From Candidatus Kapaibacterium sp. (lineage in GTDB: Bacteria; Bacteroidota; Ignavibacteria; Kapaibacteriales; JAEUSM01): a stretch of DNA of 64,000 nucleotides. The DNA lies in assembly GCA_016788785.1 (NCBI GenBank), contig JAEUSM010000011.1, positions 17,200-81,199 on the forward strand. The letters run 5' to 3'. Within the stretch, counting starts at the first letter, position 1. The number at the start of each line of letters is the position of its first letter. Below the pieces are notes generated by a model that saw nothing but the letters and a program-made list of their open reading frames with translations, had not been told where the DNA came from and did not search any database. Positions 1 through 64,000 of the stretch are shown piece after piece. The position numbers and the translations under genes are program-made.

Positions 1-43
1 AATGAATTTTTTCCTTTTATTTATTTTTATAGAGGTGTGGTTT

Positions 44-505
44 ATGAAGTCATTGAAACTTCTTTTCGCTGTAGCAACAATGTTAATCATTGGAGCAGTA
101 ACTTCAAATGCCCAAGTTGGCGGTGCATTTGGTTTTGGATTTAACGTCGGAGAGTATAGCGGGATTCAAGGTCATTACTCAGTAAATAATGATTTTGAAC
201 TTGGTACTCAATTTGGTTTATCCACTGGGGGAAGTAATACGAATTTCTTGCTTGCTCCTTATGCTAAATTCCGCTTCAGTGGAAATAGCTTTAAACCATA
301 TATTATGGGTCAGTTTTCAATCATTAGTAATGCTGGAAGCTCCAATAACTTCCTTGATGCTCGTTTTGGTGGTGAGTATTTCGCCAATCCAGCTGTTGCT
401 ATTACAGGTGACGTTGCATTCTTAACTGTAGGTTTAGGTAATAACAGTACTACTTTGTTTGGTGTACTTAATCCTCGTGTTGGTGTTAACTGGTATTTCA
501 AATAA
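44..505 (+). CDS. small secreted outer-membrane beta-barrel-like protein (hypothetical)
   Basis: ORF 2..505. The likely start is the ATG at 44 (MKSLKLLFAVATMLIIGAVTSNAQ), which gives a signal peptide. The rest is Gly/aromatic-rich with alternating hydrophobics and a C-terminal aromatic (WYFK), typical of a small OM barrel. Confidence 0.5.
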   Translation: MKSLKLLFAVATMLIIGAVTSNAQVGGAFGFGFNVGEYSGIQGHYSVNNDFELGTQFGLSTGGSNTNFLLAPYAKFRFSGNSFKPYIMGQFSIISNAGSSNNFLDARFGGEYFANPAVAITGDVAFLTVGLGNNSTTLFGVLNPRVGVNWYFK

Positions 506-514
506 ATAATAATT

Positions 515-558
515 TACATAACTCTAACGGTGAATCTATTTGTAGATTCACCGTTTTT
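515..558. terminator. bidirectional intrinsic terminator between convergent genes
   Basis: Inverted repeat cggtgaatctatttgtagattcaccg followed by a T-run (tttttctttt). It lies between the stop of the + gene (505) and the stop of the - gene (562). Confidence 0.6.
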
Positions 559-561
559 CTT

Positions 562-1005
562 TTAGTCAAATTTTACTGAAGAAGCAATAAAAACAGGAAC
601 TCGCTGATCTGTTTTTGTGTCTGAAATTGTCGAATCTACGTGAGACATCCACATTGCTGCAGTTTCACCGTCTACAACTTCCGCAACAACCATTCCTTCC
701 ATTGTAACGTTTTTCCCAGCGGAATTCATTGGAACAGCAAATGAACCATCTTTAAAAGTAACGCGAATTTTAGCATTATTTTGGTCTTTAATTGCCATCC
801 AACAGCCTTCTGTTTGACATACCTTTGTTACAACTCCACTCAATTTAATTGGTCGATCGTAGTTCACAGGTTGTAAAGCTTCTTTAACGCTAATTGCAGA
901 TTCTTTGACAATGGATTCTTTTGCTCCATATTCTTTTTTTTCTCCACACGCACTTATTGTTATCAATAAAAGGGTATAGAGTAGTATTTGTAGTTTCATA
1001 GTCAC
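562..1005 (-). CDS. lipoprotein, hypothetical (DUF4920-like)
   Basis: Signal peptide plus lipobox (LLITISAC), 147 aa, no catalytic motifs. Confidence 0.5.
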   Translation of the reverse strand: MTMKLQILLYTLLLITISACGEKKEYGAKESIVKESAISVKEALQPVNYDRPIKLSGVVTKVCQTEGCWMAIKDQNNAKIRVTFKDGSFAVPMNSAGKNVTMEGMVVAEVVDGETAAMWMSHVDSTISDTKTDQRVPVFIASSVKFD

Positions 1006-1007
1006 AA

Positions 1008-1475
1008 TTACCGTAATGAGATTTTTTTTCTCATCGGACGATATTTCCCTCTATTTGTTATAACAACTTCTTTATTTCTGTATGTTGCACGTTCGGTTGT
1101 ATTATATGGCGGTTTGTGAACAAAAATCAAAATACCTTCGATTGCCTTAACCAAACTTTCTGTGATTTTTGTATTCGAAGAAACTGTTCCAAATCTTAGT
1201 ATAATCGAAGTACCAAATTTCTTTTTCTTGACAACTGTCGGTAATTTGTGATGAGTTTTCAGTCGTTGCTCAATGGTTTGTTTGTATGCCATTCCAACGT
1301 AGAGTAATTTGTAGGTAGAATAGAAAAGAAACGTCCGTTTTTGAATAAAACAATACAAATATTCCGTTTTTTCGGACAGAACTGCATTGAGTTTATGAAC
1401 TGGGATATTGTTCGACCAAGTTATTGATACTTTTGGAGTTGAAAGCTTCCCAAATAATCGTTGAATCATCGACAA
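1008..1475 (-). CDS. hypothetical protein with possible GIY-YIG nuclease-like motif
   Basis: The segment YLYCF...LLYVGMAYKQTIEQRLKTH resembles the GIY-(10-11)-YIG...R..H core. Very basic C-terminus. Confidence 0.3.
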   Translation of the reverse strand: MSMIQRLFGKLSTPKVSITWSNNIPVHKLNAVLSEKTEYLYCFIQKRTFLFYSTYKLLYVGMAYKQTIEQRLKTHHKLPTVVKKKKFGTSIILRFGTVSSNTKITESLVKAIEGILIFVHKPPYNTTERATYRNKEVVITNRGKYRPMRKKISLR

Positions 1476-1514
1476 AGCTCATATAATTTGCACAATTGAA
1501 TTGGCTTAATCGTC

Positions 1515-2114
1515 TTGAAATTATCTTGGTCGTCAAATACTTCTTTTCTTATGCAAAAATTACTCATACCCATTCTTTTGTTACTTGTTATTGTTATAAA
1601 TACAGAAAAGTCACTTGCCTTCCCTAATGAAGAACAAGAGGCAAGAGAATTGTTTGCAAAAGGGAATGAGGCTTTTCGAGCAGGTGATTATAAACTTGCG
1701 ATAGATTTTTTCTCAAAAGCAATAACGAAAGCACCTACAAAACCAGCAATTTATTTCAATCGCGGATCTTCGTATGCGATTATTAAAGAATATACCAAGG
1801 CAATTCGAGATTTCACGAAAACCATTGAACTCAGTCCTGGTCATTTCGACGCATACAACAACCGTGGACTTGCATATCATGATTTACGACAATTTGACAA
1901 AGCACTTTCTGATTTCAATAAATCATTGAGCATAGATTCTAATTTCGTTATTGCGATGGTAAATAAAGGAACAACGTTGTCATATTTAAAACGATATGAC
2001 GAGGCGTTATCGCAATATGAAAAAGCACTTTCTATTTTAGAAGATAACCGTCCCGAAGTGGAGATGATAAAAGAATTAATCGAAAAAACTACTTCAAAAC
2101 AAAAGAAGAAATGA
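1515..2114 (+). CDS. TPR-repeat protein
   Basis: Signal/TM N-terminus, then repeated 34-aa TPR-like units (A..G.Y..A...F..A....P....Y.NRG.). Confidence 0.7.
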   Translation: MKLSWSSNTSFLMQKLLIPILLLLVIVINTEKSLAFPNEEQEARELFAKGNEAFRAGDYKLAIDFFSKAITKAPTKPAIYFNRGSSYAIIKEYTKAIRDFTKTIELSPGHFDAYNNRGLAYHDLRQFDKALSDFNKSLSIDSNFVIAMVNKGTTLSYLKRYDEALSQYEKALSILEDNRPEVEMIKELIEKTTSKQKKK

Positions 2115-3196
2115 CATCAATTCCATCTCTTCCTTGCATCAAAAATCTCACACAAACAGAATTGTCATCCCATTTTGTATCAATGGGAACGGAAGCTTAT
2201 AGACTAAAACAATTTTATAAAGAGTTTTACCAAAAATCTCCACTCCAATTCGAACAGTTAACTTCCATACCGAAATCGCTTAGGGAACAATTGTCAAATC
2301 AATTTTCTCCAACTTCGATGCAGTTGTCAAAAAAAACAGTTTCTGCAGATGGTACTATCAAATTTCTGTTCGATTTATTTTCTGGTGGTTCCGTTGAAAG
2401 TGTTTTGATTCCGTCTGAAATGAGAAATGAAGAAGGATTACCAAAACGGAAAACACTTTGCATTTCTTCACAAGTTGGCTGTCAATTGGGCTGTAAATTT
2501 TGTGCGACAGCTTCACTCAAATTACAACGCTCACTGTCACTTGCAGAAATTTTAGACCAATTTTTCTTAGCACAAACCTATTCTGAAACCCCCATTACCA
2601 ATGTGGTTTTTATGGGAATGGGTGAACCAATGTTGAATTATGATACAGTTATGCGATCGGTCGAATTACTTACTGACCCAACATTGGAGTTACTTTCTCC
2701 AAAACGCATAACAGTTTCAACTGCAGGGGTAGTACCCGGAATCATCAAAATGGCTGATGAACAACGACAAATCAAATTGGCGTTATCACTTCATGCAACA
2801 ACCAATGGACTTCGTGAAAAACTTATGCCCATTTCTAAAAAATGGAATATTCAAGCGGTGATGGATGCTTTGGAGTATTACTACCAAAAAACGCGTATTC
2901 CTATAACTTTTGAATATATTCTATTTCAAGGTTTGAACGATTCTCAAGAAGATATAAAACGACTAACGAAATTAACGCGTCGTTTTCCTTCGAAAGTGAA
3001 TATTATTCCGTTTCATCCGATTGATTTTACGGTACCAACAGGATTTGCTGCGACGTTACAGCCAACCTCTGATGAGGCATTCAAAAACTTCCAACAACAA
3101 CTGTTGCAAAACGATGTAACGGTGATGATTCGCTCATCAAGTGGTGTTGATATTGATGCTGCTTGTGGACAACTTGCTTTTTCTAACGTTTCGTAA
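2111..3196 (+). CDS. rlmN: 23S rRNA m2A2503 / tRNA m2A37 methyltransferase RlmN (radical SAM)
   Basis: CxxxCxxC radical-SAM motif (CQLGCKFC); GMGEP motif; ~360 aa; 4-bp overlap with the upstream gene. Confidence 0.85.
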   Translation: MTSIPSLPCIKNLTQTELSSHFVSMGTEAYRLKQFYKEFYQKSPLQFEQLTSIPKSLREQLSNQFSPTSMQLSKKTVSADGTIKFLFDLFSGGSVESVLIPSEMRNEEGLPKRKTLCISSQVGCQLGCKFCATASLKLQRSLSLAEILDQFFLAQTYSETPITNVVFMGMGEPMLNYDTVMRSVELLTDPTLELLSPKRITVSTAGVVPGIIKMADEQRQIKLALSLHATTNGLREKLMPISKKWNIQAVMDALEYYYQKTRIPITFEYILFQGLNDSQEDIKRLTKLTRRFPSKVNIIPFHPIDFTVPTGFAATLQPTSDEAFKNFQQQLLQNDVTVMIRSSSGVDIDAACGQLAFSNVS

Positions 3197-3225
3197 TCTC
3201 TATCGAACATACAATTACTCTTTCT

Positions 3226-4119
3226 ATGCACTATACTCTCATCGACGGTTTATCGACAGCAAAAACAATTCGTGAAGAATTATCTATTGAAACACATACC
3301 ATTCATTCTTCGACAGGACATGCTCCTGGATTGGCATTACTTCTGGTCGGAAATAATCCAGCATCAGAAATTTACGTTACCAATAAAGCAAAAGCTTGTC
3401 AGGAAATTGGAATTAATTCAGTAATATTGCGTTTACCAGCTGAAACAACCCAAGATCAAATTTTACTGCAAATTCATCAGTGGAATGAAGACCCAACCAT
3501 TCACGGTATTTTAGTCCAATTGCCACTTCCTTCTCATGTTGACTCAACAGTTATCTTAGAGCAAATTAGTCCAGCAAAAGACGTAGATGGCTTCCATCCA
3601 TCGAATGTAGGAAATTTAGTGCTTGGTTTACCCGGTTTTGTTCCGTGTACTCCGTTAGGAATTGTTGAATTGATGAAACGCTATCAAATAGACCCATCTG
3701 GTAAGCATGTTGTGGTCTTGGGACGCTCCAATATCGTCGGAAAACCAATGGCAAATTTGCTCTATCACAAACGAGCTTACTCAAACGCCATCGTTACCAT
3801 TTGCCACACAGGTGCTAATGACATTCGTGATTATACTCGTCAAGCCGATATACTCATTGCAGCAGTGGGAGTTTCAAAACTAGTAACTGCTGATTATGTC
3901 AAAGAAGGAGTTGCGATTTTTGATGTTGGTATCAATCGTATTGATGCTCCAGAGAAAAAAAGTGGATATGCATTGTGTGGTGATGTTGATTTTGATTCAG
4001 TTCTTTCTAAGTGTAGTGCTATTACTCCCGTTCCAAAAGGAGTTGGTCCTATGACTATCGCGATGTTACTTTCCAATACAGTTCGTTCAGCACGAAAGTT
4101 TTTAACACCTTCTATCTAA
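3226..4119 (+). CDS. folD: bifunctional methylenetetrahydrofolate dehydrogenase/cyclohydrolase FolD
   Basis: ~297 aa; characteristic FolD blocks (LVQLPLP, DVDGFHP, GRSNIVGKPMA, PVPGGVGPMT). Confidence 0.9.
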   Translation: MHYTLIDGLSTAKTIREELSIETHTIHSSTGHAPGLALLLVGNNPASEIYVTNKAKACQEIGINSVILRLPAETTQDQILLQIHQWNEDPTIHGILVQLPLPSHVDSTVILEQISPAKDVDGFHPSNVGNLVLGLPGFVPCTPLGIVELMKRYQIDPSGKHVVVLGRSNIVGKPMANLLYHKRAYSNAIVTICHTGANDIRDYTRQADILIAAVGVSKLVTADYVKEGVAIFDVGINRIDAPEKKSGYALCGDVDFDSVLSKCSAITPVPKGVGPMTIAMLLSNTVRSARKFLTPSI

Positions 4120-4125
4120 TACGCT

Positions 4126-5766
4126 ATGATAACCTCATTATCATCTTGGAAACGATTAGAGCAATTAGCAACAGAAAAAAAGTCAGACAGTATCCTTTCT
4201 TATTTCCGGCTCGACAGTTTACGACTAAGGAAATATACATTTCGTGCGTGTGATTGTTATTTCGATTTTTCGAAAAATCTCCTTGTTGATGACGTTTTTT
4301 CGGCGTTATTGCAATTTGCGAAAGAACGAAATCTTGCAGATGAAATCAAACGAATGTTCAACGGTGAGGCTATCAATACCACAGAAAAACGAGCAGTGTT
4401 GCATACTGCTTTACGATCAAAAAAATCGACAATCAATGTTGATGGGGAAAATGTTGTACCGCTTGTAAACGCTGAATTAGAAAAAGTTCGAGTACTTTCG
4501 GAAAAAATTCGTTCTGGCGAATGGGTTGGGTTTTCTGGAAAACCCATCACCGATATTGTCAATATTGGCATTGGTGGTTCTGATTTGGGACCTGCGATGG
4601 TTACTCAAGCTTTATCGGCATATTCTCATCCTCAACTCACAATGCACTTTGTATCGAATGTGGATGGAACCCATCTTTGGGAAACATTGAAAAAGTGCAA
4701 TCAAGAAACAACATTGTTCATTGTCGCGTCAAAAACCTTTACAACCCAAGAAACTATCACCAATGCACTTGCTGCAAAACGGTGGATTCTAACCGCAACA
4801 ACAGATGAACATATAGCTAAACACTTTCTGGCAGTCTCTACTGCAATCGGCAAAGCAAAACAATTTGGTATCACAGAAGACAATATCGTTGGATTTTGGG
4901 ATTGGGTTGGTGGTCGATATAGCGTTTGGTCAAGCATCGGTATTTCTATTGCTATATCAATCGGTTTTGAAGGATTTTTGCAATTTCTTGACGGTGCGAA
5001 TGTGGTGGATACACATTTTGAAGCAGCTCCATTCTTCGAAAATATACCAGTTATAATGGGGCTGATTGGAATGTGGTATTGTACGTTTTTGGGATATGAT
5101 TCGTATGCAGTTTTGCCGTATGACCAGTACTTAGCACGATTCCCAGCGTATTTGCAACAACTCGATATGGAGTCAAATGGCAAAAGTGTTACTCGCACTG
5201 GAGAAAATGTAACGTATAAAACTGGACCCATTGTCTGGGGTGAACCGGGTACAAATGGACAACACGCTTTTTACCAATTGATTCATCAAGGAACTCGAAC
5301 GATACCGGTAGACTTTTTAGTTGCCAAAGAAGGATTGTCACCATACACAGATCAACATACCATTCTTCAAGCAAATTGTATTGCACAAGCTGAGGCATTG
5401 CTCATTGGAAAAAATGAAGAAACTGTTCGTGAAGAATTGAAAAACAATCTTAATGCAGAATTATTGATTCCACACAAAGTTTTTGAAGGGAACAAACCTT
5501 CGACAACAATTGTTTATCCAAAAATATCACCTAAAACTGTCGGTACCTTACTTGCACTGTACGAGCATAAAGTGTTTGTGCAAGGAATTTTGTGGGATAT
5601 CAATTCCTTCGATCAGTGGGGTGTGGAATTGGGCAAACAATTAGCATCAAATGTATTACCAGAATTACAAAAGTCAACGTCTCAGCGGGGTACACATGAC
5701 CCTTCAACTACTGCGTTGATTTCGTTACTTCAAAGAGATGATTCTGGCTTGAAAAAGGAAGGATGA
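4126..5766 (+). CDS. pgi: glucose-6-phosphate isomerase
   Basis: 546 aa; PGI signature blocks (GIGGSDLGP, FWDWVGGRYS, ESNGK, GEPGTNGQHAFYQL). Confidence 0.9.
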   Translation: MITSLSSWKRLEQLATEKKSDSILSYFRLDSLRLRKYTFRACDCYFDFSKNLLVDDVFSALLQFAKERNLADEIKRMFNGEAINTTEKRAVLHTALRSKKSTINVDGENVVPLVNAELEKVRVLSEKIRSGEWVGFSGKPITDIVNIGIGGSDLGPAMVTQALSAYSHPQLTMHFVSNVDGTHLWETLKKCNQETTLFIVASKTFTTQETITNALAAKRWILTATTDEHIAKHFLAVSTAIGKAKQFGITEDNIVGFWDWVGGRYSVWSSIGISIAISIGFEGFLQFLDGANVVDTHFEAAPFFENIPVIMGLIGMWYCTFLGYDSYAVLPYDQYLARFPAYLQQLDMESNGKSVTRTGENVTYKTGPIVWGEPGTNGQHAFYQLIHQGTRTIPVDFLVAKEGLSPYTDQHTILQANCIAQAEALLIGKNEETVREELKNNLNAELLIPHKVFEGNKPSTTIVYPKISPKTVGTLLALYEHKVFVQGILWDINSFDQWGVELGKQLASNVLPELQKSTSQRGTHDPSTTALISLLQRDDSGLKKEG

Positions 5767-6332
5767 ATCTTCGAAACGACTGTTTGATACCATAGTTTCG
5801 ATGCAATATACATACAGATAAAACTTTGTGCTGTGAATGCCAAAATAAAAAGTATGTAGGTAGTCGTAGAAGAATTCACAGAAGAAGTTAGCCACGAGCT
5901 TTTGTTGTTCGTCAGGAAAATGCTGATAGAAATACAAAACACAAAGGTCGCTGAACTTAGCAAAATCACCTTGTATTCTTGGTAAAATATGAGTATAGAT
6001 AACGATAGAAATGAAAAGAAATAGAGTTCTTCACGACCTTGAATGATGAATAAATACAGCAACGAAAAGAGCTGTAAAAGAACCCCAGTTGCATAACGAG
6101 TTAAAGAAGAAGTTCCGAACAGTTTCACACAATACAAATATGAACCCAAAAACAAGGTTGTTCCTACCAAACCAATGACATATTGACCAGTCAAAACGGT
6201 TAGAATCAATGAAAACACCGAAAAAGTAATCATCACTTTCTTCATCGTAAGGTCAACCCTACTATGCACTGATTTGCGAACATCACGCAAAAAATCATCA
6301 CCAAGAAAACGTTCTACTTGCTGTAAATTCAT
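5730..6332 (-). CDS. integral membrane protein, hypothetical
   Basis: 200 aa with about six hydrophobic helices; convergent with pgi and overlapping its 3' end by 37 bp. Confidence 0.4.
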   Translation of the reverse strand: MNLQQVERFLGDDFLRDVRKSVHSRVDLTMKKVMITFSVFSLILTVLTGQYVIGLVGTTLFLGSYLYCVKLFGTSSLTRYATGVLLQLFSLLYLFIIQGREELYFFSFLSLSILIFYQEYKVILLSSATFVFCISISIFLTNNKSSWLTSSVNSSTTTYILFILAFTAQSFICMYIASKLWYQTVVSKIHPSFFKPESSL

Positions 6333-6345
6333 GTATGTTGTGCAA

Positions 6346-6846
6346 TTAGTGGGAATGGGTGGAGGAATGTTCTACAATTTCTGGAGCACAATCAGGGCAA
6401 TATCCAGTAAATTCCATTGAGTGGTTGACAATGGTGAAATTTGTTGAAATTTTGATTTTTTCCAAAACACAGAAATCAATTTGATCTACTTTTTGGCATT
6501 GTAAACAACGAATGTAGTGGTAATGTTTGGTGTCATCTTGTTCTGCGATGACATAATGTTTTGCTTTAGAAGTGAATTGCATCGAACGAATGAGACCATG
6601 TTCTTCCATTACGTGAAGGTTTCGGTAAATAGTCGTCAGATTCAAATCTTGACATTGTTCTACTAAATCTTCCACGCTCACAGGGCGATTAAAACTTTCT
6701 AACGCTCGAAGAATGGTCGTTCGCGTTAATGTTTTACGATAGCCTAATTGTTCTAAACTTTGCTGTATGTTCTTTTTCATTGATTGTATTTTGTTCAACA
6801 TACGATTACCATCAAAGATTGTTTTACATAATTTGGTGGTACACAA
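6346..6846 (-). CDS. Fur-family metalloregulator (Fur/Zur/PerR)
   Basis: Winged-helix N-terminal region (ILRALESFNRPVSVEDLVEQ); HHxH block; two CxxC pairs (CLQC...CPDC). The true start may be an internal Met (MLNKIQ or MKKNIQ). Confidence 0.75.
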   Translation of the reverse strand: MCTTKLCKTIFDGNRMLNKIQSMKKNIQQSLEQLGYRKTLTRTTILRALESFNRPVSVEDLVEQCQDLNLTTIYRNLHVMEEHGLIRSMQFTSKAKHYVIAEQDDTKHYHYIRCLQCQKVDQIDFCVLEKIKISTNFTIVNHSMEFTGYCPDCAPEIVEHSSTHSH

Positions 6847-6889
6847 AACAAAAAGGAGCTATTCTTGCGAAATAGCTCCTTTGGAGTTA

Positions 6890-7327
6890 TTACAGTAATG
6901 CTCCCACATCATTGACTATTTGTTCAAATTGTTTGATGATGTGTTTTCCGGGACACAAAGTAGATGCACCGCTTAACTCTCGATGATAACGAATGGAAGC
7001 TCTATCAGCAGGTAATATATGCCGTTTGCAAATTCTTGCCAGTTGTTCTACCAAGAGTTTTCGAGCTTCTAAAGGTAATTCCGTTTCTTGGTAATTTCCA
7101 GCAACAGCAATTCCTATTGAACGCAAATTATGTCCTCGAGCGTGAGCACCAATCACTGATTCTTTACGACCTTCGGTTACAATCCAAACGCCATCAGGAC
7201 AATGGAGTAACCAATGATACCCAATTTCAGTGAACCCTCTCAGTCGGTGAGCTTTGTCGATGGTTTCGCGTTCTACATTCGGTCTGGTTGCTGTATGATG
7301 TACGATTATTTTGGTGATTGTTCTCAT
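6890..7327 (-). CDS. N-acetylmuramoyl-L-alanine amidase (Amidase_2/PGRP, T7-lysozyme-like)
   Basis: IVHHTA motif with a downstream His and a Cys near the C-terminus, as in zinc amidase_2 enzymes; 145 aa (endolysin-sized). Confidence 0.7.
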   Translation of the reverse strand: MRTITKIIVHHTATRPNVERETIDKAHRLRGFTEIGYHWLLHCPDGVWIVTEGRKESVIGAHARGHNLRSIGIAVAGNYQETELPLEARKLLVEQLARICKRHILPADRASIRYHRELSGASTLCPGKHIIKQFEQIVNDVGALL

Positions 7328-7614
7328 CGTTTTCTTTCCGAATGGTGATTCTGAAGTTCTTGGTTCATTTCTTGTACGTCTCGTTCAATTCTGTCTTTCC
7401 AAAGAGTTTGCTGTTCCAAAGCAAAAGAAACCCTTCGCATTTCCGTTTCAATTACCGTTATCTTATGGCTTACCTCTCCCAAACTCGAACCACCCCACAA
7501 CGTGGAACCTCCAACGATGAGACCCAGCATTATTTTCATCCATAAGGGAACGGAATTGTCAAAAAGTGGAGATTGTTGTTGTAACTTATTTTCCATATCT
7601 ATACTTTTTATCAT
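7324..7614 (-). CDS. small membrane / coiled-coil protein (holin- or spanin-like)
   Basis: One TM helix (WMKIMLGLIVGGSTLWGG) followed by a charged coiled-coil; 4-bp start/stop overlaps with both neighbours. Confidence 0.4.
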   Translation of the reverse strand: MIKSIDMENKLQQQSPLFDNSVPLWMKIMLGLIVGGSTLWGGSSLGEVSHKITVIETEMRRVSFALEQQTLWKDRIERDVQEMNQELQNHHSERKR

Positions 7615-8555
7615 AAACGTATTCCTTCCAATTGAGCAATGGATTTTGAGTGAACTAAGGCAATAGCCGCATCCAATTCCACAGTCGTTACATAGTGTAC
7701 ACCGACAATCCCACGGTCATAGACTTGCAAACCAGTATTTGTAGCAATGCTCAAATTCTCTTTTTCACCAAATCTAATAGCATAGATGCTGGTGCAATCA
7801 GCATTTGTTCCAACAGTCTCAGCATTTGTGATAACTTGCGATACCCCATCTTTTGCAACACCGCTGGATACGATAGGAATTCCCATATATGAGTCGAAAA
7901 CCTGTTGCGAACCAAAGGCATCGTTGACAGTTTGAACGCTGATATACTCTCGAGCAATGGCACGTAAACGAGCAATCATTTTATAGTTCATCACAATCAC
8001 CGAAGCGTTTCCATAAACAGAACCTATCAGCTCATCGAGTTTTTCCAAAAAAGTTTGCTGTTTTTGTTTGTTCGAATCAGAATTTCCTAAAGGAACGGTA
8101 TCGCCATTCGTACCCATCGAGATAATTTGTCCACTTGGTATCAATTCTTTGATACCCACCAAAGTAGAACCACTTCCATCACCATTGATAAATTGATCGG
8201 TACAAAAGCGTCCCAACGAACGAGAAAAACTCTCCAATTGTCTGGCACGTTCGGAAGTGGTCGTAAATCCGCGTCGTTCAAATGCTTGGTCAGTGCGAAT
8301 GACATCACCCAAAATTTTTAGTGAAACGGTCGTTTCGTTAACGCTGGAAGTAACGGGACTGTAGTCGTTATTTACTGTTCGAGTTTGACCGCCAAAAGCA
8401 GTTGCATTCGTTGTAAACGTATCTGCATTTCCAGTCATTTTGTACCATTCGGCATAGCGAAACAGCGGTGCCTCTGATTCGAATGCAGACAGTGCTAATG
8501 AGCGTAACTCGGGTGTAGATGAAGCAGTTTGGGTTGATAATTGTTGTAATTTCAT
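7611..8555 (-). CDS. phage major-capsid-like protein (hypothetical)
   Basis: 314 aa, no signal peptide or TM segment. Size and the Gly/Thr-rich, loop-heavy composition suggest a capsid (HK97/gpE-like) fold, but this is not confirmable by eye. It sits in an operon with an amidase and a holin-like gene. Confidence 0.35.
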   Translation of the reverse strand: MKLQQLSTQTASSTPELRSLALSAFESEAPLFRYAEWYKMTGNADTFTTNATAFGGQTRTVNNDYSPVTSSVNETTVSLKILGDVIRTDQAFERRGFTTTSERARQLESFSRSLGRFCTDQFINGDGSGSTLVGIKELIPSGQIISMGTNGDTVPLGNSDSNKQKQQTFLEKLDELIGSVYGNASVIVMNYKMIARLRAIAREYISVQTVNDAFGSQQVFDSYMGIPIVSSGVAKDGVSQVITNAETVGTNADCTSIYAIRFGEKENLSIATNTGLQVYDRGIVGVHYVTTVELDAAIALVHSKSIAQLEGIRL

Positions 8556-8567
8556 AAAGGTGAATCC

Positions 8568-8951
8568 TTAGAGTGATGATAAAAATGATTGTTCGGCTGC
8601 AGAACGTAGTGAAAGGTGAGAGGGAAGTGCTGTTGGCACTTGCGAAGTAGTTGTTTGTTTCGTTGACTGAAAGTATTCCAACACCGTTGCAATAGCCGTT
8701 GGATTATATTCTAACAGCGTTTTCACTGCATTCGATACATCTTCATTTAACGCAGGGTAATACCCTTTGTGAAGAAAGTCAGTAACGTGTTGATTAATTA
8801 CATCGGAAGAAGTCTTTTCAAACGCAGAAGATTGAATTTTTTCCAATTCAACTTCAATTGTTTTCATTTCTTCAGAATTTGAAACTAAGGAATGTTGTTC
8901 CTCATTATCACCAAAAAATTTGTCCACCAATGAGCGGATAGTGGTTAGCAT
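8568..8951 (-). CDS. hypothetical acidic alpha-helical protein (scaffold-like?)
   Basis: 127 aa, acidic, predicted helical; first gene of the capsid-like operon. Confidence 0.3.
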   Translation of the reverse strand: MLTTIRSLVDKFFGDNEEQHSLVSNSEEMKTIEVELEKIQSSAFEKTSSDVINQHVTDFLHKGYYPALNEDVSNAVKTLLEYNPTAIATVLEYFQSTKQTTTSQVPTALPSHLSLRSAAEQSFLSSL

Positions 8952-9100
8952 ACTGTGTACTTTCGGTAGGATTTACAAAATTGTGAATGCAATCTACTAC
9001 GGAGTGAAAGTTGGATTTGGCTATAAGTGTTGGGAGGGGGGGGAATGTTTCTTTACATCAAGATGGGCATTTTGACAACGATGAACCTTTTGACAACGAT

Positions 9101-9217
9101 GGGCTTACACCCATCGCTGAGATAGTACGCCCTTTCAGGGCTTGATGTTGTTTTTTTTAATGTGCGTTTTCACGATGGGCTTACACCCTTCGCTGAGATA
9201 GTACGCCCTTTCAGGGC
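9101..9217 (-). repeat. REP doublet (two copies of gggcttacaccc[a/t]tcgctgagatagtacgccctttcagggct)
   Basis: Two near-identical 42-nt double-hairpin units at 9101..9142 and 9176..9217, in direct orientation. They are the reverse complement of the REP units at 9770..9882. Confidence 0.85.
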
Positions 9218-9235
9218 TTTATGAATATGCTTTGT

Positions 9236-9688
9236 TTAATCCCAAAGATACTGTTCGTTGTAATCAATAGAATATTTATGTAAAAAAGCTTTATATTCTT
9301 CTTCAAATGAATTGTTTTTATGATGCTCATGCTGGTTATTAATGTAAGTAATTACTGCATCTATGTGTGTGGGATTTACTGAAAATGCTCCGTAACCATC
9401 TTGCCAATAAAAGTGCTCTAAAGTAGCATCCTTTGTTTTCATCCACATTGAGGATCTAGATTTAAGCTCTCCAACAAGTTTAGACAGAGCTATGTTTTTT
9501 GACAACAAACAAAGAATATGTATATGGTCAGTAAAACCTCCAACTTTTATAACTGTACATTGAAGTTTGTTGCAAATTTCACTCAGAAATTTATGTAATT
9601 CTGTTTCAACATTTGGTTGAATGTACGGACTTCTATTTTTTGTACTAAATACAATATGTATGTAATTTTTTACTAATGATTGTCCCAT
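9236..9688 (-). CDS. REP-associated tyrosine transposase (RAYT; IS200/IS605 TnpA-like, Y1 HUH)
   Basis: HUH motif (HIHIL), conserved Tyr in the C-terminal half, ~150 aa, flanked on both sides by REP doublets in inverted orientation. Confidence 0.8.
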   Translation of the reverse strand: MGQSLVKNYIHIVFSTKNRSPYIQPNVETELHKFLSEICNKLQCTVIKVGGFTDHIHILCLLSKNIALSKLVGELKSRSSMWMKTKDATLEHFYWQDGYGAFSVNPTHIDAVITYINNQHEHHKNNSFEEEYKAFLHKYSIDYNEQYLWD

Positions 9689-9769
9689 TTCTCTTCTCTT
9701 AAATGAATATTGATTCTATTTTTTCATCTTGACGATATTCAAAACAAAAGATGTAAATCAAGCCCTGAA

Positions 9770-9882
9770 AGGGCGTACTATATCAGCATAGGGTGTAAGC
9801 CCTATGTTGATAAATGTATTGTCATTTCAGTAAATCAAGCCCTGAAAGGGCGTATTGTATCAGCATAGGGTGTAAGCCCTAT
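9770..9882 (+). repeat. REP doublet (agccctgaaagggcgta[c/t]t[a/g]tatcagcatagggtgtaagccctatg)
   Basis: Units at 9770..9805 and 9837..9882. Each unit forms two hairpins (gccc-tgaaa-gggc and cataggg-tgtaa-gccctatg). Confidence 0.85.
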
Positions 9883-9890
9883 GCTGAAAC

Positions 9891-10523
9891 CTAAAATATT
9901 GGCTTTAGGTATTCCCAACCTTCGGCTCGCATATCAGTCCAAGAAAAACCGTCGGTGTCGTTACCGGGCATAACGAAGACTGCATCTGAAATACAAGTGG
10001 TGAAATCAATTTGTTTGATACGTTGGAGTAATGCAGAATAGGTTGTGCGGTCATTGATTGCGGATTCTTCGACAGAATCCGCAAATTCACTGAGTTTTTT
10101 GAAGGAGTTTTTTTGTTGAAGCAAAAAAAGTATTGACACTACGATGTAGTGTTTGTCGATGTCAATTCGGTCGGTATCGTTCCAATCTTCAGTTGCACCA
10201 CCTGTTTCTTGGTCTATGGAAGAAGAATCAATATCATCAACCCATTGATTGAACTCTTGTTCGGCTGTTTGTGGGTTATCAATGACATCCCAATATCCAT
10301 ATTCTGCGAAAGGGAGTAATTCCAAAAGCACATCCGAAGTTTCTTTATAGAATTTCCACTTTTGTCCAGCAGTTTGCTCTGACGGAATTGCTGCAATGGC
10401 AGAATGGATTCGTTCGCGAATATTATCTTCAACCGAATTGAGAATTACTAATTGTAACCCTACAAATCCAGATTCGTCTTCGTTAGCACCAAACAGTGCT
10501 TTAAACATTCCTTTAAACTTCAT
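9891..10523 (-). CDS. hypothetical acidic protein
   Basis: 210 aa, acidic (D/E/W-rich middle), no recognisable motif. First-listed gene of the three-gene unknown cluster. Confidence 0.4.
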   Translation of the reverse strand: MKFKGMFKALFGANEDESGFVGLQLVILNSVEDNIRERIHSAIAAIPSEQTAGQKWKFYKETSDVLLELLPFAEYGYWDVIDNPQTAEQEFNQWVDDIDSSSIDQETGGATEDWNDTDRIDIDKHYIVVSILFLLQQKNSFKKLSEFADSVEESAINDRTTYSALLQRIKQIDFTTCISDAVFVMPGNDTDGFSWTDMRAEGWEYLKPIF

Positions 10524-10535
10524 ATTTTCAGTTAC

Positions 10536-12161
10536 TTACGAGAAGAATCCACCACCACGTGAGCGTCCGAAAGATCCTGAACGAGTGCCGCCTCCAGAAC
10601 GGTAAGCAGAACGGAATGAAGAACCAAAACCAACTGTTTTTCCTGTTGCCATTGAACGATTGACGGTTACTTTGCCAAAACCAGTAGGGCGAGTTTTTCC
10701 AAATCCACCCTTTCCTCCTACTGAACGTGATGCAAAAGAGGTTGTTCTACGTGCAGGAGAATAATTTGGTGCTGATGCATAACGATTGTAAGCACCCGAT
10801 GGAATCGATGTTCTATAATATGAACGATACATTGGGTAATGATAGAAAAAGAACATAGAACCCATTGGAGAACCACCATAATAATAATTCGTTGCATATT
10901 GACCAGTTCTATTTGGATTTTGGTTTGCTGCAGCAACTTGTTCTTTTGTTTCTTCAAATCGAGAAATTGGTAGTAATGCTACTTGAATTCCTTTTTCACG
11001 ATAGGTTGCAAATTCTTCGTTTATATCATCTTTTTCAATTTCTAATTCCGAAGGGGTAATATACACTACATTAGTAATGCCAGCAGATTTCAATTCATCA
11101 ACTGTAGGCAAATCTACATTATAGCGATTGTCAAAATTACCTTCTTTGATTGGTTTTAACTTCCCATCTTTTTCGGATTCAAATCTATTTCTATCCAAAA
11201 GCATCACTGTCGCACGTTTTTTCGCAGTATTTTTTGCTTTTTCACGTTCAACATAGGATGCATAATAAAGAGAAGTAGCCAAGGTTTCATGAGCAGGAAC
11301 TTCGCCTAATGGGTGAGGCCAGTTATTGAATGTTGGAATCAAGTCTGCAACATCCGCTAATGCAGCACCAACTGCAACTGATTCCCAACCTTTTAAGTCA
11401 ACCACAACCAAATTTACTTCAGGATTTTGAGCGTCCAAAAGAATTTGACGAACGCCTAACCCTTTGTTGAAGGTAGTTTTGGTAATCTGATTTGCTGAGG
11501 CTTTCATTTGAGTTTGTAAGGTTTTTTGACCTAATGACTCATACAATGAAGCGGAACTATATTTTTTGAAACGCTCGTTTGAAGGCATATAGACCTTCTT
11601 GAGCATATCAGGATTTTTGTACTTATTCCATTGAGAAGATGGCATTCCCATGTAATCCATTTCTGTAGGTGCATTGAATGCAACTTTTAAATCATCTGCA
11701 CCGGTATCCCAACCTTCTTTTTTCTGCAAGGCAACGGAATCTTCTTCTGTAACAGTAACATCATCATCGTCATCTGAGACACATTGATATAGTAGATACC
11801 CTGCTAAAATTGTACCACCTGACCATGCTAATACTTTTCCTAAAGCTTTACGACGAGAAACTGGTTTTGCCTCTGAAAAAGACGACACATTTTCACCACT
11901 ACTTCCACTTGAAGAACGAATGGTATCCAATGCTTGATAATAAATCCAATAATAATTATGATCTCGTTCATTATCCAATTGATGCATTACATATTCATCT
12001 GGAAATGCGTCAATAGTTTCGTCATCAAATTCAACTAAAATTTGGTTATCTTCAATTTCACTAACACGTCCTGTCCATCCGGACATATCAATTTCAGTTT
12101 CTTTGTCATGGAACCCAGGCTTGATCTTTACAGGTGTACCTACAGTTAAATTGTGGCTCAT
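10536..12161 (-). CDS. hypothetical membrane-anchored protein with conserved central domain and RGG/YG-rich C-terminal tail
   Basis: 541 aa. One TM helix (res ~110-130), a DDDDD linker, and a central ~150-aa domain paralogous to the next gene (motifs NWPHPLG, LLD.NR, N..YITP). The C-terminal ~130 aa is Gly/Ser/Arg/Tyr/Phe-rich low complexity. Confidence 0.5.
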   Translation of the reverse strand: MSHNLTVGTPVKIKPGFHDKETEIDMSGWTGRVSEIEDNQILVEFDDETIDAFPDEYVMHQLDNERDHNYYWIYYQALDTIRSSSGSSGENVSSFSEAKPVSRRKALGKVLAWSGGTILAGYLLYQCVSDDDDDVTVTEEDSVALQKKEGWDTGADDLKVAFNAPTEMDYMGMPSSQWNKYKNPDMLKKVYMPSNERFKKYSSASLYESLGQKTLQTQMKASANQITKTTFNKGLGVRQILLDAQNPEVNLVVVDLKGWESVAVGAALADVADLIPTFNNWPHPLGEVPAHETLATSLYYASYVEREKAKNTAKKRATVMLLDRNRFESEKDGKLKPIKEGNFDNRYNVDLPTVDELKSAGITNVVYITPSELEIEKDDINEEFATYREKGIQVALLPISRFEETKEQVAAANQNPNRTGQYATNYYYGGSPMGSMFFFYHYPMYRSYYRTSIPSGAYNRYASAPNYSPARRTTSFASRSVGGKGGFGKTRPTGFGKVTVNRSMATGKTVGFGSSFRSAYRSGGGTRSGSFGRSRGGGFFS

Positions 12162-12216
12162 TGTTTTGATGTAGATTGTTCAAGAAAAAAGAAAAATACG
12201 AAATTATTTTCAGTCT

Positions 12217-13047
12217 TCAAACTTTATTGATAAAACTTATTCGTTTGCTAAACATTGTCGATCGTTTTATATACTCTTTTTCTATAATACCTTTGTTGTT
12301 TTGAGTATTAAACCATAAGAGAGAAATCCCTGCATTGACATAATAACAAAAATCCTCATGTACATCATCGATATCATTATCGCTATTTGTAGCATAGATG
12401 ATTGTGAGAATATTTCTTTGTTTGAGTGATTCTATTGTTGGGAGTTTTGCTGTGGATCTATTGTCAAATTGAGTAGGATTATCGGTGTAATGGACTAATC
12501 TATTTGCGTCTAACAAAAGAAGTGGTAATTTTTGAGTATGTTCCGTTTTAAATTCTTCTTTCCATTGATACAGCATTTCCAAAATAGTTGTTGATGAGGT
12601 GATACCTAATGGATGAGGCAATGAATCAAACCCAAGAATTGGTTCGAAAACGTTCTTTGCTCCTACGGCAAAGGCAATAAGTTGTTCTGTAGGAAAATCC
12701 GCAATACAAACTGAGTTACCAATTTCACTTTTTTCAACAATTTGAGCAAATTTTTCACCATAGTTATAGAATTGACTATCAATAGGATGATGATTGGAAA
12801 TGTTGATTTCAAACCTATTTGATGTTTGCATCAAATAATAATTTGACCATTGAAGCCATTCCTCAGATGGAAGAAATGCTTTTATTAAGATACTTTTCGT
12901 ATCAAATTGAATTGCTGGAAATTCTACAGTATTATTCAAATGAAGTTCAATTGGCAGCTCTTTATCTAATCGAAGATAGTTTAAAAAAACTATTTTTTCT
13001 TCCTCAGAAAATTGCTTTTCCATTTTAAAGCTCTTCCACCAATTCAT
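12217..13047 (-). CDS. hypothetical protein, paralog of the central domain of the upstream 541-aa protein
   Basis: 276 aa. Shares colinear blocks with the 541-aa protein (SLPHPLG vs NWPHPLG; LLLLDANRL vs VMLLDRNRF; ILTIIYATN vs TNVVYITP; EDFCYYVNAGISL vs EEFATYREKGIQV). Confidence 0.5.
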   Translation of the reverse strand: MNWWKSFKMEKQFSEEEKIVFLNYLRLDKELPIELHLNNTVEFPAIQFDTKSILIKAFLPSEEWLQWSNYYLMQTSNRFEINISNHHPIDSQFYNYGEKFAQIVEKSEIGNSVCIADFPTEQLIAFAVGAKNVFEPILGFDSLPHPLGITSSTTILEMLYQWKEEFKTEHTQKLPLLLLDANRLVHYTDNPTQFDNRSTAKLPTIESLKQRNILTIIYATNSDNDIDDVHEDFCYYVNAGISLLWFNTQNNKGIIEKEYIKRSTMFSKRISFINKV

Positions 13048-13096
13048 TTACTTCACTTTCAAAAAATTCTTTTCAATTATTTTCAAAGATAATAGT

Positions 13097-13104
13097 ATTT
13101 TTGT
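13097..13104 (+). promoter_or_regulatory. candidate Bacteroidetes-type -7 element (TAnnTTTG)
   Basis: tatttttg, ~40 nt upstream of the 13145 start in a divergent intergenic region. Confidence 0.3.
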
Positions 13105-13144
13105 TGTTTCAAATTAGAAATTCCAATTTATCATAGTTTTTACC

Positions 13145-14836
13145 GTGCGAATTACAACACCAACCATCTATATATATTTCATTATCCTTTCTGCTGTTCT
13201 CTTTATTCCCTTTTTGGGGAATGTACATTTATTTGATTGGGATGAAATCAATTTTGCTGAAGCTGCCAGAGAGATGATTGTCAGCGGAGATTATTTGCGT
13301 GTCCAAATAGATCACGCTCCATTTTGGGAAAAACCACCGTTATTTATTTGGTTTCAGGCTATTTCGATGAATATATTCGGTATAAATGAATTTGCAGCAC
13401 GACTCCCCAATGCATTGATTGGAATTGTAACAATTACAGTTCTTTTTTGGACTGGATTGACGTTTTTTGATAGGAAGGTAGCCATATTTTGGTCTTCGGT
13501 CTATATCGCTTCGTTATTACCTCATTTTTATTTCAAATCAGGCATCATTGACCCACTGTTCAATTTGTGTATTTTTTCGACATTTGTTGTTTATGCGTTT
13601 TATCACAAAAAATTGACACAAAACCCCAAAAAACCATATCATTTGGTTGCATTGATGGGTGCAATATGCGGATTGGCAGTACTAACAAAAGGTCCTGTTG
13701 GATACTTACTCTTTATACTACCATTTACGATTGTTTCTATTTGGCGAATTATAAAAAAGGAATCATCAATTCTTGATTTTCTTATCGAAGCTTCCATTGC
13801 AACTATTGCTACAATTTCGATGTGTTCTTTGTGGTATGGAACGGAAATATTGGTGAATGGTCCTTGGTTTATGGAACAGTTCATTCAATATCAAATTCGT
13901 TTATTGACAACTGGAGATGCAGGACATAGCGGACCATTTTTCTATCATGCTGTTGTTTTGTTGATTGGATGTTTTCCTGCAAGTATCTTCTTTTTTTCTT
14001 CCTTGCGAATCAGAAAAGATGAAAATCTAACGGATAATCAGATACTATTCCACCGACTAATGTTGGTCTTGTTTTTTGTGGTATTAATACTCTTTTCTAT
14101 TGTCAAAACAAAGATTGTTCATTATTCATCGATGGCATATTTTCCGATAACATTTTTTGCAGCTCTTACTTTAACAAAGTTAATTGACAAAAAAATCGAT
14201 TGGAAAACACATTACACATGGTTACTATTTACACTTGGATTGTTATTAACAACTCTATTTGCATTGTTGCCTTGGATTGGAATGAATGCACAATGGTTGC
14301 AACAATATATTCGAGACAGATTTGCTAGAGAAAATTTGAATGCATCAGTAGAATGGACAGGAATAGAATTTAGTATAGCAGGAATTTTTCTTCTTACCAT
14401 TATTAGCACGTATGTATTTATCAAAAAGGAAAAAGTCTTTCAAGCAATGAGCACCTTGTTGGTGGGTTCTACAATTGCAATTGCAATGTTTTTACCAATG
14501 ATAGCACCAAATATTGAAGCGTATTCCCAACGTGCGGCGATTGATTTTTTTCAATCAGTGAAAGATTCTAATTGTTATGTTGAGGTATATGGGTATAAAA
14601 GTTATGCAGATTTGTTTTATACACAAAAAAAACGTTGGCAAACGACTTCAGAAAGTTTCAAAAAAACTTCATTAACCTTCGAACAATGGCTACTATATGG
14701 AGAAATTGACAGACCTGTCTATTTTGTGTCAAAAGTTACCAATACAGATTTATTTTCTGTACCTGGAATGCGATTACAATACTCAAAAAATGGGTTTTTA
14801 TTTTTCAAAAGAGAGCCTCCTTTCTCTATACGGTGA
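13145..14836 (+). CDS. ArnT/PMT-like (GT83/GT39) undecaprenyl-phosphate-sugar dependent glycosyltransferase
   Basis: 563 aa with >10 TM helices. The N-terminal periplasmic-loop motif DWDEINFAEAAREM matches the DE...AEIAREM signature of ArnT/PMT-family glycosyltransferases. Confidence 0.75.
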   Translation: MRITTPTIYIYFIILSAVLFIPFLGNVHLFDWDEINFAEAAREMIVSGDYLRVQIDHAPFWEKPPLFIWFQAISMNIFGINEFAARLPNALIGIVTITVLFWTGLTFFDRKVAIFWSSVYIASLLPHFYFKSGIIDPLFNLCIFSTFVVYAFYHKKLTQNPKKPYHLVALMGAICGLAVLTKGPVGYLLFILPFTIVSIWRIIKKESSILDFLIEASIATIATISMCSLWYGTEILVNGPWFMEQFIQYQIRLLTTGDAGHSGPFFYHAVVLLIGCFPASIFFFSSLRIRKDENLTDNQILFHRLMLVLFFVVLILFSIVKTKIVHYSSMAYFPITFFAALTLTKLIDKKIDWKTHYTWLLFTLGLLLTTLFALLPWIGMNAQWLQQYIRDRFARENLNASVEWTGIEFSIAGIFLLTIISTYVFIKKEKVFQAMSTLLVGSTIAIAMFLPMIAPNIEAYSQRAAIDFFQSVKDSNCYVEVYGYKSYADLFYTQKKRWQTTSESFKKTSLTFEQWLLYGEIDRPVYFVSKVTNTDLFSVPGMRLQYSKNGFLFFKREPPFSIR

Positions 14837-14904
14837 AACCTGTAGAAATTACTGCTATAATTTTCGTATTTTTGTATTCTTGATTTACTTTTCCAATCCA
14901 TAGA

Positions 14905-15579
14905 ATGATTACAAAATACGGATATTCCAACTTTATTCCGATGATAATTGCAGGTAGCACCTTTTTTTCATTGGGTGTTTATTTTTTCACAACGGAACTG
15001 CAGTTTTTGGGGTTTATTTTAGTACCAATAGGATTACTCATTAGCTTTTTTACTGTTTGGTTTTTTCGAGACCCTAATAGAGAGATTCCAAAACAAGCAT
15101 TAGAAAATCCAAGATGTGTACTTTCCCCAGCAGATGGAAAAATTATCGAAATTATAGAAGAATTTGAACCAGACTTTTTGAAAGCTCAAGTGAAACGTTT
15201 GACTATTTTTCTTTCTCCCATTGATGTCCACGTAAATCGTACTCCCGTTGGTGGAAAAGTTGTATACTCGAAGTATTTCGACGGGCAATATTTAGTAGCA
15301 TGGCATCCGAAAAGTTCACAGTTAAATGAACGAACGTTAGTGGGTATCGACACAGGTGTAGGAATCGTAGCGTTCAAACAAATTACTGGAGCTTTAGCAC
15401 GAAGAATTGTCTGTGAAGTAAATGTTGGGGACGAAGTTACCATTGGCGATAAAATTGGAATGATGAAATTTGGTTCTCGAATGGATATACTGTTACCATT
15501 GGATACATCCTTTACTTGTTCTGTCGGCGATGTTGTCGTTGGCGGAGTTACAATCTTAGCAACCTTACCATCAGAATAG
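14905..15579 (+). CDS. psd: phosphatidylserine decarboxylase proenzyme
   Basis: 224 aa; N-terminal membrane segment; LSPIDVHVNRTPVGG block; C-terminal FGSRMDILLP around the self-cleavage region. Confidence 0.75.
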   Translation: MITKYGYSNFIPMIIAGSTFFSLGVYFFTTELQFLGFILVPIGLLISFFTVWFFRDPNREIPKQALENPRCVLSPADGKIIEIIEEFEPDFLKAQVKRLTIFLSPIDVHVNRTPVGGKVVYSKYFDGQYLVAWHPKSSQLNERTLVGIDTGVGIVAFKQITGALARRIVCEVNVGDEVTIGDKIGMMKFGSRMDILLPLDTSFTCSVGDVVVGGVTILATLPSE

Positions 15580-15580
15580 A

Positions 15581-16810
15581 ATGAATTTTCCTCCAGTTAA
15601 AGAACAATTAGACCTTATACAACTTCATGCAGTTGATGTTTTGCCAATAGAAGAATTAGAGCAAAAACTTCAACGTTCCTATAACAAAAAACAACCGCTT
15701 ATCATCAAACTTGGTTGCGACCCATCTCGCCCTGATTTACATTTGGGACATGCAGTAGTGCTTTCGAAACTTCGTCAATTCCAAGATTTGGGACATACAG
15801 CAACACTAATTATTGGTGATTTTACTGGAATTATTGGTGACCCTACAGGAAAATCCAAAACTCGACCGGTTTTAACATTGGAAGAATCAAAAGAGAATGG
15901 TCGTTCATATTTTGAACAAGCTTCCAAAATTTTAGATCCAAACTCGGTCAACATCTTATACAACTCCGATTGGCTTTCCAATTTGCATTTTGAAGATGTT
16001 ATACGTTTGTCCTCAAAATATACTGTTGCACAAATGTTAGAACGTGATGATTTTAGTAAACGTTATAAAACGGGTGAGCCAATTTCACTTCACGAATTTT
16101 TGTATCCTTTAGCACAAGCTATGGATTCAGTGCATATAAATTCAGACGTGGAAATTGGGGGAACTGACCAGAAGTTCAATTTACTTGTCGGTCGTGAAGT
16201 TCAAAGAGCGTACGGATTGGAGCCACAATGTATATTGACTTTGCCAATTTTAGAAGGGACTGACGGAGTTGAAAAAATGAGTAAATCTTTGGACAATTAC
16301 ATTGGATTGTCTGATACTCCTCGTGAAATGTTTGGCAAAACAATGTCTATTCCAGACGTATTAATAGGAAGATACTATTCATTAGCTTTATTTTCTCCTC
16401 AATCTGAAGTAGAAACAATCGAGCAACAACTCAAGAATGGTGAACTTCATCCGAGAAATTGTAAGGTTGAACTTGCAAAAAGAATAGTTTCTCGTTATCA
16501 TTCCGCTGAAGCTGGCGAAGAAGCCTTTGCAGAATTTGAACGAATTTTTGTTAAAAAAGATATACCTGATGTAATTGATTTGTTGATTTTGTCAGGTGAA
16601 AATGCTACATCCGAACTTCCAATTGTGGATTTATTAGTCCTTACTTCGTTAGCAGAATCAAAAAGTGATGCACGAAGATTGATTCAACAAGGTGGTGTTT
16701 CTGTTGACGGAGAGAAAGTAACAGACCCTGCAATGCTTACAGATATAACTAATGAACGCTTACTAAAGGTTGGAAAACGTAAGTTTTTAAAGGTTCAATA
16801 TGAGTCTTAG
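15581..16810 (+). CDS. tyrS: tyrosyl-tRNA synthetase
   Basis: HIGH-type motif (DLHLGHAVV), KMSKS motif, C-terminal S4-like domain; 409 aa. Confidence 0.9.
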   Translation: MNFPPVKEQLDLIQLHAVDVLPIEELEQKLQRSYNKKQPLIIKLGCDPSRPDLHLGHAVVLSKLRQFQDLGHTATLIIGDFTGIIGDPTGKSKTRPVLTLEESKENGRSYFEQASKILDPNSVNILYNSDWLSNLHFEDVIRLSSKYTVAQMLERDDFSKRYKTGEPISLHEFLYPLAQAMDSVHINSDVEIGGTDQKFNLLVGREVQRAYGLEPQCILTLPILEGTDGVEKMSKSLDNYIGLSDTPREMFGKTMSIPDVLIGRYYSLALFSPQSEVETIEQQLKNGELHPRNCKVELAKRIVSRYHSAEAGEEAFAEFERIFVKKDIPDVIDLLILSGENATSELPIVDLLVLTSLAESKSDARRLIQQGGVSVDGEKVTDPAMLTDITNERLLKVGKRKFLKVQYES

Positions 16811-17894
16811 AACAGAAGACAATTTTTTAGGTGCATTTCTTGGTGCAGCTATTGGAGACGCATTGGGCTCACCTTTGGAAACGATGTCGATGATACAAAT
16901 CGAACGACGTTTTGGGAAAGGTGGAATAACCCAATTTATGCGTAACCAAGAGCTTTTGGGTGCAATTTCCGATGACACACAAATGGCTCTGTTTACCGCA
17001 GAAAGTCTTTTGCAGTCGCTTTCTCAAACTAAGGGTGTTGAGCGATCGAATATCAATTATATCGACGCCACTTACTTGGGAGCAATGCGTTGGTTACGCT
17101 CTCAAAATTTGATGTCAGAGCAATCAGATTATAAATTTGCAAATCAGGTCTATGGTGCTTCTTGGCTTACCCGAGTAAAAGATTTGTTTGTCCAAAGAAA
17201 TCCCAATGAAACGATCATTAATGCTCTGCGTTTTGGAATAATAGGAACTCCCACAAAACCTACAAACAATAGTAAATCTCCAATGGGGATGGTACGTTTG
17301 ATGCCAGTTGGATTATTCTTTGATGATTACAAAAAAGCATTTGCCATTGCAATGGAAGGAGCTGCTTCAACGGGTGGACATTACTCTGGTTATCTTTCTG
17401 CTGGGTTTTATGCAGCGTTTTTAACATTGTTGCGTGAGGGTTCACCGTTTGAAGATGCACTTAGAATTGCCATAGAACATTTACAAACCTACCGTAATCA
17501 TCACGAAATCACCCATGCATTGACCAATTGTACGAATGTTATCAATAGCAATGTTGAGCCATCTTTGAAAGTAGTCGAAAGCCTTGGTTCAGGTTGGGTT
17601 GCGGAAGAAGTATTATCCTTAAGTTTATATTGTGCATATATGTTTAAGGAAAATTTCGAAAAAGCAGTCCTTCTTTCAGTTAACCACGGTGGTGATAGCG
17701 ATACGTGTGGTTTTATCACCGGTAGCATCGTTGGACTTTTAGTTGGTGAACAACAAATACCTGAACATTTCAAAAAAGACCTTGAGTTTCGTTTAGTTAT
17801 CTCACAAATAGCAAAGGATTTCCTTATTCGCTATGAAGGAACCGAAGAATGGGTGAAAAAATACCCAGGTGGTTCACAAAGCCTTATCGTATAA
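16800..17894 (+). CDS. ADP-ribosylglycohydrolase family protein (DraG-like)
   Basis: N-terminal LGAFLGAAIGDALGSPLE is the canonical ARH motif; 364 aa; overlaps the tyrS stop by 11 bp. Confidence 0.8.
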   Translation: MSLRTEDNFLGAFLGAAIGDALGSPLETMSMIQIERRFGKGGITQFMRNQELLGAISDDTQMALFTAESLLQSLSQTKGVERSNINYIDATYLGAMRWLRSQNLMSEQSDYKFANQVYGASWLTRVKDLFVQRNPNETIINALRFGIIGTPTKPTNNSKSPMGMVRLMPVGLFFDDYKKAFAIAMEGAASTGGHYSGYLSAGFYAAFLTLLREGSPFEDALRIAIEHLQTYRNHHEITHALTNCTNVINSNVEPSLKVVESLGSGWVAEEVLSLSLYCAYMFKENFEKAVLLSVNHGGDSDTCGFITGSIVGLLVGEQQIPEHFKKDLEFRLVISQIAKDFLIRYEGTEEWVKKYPGGSQSLIV

Positions 17895-17903
17895 AGATTA
17901 CCA

Positions 17904-18599
17904 TTAATAATTAATTATTAACTCTCCTCTTCCAAATAAGCGCACTCCATTCGGTATATTTGTTCCAGTCGCTTTTGAAAATACACTGTAGGAAAATATA
18001 ACTCTAATTCTATTTCGATTTTCTATTTTTTCAAATCTCACAATACATCTTGAATTTGTATCATAATCTACTCTAATATCCTCTTGAATTTTTTGATTTG
18101 TATATGTATAAATGAGAAAATTATCATTTGGTGATAAGTCTTTTTTTGTATATATAATCTCTTCATCATTTACTAAATCAATGGTATCTTCGATTGATAA
18201 GAAAATTTGTTTTAATAAAAAATTTTGACCTTCTCGTTGTCTAGGCGGGTTAAGTTTGGAAGAGCTTGCAGTAAATTTCAAAATAACTCTCGGCATATTT
18301 CTTTGGTTTACTTTGTTTGTATCTATTAAAATAGATTCAATAACATTATTTGTCCATAGTGGAATAGAAAAATCATTTGGATTCAATGGCTGAATAGTAT
18401 TATCATGAATTAAATTCAAAACTACTTCTTTTGGCTTAATCAAAGGTGCTGGTTGAAATGGAGGTGGGTCTATAATAGTTTTGCCATTTGGATCTTCAAC
18501 ATCTACTGGAGATACACAAGCTTGCATCGCCACCACCAAAAGTATAATGGAAAATAGTTTCAATAGAATGGTTTGTGTATTTATAATTTTAGTTTTCAT
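17904..18599 (-). CDS. lipoprotein, hypothetical
   Basis: Signal peptide plus lipobox (AMQAC); last gene of the sigma / anti-sigma operon. Confidence 0.4.
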   Translation of the reverse strand: MKTKIINTQTILLKLFSIILLVVAMQACVSPVDVEDPNGKTIIDPPPFQPAPLIKPKEVVLNLIHDNTIQPLNPNDFSIPLWTNNVIESILIDTNKVNQRNMPRVILKFTASSSKLNPPRQREGQNFLLKQIFLSIEDTIDLVNDEEIIYTKKDLSPNDNFLIYTYTNQKIQEDIRVDYDTNSRCIVRFEKIENRNRIRVIFSYSVFSKATGTNIPNGVRLFGRGELIINY

Positions 18600-18603
18600 A
18601 GTC

Positions 18604-20031
18604 TTATTTAATAGTCATTTGAACGCCATATGTAACGCCAAATTTACGTGTCGAAAATGCGTTTTGTTGCAACGAATATTGTAAAAATGTTCCTTCCGTT
18701 GCTAAGGACATTGAAAATGTTGGAGTAATAGGGAATTCAACACCTCCAAGAACTTTACCCAAAATTCCTATTGGTGCTCCACCAACAACTCCTCGAAGAT
18801 AAGGACGAATGCCCCACATCGATTCGATCGGATTAAGACGACCTTGCACTGCAAGTCCACCCCACAGCAAAGCAGGATTTTTTTCGTAATACACTGTTGT
18901 ATTAGGAGCTGTTATTTCAGAAAACACTAATCCAAAATTCTCACGACCACCCTCAACTCCAACGGCAAAATTATCCGTAATGTTTATTAATGATGAAATT
19001 GCAATGTTGTTTAGAAAATCTGTTTCACTTGCTTGAATCAATTGAGGATTTGGATACGATTGAGAAGTCAACCCTCGAAGACCCAAAGTTAACGAAAATT
19101 TCTTTTTACTTATTGGGTCAAGTATTGCAGTATCATTTGGTTGAACTTCTTTGGTTTCAGTTGTTTTTGTATTTTCATTTGCTTGTTTTTGTTGAGCTTT
19201 TGATTGTTCGTTCAACAATTCGTTCCGAATTGCCTCAACAGTTGCAAGATTATCTTTTAACGCTTGAACTTCTTTTGTTAATAGTTCAGAACGTTGTTTT
19301 TCGGCATCTAAAGATCCATTGATACGATCTAATTTGAATTGAGCTTCCTGCAATTCTCTTGTTTTATCAGCTAATAGGTTTTTCAAATTCTCTTTCGCAT
19401 ATTCAGCAGCTTTTAGCTCTTCTTTGATAGAATTTAAAGCTGCAACATTAGAAGTATTAGTTCCAGAATTGACAAATTTATATATAATTCGTTCAGTTGG
19501 TTGAGCTTTTATGTTTGTAGCATTGGCAACAATTTGTTGTAATACTTGTGAAAGTGATGGTGTATTAACCGATGAAGTTACAATTTCTGTTGTTGAAATA
19601 TTTGCTGAAGAATTATCACCTTTTTTTGCAATTTGAGCTTCATACTTGGTAGTTTCATTATAATAATACCCACTAACAACAGCCATTAACAATGCAGAAA
19701 TGAATCCCAAAATCGTAATCCATGATTGTGTAATTGCACCAGAAACAATTGGAGCAGTTCCAACACCAATTGTCGGTGCCGTCATCAATCCAGCAGGAAG
19801 ACCTAAACCAACAGCAGTAACCACGCGTTCTGTCAACATAGGAGCAGGAACAAATGCTCGATGGTCATTACGTACTTCCTCACGAATGGAAAGCATATCA
19901 CGAAAGAGGTCACGAAGTGAATCCGATGCAGCAATGGCTGCAAACATTCCAACTTCAGCTTCTTTGGAAAGCTCGCCGTCGAGGTATAATTGTATTTTAT
20001 CTTCAAAAGGTAATTCTAAATCTTTATTCAT
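18604..20031 (-). CDS. putative anti-sigma factor with C-terminal beta-rich (OMP-like) domain
   Basis: Short cytoplasmic N-terminal domain, one TM helix (WITILGFISALLMAVVSGYYY), a long coiled-coil, and a C-terminal ~170 aa with alternating-hydrophobic beta pattern. Immediately downstream of the ECF sigma gene. Confidence 0.55.
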   Translation of the reverse strand: MNKDLELPFEDKIQLYLDGELSKEAEVGMFAAIAASDSLRDLFRDMLSIREEVRNDHRAFVPAPMLTERVVTAVGLGLPAGLMTAPTIGVGTAPIVSGAITQSWITILGFISALLMAVVSGYYYNETTKYEAQIAKKGDNSSANISTTEIVTSSVNTPSLSQVLQQIVANATNIKAQPTERIIYKFVNSGTNTSNVAALNSIKEELKAAEYAKENLKNLLADKTRELQEAQFKLDRINGSLDAEKQRSELLTKEVQALKDNLATVEAIRNELLNEQSKAQQKQANENTKTTETKEVQPNDTAILDPISKKKFSLTLGLRGLTSQSYPNPQLIQASETDFLNNIAISSLINITDNFAVGVEGGRENFGLVFSEITAPNTTVYYEKNPALLWGGLAVQGRLNPIESMWGIRPYLRGVVGGAPIGILGKVLGGVEFPITPTFSMSLATEGTFLQYSLQQNAFSTRKFGVTYGVQMTIK

Positions 20032-20045
20032 AGGTACTCTTTCTG

Positions 20046-20630
20046 TTAAGAAAGCTCCTTAATGTATGGTTGTAATATTTCTCTAATTTGGTTTTTTGCA
20101 CGAACTACTCTAATTTTTACGTTCGAAAGGCTCAAACCGGTAATATCAGCGATTTCTTGATAGGAAAATCCGTCGTACTCTCGTAACACAAATGCCTCCT
20201 TGTATTCTTCGCTCAATTTTGATAGGGCATCATCAATCAAATCGAGTAATTGTTTTTTATCGTAATTTCTGTCCTCAGAAACCAACATATAATCCATTGG
20301 TTCTGTCGTTTGCTTTTTATCACGTTTTGCATTCAAACAAAGGTTCCTGGCAATTCTCAGCAAGAATGCAGGAACATTAGTCATTTCGCTTTTGTTTCGA
20401 GCGGCTTGAACAAATCGAATGAATGTTTCTTGAAATATATCTGAGGCTTCATCATAATCGTTCATAATCTTCACACAATATGCATGCAAACGCGACGAAT
20501 ACCGAGAGTATATCTCAGCAAAAGCTGCGTCTGCTGAAGAACCTTGATCACTTAAAAGGATACAAAGTTCTTGATCACTATATTGGCTTGTTTGATTTTT
20601 CATCTGTTCATTTATACTAATAACACGCAA
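20046..20630 (-). CDS. ECF-type RNA polymerase sigma-70 factor
   Basis: Region 2 (FQETFIRFVQAARN) and region 4 HTH (SYQEIADITGLSLSNVKIRVVRAK); 194 aa. Confidence 0.85.
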   Translation of the reverse strand: MRVISINEQMKNQTSQYSDQELCILLSDQGSSADAAFAEIYSRYSSRLHAYCVKIMNDYDEASDIFQETFIRFVQAARNKSEMTNVPAFLLRIARNLCLNAKRDKKQTTEPMDYMLVSEDRNYDKKQLLDLIDDALSKLSEEYKEAFVLREYDGFSYQEIADITGLSLSNVKIRVVRAKNQIREILQPYIKELS

Positions 20631-20659
20631 ACAGGGTTTTCGATACTTTTTTGTTTATC

Positions 20660-23600
20660 TTATCGATGAAGAAATGGGGTAACCTTTTGTACACTCGGAG
20701 TTTTTAATTGAACAAAGTACAACCCATTGGGTAAACGTTGATGAGGAATTACGATACTTTTTGTTTGAATCCCTTTGTTATCAAACAATATTGGCTCAAG
20801 TATTTGTACACCAATACTCGAATATAAACTCACTTCATGGAGACCATGTTCAATCATAGAAACGGAAACCACGATATCATGTTGCTGTTGAGTTATTCCA
20901 AGAGCTATAGTTGTGTCTGAATCAAAAACTAAACGATTTCCACCAGATTCACAAACTCCCAATAGTGTAAACGTTCCTGGTAATATTGTTACATCGATCG
21001 GAGCATTTGTAGCCATTGAGGTCAGTGCTGTTAACGACGTGATGGTATCATTACCCAACATCACATCGAAATTAATTTGATCAATAATTGGTTTTTTCTG
21101 TTCGTCAAGTTGATATCGCAAAGACTCCTCGCGAATACCTCCAGATAAAACAACGCCCTTTTTTGAAAGTGGGTACAGCAATGTAGCATTGTATTGAAGG
21201 GTAAATTCTATTTCAGGTTGTACTCCCAATACATCAGTATTTGTTTCTGATACTATCGAAACGGGTATTGAAACCTTATCACCTGGATATCCCTGAGCTG
21301 AACCAATTTGCAAAACAATTGCAGCTTGAGTAGGAATTCCCTCAACTTTGAACGTATCTTGTACTCCGCAAACATCTCCTGTAAGAACGACATCTACTGA
21401 GGATGCTGTTGTCGTTGCTGCAGAATAAATCACGGGAACAAAGACAGATTGATTGGCTGCTACAAAAAGTGTTATAAAAGTCGTATCAAGCGAAAATGGT
21501 GATATCAGGGAAAATTGTGGTAAACTTACATCTGTTGATGAAGTATTTGTAACTTTCACATACCCTCGTTTTTGCGTTCCTACGATTGCAAAAAGTTGTA
21601 AAGGTGTGATTTCTATTTGTGGATGAATAACCGTACCTGTCAAACGAATTGTATCGATTTTTCCGCAAATGGTATTTGTCAAATATAGCTCTTTTGTAAA
21701 ACTTCCAACTGAATCTTTAACAGTAAGGCTACATTGCAGCGTTGTTTGATTCCCAACATCTACATTCGCAGTTGTTAATGTAGGGTTGTCGATTATTTGT
21801 GTATAAGAAATGGAAGCTGGTAATGAACCAATATTTGTAACATTAATAGTAAATGGCACAACACTTCCAAAACAAACAGTTCCAATATCAATAAGTTGCG
21901 GAGTTTGTATATCAATCAAATCCTTACGAGCTTGTATCGGTATTGATAATGCTGTATCTGTTATGGAATTACTTCGAACAATTATCGATGTTTGTTTGGT
22001 ACCAAATGTTTGAGGCACGAACCGAATTTCAATGCTTCCTGTCTCATTTGGTTCAACTGTTTGTGGGAACGAAACAATCTCAAAATCTGTAGCATTTGCT
22101 CCAGTAGGAGTCACAGAATATAACGATAACGAACTGATCCCACTATTGGATATGACAATCGTACTTCGTTGCTCAGTTTCGCACGTAATTGGAGCAAAAT
22201 TTGCAGTTGTTACTTGCATTTCTGCTCCTTTGTTTATTCCAGTTCCAAATAGCGGAGCATACAACGGTGAACCAACCTTGTCATACGCAATTGCAACCCT
22301 TCCCGAAGTCCTTCCGATTGCGTTGGGACGAAATGCTATATCAGAATACAATGTATCGCCAGGTTTCAATGTTACAGTAGGCATTTGTTGTAACGGTAGA
22401 AAATCTACGACATTTGGCTCAATAATAGAAGTACCTAACACATCAACTGAAGCAGATCCACGGTTAATTGCCAATGGAATTCTCGTAGAGTCTTTTTGTT
22501 GATACAGATTCACTTCACCAAAATCAACATAATTTGCTATAAGTTCTAACGAAGATTCTAATCCAATACCTTTGACTGTATATTCCAAAGTATCGCAGGG
22601 AGTTTTGATAGTAATGAGACCTTCACGAGGACCTTGTTGTTTAGGGGAAAATCGAACTTCTATCGGCAATGAGTTATTTGCTAAAACCATTTGTTTACCA
22701 GCCGAACTGACTATCTCAAATTCGTTAGGAAGTGACGATTCCACCCAAACGGTATCGATTGATGCATCATATTGACTAGCATTGAGAGTATAACTCATAA
22801 ACATAGAGTCACGTGAGGTTCCAACAACTTGAGCCGGAAATTCGATATTTCTAGCACTCAATGTTGGTCGAACAATACTCCATACATTATCAGATGTATC
22901 TTGTTGAAGTGGCAGGACATCAGCAGACCATAATCTTGCGGTTCTATCTGTACTTGTTGTAATAAAATAATCACCCAAATGAGTAAAAAACGCTTTTGTA
23001 ATAAACGGTGTATTGAAGGTCTCATGTCGAACTACAGCCAATTGTTCACCGGATTCTACATCGAAAATACGAGCAGTTCTATCATCGCCATACGTAAGAA
23101 TTTTAGTTTCATCTGGAGAAAGCTGATATCCTATTACATTTCCTGTGTGACCAATGTAAGCAACTAAAAGATTTCCATTGGTACTGCTCCAGCTTCGAAC
23201 AATACGGTCATTACTGATGGTGAACATTTTCGTTCCCGAACGATTCAAAGTTGCTTCCATCCCACCAACTACATACAAAAAAGTTTTAGAAAACACGTCA
23301 AAGACAACGGTTTTTTCATCACTCGATCCATACACCCAACGGTTGTTTTTAAAGAACCCACATTGTTCCATCCCCCAACCATCTGCTTTAAAAATAGCAA
23401 TGGTATCATACGTTTTTGCATCCCAAATACGGAGAAATCCGTCGCGTGAGGCAGTAGCAATTTTTGTCCTGTCATCTGAAACTGCTGCTGAATGCACAAT
23501 GTCTGTGTGATAAACTAAGGTAGCAAGTAATGCTCCAGTTCGAGAATACCACACTCGAACCGTTCTATCATTCGACGATGAAAGCAGTAAAGAATCATCT

Positions 23601-25378
23601 TGCGAGAATGTTAGGTGATTGATACCGCTTGTATGTCCACGTAAAGAAAATATAGTATCAATGGTTGTTGGATTCCACAAAAATATCGATCTATTTGAAT
23701 GAGAAGTGGCAAATCGAGTTGCTTTGTTGTTGTAAAGAATATTGTTTGGAAGTCCTGCATTTCCGTAGCGTAATCTTGCTAACGTATCTCCAGTGAAAAC
23801 ATCCCACATATAGACAAAGTTATCTTGTGAAACCGTAATAAACTTGTCTTCTTTGGGAGATGCAACGCCATCAGTTACAGATTCACGATGAAGTCGATAG
23901 GATTTGAGAGAATCTAATGGTGCTGAGGACAGTTGTTTTACTCTCAACAAACATTGCGTAGAAGTTGGAAGTGGAATATTTTTCCAATAGTAAGCAAGTC
24001 CTGCACCTTGACGTGTAATCAGATTCCATTTTTTTCCTTTATCGTAACTATATTCTATACTAACTGTGTCCAAAGAGGTAATTCCTGACCAACGAAGAAT
24101 CGAATCAGTTCCTGCAACCAATTGTTCTCTTCCATTAGGGAAATCAACCTTTAATGTTCGAAATTTGGGTCTTTTACCTCTGAATCCTCCTGAAGCATAA
24201 AATAACTGTTCACCACATTCAGTCGTTTGGAACCGAAGTTCGGTAAAGGTAAATCCTGAGTCCTTTGGAAAATACGACAATGTTAAAAACACAGAATCTC
24301 CAGAATTTAGCGAGAAGTTTCGTGGTGCAATAGTATAATCAGGATTAACAGTAATAATATTGGAAATGGTCACATCACCATTCATAGCAACTACTTTGAT
24401 AGTCGTATCATATTGCTGATTGAGTGGTTTATTGAAAAACGTTACTTGTTTCGGATACACTTGCAATTCTTTTACCGCAAGATCTCGAGGTGCGACATAC
24501 CTACCAGTATCCACCGAATTGCTGGGTTTATATGTTGCTTTTACGGTTCTATTTCCATTGCCACACGTTACAAATCCCTCCCATTCAATATGACATGGAG
24601 TTACCTCAATTGCTTCAAGAAATATTTGCTGAATGACAGCATTCATCTGCTCAATTGTCGAGATATTTTGAAACACCTTTCCATTCGTTTGATTCGCAAT
24701 GTAAAATAACGAAGCTGGTGCTGACATACTCAGCGTTATACAGTAAATCGTAACACTATCTTGTTGGGCGTCTCTAACGATTTTTTGCACATCTCCACCA
24801 CCTTGACCATCGGTGATAAACAACACAATTCGTTTGTTTTTTCCATTCTTTGCAACAGGTATTGCACCTGCTAATGGCACCCATAACGCTTGGTCGTAAT
24901 TCGTTCCACCTTGCGGTTTGAGCAATGGAATTTTCGACAGCAAAGTTTCCTTTTTTTTGGTGAAATCTTGCAACAAATACTGACTATTATCAAAGGCAGT
25001 AAGAGCTATTTCGGATTCAAACGGAAGTAAATTCGTAATTTGTTTAGTACCTTCTTTCAGAAGCACCATATTGGAAACACCAGATGCTCCCCAACTCATC
25101 GAACCGGAAACATCAGCCGTTACAACAATGGAAAGCTTCTTTGCAGTATCCATCACCGAACATTGCACCAATCGAACAGTTCGGGGCACTTGGTTTTCTT
25201 CAATAAGAACGTCCGAAACGTTTGGAGTGATAAGCGTACCCACCGAATCAAAGACAAACATCTTTGCCGAAATCAACGGAAAATTCGTCGGATCAATGCC
25301 AAAAAGCGTAACTCCTTGTGAAAATACGCTCGACATTGCAACAAAAAATATCCAAAAGCAAGTAAATAAAAACCGCAT
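20660..25378 (-). CDS. giant secreted vWA / WD40 / Ig-like repeat protein with T9SS C-terminal sorting domain
   Basis: 1572 aa. Signal peptide; vWA domain with MIDAS DxSxS (DVSGSMS); a WD40 propeller region (res ~500-800, repeated ...SxDxxxxxWD); a long run of Ig-like beta domains; a C-terminal ~80 aa typical of a Por-secretion CTD. Confidence 0.75.
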   Translation of the reverse strand: MRFLFTCFWIFFVAMSSVFSQGVTLFGIDPTNFPLISAKMFVFDSVGTLITPNVSDVLIEENQVPRTVRLVQCSVMDTAKKLSIVVTADVSGSMSWGASGVSNMVLLKEGTKQITNLLPFESEIALTAFDNSQYLLQDFTKKKETLLSKIPLLKPQGGTNYDQALWVPLAGAIPVAKNGKNKRIVLFITDGQGGGDVQKIVRDAQQDSVTIYCITLSMSAPASLFYIANQTNGKVFQNISTIEQMNAVIQQIFLEAIEVTPCHIEWEGFVTCGNGNRTVKATYKPSNSVDTGRYVAPRDLAVKELQVYPKQVTFFNKPLNQQYDTTIKVVAMNGDVTISNIITVNPDYTIAPRNFSLNSGDSVFLTLSYFPKDSGFTFTELRFQTTECGEQLFYASGGFRGKRPKFRTLKVDFPNGREQLVAGTDSILRWSGITSLDTVSIEYSYDKGKKWNLITRQGAGLAYYWKNIPLPTSTQCLLRVKQLSSAPLDSLKSYRLHRESVTDGVASPKEDKFITVSQDNFVYMWDVFTGDTLARLRYGNAGLPNNILYNNKATRFATSHSNRSIFLWNPTTIDTIFSLRGHTSGINHLTFSQDDSLLLSSSNDRTVRVWYSRTGALLATLVYHTDIVHSAAVSDDRTKIATASRDGFLRIWDAKTYDTIAIFKADGWGMEQCGFFKNNRWVYGSSDEKTVVFDVFSKTFLYVVGGMEATLNRSGTKMFTISNDRIVRSWSSTNGNLLVAYIGHTGNVIGYQLSPDETKILTYGDDRTARIFDVESGEQLAVVRHETFNTPFITKAFFTHLGDYFITTSTDRTARLWSADVLPLQQDTSDNVWSIVRPTLSARNIEFPAQVVGTSRDSMFMSYTLNASQYDASIDTVWVESSLPNEFEIVSSAGKQMVLANNSLPIEVRFSPKQQGPREGLITIKTPCDTLEYTVKGIGLESSLELIANYVDFGEVNLYQQKDSTRIPLAINRGSASVDVLGTSIIEPNVVDFLPLQQMPTVTLKPGDTLYSDIAFRPNAIGRTSGRVAIAYDKVGSPLYAPLFGTGINKGAEMQVTTANFAPITCETEQRSTIVISNSGISSLSLYSVTPTGANATDFEIVSFPQTVEPNETGSIEIRFVPQTFGTKQTSIIVRSNSITDTALSIPIQARKDLIDIQTPQLIDIGTVCFGSVVPFTINVTNIGSLPASISYTQIIDNPTLTTANVDVGNQTTLQCSLTVKDSVGSFTKELYLTNTICGKIDTIRLTGTVIHPQIEITPLQLFAIVGTQKRGYVKVTNTSSTDVSLPQFSLISPFSLDTTFITLFVAANQSVFVPVIYSAATTTASSVDVVLTGDVCGVQDTFKVEGIPTQAAIVLQIGSAQGYPGDKVSIPVSIVSETNTDVLGVQPEIEFTLQYNATLLYPLSKKGVVLSGGIREESLRYQLDEQKKPIIDQINFDVMLGNDTITSLTALTSMATNAPIDVTILPGTFTLLGVCESGGNRLVFDSDTTIALGITQQQHDIVVSVSMIEHGLHEVSLYSSIGVQILEPILFDNKGIQTKSIVIPHQRLPNGLYFVQLKTPSVQKVTPFLHR

Positions 25379-25439
25379 AACGATTTTTAAAGTAGTTATG
25401 AAAACTGCAAAATAGACAAAAATTACGATATAGAAGCAA

Positions 25440-25910
25440 ATTTTCTTATTTTCTATGATCTAAGAACAACAATCAGAATCGTAGAGACGCCCTATATGTG
25501 TGTTTCAAGCTGAGAACGGTCTAGCCCTGAAAGGGCGTATTATATAAGCATAGGGTGTAAGCCCTATGATGAAAGCCCCTCTTTCCCTAACCCTCTCCCC
25601 AAGGGGCGAGGGAAAAATCTATTTTTTTCAATGTAGACTTACTCCCTAAATTTTTTGTTTACAAACAATAACAACTCCCTCTCCCCTTTGGGGAGAGGGT
25701 ACGGGGAGAGGGGTGATTTTATGGTTGTTTCCTTCTTTCTATAAATATCTGACTACTACGTGGTCAAGAATCATTCACTTCACACGTAAAGACGCCCTAT
25801 ATGGGCGTCTCATACAAAAAATCACACATAACAACTCCTTCGCCCCTTGGGGGAGAGGGTAAGCAGAGAGTGGATGTTTTTTATATTTTTCTGGAGTTTC
25901 TAACTACTCA
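25440..25910. repeat. repeat-rich intergenic region (REP copy plus several other GC-rich palindromes)
   Basis: REP unit at 25523..25568. Perfect palindrome agacgccctatatgggcgtct at 25785..25805, with a half-copy near 25485. Two copies of aacaactcc.tc.cccctttggggagagggta hairpins near 25673 and 25831. Confidence 0.8.
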
Positions 25911-25927
25911 AATGAAGATAGATTCTT

Positions 25928-25989
25928 TTTCGTGCGATTGCTTTTGCGGATAGAATGGAGCTTTTTTTGTTCGGCTTCTTGGCGTTTGA
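25928..25989. repeat. 62-bp direct repeat, copy A (duplicate of arfB 3' end)
   Basis: 61/62 identical to 30233..30294, which lies inside the arfB coding 3' end. Confidence 0.9.
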
Positions 25990-26015
25990 AAAAATGAAAA
26001 TGTTACCCCAATTGA

Positions 26016-26831
26016 TTAAGTATTTACTGATTGATATATTGCTTTCTCTTCTAAAAAAATTTTTAGTTGATCGTCTTGATTTATTAACTTTTCGGAGTAA
26101 GCGACTTTACCACCATTTGCTGATATTCCGTTTATTCTGGTCTGAGCAATTTCTAAATATTCTTGACTTATTTCAAAACCAATAAAATTTCGCTTAAGTC
26201 TTTTGGCAATAACTCCTGTAGTTCCACTTCCTGTGAATGGGTCAAGAATTGTGTCGCCCTGTTTGCTACCTAACAATATAATTCTTTCTAAAAGTGTTTC
26301 TGGTTTTTCTGTTGGATGTGAAGTTTTGTGTCTTTCTGCATTAATTTCCCATAGGTTTCTCATTTGCTTTCCTCCGTTTATCATTTTTGCAGTAACGTAA
26401 TCAAAGTAATATTTCTTTGTTTTACTTGCAACCCAAATAAGCTCAGTTGATGGTGCAAGCCGATTTTTTGATAACAAAGGTGCAGCATTTTTTTTGTACC
26501 AAATCACATCATTTATTATCCACAAATTTAACTTTTTCAGAATTACACCAATTGACGGATGATTATGTAAAGTTCCTGAAATCCATATTGTACCATCGTC
26601 TGCCAAAACACGAATACACTCTTTTACCCAAGATTCATTGAATTCATGAATGTCGTCAATAATATCCCAATCTCCTTTATCACAAGTAACCATTTTACCA
26701 CTTTGTACGGTTTGAAATGTTGCTCCCGACAAATTGTAAGGTGGGTCAGCAAAAATTTGATTAATGCTACCAGAAGGTAATTTTTTTAGGAGTTCAACGC
26801 AATTACCCAGGTGTAATTTTATATCAGACAT
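26016..26831 (-). CDS. DNA methyltransferase, beta-class N6A/N4C (motif IV DPPY ... motif I FxGxG)
   Basis: FADPPYNLSG near the N-terminus; ILDPFTGSGTTG near the C-terminus; 271 aa. Confidence 0.85.
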   Translation of the reverse strand: MSDIKLHLGNCVELLKKLPSGSINQIFADPPYNLSGATFQTVQSGKMVTCDKGDWDIIDDIHEFNESWVKECIRVLADDGTIWISGTLHNHPSIGVILKKLNLWIINDVIWYKKNAAPLLSKNRLAPSTELIWVASKTKKYYFDYVTAKMINGGKQMRNLWEINAERHKTSHPTEKPETLLERIILLGSKQGDTILDPFTGSGTTGVIAKRLKRNFIGFEISQEYLEIAQTRINGISANGGKVAYSEKLINQDDQLKIFLEEKAIYQSVNT

Positions 26832-27621
26832 ATTCTTCCGTTTTTGGGGTTAATCGTTCTTCAGCTATTTTCAAATAGTCAGAATTATTCTCTATTCCAA
26901 TCCAATTTCGATTTAATTTTCTTGCCACAAAACCTGTTGTTCCTGTTCCAAAAAATGGGTCAAGTATAGTATCATTTTCATTTGATGATGCTTTAATAAT
27001 TAACTCCAAAAGCCTTTCAGGTTTTTGTGTTGGGTGCAAAGCACGACCTTTTTCTCCTCGTAATCTTTCTCTTCCTTGAACGATTGGAAGTTCAATAAAA
27101 TCTAGAAAATCACGCATTTGCTTATCTTTTCCCTCTTTGGTTTTATTGTGATTGAATTTTTTAACTTCATCATAATTAAAAACCCAATTTTTACCTTTGA
27201 CAAACCAACAAACAAATTCAGTTGAATGTGTGTAAGTTCGTTTTGTGATGTTTGGCATTGCGTTCACTTTATACCAAGTTAAAATGTTATTCAACTTGAA
27301 GCCAATTTTTTTTGCTTCTACTACAATTTCGCCAATGTTATGCTGAGTACACGAAATATAAAGACTTCCGTTAGGTAATAAAATTCTATGGCTTGCTTTT
27401 AACCAATCAGCTGTAAACTTTAAATAATCATCATAATTAAACGTGTCCCAATCTTCATTTACTTTGTAAAATGCTCCGCCTGTTTTATTGTTTTCAAGTT
27501 TTAAAGAATTTCCCGAAAGATTATAAGGAGGGTCGGCAAAAATCAGATGTATAGAATTATCAACAATATATTTGTTGATGATTTCAATACAATCACCATT
27601 ATGTATTTTATTCAATTCCAT
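26824..27621 (-). CDS. DNA methyltransferase, beta-class N6A/N4C (paralog of the downstream MTase)
   Basis: FADPPYNLSGN and ILDPFFGTGTTG; 265 aa; 8-bp overlap with the next MTase; shares its start position with the stop of the putative REase. Confidence 0.85.
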   Translation of the reverse strand: MELNKIHNGDCIEIINKYIVDNSIHLIFADPPYNLSGNSLKLENNKTGGAFYKVNEDWDTFNYDDYLKFTADWLKASHRILLPNGSLYISCTQHNIGEIVVEAKKIGFKLNNILTWYKVNAMPNITKRTYTHSTEFVCWFVKGKNWVFNYDEVKKFNHNKTKEGKDKQMRDFLDFIELPIVQGRERLRGEKGRALHPTQKPERLLELIIKASSNENDTILDPFFGTGTTGFVARKLNRNWIGIENNSDYLKIAEERLTPKTEEYV

Positions 27622-29630
27622 TATGAAAATATTGGGTTAACTTCGTTTGTGTACCATTTGAAACCGTCTTTGGTTTCTGAATTTAAAACTGATTCAAACT
27701 TATTTTCAAGTTTGTTGAAATCATTTTCTTTTTTCAATAGATAAATCATATTTGAAAGAGACAATGGTAGAATATTCATTGATTCTACGATATTTCCATC
27801 AGAATTATACCAAGATGAAAATTTATAATTACGTAAAACAACTAAATTGTTTGGGTCAAGTTGACCTGCAACAAATAATGTTAAACTATTTGGATTGACT
27901 TTTAAAATGTGTTTTGCTAAATGTCGAGGAATAGGTTCAGCTTCCATTTTGCGTTGTCCATCATTTTCGCTCAAAGTTGCCTCAATTAAATAGTCAGTAT
28001 CTTTGCAACGAACTACAATGTCGGCTTGACCTCCTGCTGTATGAGTTTTTGGTAAAAGGTTTGCATCTAATCCTGAATTGAGAATATCGGTGATTCTAAC
28101 TTGCTTTTCAGAAAGCCAATAAAATGAAATTCCCAATAAATATTCAAACAGAGCCGGAATTGTTGCTTCGTATTCTTGATACCATTCTTTTATGAGTTTA
28201 CGTATTAGGTCGTCTTTTCTTGGATATATATTTTCAAATATTTTGACTATGTTTTCTTTTGTGAAAACACTATGTACTAATTTTAATAAACGTTCTTCTT
28301 TTTTCTTTAAAACAAAGCTTTGTAAACCAAGTTTCTTTACTTCTGGGAAATCAGTCTCAATTTGTTTAGAAAGTTCGGCAACATTAATTTTCAAGAAATC
28401 GTATATGTCTCCAATATTTTTTTGACTTAATTCTAGTTTTTTTGAGTATTCACTCTGAGAAAGTGTATTTACTTTTAGTAATTCATCTTTTACAGATTTG
28501 AATAAGTACCAAAATACAAGGTCAAGTTTTAATTTCCCGTGTTCAAAAACGAAAATATCCAACAACTTTAAATGCCTTGTATTTAAATCTCTATACTCCT
28601 CACAAAGAGAAAGTTTTTTGATATACATATACAAAACGTGAAAATTAATTACAAAATTTTCTTCGTCTTTTGATGAGATTAAAGACGTATTCTCAAAAAA
28701 TGTTATAATTTTTTTCCAATCCGAAGAATTATTTAAAGTCGTTGTATTAAACAAACTTTCTAGATAATAACTTGGTTTTTTACTAGAAATATCCCTATAT
28801 CTTAACTTTAATTTGTCTTGTATGAACTTTTTCTTATTAGTTTCATTCCAGCTTTTTTTATTCAACCAATAGCAATAAATGTCGTTAAAAAGACTAATTG
28901 TTTTGTCTTTAAAAGTATTCCCTTTTCCGTGAGGAAGAATTGCGTACAAAAGTTCTTTAAGCTCTTTTTTGTCAGAAATATTATGTGCATTAAAAAAAAA
29001 CGAAGAATTTTTTGTAGTAATTTTTGTATTTTCTGAATTTAGTATAGATTGATAAAGAGTTTCTTTATAATCCGAATGTTTTTTATAGTTGTTTATGTTG
29101 TCAATCAGTTCTTCTTTTGTTTGAGAACCTGACCAAACATAAGTAACGAAATCAATCGACAATTCGTTATTAAATTCAATGATTGCATATATTAGAGAAA
29201 GTAAGGGATAAACTTTAAAATCATTTTGCTGATATTTCAAAAACTGTTTTAAGTATGTAAAACTTTCGTTTGAAATATTAAATTCATTAGTTTCAAAGTT
29301 TAAAGAATTTACTAATAACTCCTTACCAGCACTTGTGATAATTCGTTTGTCTGTTGTAAAGCCTAACTGTGAAATAAAGCCAGTCTTTACTCTTACATCC
29401 TTATCTGAACTAACTTTGTTATCTGTTTTAATGTCAAAAATTCCAAGTTTACCTAACAATTCTCCAAACTTTGTCTGGTCTGTTGTTTCCCAATGTTTAT
29501 TTAGGTTTCTGAACTCTACAAGTGCTTTCAAAATTTTAACATAGGTTGCTCTCGGGTCGCTTAATCTTGCTCCAGTGTTGCCCAAAGATATTAAGCCACT
29601 ATTTGCTGTTATTTTTTTAAAATCGCTCAT
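27621..29630 (-). CDS. putative restriction endonuclease, Type IIS-like by context
   Basis: 669 aa, very Lys/Asn/Phe/Ile-rich, no ATPase or MTase motifs. Possible PD-(D/E)xK-like segment near the C-terminus (QADIVVRCKDTDYLIEATLSE). Co-oriented and abutting two MTases. The call rests mainly on context. Confidence 0.45.
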   Translation of the reverse strand: MSDFKKITANSGLISLGNTGARLSDPRATYVKILKALVEFRNLNKHWETTDQTKFGELLGKLGIFDIKTDNKVSSDKDVRVKTGFISQLGFTTDKRIITSAGKELLVNSLNFETNEFNISNESFTYLKQFLKYQQNDFKVYPLLSLIYAIIEFNNELSIDFVTYVWSGSQTKEELIDNINNYKKHSDYKETLYQSILNSENTKITTKNSSFFFNAHNISDKKELKELLYAILPHGKGNTFKDKTISLFNDIYCYWLNKKSWNETNKKKFIQDKLKLRYRDISSKKPSYYLESLFNTTTLNNSSDWKKIITFFENTSLISSKDEENFVINFHVLYMYIKKLSLCEEYRDLNTRHLKLLDIFVFEHGKLKLDLVFWYLFKSVKDELLKVNTLSQSEYSKKLELSQKNIGDIYDFLKINVAELSKQIETDFPEVKKLGLQSFVLKKKEERLLKLVHSVFTKENIVKIFENIYPRKDDLIRKLIKEWYQEYEATIPALFEYLLGISFYWLSEKQVRITDILNSGLDANLLPKTHTAGGQADIVVRCKDTDYLIEATLSENDGQRKMEAEPIPRHLAKHILKVNPNSLTLFVAGQLDPNNLVVLRNYKFSSWYNSDGNIVESMNILPLSLSNMIYLLKKENDFNKLENKFESVLNSETKDGFKWYTNEVNPIFS

Positions 29631-29932
29631 ATTAAAAATGCAACTCGTCTTGATTGACTTTTATATTTTCGATAATTTACTTTTACTTCTGCTATAATAA
29701 CCGAATCAGAAAAGTAATTATTTGCATATATTTTTATGCGAATTGGTATCAAAGATTTTCTATTTTCAATTATACAATGTCATCTCTTTTTTATGTTCTA
29801 CTTTCAAAAAAAGCTATATTTTAAGACAGTCATAGAGAAAGTATGGTCATAAGTTGAAGGTATTTTAACACAATAATATACAAACATACAACATTAGTCT
29901 GTAATTGACAATAGAGTGAAAAATTTATAAAC

Positions 29933-30200
29933 AAAAGATTTCCACCCCGCCCTTCGGGTACCTCTCAAGAGGGGAACCTATGTTGTTACGATTGTTTGAA
30001 CAAAAGATTTCCACCCCGCCCTTCGGGCACCCCTCAAGAGGGGAACCAATGTTGATAGGATTGTTTGACCAAAAGATTTCCACTCCGCTCTTCGGGCACA
30101 CCTCAAGAGGGAACCCATGTTGATACGATTGTCGACGAAAAGATTTCCACCCCGCCCTTCGGGCACCCCTCAAGAGGGCAACCTATGTTGATGTTGTAAA
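29933..30200. repeat. tandem array of 4 x ~69-bp GC-rich hairpin repeats
   Basis: Units begin at 29933, 30002, 30071 and 30138 (aaaagatttccaccccgcccttcgggcacccctcaagaggggaacc.atgttgat...). Each contains gccc-ttcg-gggc (UUCG-type tetraloop) and cccctcaagagggg. The units are degenerate copies with no unique spacers. Confidence 0.85.
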
Positions 30201-30211
30201 TTTTTTTACTT

Positions 30212-30562
30212 CTATTCTTCTGTGAACCTTGGTTTCGTGCGATTGCTTTTGAGGATAGAATGGAGCTTTTTTTGTTCGGCTTCTTGGCGTTTGACGCTGT
30301 GGGATTTGAAGGTGGCAATGCGAATTTTGCGTTTTTTCTCGCGTTCTTTGATGATGGCGAGAACCTTTTTTGCTGCTAAGAGCTTATTGAGGTATTGGCT
30401 TCGTTCTTGTTGAGCCGTTACGACAATACCCGTTGGATGATGAAAAAGGCGAACTGCTGTTTCAACCTTGTTGACATGCTGTCCGCCCTTTCCAGAAGCT
30501 CGAAATGTTTGAAGAGTTGAGGCTTCTAATATCGCCTCAACTTCTTCTTTTTTTGTTATCAT
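30212..30562 (-). CDS. arfB: alternative ribosome-rescue factor / peptidyl-tRNA hydrolase ArfB (YaeJ-like)
   Basis: GGQ motif in [17 protein letters not shown]; basic C-terminal tail; 116 aa. Its last ~20 codons are the 62-bp repeat, copy B. Confidence 0.8.
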
Positions 30563-32265
30563 TACAGTTTTGAATCATCAATAGTTTCTAACCAACGTTC
30601 TGCTTCTTGCACCACTGAAATAATGGTTGATTCTTCAAATGGAGAATCTAATCCAGCAAGTTTGACTAACTCCAAAAATGGAAGTGAACCACCTGCTTGG
30701 CATAAACGAACATAATCGCTCCAAGCACCATCTTTTGTTGCAGGATTTTGCGATTTGATCCAAAATTGCAATGCGCATAATTGTGCAAGGACATAATCAA
30801 TATAATAAAATGGAGATTGATAAATATGTGCTTGACGTTGCCAAAATCCACCCATTTCTAAATATTCGTTATCGGTATATTTGCGGTGTGGCAAATATTT
30901 CGCCTCCATTGCTTTCCATGTACTGTGTCGCTCTGCAGGTGTCATCGATGGATTGTTATAGATATGATGTTGGAATTCATCGACTGCGGATCCATACGGA
31001 ATGAAACGCAATGCGTTCGAAAGATGATCGTAAAAATACTTGTTTGCATCTTCTTTGAAGAATGACTCCATCCAATTCCATGCAAAAAACTCCATACTCA
31101 TAGAATGAATTTCACATGCTTCGGAGGTTGGGAAAAAGTATTCTGGCACTTTATGATTGCGAGAAGAAAATGCTTGGAAAGCATGCCCAATTTCGTGCGT
31201 CAATACATCCACATCGTGTGATGTGCCATTAAAATTCGAGAAAATGAACGGTGCTCCCTCATCAGAAAGCATAGTGCAATATCCACCCGGAGCTTTTGCT
31301 GGTTTGTTCACCAAATCCATCAACTCGTATTCTTTCATAAATGTAAAGAATTCGTGCGTTTCAGGCGACATTTCTTTGTACATCACCGTTGCAGCGTCAA
31401 CGATTTGGTCGGGAGTTCCTTTAGGAGTAGGGTTCCCGTTATTAAAATGCAACAATTCATCAGTATACACCAACGAATCTAAACCAAGGCGTTTTGCTTG
31501 TTTTGCAATGATTTTTTGAGCAATTGGTACAACGTGTTTTACGATATTATTACGGAACGATTCGACTTCTTTGTGCGTATATTCGGTACGTTGCATACGT
31601 GCGTACCCAACTTCAACAAATGAATCAAACCCTAACTTTTTCGCAATGGTATTACGAGTTTTGACTAATTCATCGTAAATGGTGTCAAATTCTTCTTGAT
31701 TGTCTGAATAATACCCCCATTTTACCTTACCAGCATCAATACGAGTTTGACGGTCAAGCGATTGCTCGTAAGGCGTAAGACCACTCAAATTGAGGGTTTC
31801 ACCACGAAATTCCAGTTTCGCTTTTGATAACAATTTCTGATATTGAGTACTAAGAGAATTTTCTTTGCCTAATTCTTCTAAAATGGAATTATTAAAAGAT
31901 TTAATTCTGCAATTTGCAAGATCAAACAATTGTTTGCCAAAGTAATCACTCAAACCATCTTTGAATTTGCTTTGAACTAATGTTTCGTAAAATTGGAAAC
32001 GGAGAGATTGTAAATGCGGAGAAACTGAGTCAGAATATTTCTGTTCCGCATCATAAAATTCGTCAGATGTATCGATAGAATGACGAATTGCAACCAATTC
32101 GAATTGAGTGTCTAAAATTCTTCTGTTATTGTTAATATCAACAACGATATTGATAGCTTCTTCTAAAGTTGAAGCGTTTTTTAAATCTTGTAATTGTTTG
32201 GTGTGATGTTCTTCAAATCGTACCAAATCAGGGCGAGTATATTGTATCTCGGGAAACTTTTTCAT
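30562..32265 (-). CDS. pepF: M3-family oligoendopeptidase F
   Basis: HEIGH zinc motif (THEIGHAFQ) with a downstream Glu; 567 aa. Confidence 0.8.
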
Positions 32266-32372
32266 TAAATGAATTAGGTGATAAAGTAAAAAAACTTTGT
32301 AACGTAATAAAGGTTCATTTTATTGTTTTCAATGAAACGAATATTTTGGAAGGTTTTTCACAGTTTTTTCCG

Positions 32373-32380
32373 TATTTTTG
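32373..32380 (+). promoter_or_regulatory. candidate -7 element (TAnnTTTG)
   Basis: tatttttg, 42 nt upstream of the 32422 start. Confidence 0.3.
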
Positions 32381-32421
32381 TTATAATTAATTTCTGAATT
32401 TTTCACTCAAACGAGTACGGT

Positions 32422-34470
32422 ATGACAACAAAAACACTGTTTTTTCTACCAATTTTGTTCATTGCATTTGGAGTAATGTCCTATAGTGTGTTACGATTAT
32501 TATCGTATTTGAAATTGGGCAAACCTACCAATAGATTGAACAACATATTTCAACGAATTGGAACAACCTTTGTCGTTGCAATTGGACAAAGTAAAATTTT
32601 GCGTGACAAAGTGGCTGGTCCTCTTCATGCAGGTATTTTTTGGGGATTTATGATATTACTTGCTTCTGTTGTCGAAGCAATATTAGAAGGATTGCACCAC
32701 TCTTGGTCGTTGAACTTTTTAGGTCCCATTTATAGCATCACAACTATACTTACAGATGTTTTTTGTGCCTTGATAATCACAGCCACTTTTATTGCATTGT
32801 GGCGTAGATATATCTCCAAAATCAAACGTTTGCAAGTTGATGGAGAAAAAGTAGAAGCGGCAATGATACTTATGACTATTTTTACGATAGTTTCATCGTT
32901 GCTATTGCAAAATATTGCCCGTATTCAGATGCCAAACGTAACAGGAATTGCAAATATCACTGGTCAAATGAATGGTGATTATTCGTGGGCATTTCGTCCT
33001 ATTGCCATGTCACTTGCACCACTTGTTTCACCAGAAATTGCTCCAATGCTGTTCGAAATTACCTGGTGGATTCACGTAGTGTTGGTATTAGCATTTATGA
33101 ACTACCTACCATTTTCAAAACACCTTCATGTGTTAACTTCAGTTCCAAACGTATTTTTGGGTCCATTGAAGCCTACAAATACGCTAACTGCAATCGATTT
33201 TGAAGATGAAACTATCGAGCAATACGGTGCAAAAGACATTGAAGATTTTACGTGGAAAACGCTTTTAGATGGGTATACATGTACGCATTGTGGGCGATGT
33301 ACCAGTGTTTGTCCAGCGAACCAAACTGGCAAAGTTTTAGACCCCCGAGGAATCATCGTAGCAATTCACGATCGTACAATGGACAAAGCTCCATTGCTCA
33401 TCAAACAGCAACAAGGAAAAGAACTCACTGAAGCAGAACAAGCAATTTTTGACAAAAAACTCATTGGCGATTACATTGACCCACAGGCGTTGTGGGATTG
33501 TACAACTTGCGGTGCATGTATGCAAGAATGCCCAGTGAATATTGAGCATGTTCCAGCCATTGTTGAAATGAGAAGAAACCTCATAATGATGGAAGCAGAA
33601 TTCCCTCAAGAGCTTCAACCTGCTTATTCGAATATAGAAAACAATTCAACTCCTTGGGCATTTCCACAAAGTGACCGAGCAAATTGGACACAAGAAATGG
33701 AAAATCCAGTTCAAACAGCTGCTGAAAATCCAGAATTTGATGTTCTGTTTTGGGTAGGATGTGCTGGAAGTTATGACGAACGTGCAAAGAAAACCACCAA
33801 AGCGTTTGCTGAGCTTATGCAGATTGCAGGAGTGAATTTTGCGATTTTGGGTACAGAAGAGCATTGCTCAGCTGACCCAGCTCGTCGAAGTGGTAATGAA
33901 TTTTTGGCAAATTCTTTTGTAACCATGAATGTTGAGACGATGAATGGTTATAATGTTTCCAAAATCGTTACAACATGCCCACACTGCTTCAATACACTGA
34001 AAAATGAGTACCCACAATTTGGTGGAAACTATGATGTTCAACATCATACACAATTTATTTACGATCTCATTCATACAGGTAAATTACTCATAGATAAAAC
34101 AACTGTATCTTCAGATACATTATCGTATCACGATTCTTGTTACTTAGGTAGATACAATGATGAATATTACTCTCCACGTGCTCTTTTGACCGATGTACCG
34201 GGACTAACAGTGTTAGAAGTACCTCGTTCGAAAGACAAAGGACTTTGCTGTGGAGCTGGTGGAGCAAGAATGTTTATGGAAGAAACAGTTGGAAAACGCG
34301 TTAATATTGAACGTACAGAAGAATTACTGCACAATGAGCCGACGGTCATTGCTGCAAATTGTCCGTTCTGTATGACGATGGTAACTGACGGTGTCAAAGC
34401 AGCCGAAAAAATAGATTCCGTCAAAATAAAAGACATCAGCGAGATTATGCTCGAACATGTGAAACGGTAA
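32422..34470 (+). CDS. membrane-anchored Fe-S oxidoreductase (2 x [4Fe-4S] ferredoxin motifs + CCG domains; HdrD/GlpC/DsrK-like)
   Basis: N-terminal ~6 TM helices. CTHCGRCTSVCP and CTTCGACMQECP ferredoxin motifs. Cys-rich CCG-like segments (CPHCFNTL, CCGAGG, CPFCM). 682 aa. Confidence 0.75.
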   Translation: MTTKTLFFLPILFIAFGVMSYSVLRLLSYLKLGKPTNRLNNIFQRIGTTFVVAIGQSKILRDKVAGPLHAGIFWGFMILLASVVEAILEGLHHSWSLNFLGPIYSITTILTDVFCALIITATFIALWRRYISKIKRLQVDGEKVEAAMILMTIFTIVSSLLLQNIARIQMPNVTGIANITGQMNGDYSWAFRPIAMSLAPLVSPEIAPMLFEITWWIHVVLVLAFMNYLPFSKHLHVLTSVPNVFLGPLKPTNTLTAIDFEDETIEQYGAKDIEDFTWKTLLDGYTCTHCGRCTSVCPANQTGKVLDPRGIIVAIHDRTMDKAPLLIKQQQGKELTEAEQAIFDKKLIGDYIDPQALWDCTTCGACMQECPVNIEHVPAIVEMRRNLIMMEAEFPQELQPAYSNIENNSTPWAFPQSDRANWTQEMENPVQTAAENPEFDVLFWVGCAGSYDERAKKTTKAFAELMQIAGVNFAILGTEEHCSADPARRSGNEFLANSFVTMNVETMNGYNVSKIVTTCPHCFNTLKNEYPQFGGNYDVQHHTQFIYDLIHTGKLLIDKTTVSSDTLSYHDSCYLGRYNDEYYSPRALLTDVPGLTVLEVPRSKDKGLCCGAGGARMFMEETVGKRVNIERTEELLHNEPTVIAANCPFCMTMVTDGVKAAEKIDSVKIKDISEIMLEHVKR

Positions 34471-34472
34471 TC
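34431..34472. repeat. 42-bp direct repeat, copy 1 (native 3' end of the Fe-S oxidoreductase gene, includes its stop)
   Basis: Identical to 36917..36958. Confidence 0.9.
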
Positions 34473-34633
34473 TTTAATAAAATTAAGTAACAACTATAGG
34501 TAAACAAATCAATTATTCTCAATCTAAAAGTAATTTACGATATTGATTTGAATAATTTTAGATAAGAATTACATTAGATTCGAGAAACTAACTTTTTTTA
34601 AACAATAACTGTCGAGTTACAGAAACATCAATA

Positions 34634-35731
34634 ATGTTCCAAGAAAAAAATGACGTTATAACAGCTAAAAGTTTTGTTAGCAATAAACATTTTGAAACTA
34701 ATATTACAAATGGATCTATTGTTAAACCAATTAATTTTATCAATGAGTTTGAAATAGTACCTTTTCCACCAATTGACAATTACAACTTTACCTTTATAGA
34801 TTTGTTTGCTGGAATTGGAGGATTTCGATTAGCTTTACAAAACATAGGAGGTAAATGTTTATATACAAGTGAATGGAATAGTGATGCAAAGATAACCTAC
34901 AGTTTAAATTTTGGCGAAGTTCCTTTTGGAGATATCACTAATGACTTAAATAAAAGTTATATACCTCAAAGTTTTGAAATCTTGTGTGCGGGTTTTCCAT
35001 GCCAAGCTTTTTCAATAGCAGGGTACAGAAAGGGATTTGCAGATACAAGAGGCACATTGTTTTTTGATATTGAGCAAATTGTTGAAAGACACAGACCAAA
35101 AGTTGTTTTTTTAGAAAACGTAAAAAACTTGGTTTCTCATGATAAAGGGAATACATTTAAAACAATTATTGAAACCCTTGAAGATAAACTTGGATATAAA
35201 ACATTTGCAAAAGTTTTAAATACTGCAGATTATGCAAATGTTCCACAGAACCGTGAAAGAATATTTATAGTTGCTTTTGATACTGCTCAAGTTCAAAATT
35301 TCAAAAAATTCCAATTTCCTCAACCTATTCGTCTAACAAAATCCATACATGATTTTTTGGAAAAAGAAAAGCAGGATGATATATTCTATTACAAAGAAAA
35401 TCATCCATATTATACAAAACTTGAAAAGTCAATTATTTCAAAAGACACTATGTATCAGTGGAGACGTACTTATGTAAGAGAGAATAAAAGTAATCTTTGT
35501 CCTACATTAACAGCGAATATGGGATCTGGTGGACACAATGTTCCATTAATAAAAGATAATTTTGGAATTCGGAAACTCACACCGAAAGAATGTTTTGCTT
35601 TACAAGGTTACCCAATTGATAAATATATAATTCCCAATATTGCTAATAGTAAGTTATATATGCAAGCTGGAAATTCTGTGACAACTACACTTGTTGAGAG
35701 AATTGCAAACCAAATAATTAAAGTTTTATGA
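34634..35731 (+). CDS. dcm: DNA (cytosine-5)-methyltransferase
   Basis: Motif I FAGIGG; motif IV PCQAFS (catalytic Cys); motif VI ENV (FLENVKNL); C-terminal QAGNSV. Confidence 0.9.
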   Translation: MFQEKNDVITAKSFVSNKHFETNITNGSIVKPINFINEFEIVPFPPIDNYNFTFIDLFAGIGGFRLALQNIGGKCLYTSEWNSDAKITYSLNFGEVPFGDITNDLNKSYIPQSFEILCAGFPCQAFSIAGYRKGFADTRGTLFFDIEQIVERHRPKVVFLENVKNLVSHDKGNTFKTIIETLEDKLGYKTFAKVLNTADYANVPQNRERIFIVAFDTAQVQNFKKFQFPQPIRLTKSIHDFLEKEKQDDIFYYKENHPYYTKLEKSIISKDTMYQWRRTYVRENKSNLCPTLTANMGSGGHNVPLIKDNFGIRKLTPKECFALQGYPIDKYIIPNIANSKLYMQAGNSVTTTLVERIANQIIKVL

Positions 35732-36867
35732 CCTCATTTGCTGAGCTTGATCAAGAAAGAAATGGTGATTATTTGAATTTGCTTACAGCAGTTTCTAAGC
35801 TATCAGGCTTGTTTAGTGAAAGTGTAGTTCCATTTATTAACTATCGTGTTATTGAAAATATTTTTTGCAAAAGTTTTCAAGCGGAAAATCTATCTCGTTC
35901 AGATACTGCATTTGATGCAAAACTAGATTCTTTGGGTGTTGGAATAAAGACATTTGTCAGTAATTCAAATAATAGTACGGAAAAAATAGCAGAATTTAAT
36001 TCCCTTTCAAGAGATTTATCGAAATTTTCTGGAAAAGAACTTGCTCTGAAATTAGGTGAATTTAGAAACGAGAGAATTAATTTAGCAAAACGAGTGTATA
36101 ATATCGAAAGTTCATTATACCATATAATTGTAAGAAAAGCAAAAGAGTTGTTACTCTTTGAAACCGATTATAATATAATTGATATCACTAACATTAATTC
36201 AATAAAAGATTCTAAAGCAAGCTTACAATTTTCAGATGGGAAAAATTTTTACACATACAATTATTCTAAAAGCACTCTTTTTAGAAATTTTCAAATTCCA
36301 CCTACAGCATTTAGTTTACATGTTGATATCATTCAAGATCCATATTCTTTATTGCTTCAGATTTTAAACGAATTCAAAGGAATACATGTATCAAACAATA
36401 GACTTGTTAAAGGTGAAAATTTCATAGTTTTACCACTTTATGGAATTAAGAATAATGAAAAATTTATTTTTCAACATAGTGGATTAAATCAATGGAATGC
36501 AAATGGTAGAAAAAGAAACATAGGAGAAGTTTACATTCCAATTCCAATTTCTATTCACAAAAATTATCCTAATTTCTTTCCATCAAGAGATTTTCCTTTT
36601 GATTTACAAATTCCAACTGGTGAAGTTTTTTCTGCAAAAGTTTGTCAAGCTAATTCAAAAGCCCTAATGACAAATCCCAATAAAGCTCTTTCAGATTGGC
36701 TTTTGCGGAAGATTTTACAATTAAAAGAAGGAGAATTAGCAACCATGGAAAAATTAGATGCTTTAGGGTTTGATAGTGTGTTAATTCACAAAATTAATGA
36801 TGGTAAATATACAATCGACATTATGAAAACTAATTCGTACAGTGATTTTGATAGTGAAAACTATTAA
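35728..36867 (+). CDS. putative Type II restriction endonuclease partner of the C5-MTase
   Basis: 379 aa; start overlaps the dcm stop (ATGA); possible PD..D/ExK-like segment (FDAKLDSLGVGIKT). Family not recognisable by eye. Confidence 0.5.
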   Translation: MTSFAELDQERNGDYLNLLTAVSKLSGLFSESVVPFINYRVIENIFCKSFQAENLSRSDTAFDAKLDSLGVGIKTFVSNSNNSTEKIAEFNSLSRDLSKFSGKELALKLGEFRNERINLAKRVYNIESSLYHIIVRKAKELLLFETDYNIIDITNINSIKDSKASLQFSDGKNFYTYNYSKSTLFRNFQIPPTAFSLHVDIIQDPYSLLLQILNEFKGIHVSNNRLVKGENFIVLPLYGIKNNEKFIFQHSGLNQWNANGRKRNIGEVYIPIPISIHKNYPNFFPSRDFPFDLQIPTGEVFSAKVCQANSKALMTNPNKALSDWLLRKILQLKEGELATMEKLDALGFDSVLIHKINDGKYTIDIMKTNSYSDFDSENY

Positions 36868-36916
36868 TCTACCATTAATGAAATATTGTTAAGCCCTATC
36901 ACATAAAATATATAAT

Positions 36917-36958
36917 AGACATCAGCGAGATTATGCTCGAACATGTGAAACGGTAATC
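36917..36958. repeat. 42-bp direct repeat, copy 2
   Basis: Identical to 34431..34472, although no gene ends here. Confidence 0.9.
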
Positions 36959-36975
36959 GAAGTATGTATTCTCAT

Positions 36976-37008
36976 CGTAAAGTCCACTTAGGTGGACTTT
37001 TTTTGTTT
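36976..37008 (+). terminator. intrinsic terminator (original terminator of the Fe-S oxidoreductase gene, displaced by the insertion)
   Basis: aaagtccacttaggtggacttt followed by a T-run; it lies 17 nt after repeat copy 2. Confidence 0.7.
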
Positions 37009-37101
37009 GATTAAAACTAAGCAGTTTCGGTCAAATCTATTCACTACCAATTCAGTAATTTTGTAGAAAACTATTTCTCACTATTCAACTCCACATCGAT
37101 T

Positions 37102-38478
37102 ATGAAAATAACATTGATTTTTCTCGTAATTGCAATGAATGCACTAATGGTTATGAATACAACTGCTCAAAAACTTCAACGAAAAGGTATGTTGGGTGCA
37201 TACTTTTATCCCGAAACACCCAAAAAAGAATTAGAAGCATTGCAGTTAGAAAATGCTTCCGGCATTTTAGTTCGTGATATAGTTCCTAATACGACTGCTG
37301 AGTCTTTGGGACTGAAGGCAAATGATTTTATTACTTCTGTGAATGGAACGATGGTTCCTACATATCCAGATTTGGTGAACGTACTTTCACAATTAGAAGC
37401 AGGAAACGAAGTAACATTTGAAATCCTTCGAAACAAAGAACAAAAAAAGCTCAAAGGTGTCTTCAAGGAAAAACCTCGCACAGTGTACAAAAATGCAACA
37501 GTTCTGTACGATGAATTTCCTTTTAAAGATGGCAATATCCGTTGCTTTTTGAAAACTCCCACGAATCAACCAATCAAAGGAACAATCTATTTTGTTCAAG
37601 GAATTGGTTGTTTTTCTATGGATAATCTCCCTAAAAACAATCCTTACTATTTACTACCTGAACAATTACTCGAAGCTGGATATCAAGTGTTTATAACCGA
37701 AAAAGCAGGAATGGGCGATAGTAAGAACTCCAAACACTGCTCACAAATGGGATTCAATGAAGAGCTTGCTGTTTTTCAAACAGCATACAAAAAATTGCTT
37801 AATTACAAAGGGGTAACCGCCAATAATATCATAGTCTTTGGGCATTCATTAGGTGGTATCATTGCACCAATATTGGCAAATGAATTTAAACCAAAGGGAG
37901 TAATTGTTTTTGGGACAGGAATTATTTCTTGGAAGGATTATTTATTAAAAGCTCATGAAGAACAAAGCTTGATGCAAGGAATTGATAAGACAATTGTAGA
38001 TGCTCAAATGAAAACATATAGACCTTTTGTAAATGAACTCTTCGAAAATCCAGATCGTTTGGAAAACTTTTTGAAAGATGAACAATACAAAGATGAACTC
38101 GATTATTTGGGATATGAACCAAAAACTGGATTATTCACTGCAGGTAGAACCTTGCAATACCACCGAGAATTATCGCAATGGAGCTTACCAAAAGAATGGA
38201 AAAAAATACAATGCCCTGTCTTATCAATGTATGGTGAATCTGATTTACCTGCTCTTTCAGATATTGACCACAAGGCATTGGTAGCAATTGTGAATAAAGC
38301 ACATCCTGGAAAAGCTACATACCAATTTGTACCAAAAACAAACCATTCGATGCAAGAGGTCGGTACAATGGAAGAATTCGTTGCAATGATGAATAAACCA
38401 GACTATGAAGGTTTCGCAGCTACGAAGTTTAATCACAAAATGATTCAAAACATTATCTTATGGTGTAATACACTCTAA
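37102..38478 (+). CDS. secreted PDZ-domain alpha/beta-hydrolase (GxSxG serine hydrolase)
   Basis: Signal peptide, PDZ-like segment (GILVRDIVPNTTAESLGLKANDFITSVNG), nucleophile elbow GHSLGG; 458 aa. Confidence 0.65.
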   Translation: MKITLIFLVIAMNALMVMNTTAQKLQRKGMLGAYFYPETPKKELEALQLENASGILVRDIVPNTTAESLGLKANDFITSVNGTMVPTYPDLVNVLSQLEAGNEVTFEILRNKEQKKLKGVFKEKPRTVYKNATVLYDEFPFKDGNIRCFLKTPTNQPIKGTIYFVQGIGCFSMDNLPKNNPYYLLPEQLLEAGYQVFITEKAGMGDSKNSKHCSQMGFNEELAVFQTAYKKLLNYKGVTANNIIVFGHSLGGIIAPILANEFKPKGVIVFGTGIISWKDYLLKAHEEQSLMQGIDKTIVDAQMKTYRPFVNELFENPDRLENFLKDEQYKDELDYLGYEPKTGLFTAGRTLQYHRELSQWSLPKEWKKIQCPVLSMYGESDLPALSDIDHKALVAIVNKAHPGKATYQFVPKTNHSMQEVGTMEEFVAMMNKPDYEGFAATKFNHKMIQNIILWCNTL

Positions 38479-38671
38479 CCATAATTTTATCAAAATTTTT
38501 ATTATTTCAAAATCTTCTTTGACAGAAATTCCTGATCAAATTTGGTAGCATATTGAACAGTTTATACAATAAAGAATTCGTTCTTATAAAGAATTTCAAA
38601 ATTAGTAGTTTAAGATAAAAATAAACCATAATTAATCTTGTCAATAATCTTTTTACTTACATTGTAGATCT

Positions 38672-39334
38672 ATGAATATATCACCACTATTTGATTTTTT
38701 ACAAGAATTGCATTCTAATAATTCAAAAGACTTTTTTGATGCTAACAAAAAGCGTTACGAAACATTGCGTGAAGAATGGTTCCAATCAATCGAAGTGATA
38801 CTTTCTGAAATGAAAGAATTTGATCCAGAAGTTGCGGAAGTTTTGCCAAAAAACTGTATGTTCCGTATCAATAGAGACATTCGCTTTTCGAAAGACAAAT
38901 CACCATACAAAACAAACTTTTCCATTGTCATTAATCCTGATGGAAAAAAGTCTCCAAAACCGAGTTATTATTTTCATTTAGATTACAATAAAACGCTGTT
39001 TTCCGCAGGAGGAGTATGGATGCCGGAAAAGCCTATATTGGATCAGGTACGAGAATTTATTGCAGGTAATCCAGAATCAGTGAAAGAACTTTTGGAAAAT
39101 AAAGAATTCAAAAAGTTTTATGGAGGATTTGACAAAGAAGAAAGCCTCAAAACATTGCCAAAAGGATATTACGATGATGTTCCATATCCCGAACTTATCA
39201 AGCTTAAAAGTTATACCGCTAGTCATAATATAACCACCATCCCAAAAAATTCGAAAGAATTTGTTAAAGAAGTTGTTACAAGTTTCAAAGCACTTTCTCC
39301 ACTTATTTTTATGCTTCGAAAAGCAATTTCGTAA
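38672..39334 (+). CDS. DUF2461/TIGR02453-family conserved hypothetical protein
   Basis: N-terminal ...NNSKDFFDANKKRYE...FRINRDIRFSKDKSPYK pattern typical of this family; 220 aa. Confidence 0.6.
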   Translation: MNISPLFDFLQELHSNNSKDFFDANKKRYETLREEWFQSIEVILSEMKEFDPEVAEVLPKNCMFRINRDIRFSKDKSPYKTNFSIVINPDGKKSPKPSYYFHLDYNKTLFSAGGVWMPEKPILDQVREFIAGNPESVKELLENKEFKKFYGGFDKEESLKTLPKGYYDDVPYPELIKLKSYTASHNITTIPKNSKEFVKEVVTSFKALSPLIFMLRKAIS

Positions 39335-39338
39335 ATCG

Positions 39339-39587
39339 TTACTTTTGATTTTTTGACTTGAAACGTAAATACTGCACTCCCACTAATTGGGAGTGTTTTG
39401 TTTTGCGAGTATTCACTCGGTCTCTCCACATCACATACGAAGAGGGTTTCATTGTAGATTTCATCAATGCTTTCACTTCTTGTTCTTTCAGCCCAAATTG
39501 CCTTTTAATTGCATCGAAAGGAGTTCTATCTTCCCATGCCATTTCGATAATTCTATCAATTTCTTTTGTGTCTAATGGTTGTTTCAT
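39339..39587 (-). CDS. small conserved hypothetical protein
   Basis: 82 aa, basic; no motif I can place. Confidence 0.4.
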   Translation of the reverse strand: MKQPLDTKEIDRIIEMAWEDRTPFDAIKRQFGLKEQEVKALMKSTMKPSSYVMWRDRVNTRKTKHSQLVGVQYLRFKSKNQK

Positions 39588-39624
39588 TAAACCTGAACAG
39601 AATTAGAAATGATTTAGTTTCAAC

Positions 39625-39661
39625 AAAAAAAAAGAGCCACTTTCCAGTAGCTCTTTTTTTC
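39625..39661 (-). terminator. intrinsic terminator downstream of the 1407-aa gene
   Basis: agagccactttccagtagctct hairpin flanked by an A-run (left) and a T-run (right); potentially bidirectional. Confidence 0.6.
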
Positions 39662-39678
39662 AATGATTCATTTATCAA

Positions 39679-42600
39679 TTATTTATTGATAATGAATGAT
39701 CTTGTTTCTGTATATGGACCAGCACTCATTTTGCAATAGTACGTACCAGATGGTAGGTCAGAAGTCGTAAATTTCGCTGAGTGTACGCCTGGCTTTTTGT
39801 AATCTGTGATAACACTTCTTACAACATTTCCACTCATATCCAAAATTTGAATATCGGTATACGCATCAAATCCAATACCGAACTCAACAGTACCTTCTGC
39901 ACCATCAATTGGGTTTGGAGAAACAGAAGCTAATGCAAAAGGAACACCTGAACCTACATCAACCAATCTTCCATCCATAAAACATCCAATTAACTCCACT
40001 TTACCAGGAGTTGAAGATGGAATTGCACATACACGATTGTTGATAGTAACATTCAATCGTGGAGTGAATTCAATTGTATCAGCAATCAAAATGAAAAATT
40101 CTGGTAACAAGAGTACACCATTTTGAGAAATAGGTGTAGGACCATTTGCAGTCAGAACCGCTTTCATTGTAGTTGCATCAACACGTACTTCAGAACCAGT
40201 TACCGTCCATCCAGCCGGCAAACTTGCACCTGGTTGAATTTTGTTGTTATATTTCATCCAACGAATGTCGTATTCAACTTCAGCAGTAAAGGAAGTAATT
40301 CCTGATTCAGCCCATTGAGCAGAAGTTCCGCTAATAGTCATATTGGTTGGCGTACCAGGATTGATAGAAATATCATTTTGTAACGCATACTGAGAAGTAT
40401 ATTCAGCTCCAATTCCTAATAAAGTAGAGAATTGAGAAGAATCAAAATCAGTAATCACACGAACTGTTGCTGCATAATTGCCCGGAGTTGGTGGTGCAAA
40501 TCGAACATCAACATCTGCAAACTGATTTGGAGCAATGTTAATCGGTGTAGGTGTAATCAATGTAAATACATTTGGATTCGTTGAGTTCAGTTGTAGATTT
40601 GTAACCGTGATTGGCAAATTACCTGTATTTGAAATTCTAAAATTTCGTACAGGTTGATCACAAGTTGAAACAACTCCATAATTAATGTCATTTACAGTTA
40701 ATGACGGAGAATCAGTCGTAAATCCTCTACCAATAACATCAACAGAAGTTGTAACTCTCGGATTGACATTTGGTCCTGTTTCAGCATCACTTACTATATC
40801 AACGGTTACTGTTCTTAATCCTACAGCCGTAGGTCCAAATGTCATTGGAAGTACAATTGTTCCACCTTTCGGAATAGTAATATTCGTTAAGTTTGGTGTT
40901 TCAAAATTAAACTCTGAAAATTGAGGACTCGCTGGGTTTTTGCTGATACTTTCAATAAACAAATCAGCAGTAGTTGACGGATTAGTAATTGTAACAGCAC
41001 TTGGATAAATTGGTGAAGTAGTTCCAACCAACAAACTTCCAAAATCATGACCTAATGCAGTAATTTTTGGCAATATACCCACTCCACGAAGAGAACCCTG
41101 AACGGTCGTATTATCGTTGAATGTCGCAACAATTGGATTTGTGTGTGTTGCTTCAACTTGCGGTGTATAGCGTACTGTAAACTTGACTTCATTAGCATTA
41201 TTAGGTAATAAAGTAAATGGATTACCTAACAACACAGTCGGAGGATCAGAAGCTATAATCTCAAAATTAGGATTTGCTGGAAGTATTTCTCCTCGTGATA
41301 GAATAATCTGAGAAGTACCAGAATTTCTTACAAAAATATCACCTGTATGCTCTGTCAAAACACGACGTTCATCCCAATCATACGAAGTAATGGTTGGACC
41401 TGGTGTAATACCATTTCCTTGCCATAATGAAATAGAATCAGAACCTTCAACACCATCATGCTCAACAACAACATCTAATGTACTTGGACCAACTTGTGTT
41501 GGAAAGTAACAAAGAGCATTGACATCTACTTGCGATTTAGGAGCTATTTTTATTGGTAACGCAGGAATAGTTGGATCACTTAGCGTAAACGGAGCATTTA
41601 CATTCGAGAAGCGGAAAATTGTTAATGTATCCGTACCTGGATTTTGAATACGTAATCCTCTAAATGGAGGTTGTGCTAATTTACATACAGAGCTTCCAAC
41701 AACTACATCACCAGCATTCCAATCCTCAATAATAATCTTTGGAACAACACCACGACCCGTTACAGGAACTTTGAACAATGCACAAGAAGTTTCAACTTCA
41801 ACAGTATCTTTATCAATGTCTGTAGGCAACAAAGCCTCTCTAAACGGTGTATATCTCACTGTAAAGGTATGAGTTGCTTGAGGAGCAAGAGTAAGCTCCG
41901 GAGGGATTTGACCAGCAAAGATAGAGAAACCTTCTCCACCAGAGAATAGTTTAATTTCTTTAATAAGAATGGAAGAATCACCAGGATTTGTAATTGTGAC
42001 ATCAATATCACGAGTTCTACCAATTCGTAACTGATTAAATACTAATGGTGTCGGATTAAACGTGAGAACTTGAGCTTCGTATGCAACAGAGTCCAAAGTA
42101 AAGTTATCAGCTCTATCACGAATAAGGTATTTACAGAAAGCATTTTGAGTTTTATCAACTACTCTTAGTTCATAATCATAACTATCGATGAGTTCATTGA
42201 TATCTATTGGAGGATCAAACAGTTGATAATTGTTGTTTTCTAATATAAAAATTTCTTTTACACCTTGATCAACTTGACGTGCTGAATCACCAGGTGCACC
42301 GTTTCTTTTTTCAGTAGCTCTGATTTTATAATCTCCACATTCTACTTGTTTTAACAAAACTGGAGGTAAGGTATCAAGTTCATCAATTTTACGAACAGCA
42401 GTTGCTGCAGGCCATCCGTAACTGTCAAAAGTAGAGAAACCATAAACATAACCACCAAATGGTAATTCGGATTCAACCGTATGACTTCCAGCTGACATCA
42501 CAATAGATGCCCAATAGATATCTGTTCCTGGTATATTTGCAGATTTAAATGCAGGGTTAGTTATATATATAAATTGACCATCAACTTTTACAGTTTCCAA

Positions 42601-43902
42601 CAATTTCGAACGTTTTACCAAATCTGGTTCTGATGCAGCATCAACCAATATATTGAAATAATTTAATGTATATCCTGAAGGAGTTTGAAATACTGTACCT
42701 TTCGTATATTGTTCAGCCGCAATGACATTCACCATAAATGGGTCAAAGATTGAAGCTCCATCCCAATTTGCAGAATATGCATATTGCATTACAAAGAACG
42801 GTTTATCCGCTGTCCATACAGATGTACCGCGAATAGAACTTGAGCCGACAGCACCTTCTACATAATCCCAAAATTCTCCAGCATTTGCAATGAATCCATC
42901 GTAGTTACCTATAGGTTGTTTGGTAGATTTATCATACCATTTCACACTCCATGTAGTATTTGGTTCTGAAGCCATTACACGAAAGAAATCCCCTCGACCA
43001 TTACGTTGCATTTCGACAGTATAATATTTTTTTCCCCAAGCTTGTACTGGAGGTAACATTTCCACCATATGGTCTTGAGAACCTCCCGAGGCTTGTGGCA
43101 TTACGGTACGAACATGATAACTTAAAAAGCCTATTGGTTTATTTGATCGAATTGAAGAACCACTCATATCAAAAATACCAGAAGACCCGCAATATCCTCT
43201 AATTGTATAGCATTCACCTGCATTTAAGGTCACTCGGAAAGATTGTCCCAATCGTTTACCGCCAATAGTTGTACATCCTAAACCTGAAGAAGGTCCTTTT
43301 AGTGTCACATCTACAACGGTACCATCATCTTTGGCTACAAATGCAAACCCTGATGCCCAAGGAAACTGAACACCTGTTGCTTGCCAATCCCAATAGGCAA
43401 TGTTAATATAATTTCTTCCCCAAGTGCTTGTTGGAAGTGCCAAATAGCCATCTGAAGTTAAAGATTTATTGTTAATTACATATACCGATATAGGTTGAGG
43501 TGCAGAAAACTTTATTGCTTTATTTTGCACTGGAACCTCAGTAGGTTGCCATAACTCGTATGAACCATCAATATCTCCAGACCTTGCAGAAAATTCAATA
43601 ACTTCAAAAGCCTTGACATTTTTCGTTACTTTTTTTCCTACTCCAGGTACTTCCATTGTTACTTGTGTATTAAAGGCGGAGGTTACATATACCGCCATTG
43701 TAACAACACCCGATGCAGGTCCGTCGTTAGGTGGAATAACAACCCAAAATTCACGACCTTGGGCATCTCCATTGTACATTTTTTCTAAAGGAAGTTTTTT
43801 ACCCTGTGAAAAAACATTGAGGGTTGTGACCATTATTAGTAGAGTAAAGGCTACTAACTTGGTACAAAAAGATAAGTAATTTCGTTGCATATTACATCTC
43901 AA
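39679..43902 (-). CDS. large secreted multi-Ig-domain protein with T9SS C-terminal sorting domain
   Basis: 1407 aa; signal peptide; many repeated ~100-aa beta domains; the C-terminal ~90 aa resembles a Por-secretion CTD. Confidence 0.7.
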   Translation of the reverse strand: MRCNMQRNYLSFCTKLVAFTLLIMVTTLNVFSQGKKLPLEKMYNGDAQGREFWVVIPPNDGPASGVVTMAVYVTSAFNTQVTMEVPGVGKKVTKNVKAFEVIEFSARSGDIDGSYELWQPTEVPVQNKAIKFSAPQPISVYVINNKSLTSDGYLALPTSTWGRNYINIAYWDWQATGVQFPWASGFAFVAKDDGTVVDVTLKGPSSGLGCTTIGGKRLGQSFRVTLNAGECYTIRGYCGSSGIFDMSGSSIRSNKPIGFLSYHVRTVMPQASGGSQDHMVEMLPPVQAWGKKYYTVEMQRNGRGDFFRVMASEPNTTWSVKWYDKSTKQPIGNYDGFIANAGEFWDYVEGAVGSSSIRGTSVWTADKPFFVMQYAYSANWDGASIFDPFMVNVIAAEQYTKGTVFQTPSGYTLNYFNILVDAASEPDLVKRSKLLETVKVDGQFIYITNPAFKSANIPGTDIYWASIVMSAGSHTVESELPFGGYVYGFSTFDSYGWPAATAVRKIDELDTLPPVLLKQVECGDYKIRATEKRNGAPGDSARQVDQGVKEIFILENNNYQLFDPPIDINELIDSYDYELRVVDKTQNAFCKYLIRDRADNFTLDSVAYEAQVLTFNPTPLVFNQLRIGRTRDIDVTITNPGDSSILIKEIKLFSGGEGFSIFAGQIPPELTLAPQATHTFTVRYTPFREALLPTDIDKDTVEVETSCALFKVPVTGRGVVPKIIIEDWNAGDVVVGSSVCKLAQPPFRGLRIQNPGTDTLTIFRFSNVNAPFTLSDPTIPALPIKIAPKSQVDVNALCYFPTQVGPSTLDVVVEHDGVEGSDSISLWQGNGITPGPTITSYDWDERRVLTEHTGDIFVRNSGTSQIILSRGEILPANPNFEIIASDPPTVLLGNPFTLLPNNANEVKFTVRYTPQVEATHTNPIVATFNDNTTVQGSLRGVGILPKITALGHDFGSLLVGTTSPIYPSAVTITNPSTTADLFIESISKNPASPQFSEFNFETPNLTNITIPKGGTIVLPMTFGPTAVGLRTVTVDIVSDAETGPNVNPRVTTSVDVIGRGFTTDSPSLTVNDINYGVVSTCDQPVRNFRISNTGNLPITVTNLQLNSTNPNVFTLITPTPINIAPNQFADVDVRFAPPTPGNYAATVRVITDFDSSQFSTLLGIGAEYTSQYALQNDISINPGTPTNMTISGTSAQWAESGITSFTAEVEYDIRWMKYNNKIQPGASLPAGWTVTGSEVRVDATTMKAVLTANGPTPISQNGVLLLPEFFILIADTIEFTPRLNVTINNRVCAIPSSTPGKVELIGCFMDGRLVDVGSGVPFALASVSPNPIDGAEGTVEFGIGFDAYTDIQILDMSGNVVRSVITDYKKPGVHSAKFTTSDLPSGTYYCKMSAGPYTETRSFIINK

Positions 43903-43989
43903 TAAGTAATAGTTTAAAACAGATTTCCATAAAGTTATGTAAAATTTTCCTTAAAAAAAAGCAATTTCTTGTTTTCGATGAAATATTTT

Positions 43990-44571
43990 TTAAAAATTCC
44001 AAATCTTAAGAATGTTTTTCTGCTCGTTAATGTCCAATTTTGGGGAAGAATAGTGTCCTAAAATATTTTTTTGTCGAAATGCCTCATACAAACAAATTGA
44101 GCATGCTACCGATATATTGAGACTTTCAGCAAATCCAACCTGTGGAATAAAAATGACACTATCTGAGGAATCTTTTACTTCAGTTGTAATTCCCTCGTGT
44201 TCATTTCCAAATACCAACGCTATCTTTTGCGAGAAATCTATCTCGTACACACTTTTTGAATTTGCTTCAACATTGGTTGAAACAATTGAAAACCCTTGCT
44301 CCTTTAATGTTTCGAAACACTCATTGACAGAAGTAAATTTATGGACAATCATCCATTTTCGTACTCTTCCAGAACTTTTGTTGTTTAATTGTGGAAATTT
44401 TTGTCCAGAATGGTAAATCATATAGATTTCAAGAACACCGATTGCGTCGCAAGTTCTTAATACTGCAGAAACATTATGTGGGTCGTGAACATTTTCTAAT
44501 ACTACGACAATGTCATTTTGTCGTTTTGAAAGTACTTCCATCATTCGTTGCATTCTCTTTTCTGTTGGCAT
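43990..44571 (-). CDS. SpoU/TrmH-family RNA 2'-O-methyltransferase
   Basis: VLENVHDPHNVSAVLRTCDAIG block and C-terminal SLNISVACSI knot motif; 193 aa. Confidence 0.75.
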   Translation of the reverse strand: MPTEKRMQRMMEVLSKRQNDIVVVLENVHDPHNVSAVLRTCDAIGVLEIYMIYHSGQKFPQLNNKSSGRVRKWMIVHKFTSVNECFETLKEQGFSIVSTNVEANSKSVYEIDFSQKIALVFGNEHEGITTEVKDSSDSVIFIPQVGFAESLNISVACSICLYEAFRQKNILGHYSSPKLDINEQKNILKIWNF

Positions 44572-44633
44572 ATTCTCTGTGTTTCGGTAAAAAAGTGTAT
44601 TTTTGTTTTTCGATTTAGTTTTGATTTTCGTTC

Positions 44634-46391
44634 ATGAGAGTAATTTTTCTTGTAATTTTCTTCATCACAATTATTACCGCAACTGTATACGCACAAAGTT
44701 ATTCAGTCGGCGGCGTTACTCCTGTTCAACTAATTAATACTGCTAATGACGATTTTGCACCAAGAGTAATCAACAACGAGTTACATTGGATTGAAAATCT
44801 TGGTACTGTCCTTAAAAAAAAATCGAAACCCTTTCCTTTAGAAGTCTCAAATGAGACCATAGTATCGCAAGGTGTTTTTGTGGATGTGTATGCATCTTCT
44901 TCCATTATTGCTCGTCCAATTCAAACAGAAGAATACCTAACAGTGCAATTGTTTCAGCACTCTCAAAACAATGATGAAACACTTCCATTGTTTGAAGAGT
45001 TTTCATACTGTTCACAGCCTTCTATTTCACCAAGTGGAAATGTACTGTACTTTTCTGGAAGGAATGATGAAAACACTTTTACAACAGACATTTTTGTTTC
45101 ATTTAAGTTGAACGGAAAATGGCAGTCCCCAATAGTCTTAAGCTCTAAAATTAATTCTGAGGCTAATGAAATCACACCATTTGCAATTTCTGAAGATACT
45201 TTGATTTTTGCATCAAATGGATTGGGTGGAAAGGGTGGATATGATTTGTTTATTGTTTCAAAAGACGGCTCACAATGGAATGATCCAATATCATTGAATG
45301 AACTGAATTCTTCTGGAAATGATTCTGATCCTTTTGTAACCAAAGAGGGTGTAATCTATTTCGCATCCGATAGAAAAGGGATAATTTCTGGTTACGATAT
45401 ATACTCTGCTTCGTTTATTCCTCAAACAATTGAGACCAAAGAAGCTATAACGTATTACCCAAAAGGAATAGAAATTTTACGTTCATCTACGGAGGAATTA
45501 TTTACAATACCTACCATCATTCCACTACCTTGGTTGGAATCTATTCCATCATCAACAAGTTCAGAATTTCCATTGTACGACGAATGGAAAAAAACTATTG
45601 GATTAATTGAGTTTCAACGAGAAAAGCAACATTCTGTCCTTTCAGCATTCATACCATCTACTGTTAGTATTACTCCCACCATAGTAACCCAAATACGTGA
45701 ACTATTAAAAAATTTCACTCCCATAATTAGGCAAAACTCTGGTAAGGTGGAAAATGGCATTGTACTGATAACTGACAACATTCAACAATTCAAACCCTTG
45801 AAAATTTCCAATACAACACAAAAACTCTTGACTCCCCAACTAACATTTTTTTGGGAAAGGAAAGATTTCGATGCAACCCAATGGGAAGTAAATGTTGCCA
45901 CATCCTCCGTTAATTTGCTATCATTATTTGGGAAATGTTTGCCCGATGAGCAATCATTACAATTCAGTTTAGATACGATAGTGAAGTTACTTTCAACTGA
46001 GGACGATGCTCTCAATTGCACTGTTTACCTTATTAATGAGCAATCCGAAGTTTTCGAAAATACCTTTTCAATTCCAATCATTAAAACCACTATTTCTAAA
46101 ACTGGAAAAACTTCTAATGTTTGGAATAACTTTTATGTGTATTTTGGAGATGTAGATTCGAAAAAAGCTGTTTACTCACTGTATACACAAAGTATTCTGG
46201 ATGCTTCTATTGCTAATGAATTGCAAATAGAATACTCAAAAGAATATGAAAATGATGCACTATTGTTTCAACAATTGTTAGAAACTAATGGCAAGAAGGT
46301 AACTACGAAAGTACGAAAATCTCGGTATGTACAGGAAAGCGGTGCAGCGATTTTAGAATCTACAATGATGACTATCTCATTTCCGCGATAA
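44634..46391 (+). CDS. periplasmic PD40/TolB-like beta-propeller repeat protein
   Basis: Signal peptide; repeated motifs (FASNGLGGKGGYDLFIVS, YFASDRKGIISGYDIYSA) typical of PD40 repeats; 585 aa. Confidence 0.55.
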   Translation: MRVIFLVIFFITIITATVYAQSYSVGGVTPVQLINTANDDFAPRVINNELHWIENLGTVLKKKSKPFPLEVSNETIVSQGVFVDVYASSSIIARPIQTEEYLTVQLFQHSQNNDETLPLFEEFSYCSQPSISPSGNVLYFSGRNDENTFTTDIFVSFKLNGKWQSPIVLSSKINSEANEITPFAISEDTLIFASNGLGGKGGYDLFIVSKDGSQWNDPISLNELNSSGNDSDPFVTKEGVIYFASDRKGIISGYDIYSASFIPQTIETKEAITYYPKGIEILRSSTEELFTIPTIIPLPWLESIPSSTSSEFPLYDEWKKTIGLIEFQREKQHSVLSAFIPSTVSITPTIVTQIRELLKNFTPIIRQNSGKVENGIVLITDNIQQFKPLKISNTTQKLLTPQLTFFWERKDFDATQWEVNVATSSVNLLSLFGKCLPDEQSLQFSLDTIVKLLSTEDDALNCTVYLINEQSEVFENTFSIPIIKTTISKTGKTSNVWNNFYVYFGDVDSKKAVYSLYTQSILDASIANELQIEYSKEYENDALLFQQLLETNGKKVTTKVRKSRYVQESGAAILESTMMTISFPR

Positions 46392-47219
46392 CGATAGTTG
46401 GTAACAACAAAGTGCTGTTGCAATAGCAACATTCAACGATTCTGTGTTTTTGTTATCTGCAAAGGAAGGAATAAATACGGTGTTATGAGCTAATTCACAC
46501 AATTCAGAGGAAACTCCTTGTGCTTCAGAACCCATTATAAACACTGTTGGTTTATCAAAAACACATTCTGACAATTTCGTGGAACCTTGCAATGAAGTAG
46601 CAAAAATGGAGTGTGTAAATCGTAAAGGTTGCAAGATTTCTATAAGTGAAGCAGTTCTCACAAAAGAAATAGCAAATAGTGATCCTGTAACTGATCTCAC
46701 AACTTTTGGCGACCAAATATCTGCACATTGATTGGACATAACAATTGTTTGAATACCAAACCACTGAGCTGTTCGTAAAATAGTTCCAATATTTCCTGGG
46801 TCTTGAATTCCATCAAGCACCAAAACATCGCCTGAGAAGTCGGGTTTTGATTGCGGTTTTTTTGCAACTGCAACAATAGGTTGTGGAGTTATAGTATCTG
46901 TAAAATTTGAAAACGAAGATTTTGTACTATAATACAATTGAATATTTTTTTCTTTACATGTATCAATGATATCTTCAACTTGTGAAAAGAAATTCTCTTC
47001 AATTACAACATATTCAATATGTGTGGTGTGTTTTAAGGTTTCTTCTATACATTTTACACCCTCAACTAAAAATAACCCTTCCTCATCTCGGTACTTTTTT
47101 TTCAACAGTTGTGGGATTTGTTTGAGAATTGCAGCTGGAATTGGTTGAATTTTAATCATAAGAATGTAAATTTGACAAGAGAAACTAAAAATACCATAAG
47201 AAAGTAAGTTTTTCAACAA
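46377..47219 (-). CDS. SpoU/TrmH-family rRNA/tRNA methyltransferase (RlmB-like)
   Basis: LVLDGIQDPGNIGTILRTAQWFG block and C-terminal ESLNVAIATAL knot motif; 280 aa. Confidence 0.75.
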   Translation of the reverse strand: MLKNLLSYGIFSFSCQIYILMIKIQPIPAAILKQIPQLLKKKYRDEEGLFLVEGVKCIEETLKHTTHIEYVVIEENFFSQVEDIIDTCKEKNIQLYYSTKSSFSNFTDTITPQPIVAVAKKPQSKPDFSGDVLVLDGIQDPGNIGTILRTAQWFGIQTIVMSNQCADIWSPKVVRSVTGSLFAISFVRTASLIEILQPLRFTHSIFATSLQGSTKLSECVFDKPTVFIMGSEAQGVSSELCELAHNTVFIPSFADNKNTESLNVAIATALCCYQLSLSRK

Positions 47220-47377
47220 TACTCGGTAAATGGGACAATTGGTAGAAAAAATATTCTCTAAAAGAGGCTAAAACCGTTCATTTCCATTGTTACGTACAGA
47301 ACTATTATTATATTGCAGTTCTTTTGCGAAAATTTAAATATATATATATACACTGATATTTTATCGGAGGATTACCA

Positions 47378-49564
47378 TTGAAAAAGAATGTATCGGCAAT
47401 ACTTCTTATATTAGTACCTATACTTGTGGCAGGAATTGTGCTTTGGCCAACATTCCGTGCATCACAATTGGAAGGTATTGAAAAAGAATATATTGCAGCT
47501 GCTGAACAAGCAAAACGTTCTGCTAAAGATTCTATCCAAGCATTATTTGCATATGATTCTGTTATGGCAGTATTCAACAAAGAATACGGCGAAGCATATC
47601 GTAGTGCAAAAAACAATAGAATCAAATTAGGTCTTGATTTACGGGGCGGTATGTATGTCACATTAGAGCTTGACATTGCAAAACTTATTGAAGAATCTGC
47701 TATGCGTGATGCTGTTGATGATGTCTTCAAGCAAGTCATTGACTCTACCAAAGCCCAAGCGAAAGTTTCTGATACGGAAGTTTTAGAAATCTTTTTAGCA
47801 AACTTTACTAAATATGCTCGTCCAAAAGGAAAAACGTTAATTTCGTATTTTACTGTCGGTGATGTCAAAGATTTGACCGAAGAAAAAATAATTGAGAAAT
47901 TAAAAGCTAATTCTGACGAAGCAATCAACCAAGCTCAAGAAGTTATTCGTCAACGTATTGACAAATACGGGGTTACTGAGCCTACCTTGAACAAACAAGG
48001 TACCAGACGTATTGTCTTGGAACTTCCAGGCGTTACTGATGAAGCGGAAATGCGTCAACTTCTTCAAACTACTGCTCGTTTGGAGTTCAAACTTATACGT
48101 AATACGCAAGAACTTGTTCAAGCATTTTATAGAATTGATGCATATCTTTCTAAACGCGACACCGTAGAGAAAAAAGATTTATCTGCTCAGATTACTGATG
48201 CGATGAAAAAAGATTCTTCAGGTGTAGCAAAAGCTGACTCTACTGCAGTTTCTAAAGCAAAACCTGCTAAAACTGATTCTACTGCAATTGCCTCAAAAGA
48301 TTCTACAAAAACTGATTCTACAAAAAAATCCGATACTTCTTCTAAAACTGCTTCTGCTGCGTCTGACACCTCAGATCCGTATGCTGGTTTGAGCGATGAA
48401 GAAAAAGGAAAACGTTACCAAAAAGATCATCCTTTCACAACGTTGTTCTTATCGTATTTTATCAACAAAGAACAATATGTTCCTATTGGATATGTAAAAG
48501 ATCAATTCCCTGAAGGCGAATATTTCTTCCAAATTCCTGAGGAAAGCATCGAAAAAATCGAACGTATTCTTGCTCGTTCTGATGTTAAGCGATTAATGCC
48601 AGCTGATTTATCAGTTGCTATTGGTGCAAAATCAGACGCTCGTATTGAAAAACGTGAAGGTGTGAAAATATTTGAACTTTTTGGTGTTAAAAGCGACCCA
48701 GAATTAACTGGTGAAGCAGTTTCTGATGCTCGTGCAACGTTTGACCCTACTTCAAATCAACCTATCGTAATGATGGAAATGAATGATGATGGTCGTGAAC
48801 GTTGGGCAAGAATTACTGGTGCGAACATCAAAAAACGTATTGGTATTGTTCTTGACGAACGCGTTTATTCGGCTCCAACTGTTCAAAACAAAATTACAGG
48901 TGGTTCATCACAAATTACAGGTATGGCAGATATCAATGAAGCAAGACTTTTGGAAATCGTTTTAAAAGCTGGTTCTTTAAAAGCTCCTGTTCAAATTATA
49001 GAAGAACGTGTTGTTGGTCCATCATTAGGTGAAGACTCTATTCGTTCTGGTATCACTTCATTCATTATTGCAATTTCGTTAGTTATCTTGTTTATGATCA
49101 TTTATTATGCTCACTCAGGAGCTATTGCGGATTTGGCAGTTGCAATTAACGTCTTGCTTATCATATCTGCACTTTCTGCGTTCCAAGGAACACTCTCACT
49201 ACCGGGTATTGCTGGTATTATTCTTACCATTGGTATGGCGGTTGATGCGAATATTCTTGTATTTGAGCGTATTCGTGAGGAGTTATATCGTGGTCGTTCA
49301 ATGAGAGCCGCAATCGACGAAGGGTTTTCAAAAGCTCTTTCTGCGATATTGGACTCGAATATCACTACCTTTATGACTGGTATGATTCTTTATTTCTTTG
49401 GTTCAGGTCCTATACAAGGGTTTGCAATTACTCTTATGATAGGTATCGTTACCACTCTCTTTACAGCATTAACAGTTTCTCGTGCTTTGATCAATCTTTC
49501 TATCGGAGATTCTTCTTCAACTAGATTTAGTTTTGGTCAAGTTAAACACATTACATCTAATTGA
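47378..49564 (+). CDS. secD: protein translocase subunit SecD
   Basis: 728 aa. N-terminal TM helix, large periplasmic domain (GLDLRGG), six C-terminal TM helices. Contains an unusual Ser/Thr/Asp/Lys-rich low-complexity insert (res ~268-335). Confidence 0.85.
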   Translation: MKKNVSAILLILVPILVAGIVLWPTFRASQLEGIEKEYIAAAEQAKRSAKDSIQALFAYDSVMAVFNKEYGEAYRSAKNNRIKLGLDLRGGMYVTLELDIAKLIEESAMRDAVDDVFKQVIDSTKAQAKVSDTEVLEIFLANFTKYARPKGKTLISYFTVGDVKDLTEEKIIEKLKANSDEAINQAQEVIRQRIDKYGVTEPTLNKQGTRRIVLELPGVTDEAEMRQLLQTTARLEFKLIRNTQELVQAFYRIDAYLSKRDTVEKKDLSAQITDAMKKDSSGVAKADSTAVSKAKPAKTDSTAIASKDSTKTDSTKKSDTSSKTASAASDTSDPYAGLSDEEKGKRYQKDHPFTTLFLSYFINKEQYVPIGYVKDQFPEGEYFFQIPEESIEKIERILARSDVKRLMPADLSVAIGAKSDARIEKREGVKIFELFGVKSDPELTGEAVSDARATFDPTSNQPIVMMEMNDDGRERWARITGANIKKRIGIVLDERVYSAPTVQNKITGGSSQITGMADINEARLLEIVLKAGSLKAPVQIIEERVVGPSLGEDSIRSGITSFIIAISLVILFMIIYYAHSGAIADLAVAINVLLIISALSAFQGTLSLPGIAGIILTIGMAVDANILVFERIREELYRGRSMRAAIDEGFSKALSAILDSNITTFMTGMILYFFGSGPIQGFAITLMIGIVTTLFTALTVSRALINLSIGDSSSTRFSFGQVKHITSN

Positions 49565-49579
49565 AAGGAGATTATGTAA

Positions 49580-50533
49580 ATGGAATTTTTTCATGGCACA
49601 AAAATAGATTTTCTTTCTAAACGAAAAGCATTCTTTTTATCATCTGCATTTATTTTCGTTTTTGGTATTATTGCAATTTTCGTAATTGGTCCTAAATTCG
49701 GAATTGACTTTATTGGCGGAACGGAAATGGCAGTTCGCTTTTCTCCTGTTCAATCAATTGAGTCTGTACGTTCTACAATTGATAAGGCAGGGTTTATAGG
49801 TTCAGAAATTAAATCATACGGAACAAGTGACGAATTTTTGATTCGTTTGAATGATGGTGGTGATAAAGCTGTTTCCACTAAAGTTACAGAGTCGCTCAAA
49901 AAAGCCTATCCAAATACCACTGTTACTGTTTTGAAACTTGACAGAATTGGTCCAAAAGTAGGTGATGAACTTCGTATACAAGCCTCTATTGCGGTTGTAT
50001 TAGCTGTTATTTCAATTATGCTTTATATTGCATTCCGTTTTGAATTCATTTACGGTATAGGTGCGATAGTAGCGTTGATTCATGACGTAGTATTTGCTAT
50101 CATTGCAATTGTCATCGTACAAAAACTTGGTATTATCAATTTGGAAATTAACCAAGCATCACTCGCAGCAATTTTAACGGTATTGGGATATTCTATCAAT
50201 GATACGGTGATTGTATTTGACCGTATTCGCGAGAATAAAGAATTACACAAAGGTATGAAATTAGTTCCGTTGATTAATTTATCTATTAACGAAACACTTT
50301 CTCGTACGTTAAACACTGTTTTGACAGTTGTTGTTGTATTAACCACAATGACCATTCTTGGTGGTGAAGTTCTTCAAGGATTTGCCTTTACGATGTTAGT
50401 GGGTATTCTTATCGGAACATATTCTTCTATCTACATTGCGTCTGCTACAGTCGTTTGGTATTTAGAAAAAGTTCGCAAAGTACCTGTTGATATTCCAGCT
50501 TCTGAAATTGACAAAAAATTGCAAAATGCCTAA
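49580..50533 (+). CDS. secF: protein translocase subunit SecF
   Basis: 317 aa. GIDFIGGT motif and six TM helices; 15 bp after secD. Confidence 0.85.
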   Translation: MEFFHGTKIDFLSKRKAFFLSSAFIFVFGIIAIFVIGPKFGIDFIGGTEMAVRFSPVQSIESVRSTIDKAGFIGSEIKSYGTSDEFLIRLNDGGDKAVSTKVTESLKKAYPNTTVTVLKLDRIGPKVGDELRIQASIAVVLAVISIMLYIAFRFEFIYGIGAIVALIHDVVFAIIAIVIVQKLGIINLEINQASLAAILTVLGYSINDTVIVFDRIRENKELHKGMKLVPLINLSINETLSRTLNTVLTVVVVLTTMTILGGEVLQGFAFTMLVGILIGTYSSIYIASATVVWYLEKVRKVPVDIPASEIDKKLQNA

Positions 50534-50551
50534 TGTATTGCAAAATAGAAA

Positions 50552-50584
50552 AAGCCTATCAATCTTGATAGGCTTTTTTTTTGT
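50552..50584 (+). terminator. intrinsic terminator after secF
   Basis: aaaagcctatcaatcttgataggctttttttttg. Confidence 0.7.
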
Positions 50585-50600
50585 ATCTTTGTGACGTGAT

Positions 50601-51161
50601 TTGTTTCTTTTTTACAACATCTTTATGTCGCCACAATCATTCGTTGAACTGCTCCATAAAAATTATTTGTTGTTTGATCAGCATTTCAAACTACTTAGTA
50701 ATGACCAAATCCAAAAGAAACTAAACCCCGGTGTTTGGTCAATAGCTGAAAATATTGAGCATATTATTAAGGTTAATGCAAGTTACTTTCCTGTCTTTGC
50801 TGCAATTGCTGAAGGAACCTACGTTCGACCCTTTGTGAGTAGATTACCGATGGTTACAAAAAAATTTGGAACGATGATTCTCAAAGCAGTTTCAAGAAAT
50901 AGAGAAAAAAAGATGAAAACGTTTCCACTTTGGGAACCGTCACAATCAAATTTTCAAGAGCCTTTGTCCTATTTGTTGGAAAATCACCAAACGATTGGAA
51001 CCTTAGCCTTGGGAATTACACCACAAATTCAAAGTGGTGTTGTTATCGCCTCACCTGCGTCGAAAATGATTGTCTATTCTGTTGATGATGCTTTGACTAT
51101 TATTATTGAGCACGAACTTCGTCATTTGGAACAGGCGAAAGAACTTCTTCTACAACTGTAG
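50601..51161 (+). CDS. DinB/YfiT-like (DinB_2) family protein
   Basis: N-terminal W..AENIEHI pattern with conserved His residues; 186 aa. Confidence 0.55.
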   Translation: MFLFYNIFMSPQSFVELLHKNYLLFDQHFKLLSNDQIQKKLNPGVWSIAENIEHIIKVNASYFPVFAAIAEGTYVRPFVSRLPMVTKKFGTMILKAVSRNREKKMKTFPLWEPSQSNFQEPLSYLLENHQTIGTLALGITPQIQSGVVIASPASKMIVYSVDDALTIIIEHELRHLEQAKELLLQL

Positions 51162-52521
51162 TTATTGGTACACTTACTTTGAATGTAGAGCCTACTCCGA
51201 CTGTTGAAGTACACGATATTGTACCACCCAATAGCTCTATCATCTTTTTTACAATGGAAAGACCTAACCCTGTAGAATGCTCAGAGCCTGTTGGTCGGGC
51301 AGTTAATTTTGCGAATTTTTTGTACAGTTGTTTTTGATCTTCTTCCGAAATTCCTTGTCCTTGATCTGTAACTGCAATGGAACAATGCAAATTGCTATAC
51401 GACAATGCAATGGTAATTTCCGAATCTGGATACGAATATTTCACTGCATTTGAGACAAGATTGTCGATTATCTCATTCAATGCATTCGGGTCAGAGTAAA
51501 TCTGTTTGGTATTTCCATCCGAAGTAACAGTCAATTTCATAGATTTTGACGTTGCATACGAATGTTGCTCTTTACACACCCTTTCGATGCATTCCATTGG
51601 ATTCATCCATTGCTTTTCAAATCGAATGGCACCTGTTTCTATCGCATTGATATCTAAAAGATTCGTAATAATGGAAAACATTCTATCACTGGTTGTGTAG
51701 ATTGTTGATGCCATGGTTGTGATAGTTTCTGTATCCATTTCTTGTGGTGTAGTTAATAGCTCTGACAACCCTTTGATACCAGAAAGTGGGCTTTTCAAAT
51801 CATGTGCAACTATCCCCAAAAACTCATTTTTTTCCATATTGAGCATCTGAAGTTCATCATTACGTTCTGTAAGTGTGGAATTGAGCAATTTCACTTCTTC
51901 CAACGAGTCTTGCAACGATTCATTCGCTTCGGTCAATTCTCCCGCTTTTTCGAGCAATTGCTCTTGTAATTGCAATAGCGATTCACGATTGTTATTGACA
52001 ATCACAGAAAAGACCACACCAATCAAACTCGCCGAAGCAACTGTCAGAAACGGCATAAATATTTCGCTTGTGAGTGGTTGATTGCTTAGCAAGAGTGAAA
52101 AACCAACGTGATGAACAAAATTGAGAAACATTGCTATTTTCGCATGAACAGCTCGTAAAAATGCCAATGACGCTCCAAAAATCGCAATCAAATCTATTGT
52201 TACGAAAAGATAATGATTTTGGGCTTCTGCAACAATATAAGTGATGGAGGTCATCGCAAACATTGCTGTAAATATCATAAAAACGTCAGTATATTTACGT
52301 AGTGATGGTCGCAACCACAGGACAATTAGCAAAACAGCCGATAATGCACTCGAAAGTAAACGAGGAATGAGATTATCTGCAGGAATATTGGGGACAAATC
52401 CTATAATCCAGTGAAAAGCAGGATTAAGAAAAATTACAATGATTGAAACAGCAACAAAGAATGTAAATCCATTATTCTCCAACCATTGCTGACGAAACAA
52501 CTTTTTTGACGTTTTATCCAT
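51103..52521 (-). CDS. membrane sensor histidine kinase
   Basis: About six N-terminal TM helices, a coiled-coil, an H-box (IVAHDLKSPLSGI), and N/G1/G2 ATP-binding boxes (NAVKYS, DQGQGIS, GLGLSIV). 59-bp convergent overlap with the DinB-like gene. Confidence 0.8.
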   Translation of the reverse strand: MDKTSKKLFRQQWLENNGFTFFVAVSIIVIFLNPAFHWIIGFVPNIPADNLIPRLLSSALSAVLLIVLWLRPSLRKYTDVFMIFTAMFAMTSITYIVAEAQNHYLFVTIDLIAIFGASLAFLRAVHAKIAMFLNFVHHVGFSLLLSNQPLTSEIFMPFLTVASASLIGVVFSVIVNNNRESLLQLQEQLLEKAGELTEANESLQDSLEEVKLLNSTLTERNDELQMLNMEKNEFLGIVAHDLKSPLSGIKGLSELLTTPQEMDTETITTMASTIYTTSDRMFSIITNLLDINAIETGAIRFEKQWMNPMECIERVCKEQHSYATSKSMKLTVTSDGNTKQIYSDPNALNEIIDNLVSNAVKYSYPDSEITIALSYSNLHCSIAVTDQGQGISEEDQKQLYKKFAKLTARPTGSEHSTGLGLSIVKKMIELLGGTISCTSTVGVGSTFKVSVPITTVVEEVLSPVPNDEVRAQ

Positions 52522-52567
52522 TGTTTTGTAGACGATACCATCAAAAAATAGTTTTTAAGAAAGAATG

Positions 52568-52681
52568 GCTGAATCAGGATTTGTAGGATTTTAGGATTTT
52601 CAGGATTTCTTTCTTATCCTGCTAATCTTATAATCCTGCAAATCCTGATTCAGACAAAAAGTAAATCCTGATTCAGACAAA
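52568..52681. repeat. palindromic repeat element, family 2 (ctgaatcaggatttg.aggatt ... aatcctgcaaatcctgattcagacaaa, x2 tail)
   Basis: Long imperfect inverted repeat whose 3' tail carries two copies of aaatcctgattcagacaaa. A homologous but larger element lies at 55347..55565. Confidence 0.85.
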
Positions 52682-52684
52682 TAA

Positions 52685-53683
52685 CTACCTCTGTATCGAA
52701 AGCGGAACAGTTTCGAGTGTTTTGGTACCATTACCGACTACCACATAGTACATTCCATTCGCCAAATCCGATACGCGGAAGGTAACAGAGGATTGGTGCG
52801 TGTTTTGTGTTGTTTTTTGGTACAATGTGCGTAATACATTCCCTTTTACATCCACTAATTGTATAGTCGATGCTTCAGGAGATGACTCAAATTCCACTGT
52901 TGCCATTTCCGTACTTGGATTCGGAGTAACATTCACATTGGTTTTACTTGGTTGGTTGTCTCCAGTGGAGGTGGGAGTGTGAGTTATACGAGCAACTACA
53001 GCATAGGAGGGTTGAAAACCTAAACCAGTATATGGATACGCTAATACGCCAGTAACAGCATAATCTCCATTTTTATATGGTTGAATTGACGTCAATTTTT
53101 TATCAATCAAATCGGTAGCATATGTTAATTCTGAGAATTCTTTAGAATTCAAGTCAAATTCACATATATTGAACGAATAGTATTTTGTTCCTGCAATAAA
53201 GGAATTTGTATATCCACAAAATGCAATTTTGCTACTATCTGCTGAAAATGTTGCAGAATTAACTGCAACACCACTATCAGATACCCAAACATCGTTAACC
53301 TTTCCTGATGTTGTAATTTCTGCAATAAAAGGGTACTGAAAGTTCTTTTTGACTGTTTTCCCAACAACATAGTAATTATCACCTTTCATAAACATTCTAA
53401 TTGGTGAATAATCGAGTGTTGTATCTTTCATTTGATTTGGAGAGATTGTAATAGTCGATTCATAAATTAAAGAATCGTTTGAAAGATTTACATTAAATTT
53501 ACGAATTTGAAAATCTTGATATTTACCTCTCGAAAAATGACCTTTTGGATAAATCCTTTCATTTCCAGAAAGTACCGTTACTGTATTACTTGTACTATCG
53601 AAATTACCATCTATTACTTGTTGTTCTTGTAATATAGAATCCATAACAACATCATATAGTTTTGAAATTACACCGGAAGGCAT
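52685..53683 (-). CDS. secreted protein with T9SS C-terminal sorting domain
   Basis: 332 aa; the C-terminal ~85 aa (TPNPSTEMATVEFES...GNGMYYVVVGNGTKTLETVPLSIQR) is CTD-like. Confidence 0.6.
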   Translation of the reverse strand: MPSGVISKLYDVVMDSILQEQQVIDGNFDSTSNTVTVLSGNERIYPKGHFSRGKYQDFQIRKFNVNLSNDSLIYESTITISPNQMKDTTLDYSPIRMFMKGDNYYVVGKTVKKNFQYPFIAEITTSGKVNDVWVSDSGVAVNSATFSADSSKIAFCGYTNSFIAGTKYYSFNICEFDLNSKEFSELTYATDLIDKKLTSIQPYKNGDYAVTGVLAYPYTGLGFQPSYAVVARITHTPTSTGDNQPSKTNVNVTPNPSTEMATVEFESSPEASTIQLVDVKGNVLRTLYQKTTQNTHQSSVTFRVSDLANGMYYVVVGNGTKTLETVPLSIQR

Positions 53684-53739
53684 AATCTGAAGAATTTTGC
53701 CTTGATTTAACTTCCATGTATCACCAAAACAAAGGTACG

Positions 53740-54273
53740 TTAACCGTCTATAGGAACAAAAGGTTTAGGGCTTGACATAAAATCGTTAAGATTATTAGTA
53801 GGAAATTTAGATACTAAAGGAGCATCTTGAGTGTCTACAAAATCAGTTGAGTTCATAAGTACAAGCGTATTGTCATTATTGCTTGTTGATAAAATCTCAC
53901 TAAAACGAATAGCATTAACTGTTGGAAGAGGAGTAAATACTACATGTTTCTCTTTTATGGAAACACTTCTTTTAAATGTTTCGTCCTTATAGGGTGCAAA
54001 AGGATATTGATGAAGATGGTAATCTAAATTTCCTGCAGAGTTTACTTTAAGTATTGATTTTATATAGAGACTATTAAATAGATAAATGAATCCATTTTCA
54101 TTCTTATCCAAAAACAATCTCACCGGCTGAACAAATTTGGCAACTGAAGTATCACCTTCAATAATGTTTTCCCATTTAATAGATAGGTTTTGAGAAAACA
54201 ACAAATTCGTTGTGAGAAAAAATACTATAAATAAGAATATTTTCATGTTATTCCCATGGACAAGAAGTTTCAC
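53740..54273 (-). CDS. secreted hypothetical protein
   Basis: Signal peptide; 177 aa. Confidence 0.4.
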   Translation of the reverse strand: MKLLVHGNNMKIFLFIVFFLTTNLLFSQNLSIKWENIIEGDTSVAKFVQPVRLFLDKNENGFIYLFNSLYIKSILKVNSAGNLDYHLHQYPFAPYKDETFKRSVSIKEKHVVFTPLPTVNAIRFSEILSTSNNDNTLVLMNSTDFVDTQDAPLVSKFPTNNLNDFMSSPKPFVPIDG

Positions 54274-55204
54274 AATCAGCAGAAAAAGGGATTAGAATAT
54301 ATCCTATTGATGTCAAATTTAAATATACACATACCGTTGGATTAGTATAATCACATTGCTCATTAACCACTACAAAATTTTCACTACTAACTAAAACCAA
54401 TTGACCTGTAATTGGATCAATACAAAATTTGTTTTGGGTTTGACAACAAGAAGCAACATCACAATCTAAATACTGGACTCTAATAAAGCTATTTGGATTA
54501 AAACCAAATGGAGGAAGAGTTAATCTATATTGATTGTCCGTACTATCTGTTGTAGTATTTTTAGAAAAACTTGTAGGCCAAGGTTTATAATAATATGCAT
54601 AACAGAATTTATGACAATGACCTTGAATGAACGAATGACTTATAATAGTGGTTTGATTTGGATTCCCGGTACAATAAAATTGTGCTTTATAAGAAGGAAT
54701 ATATGTAATTAGAATTCTATTCAGATATTCTTGCTGCATTTTGCTAGTAAGAGCTATCCACATTCGTCTCATAAAAAATTCATCAGGTGGATTATTTGTT
54801 CCAAATGGATACAAACTATCTCTAAAAGTTGGACAATTATCAACAATAAAGTCCATATATAAAATGCGTGTTTCATAATTTTCCAAACCTTCACAAATTG
54901 TTTTTTCAAATGTAATAAATGCAAAACAATTTGGGAACCCAGGAATTTCAACTGTAATTGTATCTGTTGTATTTGTACCATCGCAACCACAATATTCAGG
55001 TGGTTGAGCAAATGAAATACTATAGTTAACTAAAACTACAGTAAAGAAAACAATCAAGAAAGTACAAATTTTGTGTACTTTCAATTTAGAAACTATTGTT
55101 AAAACACGATTCCAGCCTTGTTGCAAGAAACTCGGGGGGGGGTAATGAGCGAATTCATCTCCACATCTCCTGAAAATATGTATAAAAATAGTAGGTATAA
55201 GCAC
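54248..55204 (-). CDS. Cys-rich secreted hypothetical protein
   Basis: 318 aa with many Cys. The true start is probably internal, just before the signal-like KLKVHKICTFLIVFFTVVLV. A run of nine G at 55134..55142 lies in the annotated 5' region. Confidence 0.4.
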   Translation of the reverse strand: MLIPTIFIHIFRRCGDEFAHYPPPSFLQQGWNRVLTIVSKLKVHKICTFLIVFFTVVLVNYSISFAQPPEYCGCDGTNTTDTITVEIPGFPNCFAFITFEKTICEGLENYETRILYMDFIVDNCPTFRDSLYPFGTNNPPDEFFMRRMWIALTSKMQQEYLNRILITYIPSYKAQFYCTGNPNQTTIISHSFIQGHCHKFCYAYYYKPWPTSFSKNTTTDSTDNQYRLTLPPFGFNPNSFIRVQYLDCDVASCCQTQNKFCIDPITGQLVLVSSENFVVVNEQCDYTNPTVCVYLNLTSIGYILIPFSADCETSCPWE

Positions 55205-55346
55205 CTAACTAATTGCTAATTACAAAAATTTTTTGAAACTTCCAAATTTTTCTTGAATTATTTTTCGTTAGGTGAAAATATTCTTGATATTGTTTTTCAA
55301 TATTGACCAAAACTAACTATTGAAAAGGATATGTTTTTCTTATCTT

Positions 55347-55565
55347 GTCTGAATCAGGATTTGCAGGATTTGAGGATTAGCAGGATACTAAAGAAAATGT
55401 CTGAATCAGGATTTGCAAGATTTGTGGATAAGTAGGATACGAAAGAAAATGTCTGAATCAGGATTTGCAGGATTTGAGGATTAGCAGGACTTCTTTCTTA
55501 TCCTGTCAATCTTTTAATCCTATAAATCCTGATTCAGACAAATGTAAATCCTGATTCAGACAAAA
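55347..55565. repeat. palindromic repeat element, family 2 (3 direct ~58-bp units + inverted arm)
   Basis: Three direct copies of tgtctgaatcaggatttgcaggatttgaggattagcaggatac... followed by the inverted arm ttatcctgtcaatcttttaatcctataaatcctgattcagacaaatgtaaatcctgattcagacaaa. Homologous to 52568..52681. Confidence 0.85.
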
Positions 55566-55567
55566 AA

Positions 55568-56110
55568 CTATTTATAGTATGCAAGGAACGACCCTTCCAG
55601 CGGTCGTGGTAAGGAACGTTTTCCTTCTGATTGTTTTACAACCATTAACGAATAGCGACCTTCGATGTAGGTTTGTGTGGATTTTGAAATGATGATTGTG
55701 CCACGTTTGTCAGCACCTTCTGAATTTCGACCACCAGCACTATCACTATAGGTTGTAAACAACATACCATTAATTTGTAGCAAACCACTCCACCGAGAGG
55801 ATGCAGTAACAACATTAGTTACGTTGTGTTCACCAACTTCCGTCGATCCGAGTTCTAATTGAAACCGTTCGTACGATTTATGAGAACCCTCTATGGTTAT
55901 AACCGAATCTGTTTTGACAGCAAAAACCGATTTGGGGTCATTATCTATGGAAGAAACACCATCAAAGACAACCAATAGCTTTGATTTGGGTTTATCCATC
56001 TCCTTATTCGTTTCTGTTGATTGCCCAACAGAATCTTTTTTTCCACAACTTGCAAGCACCATCCCTGCAAGCACCAACAAAGTCATCAAACGTCTCATCA
56101 CCGACTCCAT
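55568..56110 (-). CDS. lipoprotein, hypothetical
   Basis: Lipobox LVLAGMVLASC; 180 aa. Confidence 0.45.
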   Translation of the reverse strand: MESVMRRLMTLLVLAGMVLASCGKKDSVGQSTETNKEMDKPKSKLLVVFDGVSSIDNDPKSVFAVKTDSVITIEGSHKSYERFQLELGSTEVGEHNVTNVVTASSRWSGLLQINGMLFTTYSDSAGGRNSEGADKRGTIIISKSTQTYIEGRYSLMVVKQSEGKRSLPRPLEGSFLAYYK

Positions 56111-56152
56111 CTATGTAATAACTATAATTTCTATAGTGTACACTTTGGGATT

Positions 56153-56713
56153 TTACTTGGCGATCACATCCCAATTTTCACGTTTTACAACGAATTCACC
56201 TTTGAGTTTGTAAGATGCTACTGCCGTATCTCCTTTGCTGTTATACTTTGTAGCAATGAAATCAAACGAACCAGAAACTATGGAGTCAGTTGCTGACTCT
56301 ATGGTTAATGTTCCAGGTATTGTTCCTGTAGGTGTTCCTGATCTGACAGTGGTATAAAATACGTTATTTAAGTTTACTGTAGCTGAAGTAGTTGATGGAA
56401 AAACTTCATCGAATTTATGTGCCTTTTTCTCTAATGTTGGCAAACTCATTGAAATAAAATGATTTCCATCAATTCCCAAATAAATCAACCAACTTGAGGA
56501 AGTTTCGCTAGGATGTTTGTAATACATCATAGTAGCCTTTTTCGATTCCATTGTAACAGTTGGAGATGAAGAACTTCCATTGGTATCAACAGTAAATTTT
56601 ACCATTTCTTCTTTGGGTGCTTCTTTTACTGGTTCTTCTGCTTTGTCCTTTTTGGAACAAGAAGAGAAGGTAATAAGTCCGACAACAACAAGTACACTAA
56701 CAAACAATTTCAT
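56153..56713 (-). CDS. lipoprotein, hypothetical
   Basis: Lipobox ITFSSC; 186 aa. The C-terminal beta pattern is similar to that of its two neighbours. Confidence 0.45.
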   Translation of the reverse strand: MKLFVSVLVVVGLITFSSCSKKDKAEEPVKEAPKEEMVKFTVDTNGSSSSPTVTMESKKATMMYYKHPSETSSSWLIYLGIDGNHFISMSLPTLEKKAHKFDEVFPSTTSATVNLNNVFYTTVRSGTPTGTIPGTLTIESATDSIVSGSFDFIATKYNSKGDTAVASYKLKGEFVVKRENWDVIAK

Positions 56714-56728
56714 ACAGAACCTTTTATA

Positions 56729-57232
56729 TTAATTAATAAAACGAGCGTTAAAAACACCTTCTGTTATCATTACTGAATCACGAGAAAGTGGATTATTAGT
56801 CAGATAGGCTTTAAAGGAAAACGTCCCTTTAATATTAACAGAAGTAATTTCGGTAATGGTAATCGTTCCCGGAGAGCCCCATAATCCTGCAATAGTTGAG
56901 GAATAAACAGTATCTGTAGGGATAATATACTGCCCGGAAGTTACAGCCGTTGGAATTTGTGGAAGGAGAAAGGTGCCTACTTTGGCACTATCAATAAGGA
57001 GCATTATGGAAGTATTATCTAATGCATATCCTGTGATGGAAGTTCGTCCATCATAACGAACTGCAGTTAATGGTGAAACCAAAATTGCATTAGGCACAGA
57101 CCACGCTTTTCCATTGATTTTTGCATTCATTGTACCAATGACCACATCATTAGGATCGTTGGAATTGTTCGTTGGTGAACAAGAAAACGTAACAAAAACA
57201 GAAAAGAAAATAAGTAAGAAAACTTGACGCAT
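56729..57232 (-). CDS. lipoprotein, hypothetical
   Basis: Lipobox TFSCS; 167 aa. Confidence 0.45.
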   Translation of the reverse strand: MRQVFLLIFFSVFVTFSCSPTNNSNDPNDVVIGTMNAKINGKAWSVPNAILVSPLTAVRYDGRTSITGYALDNTSIMLLIDSAKVGTFLLPQIPTAVTSGQYIIPTDTVYSSTIAGLWGSPGTITITEITSVNIKGTFSFKAYLTNNPLSRDSVMITEGVFNARFIN

Positions 57233-57360
57233 AGATACGATAAAATAGAAAATTAAGATTTAATTAAGGTAAAATTACGAAATATTTCTTTCAAAACAAA
57301 TAGTGCTCAAAAAAAAAGTCCTGTTTTTCAACAAGACTTTCTACTTTGTGTTATTAAGGA

Positions 57361-58377
57361 TTAATAACTCATCGAATCTAATTTGACCTTACCTTTGAAA
57401 ACCCAATAGATTCCAAAGGTATATGCAAGAACAACAGGTACCCCAAAAACAGCAATTACCGTCATATATTCTAATGTTTTTTGGGATGCTGAGGCATTAT
57501 ATATTGTTAAGCTATGTGCTGGATTGTTCGATGCCAATACTAAGTTAGGAAACAAACCAATAGCAGTCAATGCTAAAAACATCACTATTGCACCTGATGA
57601 GGAAATGAATGCAAAAAAGTATTGTTGTTTCGATATAGCTCTTGGTATATTTGCAATAGCAAGTAATGTAATCACTGGAATTGCAAACAATACTGGATAT
57701 GCTTTGAACGGAGCTATCATGTGAGGAAAAAATATGAGTGTAGTCATCGTTACTCCGCCGTAACAAAGAATGAAAAAGATTATGGTCTTTTTTACCCATT
57801 TTTTGATACGCTCGTGAAGTTCTCCTTCAGTTTTCATAACAGCATAAATAGAGCCATGCATCGCAAAAAGTGCAACAGTGCATATACCCAATAGCAATGA
57901 AAATGGATTTAACATTCCTAAAAATGATCCTGCAAACTCTTTGTCAGCAGCAATTGGCACTCCAATGATAATATTTCCCAAAGCAACACCCATCAATAAC
58001 GCTATCAGTAATGATGAAATTGAAAATGCAACATCCCACGTTTGACGCCACCATTTCATTGGCTCTTTAGAGCGAAACTCAATAGAAACCGCTCTAAAAA
58101 TCAACATTGCCAAAAGCAAATAGAACGCTGTATAAAATCCACTAAATACCGTTGCATATACATCAGGGAATGCTGCAAACAATGCACCACCGCCCGTTAC
58201 CAACCATACCTCATTCCCATCCCAAACAGGACCAATGGAATTGAGCATAATTCTTCTGTCAAGATCTTCTTTTGTAAACAAATGAAGTATTCCCACACCC
58301 AAATCAAAACCATCTAAAACAGCATATCCTGCAAGCAACACAGCTACTAAAATAAACCAAAGAATATGTAAATCCAT
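57361..58377 (-). CDS. cydB: cytochrome bd ubiquinol oxidase subunit II
   Basis: 338 aa, eight TM helices; immediately downstream of cydA with a 1-bp gap. Confidence 0.85.
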   Translation of the reverse strand: MDLHILWFILVAVLLAGYAVLDGFDLGVGILHLFTKEDLDRRIMLNSIGPVWDGNEVWLVTGGGALFAAFPDVYATVFSGFYTAFYLLLAMLIFRAVSIEFRSKEPMKWWRQTWDVAFSISSLLIALLMGVALGNIIIGVPIAADKEFAGSFLGMLNPFSLLLGICTVALFAMHGSIYAVMKTEGELHERIKKWVKKTIIFFILCYGGVTMTTLIFFPHMIAPFKAYPVLFAIPVITLLAIANIPRAISKQQYFFAFISSSGAIVMFLALTAIGLFPNLVLASNNPAHSLTIYNASASQKTLEYMTVIAVFGVPVVLAYTFGIYWVFKGKVKLDSMSY

Positions 58378-58378
58378 C

Positions 58379-59776
58379 TTAATTCACTCCTTTCACGGAA
58401 GCTTGTTTTGAAAGTGATGGCAGTACCAATTTGTTTTCAGAATACGTAGAAGTATCCTCCTCGATAGGTCCTTTTGTTATTTTTTTGTGCATCAGATACA
58501 CAAACAACAAAAACAAAAGCATATAAATTGCTGTAAATAATATCAAAGAGAACCATATTTGATTAGCCGTAACTACCTTTGATAATGCATCAGAGGTACG
58601 CAACAAGCCGTAAACTATCCAGGGTTGGCGACCCATTTCTGCAGCAAACCAACCAAATTGATTTGCAAGTTGTGGTAAGATTACTGACGGTACAAAAAGC
58701 AACATTAACCAACGAGTTTCAAAAAGTTTTTTTCTCCACATTTGTACGATTGCAACTATGACCATCAAGGTTAAAAATATACCAATTGCAATCATCCAAT
58801 GATACAGTTGAAAAACAGGATTGACCATTGGTCTATCTTGAGGCGGAAAACTATTCAATCCAGTGAGCGGTTTTGACGCATCACCATGAACCAGAAATGA
58901 AGCAAACCCTGGAATTGCAAGACCAGAAGTAGTACCAGTTTTTTCATTCACCCACCCAATCAAATATTGATCAGCAGGTTTGTTCGAATCAAAATGTCCT
59001 TCATATGCTGCCATTTTTGCAGGTTGGTTTTTTGCCACTCCTTCAGCAGAAATGTGTCCTGTGACAAATTGAAACACACATCCAAAAGCAGCTAACCCTA
59101 ATGCTATTTTGAAAGAAGATTGAGCAAATTCTGTATGTTTCTTTTTGATGATATAAAATGCACTTACACTCAAAACCAAAAATGCTCCAGCAATCCAAGC
59201 TCCACCCAACACATGAGCCAATCGTTCCATTGATGATGGATTGAACACCATAGCCCAAAAGTCAGTAATTTCTGCACGAGCAGTCATTCCAGTACCAACA
59301 ATGTGATATCCAGCTGGAGTTTGCATCCAAGAACCAGCAACAACTATCCAAACGGCACTAAACATTGAACCGAGAGACACCATAATTGCTGAAAAAAAGT
59401 GCATCGCCGGACTAATTCTATTCCATCCGAAAAGGAGTAACCCTAAAAATCCCGATTCTAAAAAGAAAGCAAAAATCCCTTCTGCAGCAAGAGCTGAACC
59501 AAATATATCCCCAACATACCGTGAGTATGTAGCCCAATTGGTACCAAACTCAAACTCCATAACAATTCCTGTTGCAACACCAATTGCAAATGTAAGAGCA
59601 AAAATGCGTATCCAGAATTTTGTCATTTGCTCATAGAGTGGATTTTTTGTTCGCAAAAACATTCCCTCCATTATTACTATCAATACTCCCAATCCTATAC
59701 TTAACGGAGGATAGATGTAATGAAAACTAATGGTTACAGCAAATTGAATCCTTGCTAATATTTCAACGCTATCCAT
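58379..59776 (-). CDS. cydA: cytochrome bd ubiquinol oxidase subunit I
   Basis: 465 aa; conserved N-terminal ([20 protein letters not shown]) and Q-loop regions. Confidence 0.9.
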
Positions 59777-60066
59777 TGTTGTTCCTTTCTAATATTACTA
59801 CAAATTGAATGATTATTCTTTATTCATTTCATTCAAACGTAGTAAATCTAAGAAACAAAAGCAACAAAAAAATACAAAAAAGTCTCCCAAAAATCGGACT
59901 CAAATAGTCCGATATATGGAAATATTCAGTACTTTCAAAAATGTTTTTTTTAAAAAACTGATTTTATCTTTAGTAGAATTTTTCAATTGTACTATCAATT
60001 TTCAAACAACAAAGCCCGTTTTTTTAAACAGGCTTAGATTAATTCAACTCATTTCGTAACAATTAG

Positions 60067-60528
60067 TTACTGCGGTCGAAATACATCTCCATCAATTGCA
60101 TTTGTATAGGAAAATACTTGAATAATAAGTCCAGATGGTGAACGAAGTTCAACAGTAGCACCACTGTTCAAAAATCGAGCTGGGTATTTACTGATAAACT
60201 GCAGTGAATCTCCGCCTTTGAGTGAATCTTGTCCTGATTCACTTTGTAATTCCCACTCTGAATCGGGCAAATCAACTACTTTGTACCCATTGAGTGAAAC
60301 AGTTTCTTTGAAAAAATTTTTGACTGTAAACCGTTCTCTGTAATTATCATCTCCGGATGGATTTGGAATGAGTTCTACGATTCTCAATCCAAAATTGTTA
60401 TCACCAGAAGGAGGATTACCAAATGGAAACTTATTTTGATTGTCAGAGTTGTTGGGGTTCGATTGTTCAGAACATGAAATCAAGAGAGCAAACAAAATAA
60501 CGAAGCAAATACGGAATAAGGACAACAT
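60067..60528 (-). CDS. lipoprotein with lamin-tail (LTD) domain
   Basis: Lipobox LLISC; RIVELIPNPSGDDN...ETVSLNGYKV matches the LTD pattern (NE.LPNP.G.D...E); 153 aa. Confidence 0.55.
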   Translation of the reverse strand: MLSLFRICFVILFALLISCSEQSNPNNSDNQNKFPFGNPPSGDNNFGLRIVELIPNPSGDDNYRERFTVKNFFKETVSLNGYKVVDLPDSEWELQSESGQDSLKGGDSLQFISKYPARFLNSGATVELRSPSGLIIQVFSYTNAIDGDVFRPQ

Positions 60529-60612
60529 AGTTCAAATAGTTATGTAAAAAGGAAGAAAGTTTCGTAAATATACAAAAAGCCATTCTAATGAATGGCTTTT
60601 TAAATTTTAAAG

Positions 60613-60686
60613 TGCACCTGTAGGGATTCGAACCCCAAACCTCTTGATCCGTAGTCAAGTGCTCTATCCAGTTGAGCTACAAGTGC
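60613..60686 (-). tRNA. tRNA-Arg (anticodon ACG)
   Basis: Folded by hand as a 74-nt cloverleaf. Acceptor stem GCACTTG/CAGGTGC; D-arm GCTC-AACTGGATA-GAGC; anticodon arm CTTGA-CTACGGA-TCAAG; T-arm TGGGG-TTCGAAT-CCCTA. Discriminator A; CCA not encoded. Confidence 0.85.
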
Positions 60687-60703
60687 AACGAATTTTTCTT
60701 ACG

Positions 60704-60973
60704 TTACGCTGCTTTAGGACCTTTGAGTCTATTCACATAGCGTGACAGTGATGATTTGCGGTTGGATGCAGTATTTTTGTGCATAATTCTTTTCGCAGCA
60801 GCTCTATCTAAAATGCTCATTGCTTTGGTTAATTTACCTTGAGCATCAGTCAATTCAACAGATGTGCGAACAGCTTTCACTGCCTCACGAATCAATTTTT
60901 TGTAAAAACGATTGTAGCTACGTAATTTTTTCGTTTGACGAATTCTTTTTAGTGCTGACTTATGATGAGCCAT
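60704..60973 (-). CDS. rpsT: 30S ribosomal protein S20
   Basis: 89 aa, basic, N-terminal MAHHKSALKRIRQ...; S20 size and pattern. Confidence 0.85.
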   Translation of the reverse strand: MAHHKSALKRIRQTKKLRSYNRFYKKLIREAVKAVRTSVELTDAQGKLTKAMSILDRAAAKRIMHKNTASNRKSSLSRYVNRLKGPKAA

Positions 60974-61061
60974 TATTCTTTTTCGCTAATAGAGTATATT
61001 AAAATAAGACTACAAATATACGAGTATTTTTTCAATCTACCAAATTTTACACGTTTTTTTT

Positions 61062-62531
61062 CTAATTTCTATACGACAAACCGAGTGTAATTTGTTTTGG
61101 TGTGTTGTTCAATGTATAGGAAAACGTATCAAAAAACGAGCGACGTTCTGCGAATGACAAAAAGCGAACCGCTCCCTCTAAGCGAACATTTGGAGCAATT
61201 TCTACTGCACCACCCAATGCAAAAACAGACATTGCAGCTCCAGGCACATCAAGTGTATAAGGGGAACTCGTGGATTGCATTGAGGCTCTTACGACGAAAG
61301 GAGATGCTGGTACTGCATATTCTGCTCCAAACCCCCAAGTAGTTTGATTCACCAATTGTCGACGAATTTCTAGATTTTTTGCTTCTATATACCGAGAAAA
61401 TGAACTTTTGCTTCCCAAAAATTGGTCTAATCCATCTGTTGCAGCATCTCCAAACTCTAATTGGGTAACATCTACATATTCGCCACCTGCTGTAAATGTA
61501 ATACCCAAAACATGAACTGAAATTCCTGCACCAAAAACAAATGGCGTTGTTATATTGTAGGAGTTCTTGCCTAATGAATTTCGAGAGAATCTATCATTAT
61601 TGTCAAATTCAGAGGTAAATTCTTGCGACCAATCTTCTTCAATAGAATAATATGTTGGAGTTTTAACAGTTAGATTAAATCGAACATTTTCACCATATCG
61701 AGATTGTAATCCCAAAACTGCACCAATACCTAAAATAGACTGATCAATAGTTTGATTAATCCCAATTTGACGAATATCTGTTGTTGTAGCTCCAATATTT
61801 GGGTCATATACAGTATGGATATTGTACGCATCACGTTCTAAAAAAGAATTCGCATAAGAATACGATCCAAATTTACCAACAATAGATAAACCTAATGAAA
61901 CATTTTCTGCTATTGACCATCCACCTCCACCTGAAATGGCATGGATAGCTCCACGTTCACGAATATCTCCTTGTTGAACCATTCCACGCAACAATGGAGT
62001 TCCATATCGTTGATTAGTAGAATCGAAATATGCCAACGCTAATGCATTCGCAAATTCAGGGTTTCCTGTAACTAATTGTGGTACAATTGATGGAGTTGTT
62101 GCAATTCGTGCTGAATCTGTATTATTAGAATATTGATACAATGAGTTGAATGTATTTTCGAGCATATACCCGATTGCAACAGAAGATTTTGTCCCAACTA
62201 TCGGGGCTACAAAACCAAGATGTGTTGGTTGAAAATAGGAAGATGACTCTGTTAAGGAATTTGTTGTAAAATTTGTGGTTGCAGTATTTCGCGACAAATT
62301 TAACCCCATAGAAAATTCATCATTAGCCACCAATGAAAGACCTGCAGGATTGATAAACAACGAAGCAAAATCATCAGAAATACCAATATATGAGACACCT
62401 AAACCAGCTGCACGTTGATTAGGGAACGTATTAGAGTTTACATATCGTAGTGCGTCTTCTATATACTGAGCTTTTGTTAGTGATACACTACTTATAAATA
62501 TAAGAACTGCAATCAAAAGAATATGCTTCAT
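61062..62531 (-). CDS. outer-membrane beta-barrel protein, FadL/PorV-like
   Basis: Signal peptide; N-terminal NPAGL motif typical of the FadL/TodX (and PorV) family; C-terminal aromatic residue; 489 aa. Confidence 0.5.
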   Translation of the reverse strand: MKHILLIAVLIFISSVSLTKAQYIEDALRYVNSNTFPNQRAAGLGVSYIGISDDFASLFINPAGLSLVANDEFSMGLNLSRNTATTNFTTNSLTESSSYFQPTHLGFVAPIVGTKSSVAIGYMLENTFNSLYQYSNNTDSARIATTPSIVPQLVTGNPEFANALALAYFDSTNQRYGTPLLRGMVQQGDIRERGAIHAISGGGGWSIAENVSLGLSIVGKFGSYSYANSFLERDAYNIHTVYDPNIGATTTDIRQIGINQTIDQSILGIGAVLGLQSRYGENVRFNLTVKTPTYYSIEEDWSQEFTSEFDNNDRFSRNSLGKNSYNITTPFVFGAGISVHVLGITFTAGGEYVDVTQLEFGDAATDGLDQFLGSKSSFSRYIEAKNLEIRRQLVNQTTWGFGAEYAVPASPFVVRASMQSTSSPYTLDVPGAAMSVFALGGAVEIAPNVRLEGAVRFLSFAERRSFFDTFSYTLNNTPKQITLGLSYRN

Positions 62532-62533
62532 AC

Positions 62534-63415
62534 TTATCTTCCTGGTCTTCGTGTTGTTGATGATGGTGTTGATTTTGGAGCTGGAGTAGATCTAGAAGGA
62601 GATGATGTTGCACGTGATGGAGAACTCGTTGTATTTCTTGAAGAACTTGGACTTGCACTTTCTCTTGTAAACGTTCTCGTTGGAGATGTCGTTTGAGTTC
62701 TCGTTGGAGATGTCGTTTGAGTTCTCGTTGGTGTAGTTACTGGAGGTGTAGTTCGAGTATTCCATCCATCAGTATTAGTTCGTTCATTTGTTCGAGTCGG
62801 TGTTGTATTTGTCGTAGGTCGGTAGTTTTGAGAACGGTTGTTCCATTCATCATTCGTTGGAGCTACTTGACGAGTTGTGTTAGGATTAGAAGTTGTTCCT
62901 CGATTTGGTCCGAAATCACGAACTTGTTGAGTTCGAGCTGGTTCTATAATTGTTCTTGTAACAGGTGGATTATACGTGGTAAAACCTCCCCAAGCATAGC
63001 GAGTTGGCACAAATGCACCACCCCAAAAAGGATTTGTACCAAAATAAGGAGAATACCAATCCCAATATACTAACATTGGGTCACATTGGAACATAAAATG
63101 ACGACGTGAGTTATAATGCCAATATCTGCTAGATTCCCACCATGGTACTATCACGGGAACAAAACGCGGTGGAGCATTGAACATCATAGAAGGATAGTAC
63201 ATATCATCGTACCCACTAACGACCAAAGGGTTTTGCCACATATCGTTATTGATTCGTTGTGGAGAAACCGTTTCAGTTTCTTCTACTTCTGTTGGTTGTT
63301 GACGATTTGGATTATTATTGTAACCCCAAGCATTTGTTTTTACCCCATCAGTGCTAGCACATGATGAGAAAAGGACGGTAACTACAAGTAGCGTTGCCAA
63401 TTGGAATGTTTTCAT
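62534..63415 (-). CDS. secreted Trp-rich / Thr-Pro-rich repeat protein, hypothetical
   Basis: Lipoprotein-like signal (LFSSCAS), aromatic-rich middle, C-terminal TTSPTRTQ tandem peptide repeats (encoded by a direct repeat at ~62672..62719); 2-bp gap to the OMP gene. Confidence 0.4.
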   Translation of the reverse strand: MKTFQLATLLVVTVLFSSCASTDGVKTNAWGYNNNPNRQQPTEVEETETVSPQRINNDMWQNPLVVSGYDDMYYPSMMFNAPPRFVPVIVPWWESSRYWHYNSRRHFMFQCDPMLVYWDWYSPYFGTNPFWGGAFVPTRYAWGGFTTYNPPVTRTIIEPARTQQVRDFGPNRGTTSNPNTTRQVAPTNDEWNNRSQNYRPTTNTTPTRTNERTNTDGWNTRTTPPVTTPTRTQTTSPTRTQTTSPTRTFTRESASPSSSRNTTSSPSRATSSPSRSTPAPKSTPSSTTRRPGR

Positions 63416-63474
63416 CAGAATTCTCCTGAAAAATGGCGATTAGACTTATAAGTACCGACGTTACTTCAACAAAC

Positions 63475-63999
63475 TTATTTGCCTATATACTTATGAGTAG
63501 CAACTGTTGCAGAGGTTGGTGATAATCCAACTTTTTTCTTTAAATACAATGCAGCTGATTCCTTGAGCATTTCAAAAGTTCCTTTTTTCATATACATTCC
63601 AATATCTTGTCGAATTGGAAACAGTACATAGCGTGATTCTTGAATAAATCGTTGACATTCCTTAATTAATGGATCCAAATGAGTTCGCTTGTTTCTTTCC
63701 CAATCAGCCATCCAATTATCTTCAATAATATTTGAACTAAGTATGTTCAATACTGTACTTGTTGTATTATTAGCAAGATAATAGCAGCCTAATAATGGTG
63801 ATATTTCAAAAATATTCGAAGTTAAATTAGCTGCACTTGTTTTTAAAAGAAGATTTACTTTTTTCATCTCTTTGTATCTGGCACCCATGATAACAATTTT
63901 TTGACAGGTCTTCGCAATTGCTCCTGCCGCAGAAACTGCAGGTCCCGTTGCACCACCCAAATCGGCAAATAATCCTGCGGTAGAAACTCCTAATTGCAC
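63475..63999 (-). CDS. hypothetical protein (probably truncated by the window end)
   Basis: ORF reaches the last codon of the window; no motif recognised. Confidence 0.3.
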   Translation of the reverse strand: MQLGVSTAGLFADLGGATGPAVSAAGAIAKTCQKIVIMGARYKEMKKVNLLLKTSAANLTSNIFEISPLLGCYYLANNTTSTVLNILSSNIIEDNWMADWERNKRTHLDPLIKECQRFIQESRYVLFPIRQDIGMYMKKGTFEMLKESAALYLKKKVGLSPTSATVATHKYIGK

Positions 64000-64000
64000 T

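Follow-up and report, generated by a model that had tools for sequence, protein, structure and literature searches.

The known encapsulin families have diverged too far to show how a phage capsid gene makes the transition to an encapsulin gene. Encapsulins are nevertheless thought to be derived from prophage capsid genes, and comprise family 1 (PF04454), family 2, family 3 (PF05065 inside a biosynthetic gene cluster) and family 4 (PF08967) (PMC8346489). Besides these, the described systems with which a chromosomal phage structural gene is most usefully compared are the tailocins, the GTAs and the compact tail-less elements that form their own capsids.

The locus considered here comes from Candidatus Kapaibacterium sp. 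(Kapaibacteriales; JAEUSM01; assembly GCA_016788785.1, contig JAEUSM010000011.1), and lies within the 64,000-nt stretch at forward-strand positions 17,200-81,199, the whole of which was analysed and is referred to below as the window. We would give about an even chance to the reading that its four genes represent a 2.6-kb head-plus-lysis fragment of a Mu-like siphophage which has become fixed in the chromosome, is under selection, and would make a capsid-like shell that is released. The features are as follows.

8972..9024, minus strand: putative promoter region of the module (alignments of upstream regions)
8568..8951, minus strand: p127, apparent scaffold-domain homologue, 127 aa
7611..8555, minus strand: major capsid protein, 314 aa
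7324..7614, minus strand: p96, orphan membrane protein, 96 aa
6890..7327, minus strand: predicted Amidase_2 amidase, 145 aa
6844..6882, minus strand: predicted intrinsic terminator (terminator scan and inverted repeat)
6346..6802, minus strand: fur unit (gene plus its own dyad), apparently separate from the module (FUR profile match 5.6e-17)
5730-6332: gene for a 200-aa multi-TM protein, after fur

The ORF list reproduces the four minus-strand genes at the coordinates and in the order (127, 314, 96 and 145 aa) reported in the first-pass annotation, and the 4-bp overlaps described there among the last three genes are likewise real: the capsid/p96 and p96/amidase junctions are both ATGA start/stop overlaps, coupling p96 translationally on both sides, and both are kept in every related lineage. 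A gap of 12 nt separates the p127 gene from the capsid gene downstream of it. The absence of portal, terminase, tail and integrase genes, also remarked on at that stage, extends across the whole 64-kb window (Pfam and PHROG profile searches), and portal, terminase and tail genes are similarly missing from the ±10 kb flanks of the orthologous loci in four relatives. In the window and the orthologous flanks, that is to say, the capsid gene does not belong to a virion morphogenesis module (portal, terminase, head completion, tail), although such genes do accompany its relatives at ≤58% identity; nor is a maturation protease gene present with the module. A 1572-aa ORF (20660-25378) considered as a tape measure was rejected, being a WD40/VWA/DUF1573 protein. 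As to other elements, the sole mobile-element gene near the module is an IS200-like Y1 transposase (9236-9688), this IS200-like element and REP-like repeats abut the module, and the window holds two R-M systems.

The 314-aa protein had originally been called capsid-like by size and composition only, and profile and structure searches now establish both its HK97 fold and its membership of a phage MCP family. It scores 97.8 bits (cutoff 75) against NCBIfam NF045672 (MCP_gp7_epsi_15) over residues 21-312, and matches phrog_212 (major head protein) at full length (residues 25-313; 2.9e-35). Its AF2 model is good (pLDDT 85.7, pTM 0.83); Foldseek against the PDB returned 389 matches at E<=1e-3, every one of them a capsid or an encapsulin, with the RcGTA capsid 6tb9 among the best, and the best BFVD match is a siphovirus MCP (TM 0.84, E=6e-22). 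Since 34 of the 35 family-conserved capsid columns are also retained, and lineage-specific indels are absent, there is every reason to state simply that this is a phage-type HK97-fold major capsid protein of the epsilon15 gp7 / Mu-like siphophage family.

An obvious question for any such protein is whether it forms an encapsulin-like cytoplasmic nanocompartment instead, in which case p127 would be a scaffold turned cargo or adaptor, and p96 and the amidase would have some non-lytic role such as tethering or wall remodelling. We consider this unlikely. The HK97 fold would of course suit it, as would the fact that the top PDB matches include shells of family 2 encapsulins, but viral capsids are structurally closer (TM 0.84) than encapsulins (TM 0.64), and no encapsulin Pfam family is matched: PF04454 and PF08967 give nothing, PF05065 remains below threshold (20.5 against 24.2), and there is no biosynthetic gene cluster context. 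The lack of packaging genes, the presumed derivation of encapsulins from prophage capsids already mentioned, and a conserved C-terminal peptide on p127 that is reminiscent of cargo-loading peptides all point towards a nanocompartment; on the other hand an enzyme cargo is absent, inspection of the amidase sequence reveals no targeting extension resembling the p127 C-terminus, and described encapsulin operons have nothing to compare with the tight translational coupling to a lysin-type amidase seen here.

That the module is of phage origin is certain. The nearest relatives of the capsid protein, at 58%, 54% and 40% identity, occur in complete prophages (having Portal_Mu, terminase, Mu Gam and tape measure), where a scaffold-like gene lies directly upstream of the capsid gene. 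In related prophages the genes that come directly after the capsid gene encode small membrane proteins and/or an Amidase_2 lysin, so that the gene order of the module is ancestral. A 16-sequence capsid alignment was the basis of the genome-wide pattern search for capsid relatives, and no viral contigs were found with a capsid gene more than 58% identical to that of the module.

The counterpart of the scaffold-like gene is p127, a helical protein with a disordered linker (97-110) and an invariant C-terminal helix (LSLRSAAEQSFLSSL). It has no protease domain, and its AF2 model is poor (pLDDT 63). Alignment using hhalign relates its residues 48-126 to proteins of 178-192 aa whose genes precede the MCP gene in Mu-like prophages (E=1.3e-5, probability 81%), and in a tblastn search the p127 orthologue of the related lineage L001 showed 29.5% identity across 78 aa to p189 of the prophage L004; of the PHROG profiles for head maturation proteases, the prophage scaffold-like proteins themselves match just the C-terminal portion. 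On these sequence comparisons p127 may, with moderate confidence, be regarded as a shortened homologue of the scaffold domain, which is the C-terminal domain of Mu gpI/gpZ-type protease-scaffold proteins. Its dN/dS values are 0.20-0.44, with both termini conserved. The idea that p127 might be a ferritin-like cargo was rejected, as its single ExxH motif (EEQH) is not conserved in L001.

At least four diverged Candidatus Kapabacteria lineages carry the module at one and the same place in the chromosome, with all four ORFs intact, and the synteny (PMT_2, 276 aa, 537 aa and 210 aa on one side; fur, 200 aa, PGI and FolD on the other) is identical in L001/L010, L009, L062 and L064, so the arrangement of four genes plus fur is indeed a conserved one, and the cluster is neither absent nor scrambled in relatives. 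Across lineages the capsid gene has a dN/dS of 0.034-0.042, and its dS values of 0.96, 1.38 and 2.81 track those of PGI (1.06, 1.37 and 2.93); at the amino acid level the capsid protein is 95, 91 and 84% identical, as compared with 91, 83 and 72% for PGI, 93, 89 and 78% for FolD, and 87 and 81% (in the second and third comparisons) for TyrRS. The module has thus been vertically inherited at one locus under strong purifying selection, and because its conservation is as strict as that of housekeeping genes, the bacterium very probably uses it. A metagenome scan for empty-site relatives, anchored on the neighbouring p210, returned only two contigs that were already known.

Two possibilities had been put forward initially, a decayed prophage and a domesticated particle, and of these it is the second that survives, since synteny in at least four lineages together with purifying selection that matches the neighbouring housekeeping genes shows the module to be domesticated and not decaying. 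For it to be a functionless prophage remnant whose decay is still pending would be barely credible: although its phage origin and the abutting IS200-like element and repeats are what one would expect of a remnant, four ORFs have stayed intact in at least four lineages at dS values of 1-3, the capsid and amidase genes have dN/dS values of 0.03-0.05, and in L025, which offers a truly decaying copy for contrast, the capsid gene is split.

The assignment of the 145-aa protein to Amidase_2 is amply borne out (PF01510, 2.6e-14; phrog_822, amidase, 1.1e-21), and PDB matches include 6srt (2.6e-13) and T7 lysozyme (2e-10). Residues H10/H11, Y37, H115 and C125 do not vary among four lineages and dN/dS is 0.05, and by sequence the protein is a T7-lysozyme/PGRP-type N-acetylmuramoyl-L-alanine amidase with its zinc ligands intact, a predicted endolysin. 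It consists of a single domain, having neither a signal peptide nor a wall-binding domain. The host is presumably diderm; no spanin, whether Rz/Rz1 or unimolecular, was evident, since the stretch from the amidase to the terminator contains no further ORF and no spanin family was matched.

Between capsid and amidase genes lies p96, which has a single glycine-zipper-like TM helix at residues ~24-46 (G31/35/36/41/42/46) and, behind it, a charged tail of coiled-coil type. Some 50 residues form an invariant core, and dN/dS is 0.03-0.17. It has no family match in Pfam, PHROG, NCBIfam or PADLOC; a cluster search yielded just 8 clusters, all from Kapabacteria; exhaustive HMMER comparison of its profile with 1.84 billion representatives recovered only its own cluster plus two spurious short stretches; and tblastn against the phage collection gave nothing at E<=1. 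Homology to the TM/coiled-coil proteins L004 p101, L015 p65 and L022 p71 (hhalign probability 0.2%) was rejected, as was a relationship with L004 p110, a glycine-rich TM protein (1.9%). As judged by these searches p96 is an orphan restricted to the Kapabacteria lineage, and, its label deriving from architecture only, it is a candidate holin-like or membrane-anchoring partner.

Upstream of p127 there is a block, ATAGCCAAA(T/A)CC (9013-9024), common to the window, L009 and L001, as well as an AT-rich dyad, TTCACAATTTTGTAAA (8972-8987), inside which lies a Bacteroidota-type -7-like element, CAATTTTG (8976-8983); the conserved region 8972..9024 as a whole is a putative promoter for the module. A sigma-70 promoter scan showed no enrichment, with 13 sites against 12.9 expected from shuffles, and is uninformative for a Bacteroidota-type host. 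At the other end, starting 7 nt past the amidase stop, is a hairpin with a 13-bp G+C-containing stem and a 5-nt loop followed by a T-run (6882->6852 plus the T-run). A hairpin and T-run occur at the same position in L009, L062 and L001/L010, with differing stem sequences and at -15 to -24 kcal/mol, and this predicted intrinsic terminator probably ends the four-gene operon.

The terminator bears directly on the proposal that the operon reads straight into fur, or is under Fur-family (metal) control, which now appears distinctly improbable. It was natural enough to suspect a connection, given that fur adjoins the module on the same strand in every lineage, that the amidase is a zinc enzyme and that no other regulators are nearby. 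However, the 43-bp gap originally quoted between the two genes falls away because it depends on a TTG start at 6846, and the N-terminal extension that this start implies is not conserved in the orthologue alignment. The conserved start is ATG 6762 (MKKNIQQ; 138 aa), 84 nt later, which is most likely the true one, giving a 127-nt spacer between amidase and fur that contains fur's own dyad (TATGTTGAACAAAATA, 6787-6802, conserved in three of the four lineages). In view of this dyad, and of the terminator conserved between amidase and fur in all four lineages, read-through into fur is unsupported. Control by a Fur-family protein fares no better: E. coli-type Fur boxes number 0 in the window at ≤3 mismatches, and neither the region upstream of 8951 nor, in scans of four lineages using Fur, PerR and Zur consensus sequences and 7-n-7 repeats, any conserved position upstream of p127 yielded a box; the fur dyad is also absent there. 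The fur product has a clear FUR profile match, but its subtype (Fur, Zur or PerR) is not assignable from NCBIfam and further searches. We infer that fur is a separate transcription unit whose proximity to the module is historical. A repressor gene for the module itself is not evident, and the operon would be lethal if constitutive.

Returning to the preferred reading of a released shell, p127 would bind the capsid protein on its inner face by way of the invariant C-terminal helix, so nucleating assembly of a closed shell, which would be DNA-free and would probably retain its scaffold, given that portal, terminase and protease are lacking. Co-translated p96 would form oligomers in the inner membrane by means of its glycine-zipper helix, giving the signal-less amidase access to peptidoglycan, and with membrane oligomers and amidase so placed, cells in which the operon fires would open their walls, releasing particles or cell contents. 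Such release would resemble the lysis of tailocin or GTA producers, with a head in place of a tail. We know of no benefit of empty-capsid release.

Alternatively, the module could be anti-phage, its capsid and scaffold copies co-assembling with and poisoning the procapsids of a related Mu-like invader or acting as a decoy, with p96 and the amidase bringing about premature, abortive lysis; the trigger could be a retained late promoter switched on by the invader's late activator, and the missing linked repressor would fit activation in trans. Suitable phages, with capsids 40-58% identical, are present in Bacteroidota/Ignavibacteria metagenomes, a defence island in L009 (AIPR, GmrSD+HNH, methylase) has its insertion point precisely at the upstream junction of the module, the window has its two R-M systems, and assembly interference is an established defence for tails (PMC11364771). 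This explanation is nonetheless an unlikely one, in that PADLOC-DB 2.0 gives noise-level matches only for all components, experimental precedent for a resident capsid gene in defence was not found in the literature, and a dominant-negative action need not keep 34/35 conserved positions and constraint over the whole protein.

A very improbable explanation is that of a dispersed GTA-like or helper-dependent system, for which the module would supply heads and lysis while portal, terminase and tail came from elsewhere in the genome or from a helper phage. GTAs can be multilocus (PMC5026251), and compact tail-less head-plus-lysis elements are found in Ignavibacteriaceae (L019/L025), but set against this are the absence of packaging and tail genes from the 64-kb window and from the ±10 kb flanks in four relatives, the lack of a maturation protease, and the want of any sign of mobility, synteny and dS both tracking host genes.

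More tentatively still than the released-shell reading itself, and with less than an even chance, the module may represent an independent and comparatively recent capsid domestication caught at an intermediate stage, and hence a new class of device, whether a released DNA-free particle or an anti-phage decoy with abortive lysis. If so, it would be a case of a shell gene that still looks viral and keeps its scaffold and lysis partners, yet has long been a host gene. With 58% identity to the capsid of an intact prophage, core-gene behaviour and its scaffold and lysis neighbours retained, the module makes early steps of capsid domestication directly testable, namely assembly without a portal, the use of scaffold as cargo, and the purpose of the lysin. 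Should the particle prove to be released, or to interfere with phages, it would be a head-based counterpart to tailocins and to defences based on interference with tail assembly. For annotation, the implication is that a lone pair of phage capsid and lysin genes is not necessarily prophage junk.

How the module stands in relation to known systems can now be set out. The closest in sequence are the heads of Mu-like siphoviral prophages such as L004 (IMGVR_UViG_3300015615_001163) and L007 (GCA_039810545.1), whose capsids belong to the same family (58% and 40%) and which have the same succession of scaffold-like gene, capsid gene and small membrane proteins. These, however, are complete prophages (Portal_Mu, terminase, tape measure, Mu Gam), whereas the module has four genes only; p127 is one third shorter than their scaffold-like protein, to whose C-terminal half it is apparently homologous, and for p96 and the amidase no counterparts are detectable there. 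The compact tail-less head elements of Ignavibacteriaceae (L019/L025) and the capsid-forming PICIs resemble the module in having their own capsid and no tail genes, and L019/L025 also share its order of capsid, holin-like and amidase genes, but both keep portal, large terminase and protease, of which the module has none, and they look mobile (two copies in one chromosome) where the module stays at a fixed locus.

Encapsulins share with the module a stand-alone chromosomal HK97-fold shell gene, devoid of packaging and tail genes and under host-level selection, together with a neighbouring partner gene whose product has a conserved C-terminal peptide. The module differs in that its putative shell protein has the sequence of an ordinary phage MCP (58% identity with one from a prophage; NF045672) and falls outside every encapsulin family, in that the partner appears to be a scaffold homologue and not an enzyme cargo, and in that the operon runs on into a membrane protein and a lysin. 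Like the RcGTA-type GTAs it is a domesticated remnant of a phage that includes head genes together with putative lysis genes, but having no portal, terminase, protease or tail within the 64-kb window, it cannot package or deliver DNA with the genes it encodes. Finally, like the tailocins (R- and F-type pyocins), it is a domesticated and vertically inherited subset of phage structural genes with a putative lysis cassette, whose producer would lyse; a killing function is not conceivable for a bare capsid, and tailocins keep tails and discard heads, while the module keeps head genes and discards tails.

Four minus-strand genes, found here as the first-pass annotation had described them, make up one coupled and terminated operon (the module) that encodes a scaffold homologue, a complete capsid protein, a membrane protein and a lysin, and that is conserved by the host lineage:

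8568-8951, minus strand: p127, 127 aa
7611-8555, minus strand: capsid protein gene, 314 aa
7324-7614, minus strand: p96, 96 aa
6890-7327, minus strand: amidase gene, 145 aa

The end of p127 lies 12 nt from the capsid start, and the capsid/p96 and p96/amidase junctions both proved to be stop/start overlaps, as had been reported for the last three genes, with the sequence ATGA in each case. The same annotation had the operon reading straight into the adjacent Fur-family regulator gene (fur) after a gap of 43 bp, but this figure rests on a TTG start at 6846 whose N-terminal extension orthologues do not conserve; their alignment places the start at the conserved ATG at 6762 (MKKNIQQ), making the spacer 127 nt. 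A hairpin with a 13-bp stem followed by a T-run (6882->6844) begins 7 nt past the amidase stop, and each of the four lineages has a hairpin plus T-run at this position, though the stem sequences differ. The fur gene has a conserved dyad of its own, the 7-2-7 element TATGTTGAACAAAATA at 6787-6802, which three of the four lineages share and which precedes the conserved fur start by some 25-40 nt. The dyad, which does not recur upstream of p127, may be an operator through which the Fur-family protein regulates its own gene; module and fur would on these signals be separate transcription units rather than a continuous operon. The suggested scan for a Fur-box upstream of 8951 found no Fur, PerR or Zur consensus, either upstream of the module or of fur, and control of the module by its Fur-family neighbour is highly unlikely. 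Upstream of p127, conservation between the closest lineages extends over ~95 nt and takes in a -7-like CAATTTTG; the first 120 nt of p127 itself (8832-8951) show 85-93% nucleotide identity in all lineage pairs, as against 43-83% for the remainder, which hints at some additional constraint on the 5' end, e.g. a translation initiation or regulatory element.

The Fur-family protein (6346-6846) also matches phrog_13084, a phage family with no assigned function (3.7e-18), and Fur-like genes therefore occur in phages; no homologue of fur or p200 was seen in the related prophage loci.

The 314-aa protein is a phage-type capsid protein. It matches phrog_212 (the PHROG major head protein) over its full length (2.9e-35) and scores 97.8 bits with NCBIfam NF045672 (MCP_gp7_epsi_15; curated cutoff 75), Pfam Phage_capsid being reached only below threshold. 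In the PDB, a confident AlphaFold2 model built from 55 homologues (pLDDT 85.7, pTM 0.83) matches HK97-fold shells only, namely family 2 encapsulins, the RcGTA capsid, HK97 and T5, at E values (~1e-13 to 1e-11) and TM scores (~0.5-0.64) that do not discriminate among them; among predicted viral structures, the top matches are siphovirus capsid proteins (TM 0.84 and 0.78, E 6e-22 and 4e-20). The capsid assignment is thereby borne out, and the choice that had been posed between HK97 fold and encapsulin falls to the HK97 fold, with siphovirus capsids nearest. A non-lytic, encapsulin-like compartment, in favour of which family 2 encapsulins are among the PDB matches, is unlikely, a lysin being encoded in the same operon.

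The lysin was likewise correctly named: it is an Amidase_2 protein (2.6e-14; ~1e-21 with the phrog_822 amidase) without a signal peptide, whose nearest solved structures are small single-domain amidases, T7 lysozyme among them. Its motif residues H10/H11, Y37, H115 and C125, assigned as zinc ligands on the strength of what is established for T7 lysozyme, are invariant in the four lineages. For p96, whose one TM helix is rich in glycine and is followed by a charged coiled-coil tail, no family or phage match was found, and a search of 1.84 billion representative proteins returned only its own cluster. No family match was found for p127 either. In related prophages, however, the capsid gene is immediately preceded by one for a coiled-coil protein of 178-192 aa, whose match to PHROG 'head maturation protease' profiles is confined to their C-terminal part, which in Mu gpI/gpZ-type proteins is the scaffold portion. 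In a profile-profile comparison, p127 residues 48-126 align with the C-terminal half of these coiled-coil proteins (E=1.3e-5, probability 81%); by tblastn, the p127 orthologue of L001 (a related Kapabacteria locus) shows 29.5% identity over 78 aa to the protein of L004, a Mu-like prophage. Helices make up the whole of the low-confidence p127 model (pLDDT 63) apart from a disordered linker at 97-110, and the last of them spans the invariant LSLRSAAEQSFLSSL.

The capsid homologues fall into two groups separated by a gap in identity. Those at 84-95%, known from metagenome-derived sequences only, are without exception part of this four-gene module, which occupies one chromosomal site, in the order PMT_2, 276 aa, 537 aa, 210 aa / module / fur, 200 aa, PGI, FolD (loci L001-3/L010, L009, L062 and L064, from related Candidatus Kapabacteria lineages), and the arrangement of four genes plus fur, which was to be checked in relatives, is conserved; no empty-site outgroup was found. 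The species-level genome nearest to the window is a Candidatus Kapaibacterium MAG, and a Candidatus Kapabacteria MAG encodes proteins with 100% identity to p127 and p96. The capsid homologues at <=58% lie in prophages or viral contigs, and viral contigs nowhere go above 58%; among the elements are complete ones of Mu-like siphophage type, equipped with Portal_Mu, terminase, Mu Gam and tape measure. Since several related phages have genes for small membrane proteins, an Amidase_2 lysin or both directly after the capsid gene, the order scaffold-capsid-membrane protein-lysin is ancestral and not a deletion artefact. No portal, terminase, protease or tail genes occur within the 64-kb window, and membership of a dispersed GTA-like system is highly improbable.

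Two compact elements in Ignavibacteriaceae chromosomes, L019 (5603-12428, OY759785.1) and L025 (5519-12518, OY762937.1), carry portal, large terminase, protease-scaffold, capsid, 75-aa two-TM, ~158-aa TM and Amidase_2 genes, adjoined by a 1137-aa helicase-like gene and with no tail genes within +-10 kb; they are possibly satellites without tails, or else GTA-like. The capsid gene of L025 is split into 134-aa and 122-aa ORFs.

Selection on module and comparison genes (Nei-Gojobori; window vs L009 / L062 / L001)
Capsid: dN/dS 0.034 / 0.042 / 0.040; aa identity 95 / 91 / 84%
Amidase: dN/dS 0.05 (L009 only; dS saturated for the others); aa identity 91 / 92 / 79%
p96: dN/dS 0.03 / 0.10 / 0.17; aa identity 99 / 69 / 59%
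p127: dN/dS 0.20 / 0.33 / 0.44; aa identity 80 / 68 / 47%
PGI: dN/dS 0.047 / 0.086 / 0.076; aa identity 91 / 83 / 72%
FolD: dN/dS 0.057 / 0.059 / 0.086; aa identity 93 / 89 / 78%
TyrRS: dN/dS – / 0.068 / 0.087; aa identity – / 87 / 81%

In amino-acid conservation the capsid protein surpasses PGI, FolD and TyrRS, and its dS (0.96/1.38/2.81) follows that of PGI (1.06/1.37/2.93), a sign that gene and host diverged together. Of 35 family-conserved columns (>=85% conserved among 52 phage relatives) it keeps 34, without lineage-specific indels; p127 is more loosely constrained overall, though both its termini are invariant. The low dN/dS, host-like dS and retained columns led us to reject a decayed fragment, in contrast to the decaying split gene of L025, and a functionless remnant is scarcely credible. 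Between the decayed and domesticated origins previously offered, strong purifying selection at one locus favours domestication; of that earlier interpretation, capsid, amidase and domestication stand, and the linkage to Fur does not.

Nucleotide identity within the module is mosaic: 97-98% between window and L009 in the p96 core (7394-7574; surroundings ~75-90%), and 88-98% between L009 and L062 in the 3' half of the amidase gene (6926-7105). This probably reflects homologous recombination between lineages over short tracts, which would also explain the low p96 dS (0.15).

Always upstream of the module, on its strand, are two conserved uncharacterised genes (9891-12161), one for a 210-aa protein (sub-threshold DUF1517), the other for a 541-aa protein whose C-terminal tail is Gly/Arg/Ser-rich (dN/dS 0.05-0.08 for both). 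Where the 210-aa gene meets the module lies a hot spot for insertions. In the window it holds a lone IS200-like Y1 transposase gene (9236-9688; Pfam Y1_Tnp, 2.4e-28), with two copies of a hairpin repeat (core GCCCTGAAAGGGCGTA) on each side in opposite orientation (9097-9217, 9761-9883); a fifth copy lies at about 25524 (25523-25568), and of these five, four receive the Rfam call RF01687 'Acido-Lenti-1 sRNA'. The layout suggests a RAYT with REP elements, and RF01687 may here be a REP-type repeat. L001 and L062 have neither this element nor the defence island (AIPR, GmrSD_N+HNH, EcoRI-type methylase) of the 95%-identical lineage L009 (3824-9136 of JGI Ga0164290_1000311, equivalent to window ~8952-9890); short G+C hairpins at the junction differ between L009 and L062. 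A capsid-based anti-phage interference or abortive-lysis module, to which this island at the upstream junction would lend some colour, is nevertheless improbable, no component having a PADLOC match. Two R-M systems lie elsewhere in the window, at 26016-29630 and 34634-36867, one with an AlwI-like endonuclease and two N6/N4 methyltransferases, the other with a C-5 cytosine methyltransferase and an NgoFVII-like endonuclease.

As to mechanism, we would put at about even the chances that the module combines a portal-less shell with wall-breaching release. The scaffold homologue p127 would template a portal-less, DNA-free shell via its C-terminal helix, and p96 would oligomerise in the membrane (glycine-zipper-like TM segments are typical of channel formers), giving the cytoplasmic amidase access to the wall, so that firing cells would open and release particles or contents.

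Among known systems, the module functions most like an encapsulin or a domesticated structure of tailocin/GTA type, yet is a member of none of these. Judged by the family and cargo criteria of PMC8346489 it falls outside the encapsulins; unlike a GTA it is without everything required for DNA packaging and delivery; and it is the reverse of a tailocin, keeping heads and losing tails. Its capsid is by sequence a member of a phage capsid family, but one no longer within a phage. Domestication of HK97 capsid genes is known; what is new here is that scaffold and lysis partners have been kept alongside.

Follow-up and report, generated by a model that had tools for sequence, protein, structure and literature searches.

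A three-gene cluster in a Kapaibacterium contig as a candidate clade-specific derivative of a widespread envelope module

Three closely spaced genes beside a RAYT in a 64,000-nucleotide stretch of a Candidatus Kapaibacterium contig (hereafter the window) raise the question of whether they form a system and, if so, which of its parts is the conserved one. The original prediction had seen in them an uncharacterised three-gene system, perhaps an envelope-associated pair of paralogous enzymes, one of which ends in a disordered tail. Gene A (12217–13047, minus strand) encodes a 276-aa, signal-less paralogue of the core of B with a short conserved C-terminal motif (KRSTMFSKRISFINKV); gene B (10536–12161, minus strand) encodes a 541-aa member of an unnamed family, a putatively exported or anchored alpha/beta protein with a conserved polycationic tail; and gene C (9891–10523, minus strand) encodes a 210-aa acidic, soluble protein with a putative divergent DUF1517 (FLAP1/FlpA-type) domain. 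The genes are co-oriented, with intergenic gaps of 55 and 12 nt, and A and B are paralogues (BLASTP, 25% identity over 217 aa, A 47–243 and B 180–394, E=1e-16), both as foreseen. The colinear blocks of the shared domain (PHPLG, LLDxNR, FDNR and DDxxEDF) do align, but the domain is longer than the roughly 150 aa first proposed. Since the homologues of B form more than 198 clusters and its relatives are spread over 230 species genomes, spanning Kapaibacteria, Chlorobi-like lineages, Ignavibacteria and Blastocatellia, the paralogy, anchor and tail are not chance features of the locus.

The anchor, poly-Asp stretch and Gly/Ser/Arg/aromatic tail ascribed to B are all present, with the twin arginines at residues 103–104, poly-Asp at 130–134 and the tail at 406–541. 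Residues 1–80 (11922–12161, minus strand) are modelled as an SH3-like beta-barrel (AF2 pLDDT ~78) with Foldseek matches to NdhS, KOW and SH3 domains at a probability of ~1.0; this domain, predicted to be cytoplasmic, occurs only in the window's clade and is missing from distant family members. Residues 101–128 (11778–11861, minus strand) join VSRRKALGK to a Gly-rich, moderately hydrophobic segment (106–128; KD19 hydropathy maximum 1.29), with invariant R103 and R104 and the look of a twin-arginine-type signal or anchor. The succession W[WF]x(3-4)[LIV][ST]RR, h-region and acidic run is found in 60 of 60 distinct B-family N-termini and the motif [ST]RRx[hydrophobic] in 59, the arginine pair being invariant, and in 16 of the 60 a lipobox Cys ends the h-region. 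B of the window conforms to this Tat/lipoprotein-type pattern, with a 100-aa region ahead of the motif and a 23-aa Gly-rich segment behind it, and because of that long N-terminal region its signal is probably an uncleaved anchor. The acidic linker at residues 129–141 (SDDDDDVTVTEED; 11739–11777, minus strand), read from the sequence, is the local form of an acidic run that is kept after the h-region throughout the family.

The core common to A and B (B residues 142–405; 10947–11738, minus strand) yields a confident AF2 model (pLDDT ~90) that combines a helical subdomain with a five-stranded beta/alpha (Rossmann/flavodoxin-like) domain. Such a model is what might be expected if A and B were an enzyme pair, as originally proposed, with a hydrolase or phosphatase site around PHPLG acting on an envelope substrate and the tail of B serving only as a tether or targeting element; H283, D323, R326, D344-N345-R346 and D378-D379 (B numbering) are moreover kept in both paralogues despite their 25% identity. 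The structure and profile comparisons nevertheless returned a confident alpha/beta fold without an enzyme family to go with it. B has no family match in Pfam or NCBIfam, and 15 B members have none in Pfam; Foldseek found no PDB match to the core at E<=1e-3, and PDB sequence profiles gave none at E<=10 in one search and otherwise no hit much better than E=1. One of these hits, to phosphoglycerate kinase over 24 residues (NRxxAxLPTIxxL; best E=1.1), was dismissed as chance, as it is not colinear with the other motifs of that enzyme. PADLOC defence models likewise matched none of the three proteins and gave no more than ~13 bits (E 0.006–0.007) for two neighbouring genes, and a PHROGs scan of A and C gave no match.

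The behaviour of A bears on the same proposal. Its homologues amount to only 10 clusters, every one at least 50% identical, and are confined to the window's clade. At two related loci, L091 and L092, its orthologues are 50–58% identical, compared with 80–90% for B, C and the tyrosyl-tRNA synthetase (TyrRS) encoded there; B and C are thus conserved at the level of TyrRS, and by this measure A evolves much faster than either. Restricted to one clade and fast-evolving, A cannot make the A/B pairing the conserved feature; in addition, the export signal of B has no counterpart in A, and the tail of B is better conserved than the putative catalytic domain. We accordingly regard the enzyme pair as improbable, although enzymatic activity of the B core taken by itself is possible. 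Against typical B proteins of other lineages A scores ~100 bits, and its neighbour B only 66 bits, ranking 119th of 121.

The tail of B (residues 406–541) consists of 17% Gly, 14% Ser and 18% aromatic residues and carries a net charge of +18. Its first conserved part, the aromatic/Gly segment YYYGGSP...FFFYHYP at residues 424–445 (10827–10892, minus strand), retains 60% pairwise identity among distant members, and six of its positions (Y426, Y428, G429, G430, F438 and Y442) show little or no variation. A second transmembrane helix was considered for this segment and rejected, at least as a classical one, with a KD19 maximum of -0.06. The polycationic part that follows (residues 464–541; 10539–10772, minus strand) contains the motifs YxPxxR(P)TxFS, VGGxxGxGKxRPxGFG[KR]V[ST]V and RSGS[FY]GRSxGG... 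and closes with small residues. In pairwise comparisons of distant members it is 66% identical, while within-sequence shuffles give 14% and the alpha/beta domain 59%, which makes it the most conserved region of B and answers the concern that it might have arisen by low-complexity drift. Across 72 members it has a net charge of +10 to +18 and about one acidic residue, and every B terminates 7–8 residues past GS[FY]GR in small residues (GG, SG, SS or FS).

These properties fit poorly with the suggestion that the tail is an RGG/FG-like disordered region that forms condensates or binds polymers non-specifically. Its Gly/Ser/Arg/aromatic composition is that of a phase-separating region and its AF2 pLDDT is below 50, but the weak positional conservation of such regions is not what we found: identity across phyla far exceeds that attributable to composition and surpasses that of the folded domain, motifs and end point are fixed, and the predicted location of the tail is outside the cytoplasm. 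We consider this explanation very unlikely. Homology between the B tail and the DUF1190 tails of YgiB and YjfM was also tried and rejected (hhalign probability <2%; HMM scores no higher than those of 500–1000 shuffles). By eye, the motifs of the two kinds of tail resemble each other.

The third protein, correctly described as acidic (pI 4.28, net charge -20), need not stay anonymous as it had been left, since profile comparison points to a divergent DUF1517 (FLAP1/FlpA) domain that scores below the Pfam cutoff. C scores 22.0 bits against PF07466, just under the 23.3 cutoff (E=1.8e-4), and the alignment covers the whole domain, with residues 30–199 of 210 matching profile positions 13–175 of 184. 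Six of eight close C-family members match PF07466 at E<=0.01 (best E 3.9e-6), the C relative P0164 reaches 30.5 bits, and acidobacterial C partners have precomputed PF07466 hits. The strongly anionic character is kept across lineages. AF2 models C as an alpha+beta fold (pLDDT 72), for which the PDB gave no match. Canonical cyanobacterial and plant DUF1517 proteins may carry an N-terminal Gly-rich stretch, SGGRxGGSF; none of them is among the best 150 profile hits of C.

The DUF1517 proteins FLAP1 (Arabidopsis At1g54520) and FlpA (Synechocystis) affect H+ fluxes, and their interaction partners are unknown (PMC9174948), as is the molecular function of FLAP1 itself. C resembles them in matching the DUF1517 profile nearly end to end, and acidobacterial C orthologues also share with FLAP1 a transmembrane helix N-terminal to the domain. 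C of the window differs in being soluble, in its sub-cutoff score, in belonging to a lineage of non-phototrophic type and in its fixed pairing with B; it has no signal peptide and no hydrophobic segment (KD19 maximum 0.84), and hence no FLAP1-like helix before the domain.

Which genes travel together was addressed with the neighbourhood census that had been proposed for this locus, and its outcome is clear for B and C. B is followed by C at 66 of 71 species-level loci, and the two were also adjacent in all six independent contig look-ups. Upstream of B, 31 of 73 loci carry an ATP-grasp ligase of the GSP_synth family, with gaps of 0–30 nt or overlapping, and 11 of 73 have a DUF350 (YjfL-type) membrane protein, both assigned by Pfam scores above the gathering thresholds. 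The pair preceded by ligase and DUF350 occurs in other Kapaibacteria, Chlorobi-like lineages and Ignavibacteria as well as in some Acidobacteria and a single high-GC lineage. The same four genes (ligase, DUF350, B and C) are found at L093, a high-GC metagenome locus, and the metagenome scan that yielded it places C relatives of ~190 aa in the four-gene module; one single-protein metagenome scan with such a relative found nothing. Within the 64-kb window, neither a GSP_synth ATP-grasp (tblastn with three module ligases) nor a DUF350 gene was found, and the site upstream of B that the ligase holds in other lineages is occupied by A. The three-gene system of the original prediction therefore stands in part: gene order and conservation identify B and C, not an A+B enzyme pair, as the conserved unit, often accompanied by ATP-grasp and DUF350, whereas A is a fast-evolving addition of one clade.

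We tentatively read the cluster, with a confidence that falls somewhat short of even, as a derivative, specific to its clade, of an uncharacterised envelope module that is widespread and has a constant B+C core. This retains the claim of an uncharacterised, envelope-associated system, for the databases searched place the shared domain in no known family and the tail is truly conserved, the two points on which that claim had been staked. By sequence rules, B would be exported or anchored by its N-terminal twin-arginine-type signal, followed by the acidic linker, which would place the alpha/beta core and tail at the external surface of the cytoplasmic membrane and leave C at the cytoplasmic face. 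The conserved tail may bind a defined anionic partner, be it membrane, envelope polymer or protein, rather than form a condensate, and the B-C pair may, by analogy with FLAP1/FlpA, act in envelope charge or cation/proton homeostasis. The combination of a putatively exported protein with a cationic tail, an acidic FLAP1-like neighbour and, in many relatives, an enzyme of polyamine-ligase type suggests a function in balancing envelope charge or ions. In the window's clade, where ligase and DUF350 were not found, A stands in that position and B has gained an SH3-like domain, predicted to be cytoplasmic. Two features sit uneasily with this reading. A periplasmic tail and a cytoplasmic C would mean that their charge complementarity cannot signify direct contact, and a signal-less A would require the same domain to function in two compartments.

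The gene content of the full module (DUF350, GSP_synth ATP-grasp and an exported or lipid-anchored protein) is that of the Escherichia coli yjfL-yjfM-yjfC and ygiB-ygiC operons, and B would stand where the DUF1190 lipoprotein stands in that operon type. YjfM/YgiB and B begin alike, with a basic N-region, a signal or lipobox and an acidic linker after the Cys, and continue alike, through a domain and then a Gly/aromatic hydrophobic patch to a basic, Gly-rich tail terminating in GG. No sequence similarity was detected between them, however, tails included: B has no DUF1190 domain, and its core is an alpha/beta domain of ~260 aa where DUF1190 is small and Cys-rich. The module's ATP-grasp is only very distantly related to E. 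coli YgiC, the module has a DUF1517 partner that is absent from the two E. coli operon regions retrieved, and the window differs from the E. coli type in having neither GSP_synth ATP-grasp nor DUF350 adjacent, so that the connection with polyamines may not extend to it.

Earlier work describes operons in which DUF350, a lipoprotein and an ATP-grasp occur together (PMC11237479), and among the PspA-polyamine operons a protein labelled 'LipoSIG+Ctha_1186+Low-comp' adjoins DUF350 (Ravi et al. 2024, mSystems, supplement; PMC11237479). By description only, it is like B in its lipoprotein signal, novel domain, low-complexity tail and DUF350 neighbour; the name Ctha_1186 derives from a locus tag of Chloroherpeton, and Chloroherpetonaceae are among the carriers of B relatives. 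Spermine synthase, PspA, CesT and DUF4178, which also belong to the Ctha_1186 operon, were not seen adjoining B. The best reading of the module is as a variant of these poorly understood DUF350/lipoprotein/YgiC-type ligase envelope operons, with a mechanism that we infer.

The ligase admits a different account, with the tail as its substrate. The ATP-grasp of the ancestral four-gene system would attach either a polyamine or an amino acid at the free carboxylate with which the tail of B ends, and the window's clade would have lost this step. ATP-grasp enzymes that target a C-terminal carboxylate include RimK, whose substrate is ribosomal protein S6, and glutathionylspermidine synthase, and GSP_synth-family enzymes act on the carboxylate of a C-terminal Gly. 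The module may be analogous to both cases in that it places an ATP-grasp gene beside a protein with a conserved exact C-terminus; from the window the ligase is absent. The fixed small-residue end of every B and the often overlapping ligase gene immediately upstream, at L093 as in the census, would suit such a reaction, as would the twin-arginine motif, which fits export following cytoplasmic modification; modification might precede Tat export. YgiC and YjfC are peptide-spermidine ligases whose physiological substrates are unknown (PMC11762307). Yet more than half of the loci, the window included, have no adjacent ligase and an equally conserved tail, WFGG/WFSG-type termini (35 loci) never adjoin a ligase, and the enzyme could equally produce a small peptide-polyamine conjugate. 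We think this account unlikely. The type of B C-terminus was also set against ligase presence as independent evidence and discarded, as the pattern tracks phylogeny.

A bolder extension of the envelope-module reading, which we consider a long shot, would make B and C, with ATP-grasp and DUF350 where present, a hitherto unrecognised trans-envelope charge-homeostasis device in which the tail is a protein-borne 'polyamine', capped by the ligase before export, and B-type proteins are the missing partners of DUF1517. A YgiC-type ligase would then cap the C-terminus of B in the cytoplasm before Tat export, and the signal-less A could leave the cytoplasm together with B by Tat hitch-hiking. If ligase capping of the tail were true, it would identify the long-sought natural substrate class of YgiC-type ligases. 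The regulators of proton flux for which B-type proteins would, in this reading, supply the missing class of partner are those of DUF1517/FLAP1 type. The module joins three open problems, namely the substrates of YgiC/YjfC, the partner and function of DUF1517, and basic Gly-rich tails on exported proteins; very tight B-C linkage, frequent ligase-B translational coupling and a tail conserved above the folded domain turn these into concrete, testable hypotheses. Should it be merely another uncharacterised envelope operon, its chief value would lie in a new protein family, the B core plus tail, that can be defined and has a clear signature in genomes.

Finally, the original prediction noted the RAYT next to the cluster. 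The gene at 9236–9688 (minus strand) encodes an IS200/Y1 transposase (Pfam Y1_Tnp, 2.4e-28). Beyond it on the same strand lie a major-head-protein homologue and an endolysin-type amidase. That the three genes are cargo of a mobile element or a prophage remnant would agree with these two genes and with the RAYT directly downstream, but the B-C pair is found across 230 genomes, in chromosomal settings that vary and lack phage genes, no relatives of B were found in viral contigs (IMG/VR) or plasmid collections, and the flanking genes are housekeeping ones (TyrRS, PS decarboxylase and PGI); we judge this the most improbable explanation of all. Syntenic relatives have the same genes without a RAYT, so its adjacency is incidental. 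At L091 and L092 C is directly followed by the next gene, 218 and 403 nt away, where the window has a gap of 939 nt, and the comparison marks the RAYT as a recent REP-flanked insertion outside the module. The whole element spans 9096–9887, with two tandem REP-like units on each side (9096–9223 and 9753–9887) that are inverted around the transposase gene, with arms 80–87% complementary, an arrangement characteristic of a RAYT.

Three co-oriented genes are found on the minus strand of the window as first described: gene A (12217-13047; ORF of 276 aa), gene B (10536-12161; 541 aa) and gene C (9891-10523; 210 aa), with intergenic spacings of 55 nt (A/B) and 12 nt (B/C). The products of A and B share 25% identity over 217 aa (BLASTP, E=1e-16), and the motif blocks used in the original prediction to define a common domain align, identifying the two proteins at the sequence level as true paralogues. 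The trio belongs to a real, conserved and uncharacterised module, which we rate as a variant of an operon type that is already known but poorly understood. The observation behind the original prediction is confirmed, while its interpretation is borne out only in part.

Homologues of B fall into more than 198 clusters, all unnamed and all devoid of Pfam domains, the nearest relative (80% identity) being encoded by a Candidatus Kapaibacterium MAG, which makes an origin of the window in that group probable. A pattern scan with one genome per species located B relatives in 230 genomes, assigned through their record titles to Kapaibacteria, Thermochlorobacter, Chloroherpetonaceae, Ignavibacteria, Blastocatellia and Pyrinomonadaceae, as well as some MAGs with doubtful labels. 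ORFs were called in the best 80 loci and searched with the seed proteins, revealing a same-strand C homologue downstream of B in 66 of the 71 loci with sufficient flank. In 31 of 73 loci, a gene for a GSP_synth-family ATP-grasp ligase lies upstream of B, often at a spacing of 0-30 nt or overlapping, and the membrane protein DUF350 is encoded in 11 of 73; separate contig look-ups (n=6) agree. The complete order DUF350 - GSP_synth - B - C occurs in L093, a high-GC metagenome locus, and because this locus holds the full four-gene set, the C relatives of ~190 aa (183 matches at E<=1e-3 among 1.84 billion representatives) can be assigned to the same module. The search with C also returned P0257, a called protein of 406 aa in which the C-terminal portion of a B homologue is joined, through an Arg-rich stretch that looks out of frame, to a C homologue. 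Rather than a true fusion, P0257 probably reflects a frameshift or faulty gene calling in a high-GC contig, and it shows B-C adjacency independently.

The main surprise of the locus is the tail of B (residues 406-541), whose Gly, Ser and aromatic contents are 17%, 14% and 18% and whose net charge is +18 (example peptide: RSGRSGSYGRSGGGWFGG). Pairwise identity among distant members of a 72-sequence alignment is 66% for tail residues 464-541, 60% for the aromatic segment (424-445), 59% for the alpha/beta domain and 52% for the helical subdomain, versus 14% when tail residues are shuffled within each sequence. Together with a set of fixed motifs (YYYGGSP..WFFxHY; YxPxxRPTxFS; VGGxSGxGKxRPSGFGRxSVR; RSGRSGS[YF]GRSxGG), this difference marks the conservation of the tail as genuine. 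Tails carry net charges between +10 and +18 and contain roughly one acidic residue each, and every B protein terminates in small residues, 7-8 positions past GS[FY]GR. With AF2 pLDDT values below 50, the tail looks disordered in isolation yet strongly constrained by position, a combination that favours a specific partner. Such position-specific constraint argues against composition-driven condensation, and hence against the condensate-forming role that had been proposed for the tail. The hydrophobicity of the aromatic segment is too low for a transmembrane helix.

All 60 distinct B N-termini display the motif W[WF]x(3-4)[LIV][ST]RR, a Gly-rich h-region and an acidic run, with a lipobox Cys at the end of the h-region in 16 of them. 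In the window protein, these elements correspond to VSRRKALGK (101-109), a Gly-rich, moderately hydrophobic segment (106-128) and SDDDDD, followed by a ~260-aa region and the tail. This is, as far as sequence can tell, the pattern of a twin-arginine-type or lipoprotein signal, which in combination with the positive-inside rule would place the core and tail of B outside the cytoplasm. AF2 gives a confident model of the core (pLDDT ~90), in which residues 142-243 form a helical subdomain and residues 250-398 a beta/alpha domain of five strands. Upstream of the RR/hydrophobic anchor, AF2 and Foldseek identify an acidic SH3-like beta-barrel (residues 1-80; 11922-12161) with matches to NdhS, KOW and SH3 domains. 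This domain is restricted to the clade of the window and was gained there; a folded domain ahead of a Tat-like signal is unusual.

The acidic C protein (pI 4.28, net charge -20) matches DUF1517 over almost the whole profile; relatives match clearly, and the window protein falls just short of the cutoff. Its model is an alpha+beta fold of four strands that includes a disordered acidic loop, and it returned no PDB match. Acidobacterial C proteins have a transmembrane helix at the N-terminus with basic residues behind it, and kapaibacterial C proteins have no such helix; this would place the C domain in the cytoplasm. In the C proteins of related loci L001, L003, L006 and L007, and of L002 and L005, an RR[GS]F motif is conserved directly ahead of the first strand in the DUF1517-like domain. 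It reads MNRRGFF at the N-terminus of kapaibacterial proteins and RRSF right after the transmembrane helix of acidobacterial ones; the window C has KFKGMF in its place. The studied DUF1517 proteins FLAP1 (Arabidopsis) and FlpA (Synechocystis) influence proton fluxes, with no partners known for either (PMC9174948). P0266, a 317-aa protein from the search with C, combines an alpha/beta-hydrolase domain (Abhydrolase_1, 1.1e-15) with a C-like DUF1517-type domain, the only clear fusion of the C domain that was seen.

Homologues of A form only 10 clusters, every one at least 50% identical, and A is present only where the ligase is absent: in the window and in related loci L008, L091 and L092. A is 50% and 58% identical to its L091 and L092 orthologues, and 30-35% identical (~100 bits) to typical B proteins from other lineages, versus 66 bits for the neighbouring B, which ranks 119 of 121. 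Both copies have diverged, A by losing its signal and the greater part of the tail. Residues invariant in B (H283, D323, R326, D344-N345-R346 and D378-D379, B numbering) are kept in A. The C-terminal KRSTMFSKR of A matches the tail motif RPT[IM]FS above shuffles, but over six residues only, and is at most suggestive. A has no signal, unlike B; its export together with B may occur but is speculative.

In gene content, the full module parallels the yjfL-yjfM-yjfC and ygiB-ygiC operons of E. coli: DUF350 and a GSP_synth-type ATP-grasp accompany a protein that is exported or lipid-anchored and bears a basic, Gly-rich tail. A catalogue of such operons was provided by Ravi et al. 2024 (PMC11237479). 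YgiC and YjfC are reported as peptide-spermidine ligases whose physiological substrates are given as unknown (Pederick et al. 2023, as cited in PMC11762307); the ligase of the module is only distantly related to YgiC. The supplement of the catalogue lists a 'LipoSIG+Ctha_1186+Low-comp' protein adjoining DUF350 (PMC11237479), which has the same architecture as B, and the Ctha_1186 domain may be the same as that of B. Assignment of B as a DUF1190 protein was ruled out. Beyond the gene linkage, domain identities or lack of them, conservation pattern and charge properties observed for the module, we propose that B would be exported and anchored, its polycationic tail binding a defined anionic partner, and that C would act at the cytoplasmic face, with the module adjusting envelope charge or cation balance. 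Ligase-bearing lineages might add a link to polyamine conjugation, via the B C-terminus or a small conjugate; that the ligase modifies the C-terminus of B itself we consider unlikely. The window version has lost the ligase and DUF350, carrying paralogue A instead.

The location of the trio next to a REP-associated tyrosine transposase (RAYT) holds as an adjacency. An IS200/Y1 transposase gene (9236-9688; Pfam 2.4e-28) lies downstream of C, flanked by REP-like units at 9096-9223 and 9753-9887, two in tandem per side (~52-58 nt each, with a GCCCTTTCAGGGC hairpin) and inverted between sides, in a textbook REP/RAYT arrangement. L091 and L092 have the whole neighbourhood in common with the window (divergent PMT_2, A-B-C, 127-aa, 314-aa and ~100-aa genes, amidase, FUR), but without the RAYT. 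C and the following gene are separated by 218-403 nt in these loci versus 939 nt in the window, where the gap is occupied by the RAYT and its REP-like units, indicating that the RAYT beside the module is a recent insertion. Compared with L091 and L092, B is 80% and 87% identical, C 85% and 90%, and TyrRS 81% and 87%.

Downstream of the module, past the RAYT, lie four co-oriented minus-strand genes (6890-8951). Their products are a protein of 127 aa, a major capsid protein of the epsilon15 gp7-like type (314 aa; NCBIfam 7.7e-28; PHROG major head protein 2.9e-35), a coiled-coil protein with one TM segment (96 aa) and an endolysin-type protein with Amidase_2. This quartet is found at the equivalent chromosomal position in L091 and L092, and its capsid-like gene is 84-91% identical there, conserved like TyrRS, which points to a domesticated phage remnant kept by purifying selection and not a decaying prophage. 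Divergent from A, an ArnT/PMT_2-type glycosyltransferase gene (13145-14836, plus strand) scores far under the cutoff of the NCBIfam model for lipid IV(A) 4-amino-4-deoxy-L-arabinosyltransferase (8.3e-32) and could be a further envelope-charge gene. Its arrangement is kept in L091 and L092, but is uninformative because synteny with these loci covers everything. Finally, the window contains a 1572-aa ORF on the minus strand (20660-25378), whose probable counterpart in L091, a gene of 1572 aa at the corresponding end of that locus, has VWA_2 and many WD40/beta-propeller Pfam matches and is followed by an ECF-type sigma factor gene.

Follow-up and report, generated by a model that had tools for sequence, protein, structure and literature searches.

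The 64-kb stretch of Candidatus Kapaibacterium DNA analysed here, called the window throughout, contains a restriction-modification (RM) cassette lying between two direct copies of a 62-bp segment, and all the features of the locus described below are on the (-) strand. The copies at 25928..25989 (left) and 30233..30294 (right) are 4,243 bp apart and identical at 61 of 62 positions, in agreement with the first-pass annotation of this DNA. Their similarity ends abruptly at both edges, and only these two matches were found in the window with up to three mismatches allowed, against 0 expected from shuffled sequences (n = 100). The right copy corresponds to codons 90-110 of an intact gene for an ArfB-like protein of 116 aa (30212..30562). 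It is not the very end of that gene, as had been assumed, because the last six codons and the stop (PRFTEE and stop, 30212..30232; named as the P-type tail) fall outside the repeat and inside the block between the copies. The left copy is an orphan 3' fragment of arfB that directly abuts the 3' tail of the cassette. After it come the remnant of another arfB tail (KNLSSFE and stop, 25904..25927; named as the K-type tail), identical to the real arfB end of a related Kapaibacterium contig, L051, and then the native spacer between arfB and a VWA-domain gene (25379..25903), which contains GC-rich palindromes and one Acido-Lenti-1 motif. At the lone mismatch, the left copy keeps the ancestral G (Arg codon) shared with all relatives and the functional right copy has a derived T (Leu) at 30252. 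The conserved 3' 21-mer of the repeat, with one position left free, was exact only in the arfB genes of L034 and L051 among the fetched loci. The "arfB" label stood as far as the RF-1/GGQ domain is concerned (PF00472, 82 bits against a cut-off of 35), but the score with the NCBIfam ArfB model NF006718 (58 bits) was below its cut-off of 100. ArfB (alternative ribosome-rescue factor B), which has a GGQ RF-1 domain and a basic C-terminal tail, is 140 aa long in E. coli. A look-up of the exact product of the window gene returned no record.

Reading from the P-type tail towards the left copy, the block contains a tandem array of 69-bp units (29930..30203; 3.8-4 copies), an AT-rich stretch of 147 bp (29783..29929), the degenerate 3' half of the controller gene of the cassette (C, HTH; 29631..29782), and genes for a 669-aa restriction endonuclease (R, 27621..29630) and two DNA methyltransferases, M2 (26824..27621, 265 aa) and M1 (26016..26831, 271 aa). 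The cassette's own 3' tail (25990..26015) lies downstream of M1. The RM module is thus in the same orientation as arfB and downstream of the array. The endonuclease belongs to the AlwI family of type IIS enzymes, as its residues 87-631 matched the complete PF09491 (RE_AlwI) profile (1-441 of 441; E = 1e-37, 130 bits against a cut-off of 23). Its identity with annotated plasmid AlwI-family genes is 24%, and its C-terminal part aligned distantly to the structures of N.BspD6I (E = 4e-7). An assignment of specificity from solved structures was rejected, this distant match being the only one. Neither GAGTC nor GGATC occurs in the 62-mer, which was inspected directly, so there is no hint that the sites of characterized family members set the edges of the repeat. 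Both methyltransferases matched PF01555 (E = 2e-58 for M2 and 5e-56 for M1), are 39% identical to each other and show the DPPY...FxGxG order of beta-class N6/N4 enzymes. The presence of two separate methyltransferases is consistent with an asymmetric recognition site. The gene content given in the first-pass annotation, that is, two beta-class methyltransferases, the 669-aa endonuclease and the 69-bp array, was therefore confirmed by PF01555, PF09491 and repeat analysis.

Domain and tRNA searches also agreed with its statement that the block holds no integrase, transposase or tRNA; no integrase or transposase domain was found among the ORFs of the block, and the sole tRNA of the window is at 60612. 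An integrase-mediated island or integrative element was rejected because the block has neither a recombinase nor a tRNA target, and an IS, a composite transposon or an RM unit flanked by inverted repeats was rejected because no inverted-repeat pair bracketing the block was found, the inverted matches being weak (70-86% over 20-38 nt). The composition of the RM genes, when compared with the surroundings, was foreign, with a low GC content (0.30 against 0.357 for the window) and a tetranucleotide distance of z = 7. The 3' tail of the cassette is conserved in L053, L065, L067 and L070, and in the window it meets the arfB sequence at a microhomology of 5 bp (CAAAC). The tail of L065 showed a borderline similarity to window arfB (25/30; z = 3.9 in 1 of 20 tests). 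An old arfB fragment within the native 3' tail of the module was rejected, as only 1 of the 20 comparisons rose above shuffles, and the similarity was kept as a possible junction microhomology.

The homology of the block to all other copies of the cassette has its 5' boundary at 29782. Beyond it, the AT-rich stretch stands where the 5' half of the controller gene and its upstream region would be, and it has no match in any relative or in any other cassette copy. The inner edges of the repeats were not foreign, as the 21 bp after the right copy and the array matched the arfB 3' flanks of relatives. The P-type tail follows arfB in L034, where it is identical, and in L052 and L053 in the version PNFSEE, and it is missing from cassette copies in other hosts. 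Among the relatives, the 69-bp unit follows a P-type tail in just one, L052, and L053 may retain a remnant of it; the rest of the 64-kb window lacks the unit, as does the cassette in other hosts. Since relatives have this tail and the array downstream of their own arfB, the block between the repeats is not all cargo. The P-type tail probably represents a native arfB allele with an alternative 3' end, and the array, judged by its sequence context, looks native to this allele rather than brought in as cargo. Both the P- and K-type tails are real arfB ends among the relatives, and their distribution is incongruent with the phylogeny of the remaining arfB gene. Three of the 69-bp units matched a terminator-like pattern, at the level of pattern only, and the folding of the array was no better than that of shuffled sequence (z = +0.87). 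The array as a known RNA was rejected, as nothing in Rfam matched it, even with E values of up to 1 admitted.

The same site was compared in relatives. L051, which is 96.5-96.7% identical to the window at the DNA level over 10 kb, has the order arfB-K tail-spacer without the cassette and with one copy of the 62-bp segment. The site is also empty, with a single copy of the segment, in L046, L001 and L035. The empty site that the first-pass annotation had anticipated was thus found in four relatives. In L051 and L046 the single copy is followed by the K-type tail, and in L001 and L035, the most distant relatives, there is an 88-bp spacer and no K-type tail. If the cassette were ancestral at this site, the empty sites would be secondary deletions between the repeats; direct repeats can delete the DNA between them, and the K-type tail after the single copy in L051 and L046 is what such a deletion would leave. 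However, in neither L051 nor L046 is the single copy of window type, the most distant relatives are empty and have the 88-bp spacer with no K-type tail, and the foreign composition, the occurrence of the same module in unrelated hosts and the discordant identities described below for L053 also argue against an ancestral cassette, which we consider very unlikely.

A fresh insertion in situ, in which a staggered break in a recent ancestor duplicated 62 bp and all of 25990-30232 is insert, agrees with the sharp edges of the repeat, the 61/62 identity of its copies and the single copy at the empty site of L051. A second RM cassette of the window (C5-methyltransferase/NgoFVII-like), located 4 kb away between 47-bp repeats, fits such a model cleanly; its site is empty in L051, L034 and L001, and both of its 47-bp copies equal the single L051 copy except for 1-2 end bases and one mismatch between the copies. 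At the arfB site, however, each copy shows 11-14 differences in 62 positions from the single L051 copy, and the adjacent 21 bp upstream differ at 10 of 21, whereas the sequence directly adjoining the left copy (K tail and spacer, covered by L051 over 25927-25684) is 99.6% identical. A simple duplication of an L051-type target is therefore insufficient. The model also requires the insert to have carried in a genuine arfB tail together with the array, neither of which accompanies the module elsewhere, and the distant lineage of L053 has the identical junction. A fresh insertion is thus unlikely. The identity between the window and L051 changed from 100% to 90% and then to 52-77% towards the arfB-side junction, indicating a mosaic flank. 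A sliding-window comparison was ambiguous as to which of the two carries the imported patch; over the final 84 bp of arfB, L051 shares an unusually high 92% identity with L046, where 80% is typical, so the patch may be L051's and not the window's.

Outside the window, one other lineage (L053/L054) was examined for the arfB-linked structure. L053 agrees with the window in gene order and in the M1-tail/TCAAACGC junction. The identity to the window is 92-94% for its RM genes, 78% for its arfB and 70% for its VWA-domain gene. As the junction is common to a lineage with a backbone identity of 70-78%, the founding event was not private to the window genome. The second copy of the repeat in L053 is a hybrid; its first 11 bp resemble window arfB and are unlike L053's own, and the remaining 51 bp are those of its own arfB (47/48). 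The higher identity of the RM genes than of the backbone, together with this hybrid copy, argues for spread by homologous recombination after a single origin. The repeat copies are near-identical within each genome and diverged between genomes, so the single mismatch, which the first-pass annotation had taken as a hint of age, says little on the age of the event.

The "virus-like cycle" hypothesis of Kobayashi's group, as given in the part of PMC2853133 used here, suggests a Campbell-type alternative, in which a circle containing the 62 bp, the P-type tail, the array and the RM genes is excised in a donor through recombination of the repeats with each other and reintegrates into an empty K-type arfB by a single crossover within the 62 bp. 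The direct repeat would be regenerated each time, the P-type tail would come to lie beside arfB and the K-type tail past the second copy, which is the order found in both the window and L053, and hybrid copies would be formed; the second copy of L053 does start donor-like and become recipient-like, and its first copy starts recipient-like. This cycle also predicts a donor-type remainder of the first copy, but the copies are identical at 47/48 positions in L053 and 61/62 in the window, and a single crossover would be poorly served by 62 bp in which about 20% of the positions are mismatched, which makes the cycle quite unlikely. The contig L053 bears on the assembly as well. The window apparently comes from a metagenome assembly, and the contigs L032 and L033 of the sample matching the window (SRR12144710; identical Logan contigs) end inside the repeats or the array, so the linkage across the repeats in the window genome rests on the given assembly. 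A chimeric path through the shared 62-mer could have joined RM-bearing and empty strains. However, L053 is an independent JGI contig that contains arfB-repeat-P tail-C-R-M-M-repeat-K tail-VWA-domain gene without interruption, and the junction of the M1 tail with the arfB fragment cannot be produced by chimerism between RM-bearing and empty strains. We consider such an artefact highly improbable.

A different occupant was found in L034, where the same position holds another R+M pair without a second copy of the segment and without any flanking repeat. Its R is unrelated to that of the window and 63% identical to an annotated Acinetobacter plasmid endonuclease, and it has a single methyltransferase. 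The occupied alleles of the window and L034 have only the arfB P-type tail and 6 bp in common. Away from this site, more than 60 homologues of the window endonuclease at 80% identity or above, and more than 100 overall, were found in public metagenomes, and C-R-M-M modules 84-92% identical in DNA lie in unrelated gene neighbourhoods, the identity of cassette copies from other genomic contexts being 84-94% overall. The same AlwI-type module is present between 169-bp repeats in L070/L071, and no long flanking repeats were found around the module in L055-58, L066, L067 and L073. A plasmid or phage vector for the module was rejected, since only homologues of ~24% identity were found. A more speculative view would be that the C-R-M-M module moves autonomously, without a recombinase, and that its own AlwI/N.BspD6I-like nuclease or nickase produces breaks with a wide stagger, with the arfB 3' end of Kapaibacteria as a preferred landing site where the tail alleles keep ArfB functional. 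Such breaks would explain the module between long duplications of unrelated targets (62 bp of arfB and 169 bp in L070). We regard this view as improbable; if true, the more than 100 near-identical copies in public metagenomes could make the 25-year-old question of the origin of long target duplications directly testable.

The arrangement arfB(..62 bp)-P tail-hairpin array-[RM]-62 bp-K tail-spacer is best explained, with a probability of roughly 0.6 for the explanation as a whole, by the horizontal acquisition of a ~3.8-kb recombinase-free type IIS RM module of the AlwI family (C remnant, R, M2 and M1) through a founding illegitimate join, followed by spread through homologous recombination with homogenization of the copies, arfB staying intact and merely carrying one of its two natural tail alleles. 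The presence/absence polymorphism, the single copy in empty sites, the foreign composition and the module in many unrelated contexts were all observed directly. In the founding illegitimate event, the 3' tail of the module would have been joined to codon 90 of arfB at the CAAAC microhomology in a genome with a window-type arfB sequence, with the complete arfB remaining upstream of the module and an orphaned piece of its 3' end downstream; this is what the "long target duplication" would amount to. The whole structure would then have moved among Kapaibacterium lineages by homologous recombination in the arfB/pepF flank on one side and in the orphan fragment and spacer on the other. Gene conversion or crossovers within the repeat may keep the copies alike in each genome, gene conversion between 62-bp repeats 4.3 kb apart being an assumption. 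The site may act as an RM hot spot with allelic substitution, and R with two strand-specific methyltransferases would restrict and protect at a putative asymmetric site.

"Insertion with long target duplication" is already a known pattern. The window locus adds to it a member from an uncultivated lineage of Bacteroidota, for which a ~96.5% identical genome provides the empty site, and a second independent case 4 kb off in the window genome. The module family is very mobile, and its many metagenomic copies, with or without long repeats, could be mined for junction rules. The locus further indicates that the DNA between such repeats need not all be cargo, and that the repeats can be carried between lineages and homogenized, which makes repeat identity unreliable as an estimate of age.

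The operational criteria of the class were taken from part of Furuta et al (2010; PMC2853133), where R and M genes lie in an insert of less than 20 kb, the repeat exceeds 30 bp, mobility genes are absent and an insert-free related genome has a single copy that aligns to both repeats. Here, R and M genes are inside an insert of 4,243 bp with a 62-bp repeat and without any mobility gene or tRNA, and L051, L046, L001 and L035 have the single copy, although that of L051 differs at 11-14 of 62 positions. By these operational criteria the locus belongs to the Kobayashi class. The long-target-duplication signature that had been claimed for it thus stood in its class features and empty sites, and not as a simple duplication of an L051-type target or as a block made of cargo throughout; the locus is not a clean, private target duplication. 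According to the same portion of PMC2853133, the Helicobacter pylori cases (2000) were all type IIS originally, like the window cassette, with no recombinase and units below 20 kb, and the repeats of the Haemophilus influenzae cases are 46 bp long and, as in both window cassettes, extend over the 3' end of a gene. In its published tables the repeat-to-target identity is about the same as the repeat-to-repeat identity, in contrast to 48-50/62 against 61/62 here, and the examples in that portion make no mention of the host group, the uncultivated Kapaibacterium (Bacteroidota). Also unlike the published cases, part of the DNA between the repeats belongs to an alternative, native 3' allele of arfB, and a lineage only 70-78% identical has the same junction.

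The AlwI, N.BspD6I and N.BstNBI type IIS endonucleases and nickases with paired methyltransferases are similar in the full-length PF09491 match and in having two methyltransferases, but the window endonuclease is very distant (24% to annotated plasmid genes). Homology-facilitated illegitimate recombination, reportedly described in 2002 in naturally transformable bacteria by de Vries and Wackernagel and by Prudhomme and colleagues, resembles the locus in that one side has a homologous anchor (the mosaic pepF/arfB flank, whose divergence is graded) and the other a microhomology join (CAAAC). It usually deletes recipient DNA rather than duplicating it, unlike the duplication seen here. Finally, allelic substitution of RM systems at one locus is exemplified by the hsd locus of E. 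coli in the part of Furuta et al (2010) used here. The L034 allele, being without a flanking repeat, differs from this comparison, and the likeness lies in the different occupants of the arfB site, with AlwI-type R-M-M in the window and L053, an unrelated R with a single methyltransferase in L034 and nothing in L051, L046 and L001.

The two 62-bp copies reported by the first-pass annotation were found at 25928–25989 and 30233–30294, with 61 of 62 positions identical and similarity that stops abruptly at both edges. With up to three mismatches allowed, the 62-mer matches the 64-kb window only at these two places (shuffled sequences are expected to give none), and it is not dispersed among the window and the fetched loci. 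The right copy had been described as the 3' end of arfB; it does lie within this gene, covering codons 90–110 of 116, but leaves out its six terminal codons and stop (PRFTEE and stop, 30232–30212, minus strand). Similarly, the gene product is ArfB-like with an RF-1/GGQ domain, but its score is under NCBI's ArfB cut-off. The sole mismatch changes Arg to Leu in the functional copy, and the orphan left copy has the state of all the relatives. The block between the copies holds, on the minus strand, the beta-class N6/N4 methyltransferases M1 (26016–26831) and M2 (26824–27621), both PF01555 and sharing 39% identity, a 669-aa ORF (27621–29630) whose match to the AlwI endonuclease family covers the full profile, and a tandem array of 4 x 69 bp (29930–30203). 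A degenerate controller (C, HTH) remnant retaining only the 3' half is located at 29631–29782. Neither tRNA nor integrase nor transposase was found within this block, and its described content was thus borne out.

The RM module has been acquired horizontally at the arfB site. The GC content of the RM genes is 0.29–0.33 as compared with 0.37–0.43 in the flanking genes, and the block's tetranucleotide distance to the remainder of the window exceeds that of same-sized chunks by 7 sd, so the proposed comparison of composition set the block apart from its flanks. More than 60 homologues of the endonuclease with 80–94% identity are present in public assemblies, and the contigs fetched for seven of them contain a conserved C(HTH)-R-M-M module with 84–92% DNA identity to window 29782–26034. 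The neighbourhoods of these modules are unrelated and include AbiE or GntR genes, DUF1573/DKNYY genes, glpD and rsmD-like genes, and a NIF3/Zn-ribbon defence island adjoining an MmeI-type system. In the module-bearing contigs L070/L071, whose host is an unrelated Bacteroidota-like genome, the module is flanked by 169-bp direct repeats with 94% identity (L070 8883–9051 and 14051–14219, intergenic between glpD-like and rsmD-like genes); long flanking repeats were not found around the module in the other examined contexts. The controller gene is intact in other hosts, where it encodes 108 aa and abuts R, whereas in L053, a contig with the same arrangement as the window, it lies at 678–1046 and contains premature stops, leaving a 76-aa ORF; the controller of this module is decaying in Kapaibacteria. 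Catalogued plasmids and phages gave only distant relatives (24% identity). Furthermore, dozens of short-read contigs with the module measure 4.0–4.4 kb, approximately the module size (4,313 bp in L065, 4,368 bp in L072 and 4,284 bp in L069). The ends of L072 fall within ~70 bp of the conserved boundaries seen in the longer L070, and the module appears to occupy several contexts within single samples. Metagenomes contain enough copies of this family to allow rules for its junctions to be worked out.

Relatives of the locus were found through the neighbouring M3 peptidase gene (pepF) and are Candidatus Kapaibacterium contigs (Bacteroidota) with a conserved gene order of 682-aa Fe-S protein, pepF, arfB, 1572-aa VWA-domain protein and onward. 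The anticipated empty site, with one copy and no RM genes, is present in four of them. In L051 (96.5–96.7% pepF/arfB DNA identity to the window over 10 kb), arfB runs through its tail into the spacer, in which the contig ends; in L046 (80%) it leads into the spacer and then the VWA-domain gene; and L001 and L035 (77%) have an 88-bp spacer. A single stretch of L051 (10277–10330) aligns to both window copies. RM-less relatives carrying both copies, the arrangement that would have spoken against insertion, were not encountered. The cassette is therefore polymorphic for presence and absence against a genome ~96.5% identical in DNA, and a segment of arfB is duplicated at the cassette site. At the same position, L034 (87.5%) contains a different RM pair (12061–13995) made of a 315-aa N6/N4 MTase and a 261-aa ORF, the latter 63% identical to an annotated restriction endonuclease on the Acinetobacter junii plasmid NZ_CP028799. 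A second arfB fragment and a flanking repeat were looked for around this pair and neither was found. The window and L034 thus represent allelic substitution of RM systems at a hot spot downstream of arfB.

The spacer downstream of arfB is ~550 bp in the window as against 88 bp in L001, and GC-rich palindromic elements of CCCTCTCCCC-N-GGGGAGAGGG type, in direct and inverted orientation, fill it at 25576–25873; these palindromes are common to the window, L034, L046 and L051. The Acido-Lenti-1 motif (RF01687) gave four matches at 42–49 bits against a gathering score of 37, one inside the arfB/VWA-domain gene spacer (25523–25568, minus) and others at 9097–9142 (plus), 9761–9806 (minus) and 9838–9883 (minus). 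All four behave like copies of a repeat scattered over the intergenic regions of this Kapaibacterium. Elsewhere in the window, a 52-bp tandem repeat (55346–55489; 2.8 copies with 90% matching), inside which CAGGATTTG units are nested, adjoins a perfect 22-bp x 1.9 repeat (55523–55564).

Among close relatives, the ArfB-like genes have either of two endings, named the P and K tails. The P type is KPRFTEE in the functional gene of the window and L034, KPNFSEE in L053 and L052/P0003, and KPNIDND in L001; the K type is KKNLSSFE in L051/P0001, with similar endings in L046 and P0004. The distribution of the tails does not track the similarity of the remaining gene. In the window, the P tail follows the right copy and the K tail follows the left copy, the latter being identical to the real arfB end of L051. 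In L052, the P tail is followed by a divergent version of the 69-bp unit, of which L053 has a candidate degenerate remnant, recognised only by eye. Because these tails and the array follow arfB in relatives, and the P tail and array are absent from the module copies of other hosts, the DNA adjoining the right copy resembles an alternative, native 3' allele of arfB and not cargo. A longer duplication, comprising the 62 bp, the tail and a hairpin, with a K-type allele later taking over part of the second copy, is a possible founding event.

The window copies are unlike the L051 target. Both differ from its single copy at 11–14 of 62 positions, with 10 further differences in the 21 bp upstream, whereas the 244 bp beyond the left copy show one different base. 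Overall, identity to L051 is 94–96% in arfB, 52–77% at the junction and 99.6% on the far side. It is 100% over the 5' 900 bp of pepF (32265–31366), and patches of about 90% occur farther along this gene. Two pepF patches of ~150 bp each (31216–31365 and 30616–30765), with 89–90% identity in surroundings of 99–100%, look like short recombination imports. The flank is a recombination mosaic, with an imported patch in either the window or L051. Over the last 84 bp of arfB, L051 and L046 are unusually close (92% against a typical 80%), while the window and L034 are at a typical 88%.

The window seems to derive from a metagenome assembly, and the short contigs matching it end in the repeats, so linkage across these repeats in this genome rests on the assembly; the architecture is nevertheless real because L053 displays the same arrangement. 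L053 and L054, independent assemblies from other samples, share with the window the order arfB, repeat, P tail, C, R, M2, M1, repeat, K tail, spacer and VWA-domain gene, with a backbone only 70–78% identical and RM genes 92–94% identical. In both the window and L053, the transition from the M1 tail to the arfB fragment falls at one and the same nucleotide (TTTTTT followed by CAAACGC). In the second copy of L053, the first 11 bp resemble the arfB of the window and not its own, and the other 51 bp correspond to its own arfB (47/48). The module 3' tail is conserved for ~140 bp past M1 in other hosts and shares CAAAC with arfB at the junction; a 25/30 similarity of the tail of one module copy to arfB was borderline against shuffles. 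The native-looking tail and array, the copies unlike L051 and the junction common to L053 argue against a clean and private target duplication, and for a single origin of the junction with later spread. With moderate confidence, we suggest that the module's own 3' tail was joined illegitimately to arfB codon 90, in a single event, in a genome whose arfB sequence was of window type. Homologous recombination, with a crossover within the repeat, would later have carried the structure into other lineages, and/or gene conversion may have homogenised the 62-bp copies. The identity of the copies within a genome (61/62 in the window, 47/48 in L053) is therefore no clock, and the single mismatch loses the meaning of age given to it earlier. 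The founding event may have been a staggered-break duplication, the longer duplication described above, or a homology-facilitated illegitimate recombination in which the donor was P-type and the recipient K-type. Re-integration of an excised circle in the Campbell manner would account for the way the P and K tails are arranged and for the hybrid nature of the second copy's 5' end in L053, but is improbable, as it leaves unexplained why the two copies are otherwise nearly identical.

A second RM cassette in the window is a textbook instance of insertion with long target duplication. Its C5-methyltransferase (34634–35731, PF00145) and 379-aa NgoFVII-like endonuclease (35728–36867, PF20731) have a GC content of 0.29 and are flanked by 47-bp direct repeats (34426–34472 and 36912–36958; 46/47 identical) made of the last 42 nt and stop of the 682-aa CCG/Fe-S gene plus 2 nt. 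This site is empty with one 47-bp copy in L051, L034 and L001, and the L051 copy matches both window copies except the last 1–2 bases and the one inter-copy mismatch. The second cassette strengthens the class assignment for this genome. The arfB locus, first assigned to this class from the sequence, likewise agrees with its operational criteria as given by Furuta, Abe & Kobayashi (2010; PMC2853133). The original H. pylori cases are all type IIS, and that paper states the mechanism to be unknown, suggesting double-strand breakage and a "virus-like cycle". The H. influenzae cases, in which 46-bp repeats overlap the 3' ends of genes, are close analogues, and the different RM pair of L034 agrees with the allelic substitution of RM systems described in the same paper. 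The locus thus belongs to a known class of RM insertion and is peculiar in its tail alleles, shared junction and homogenised copies.
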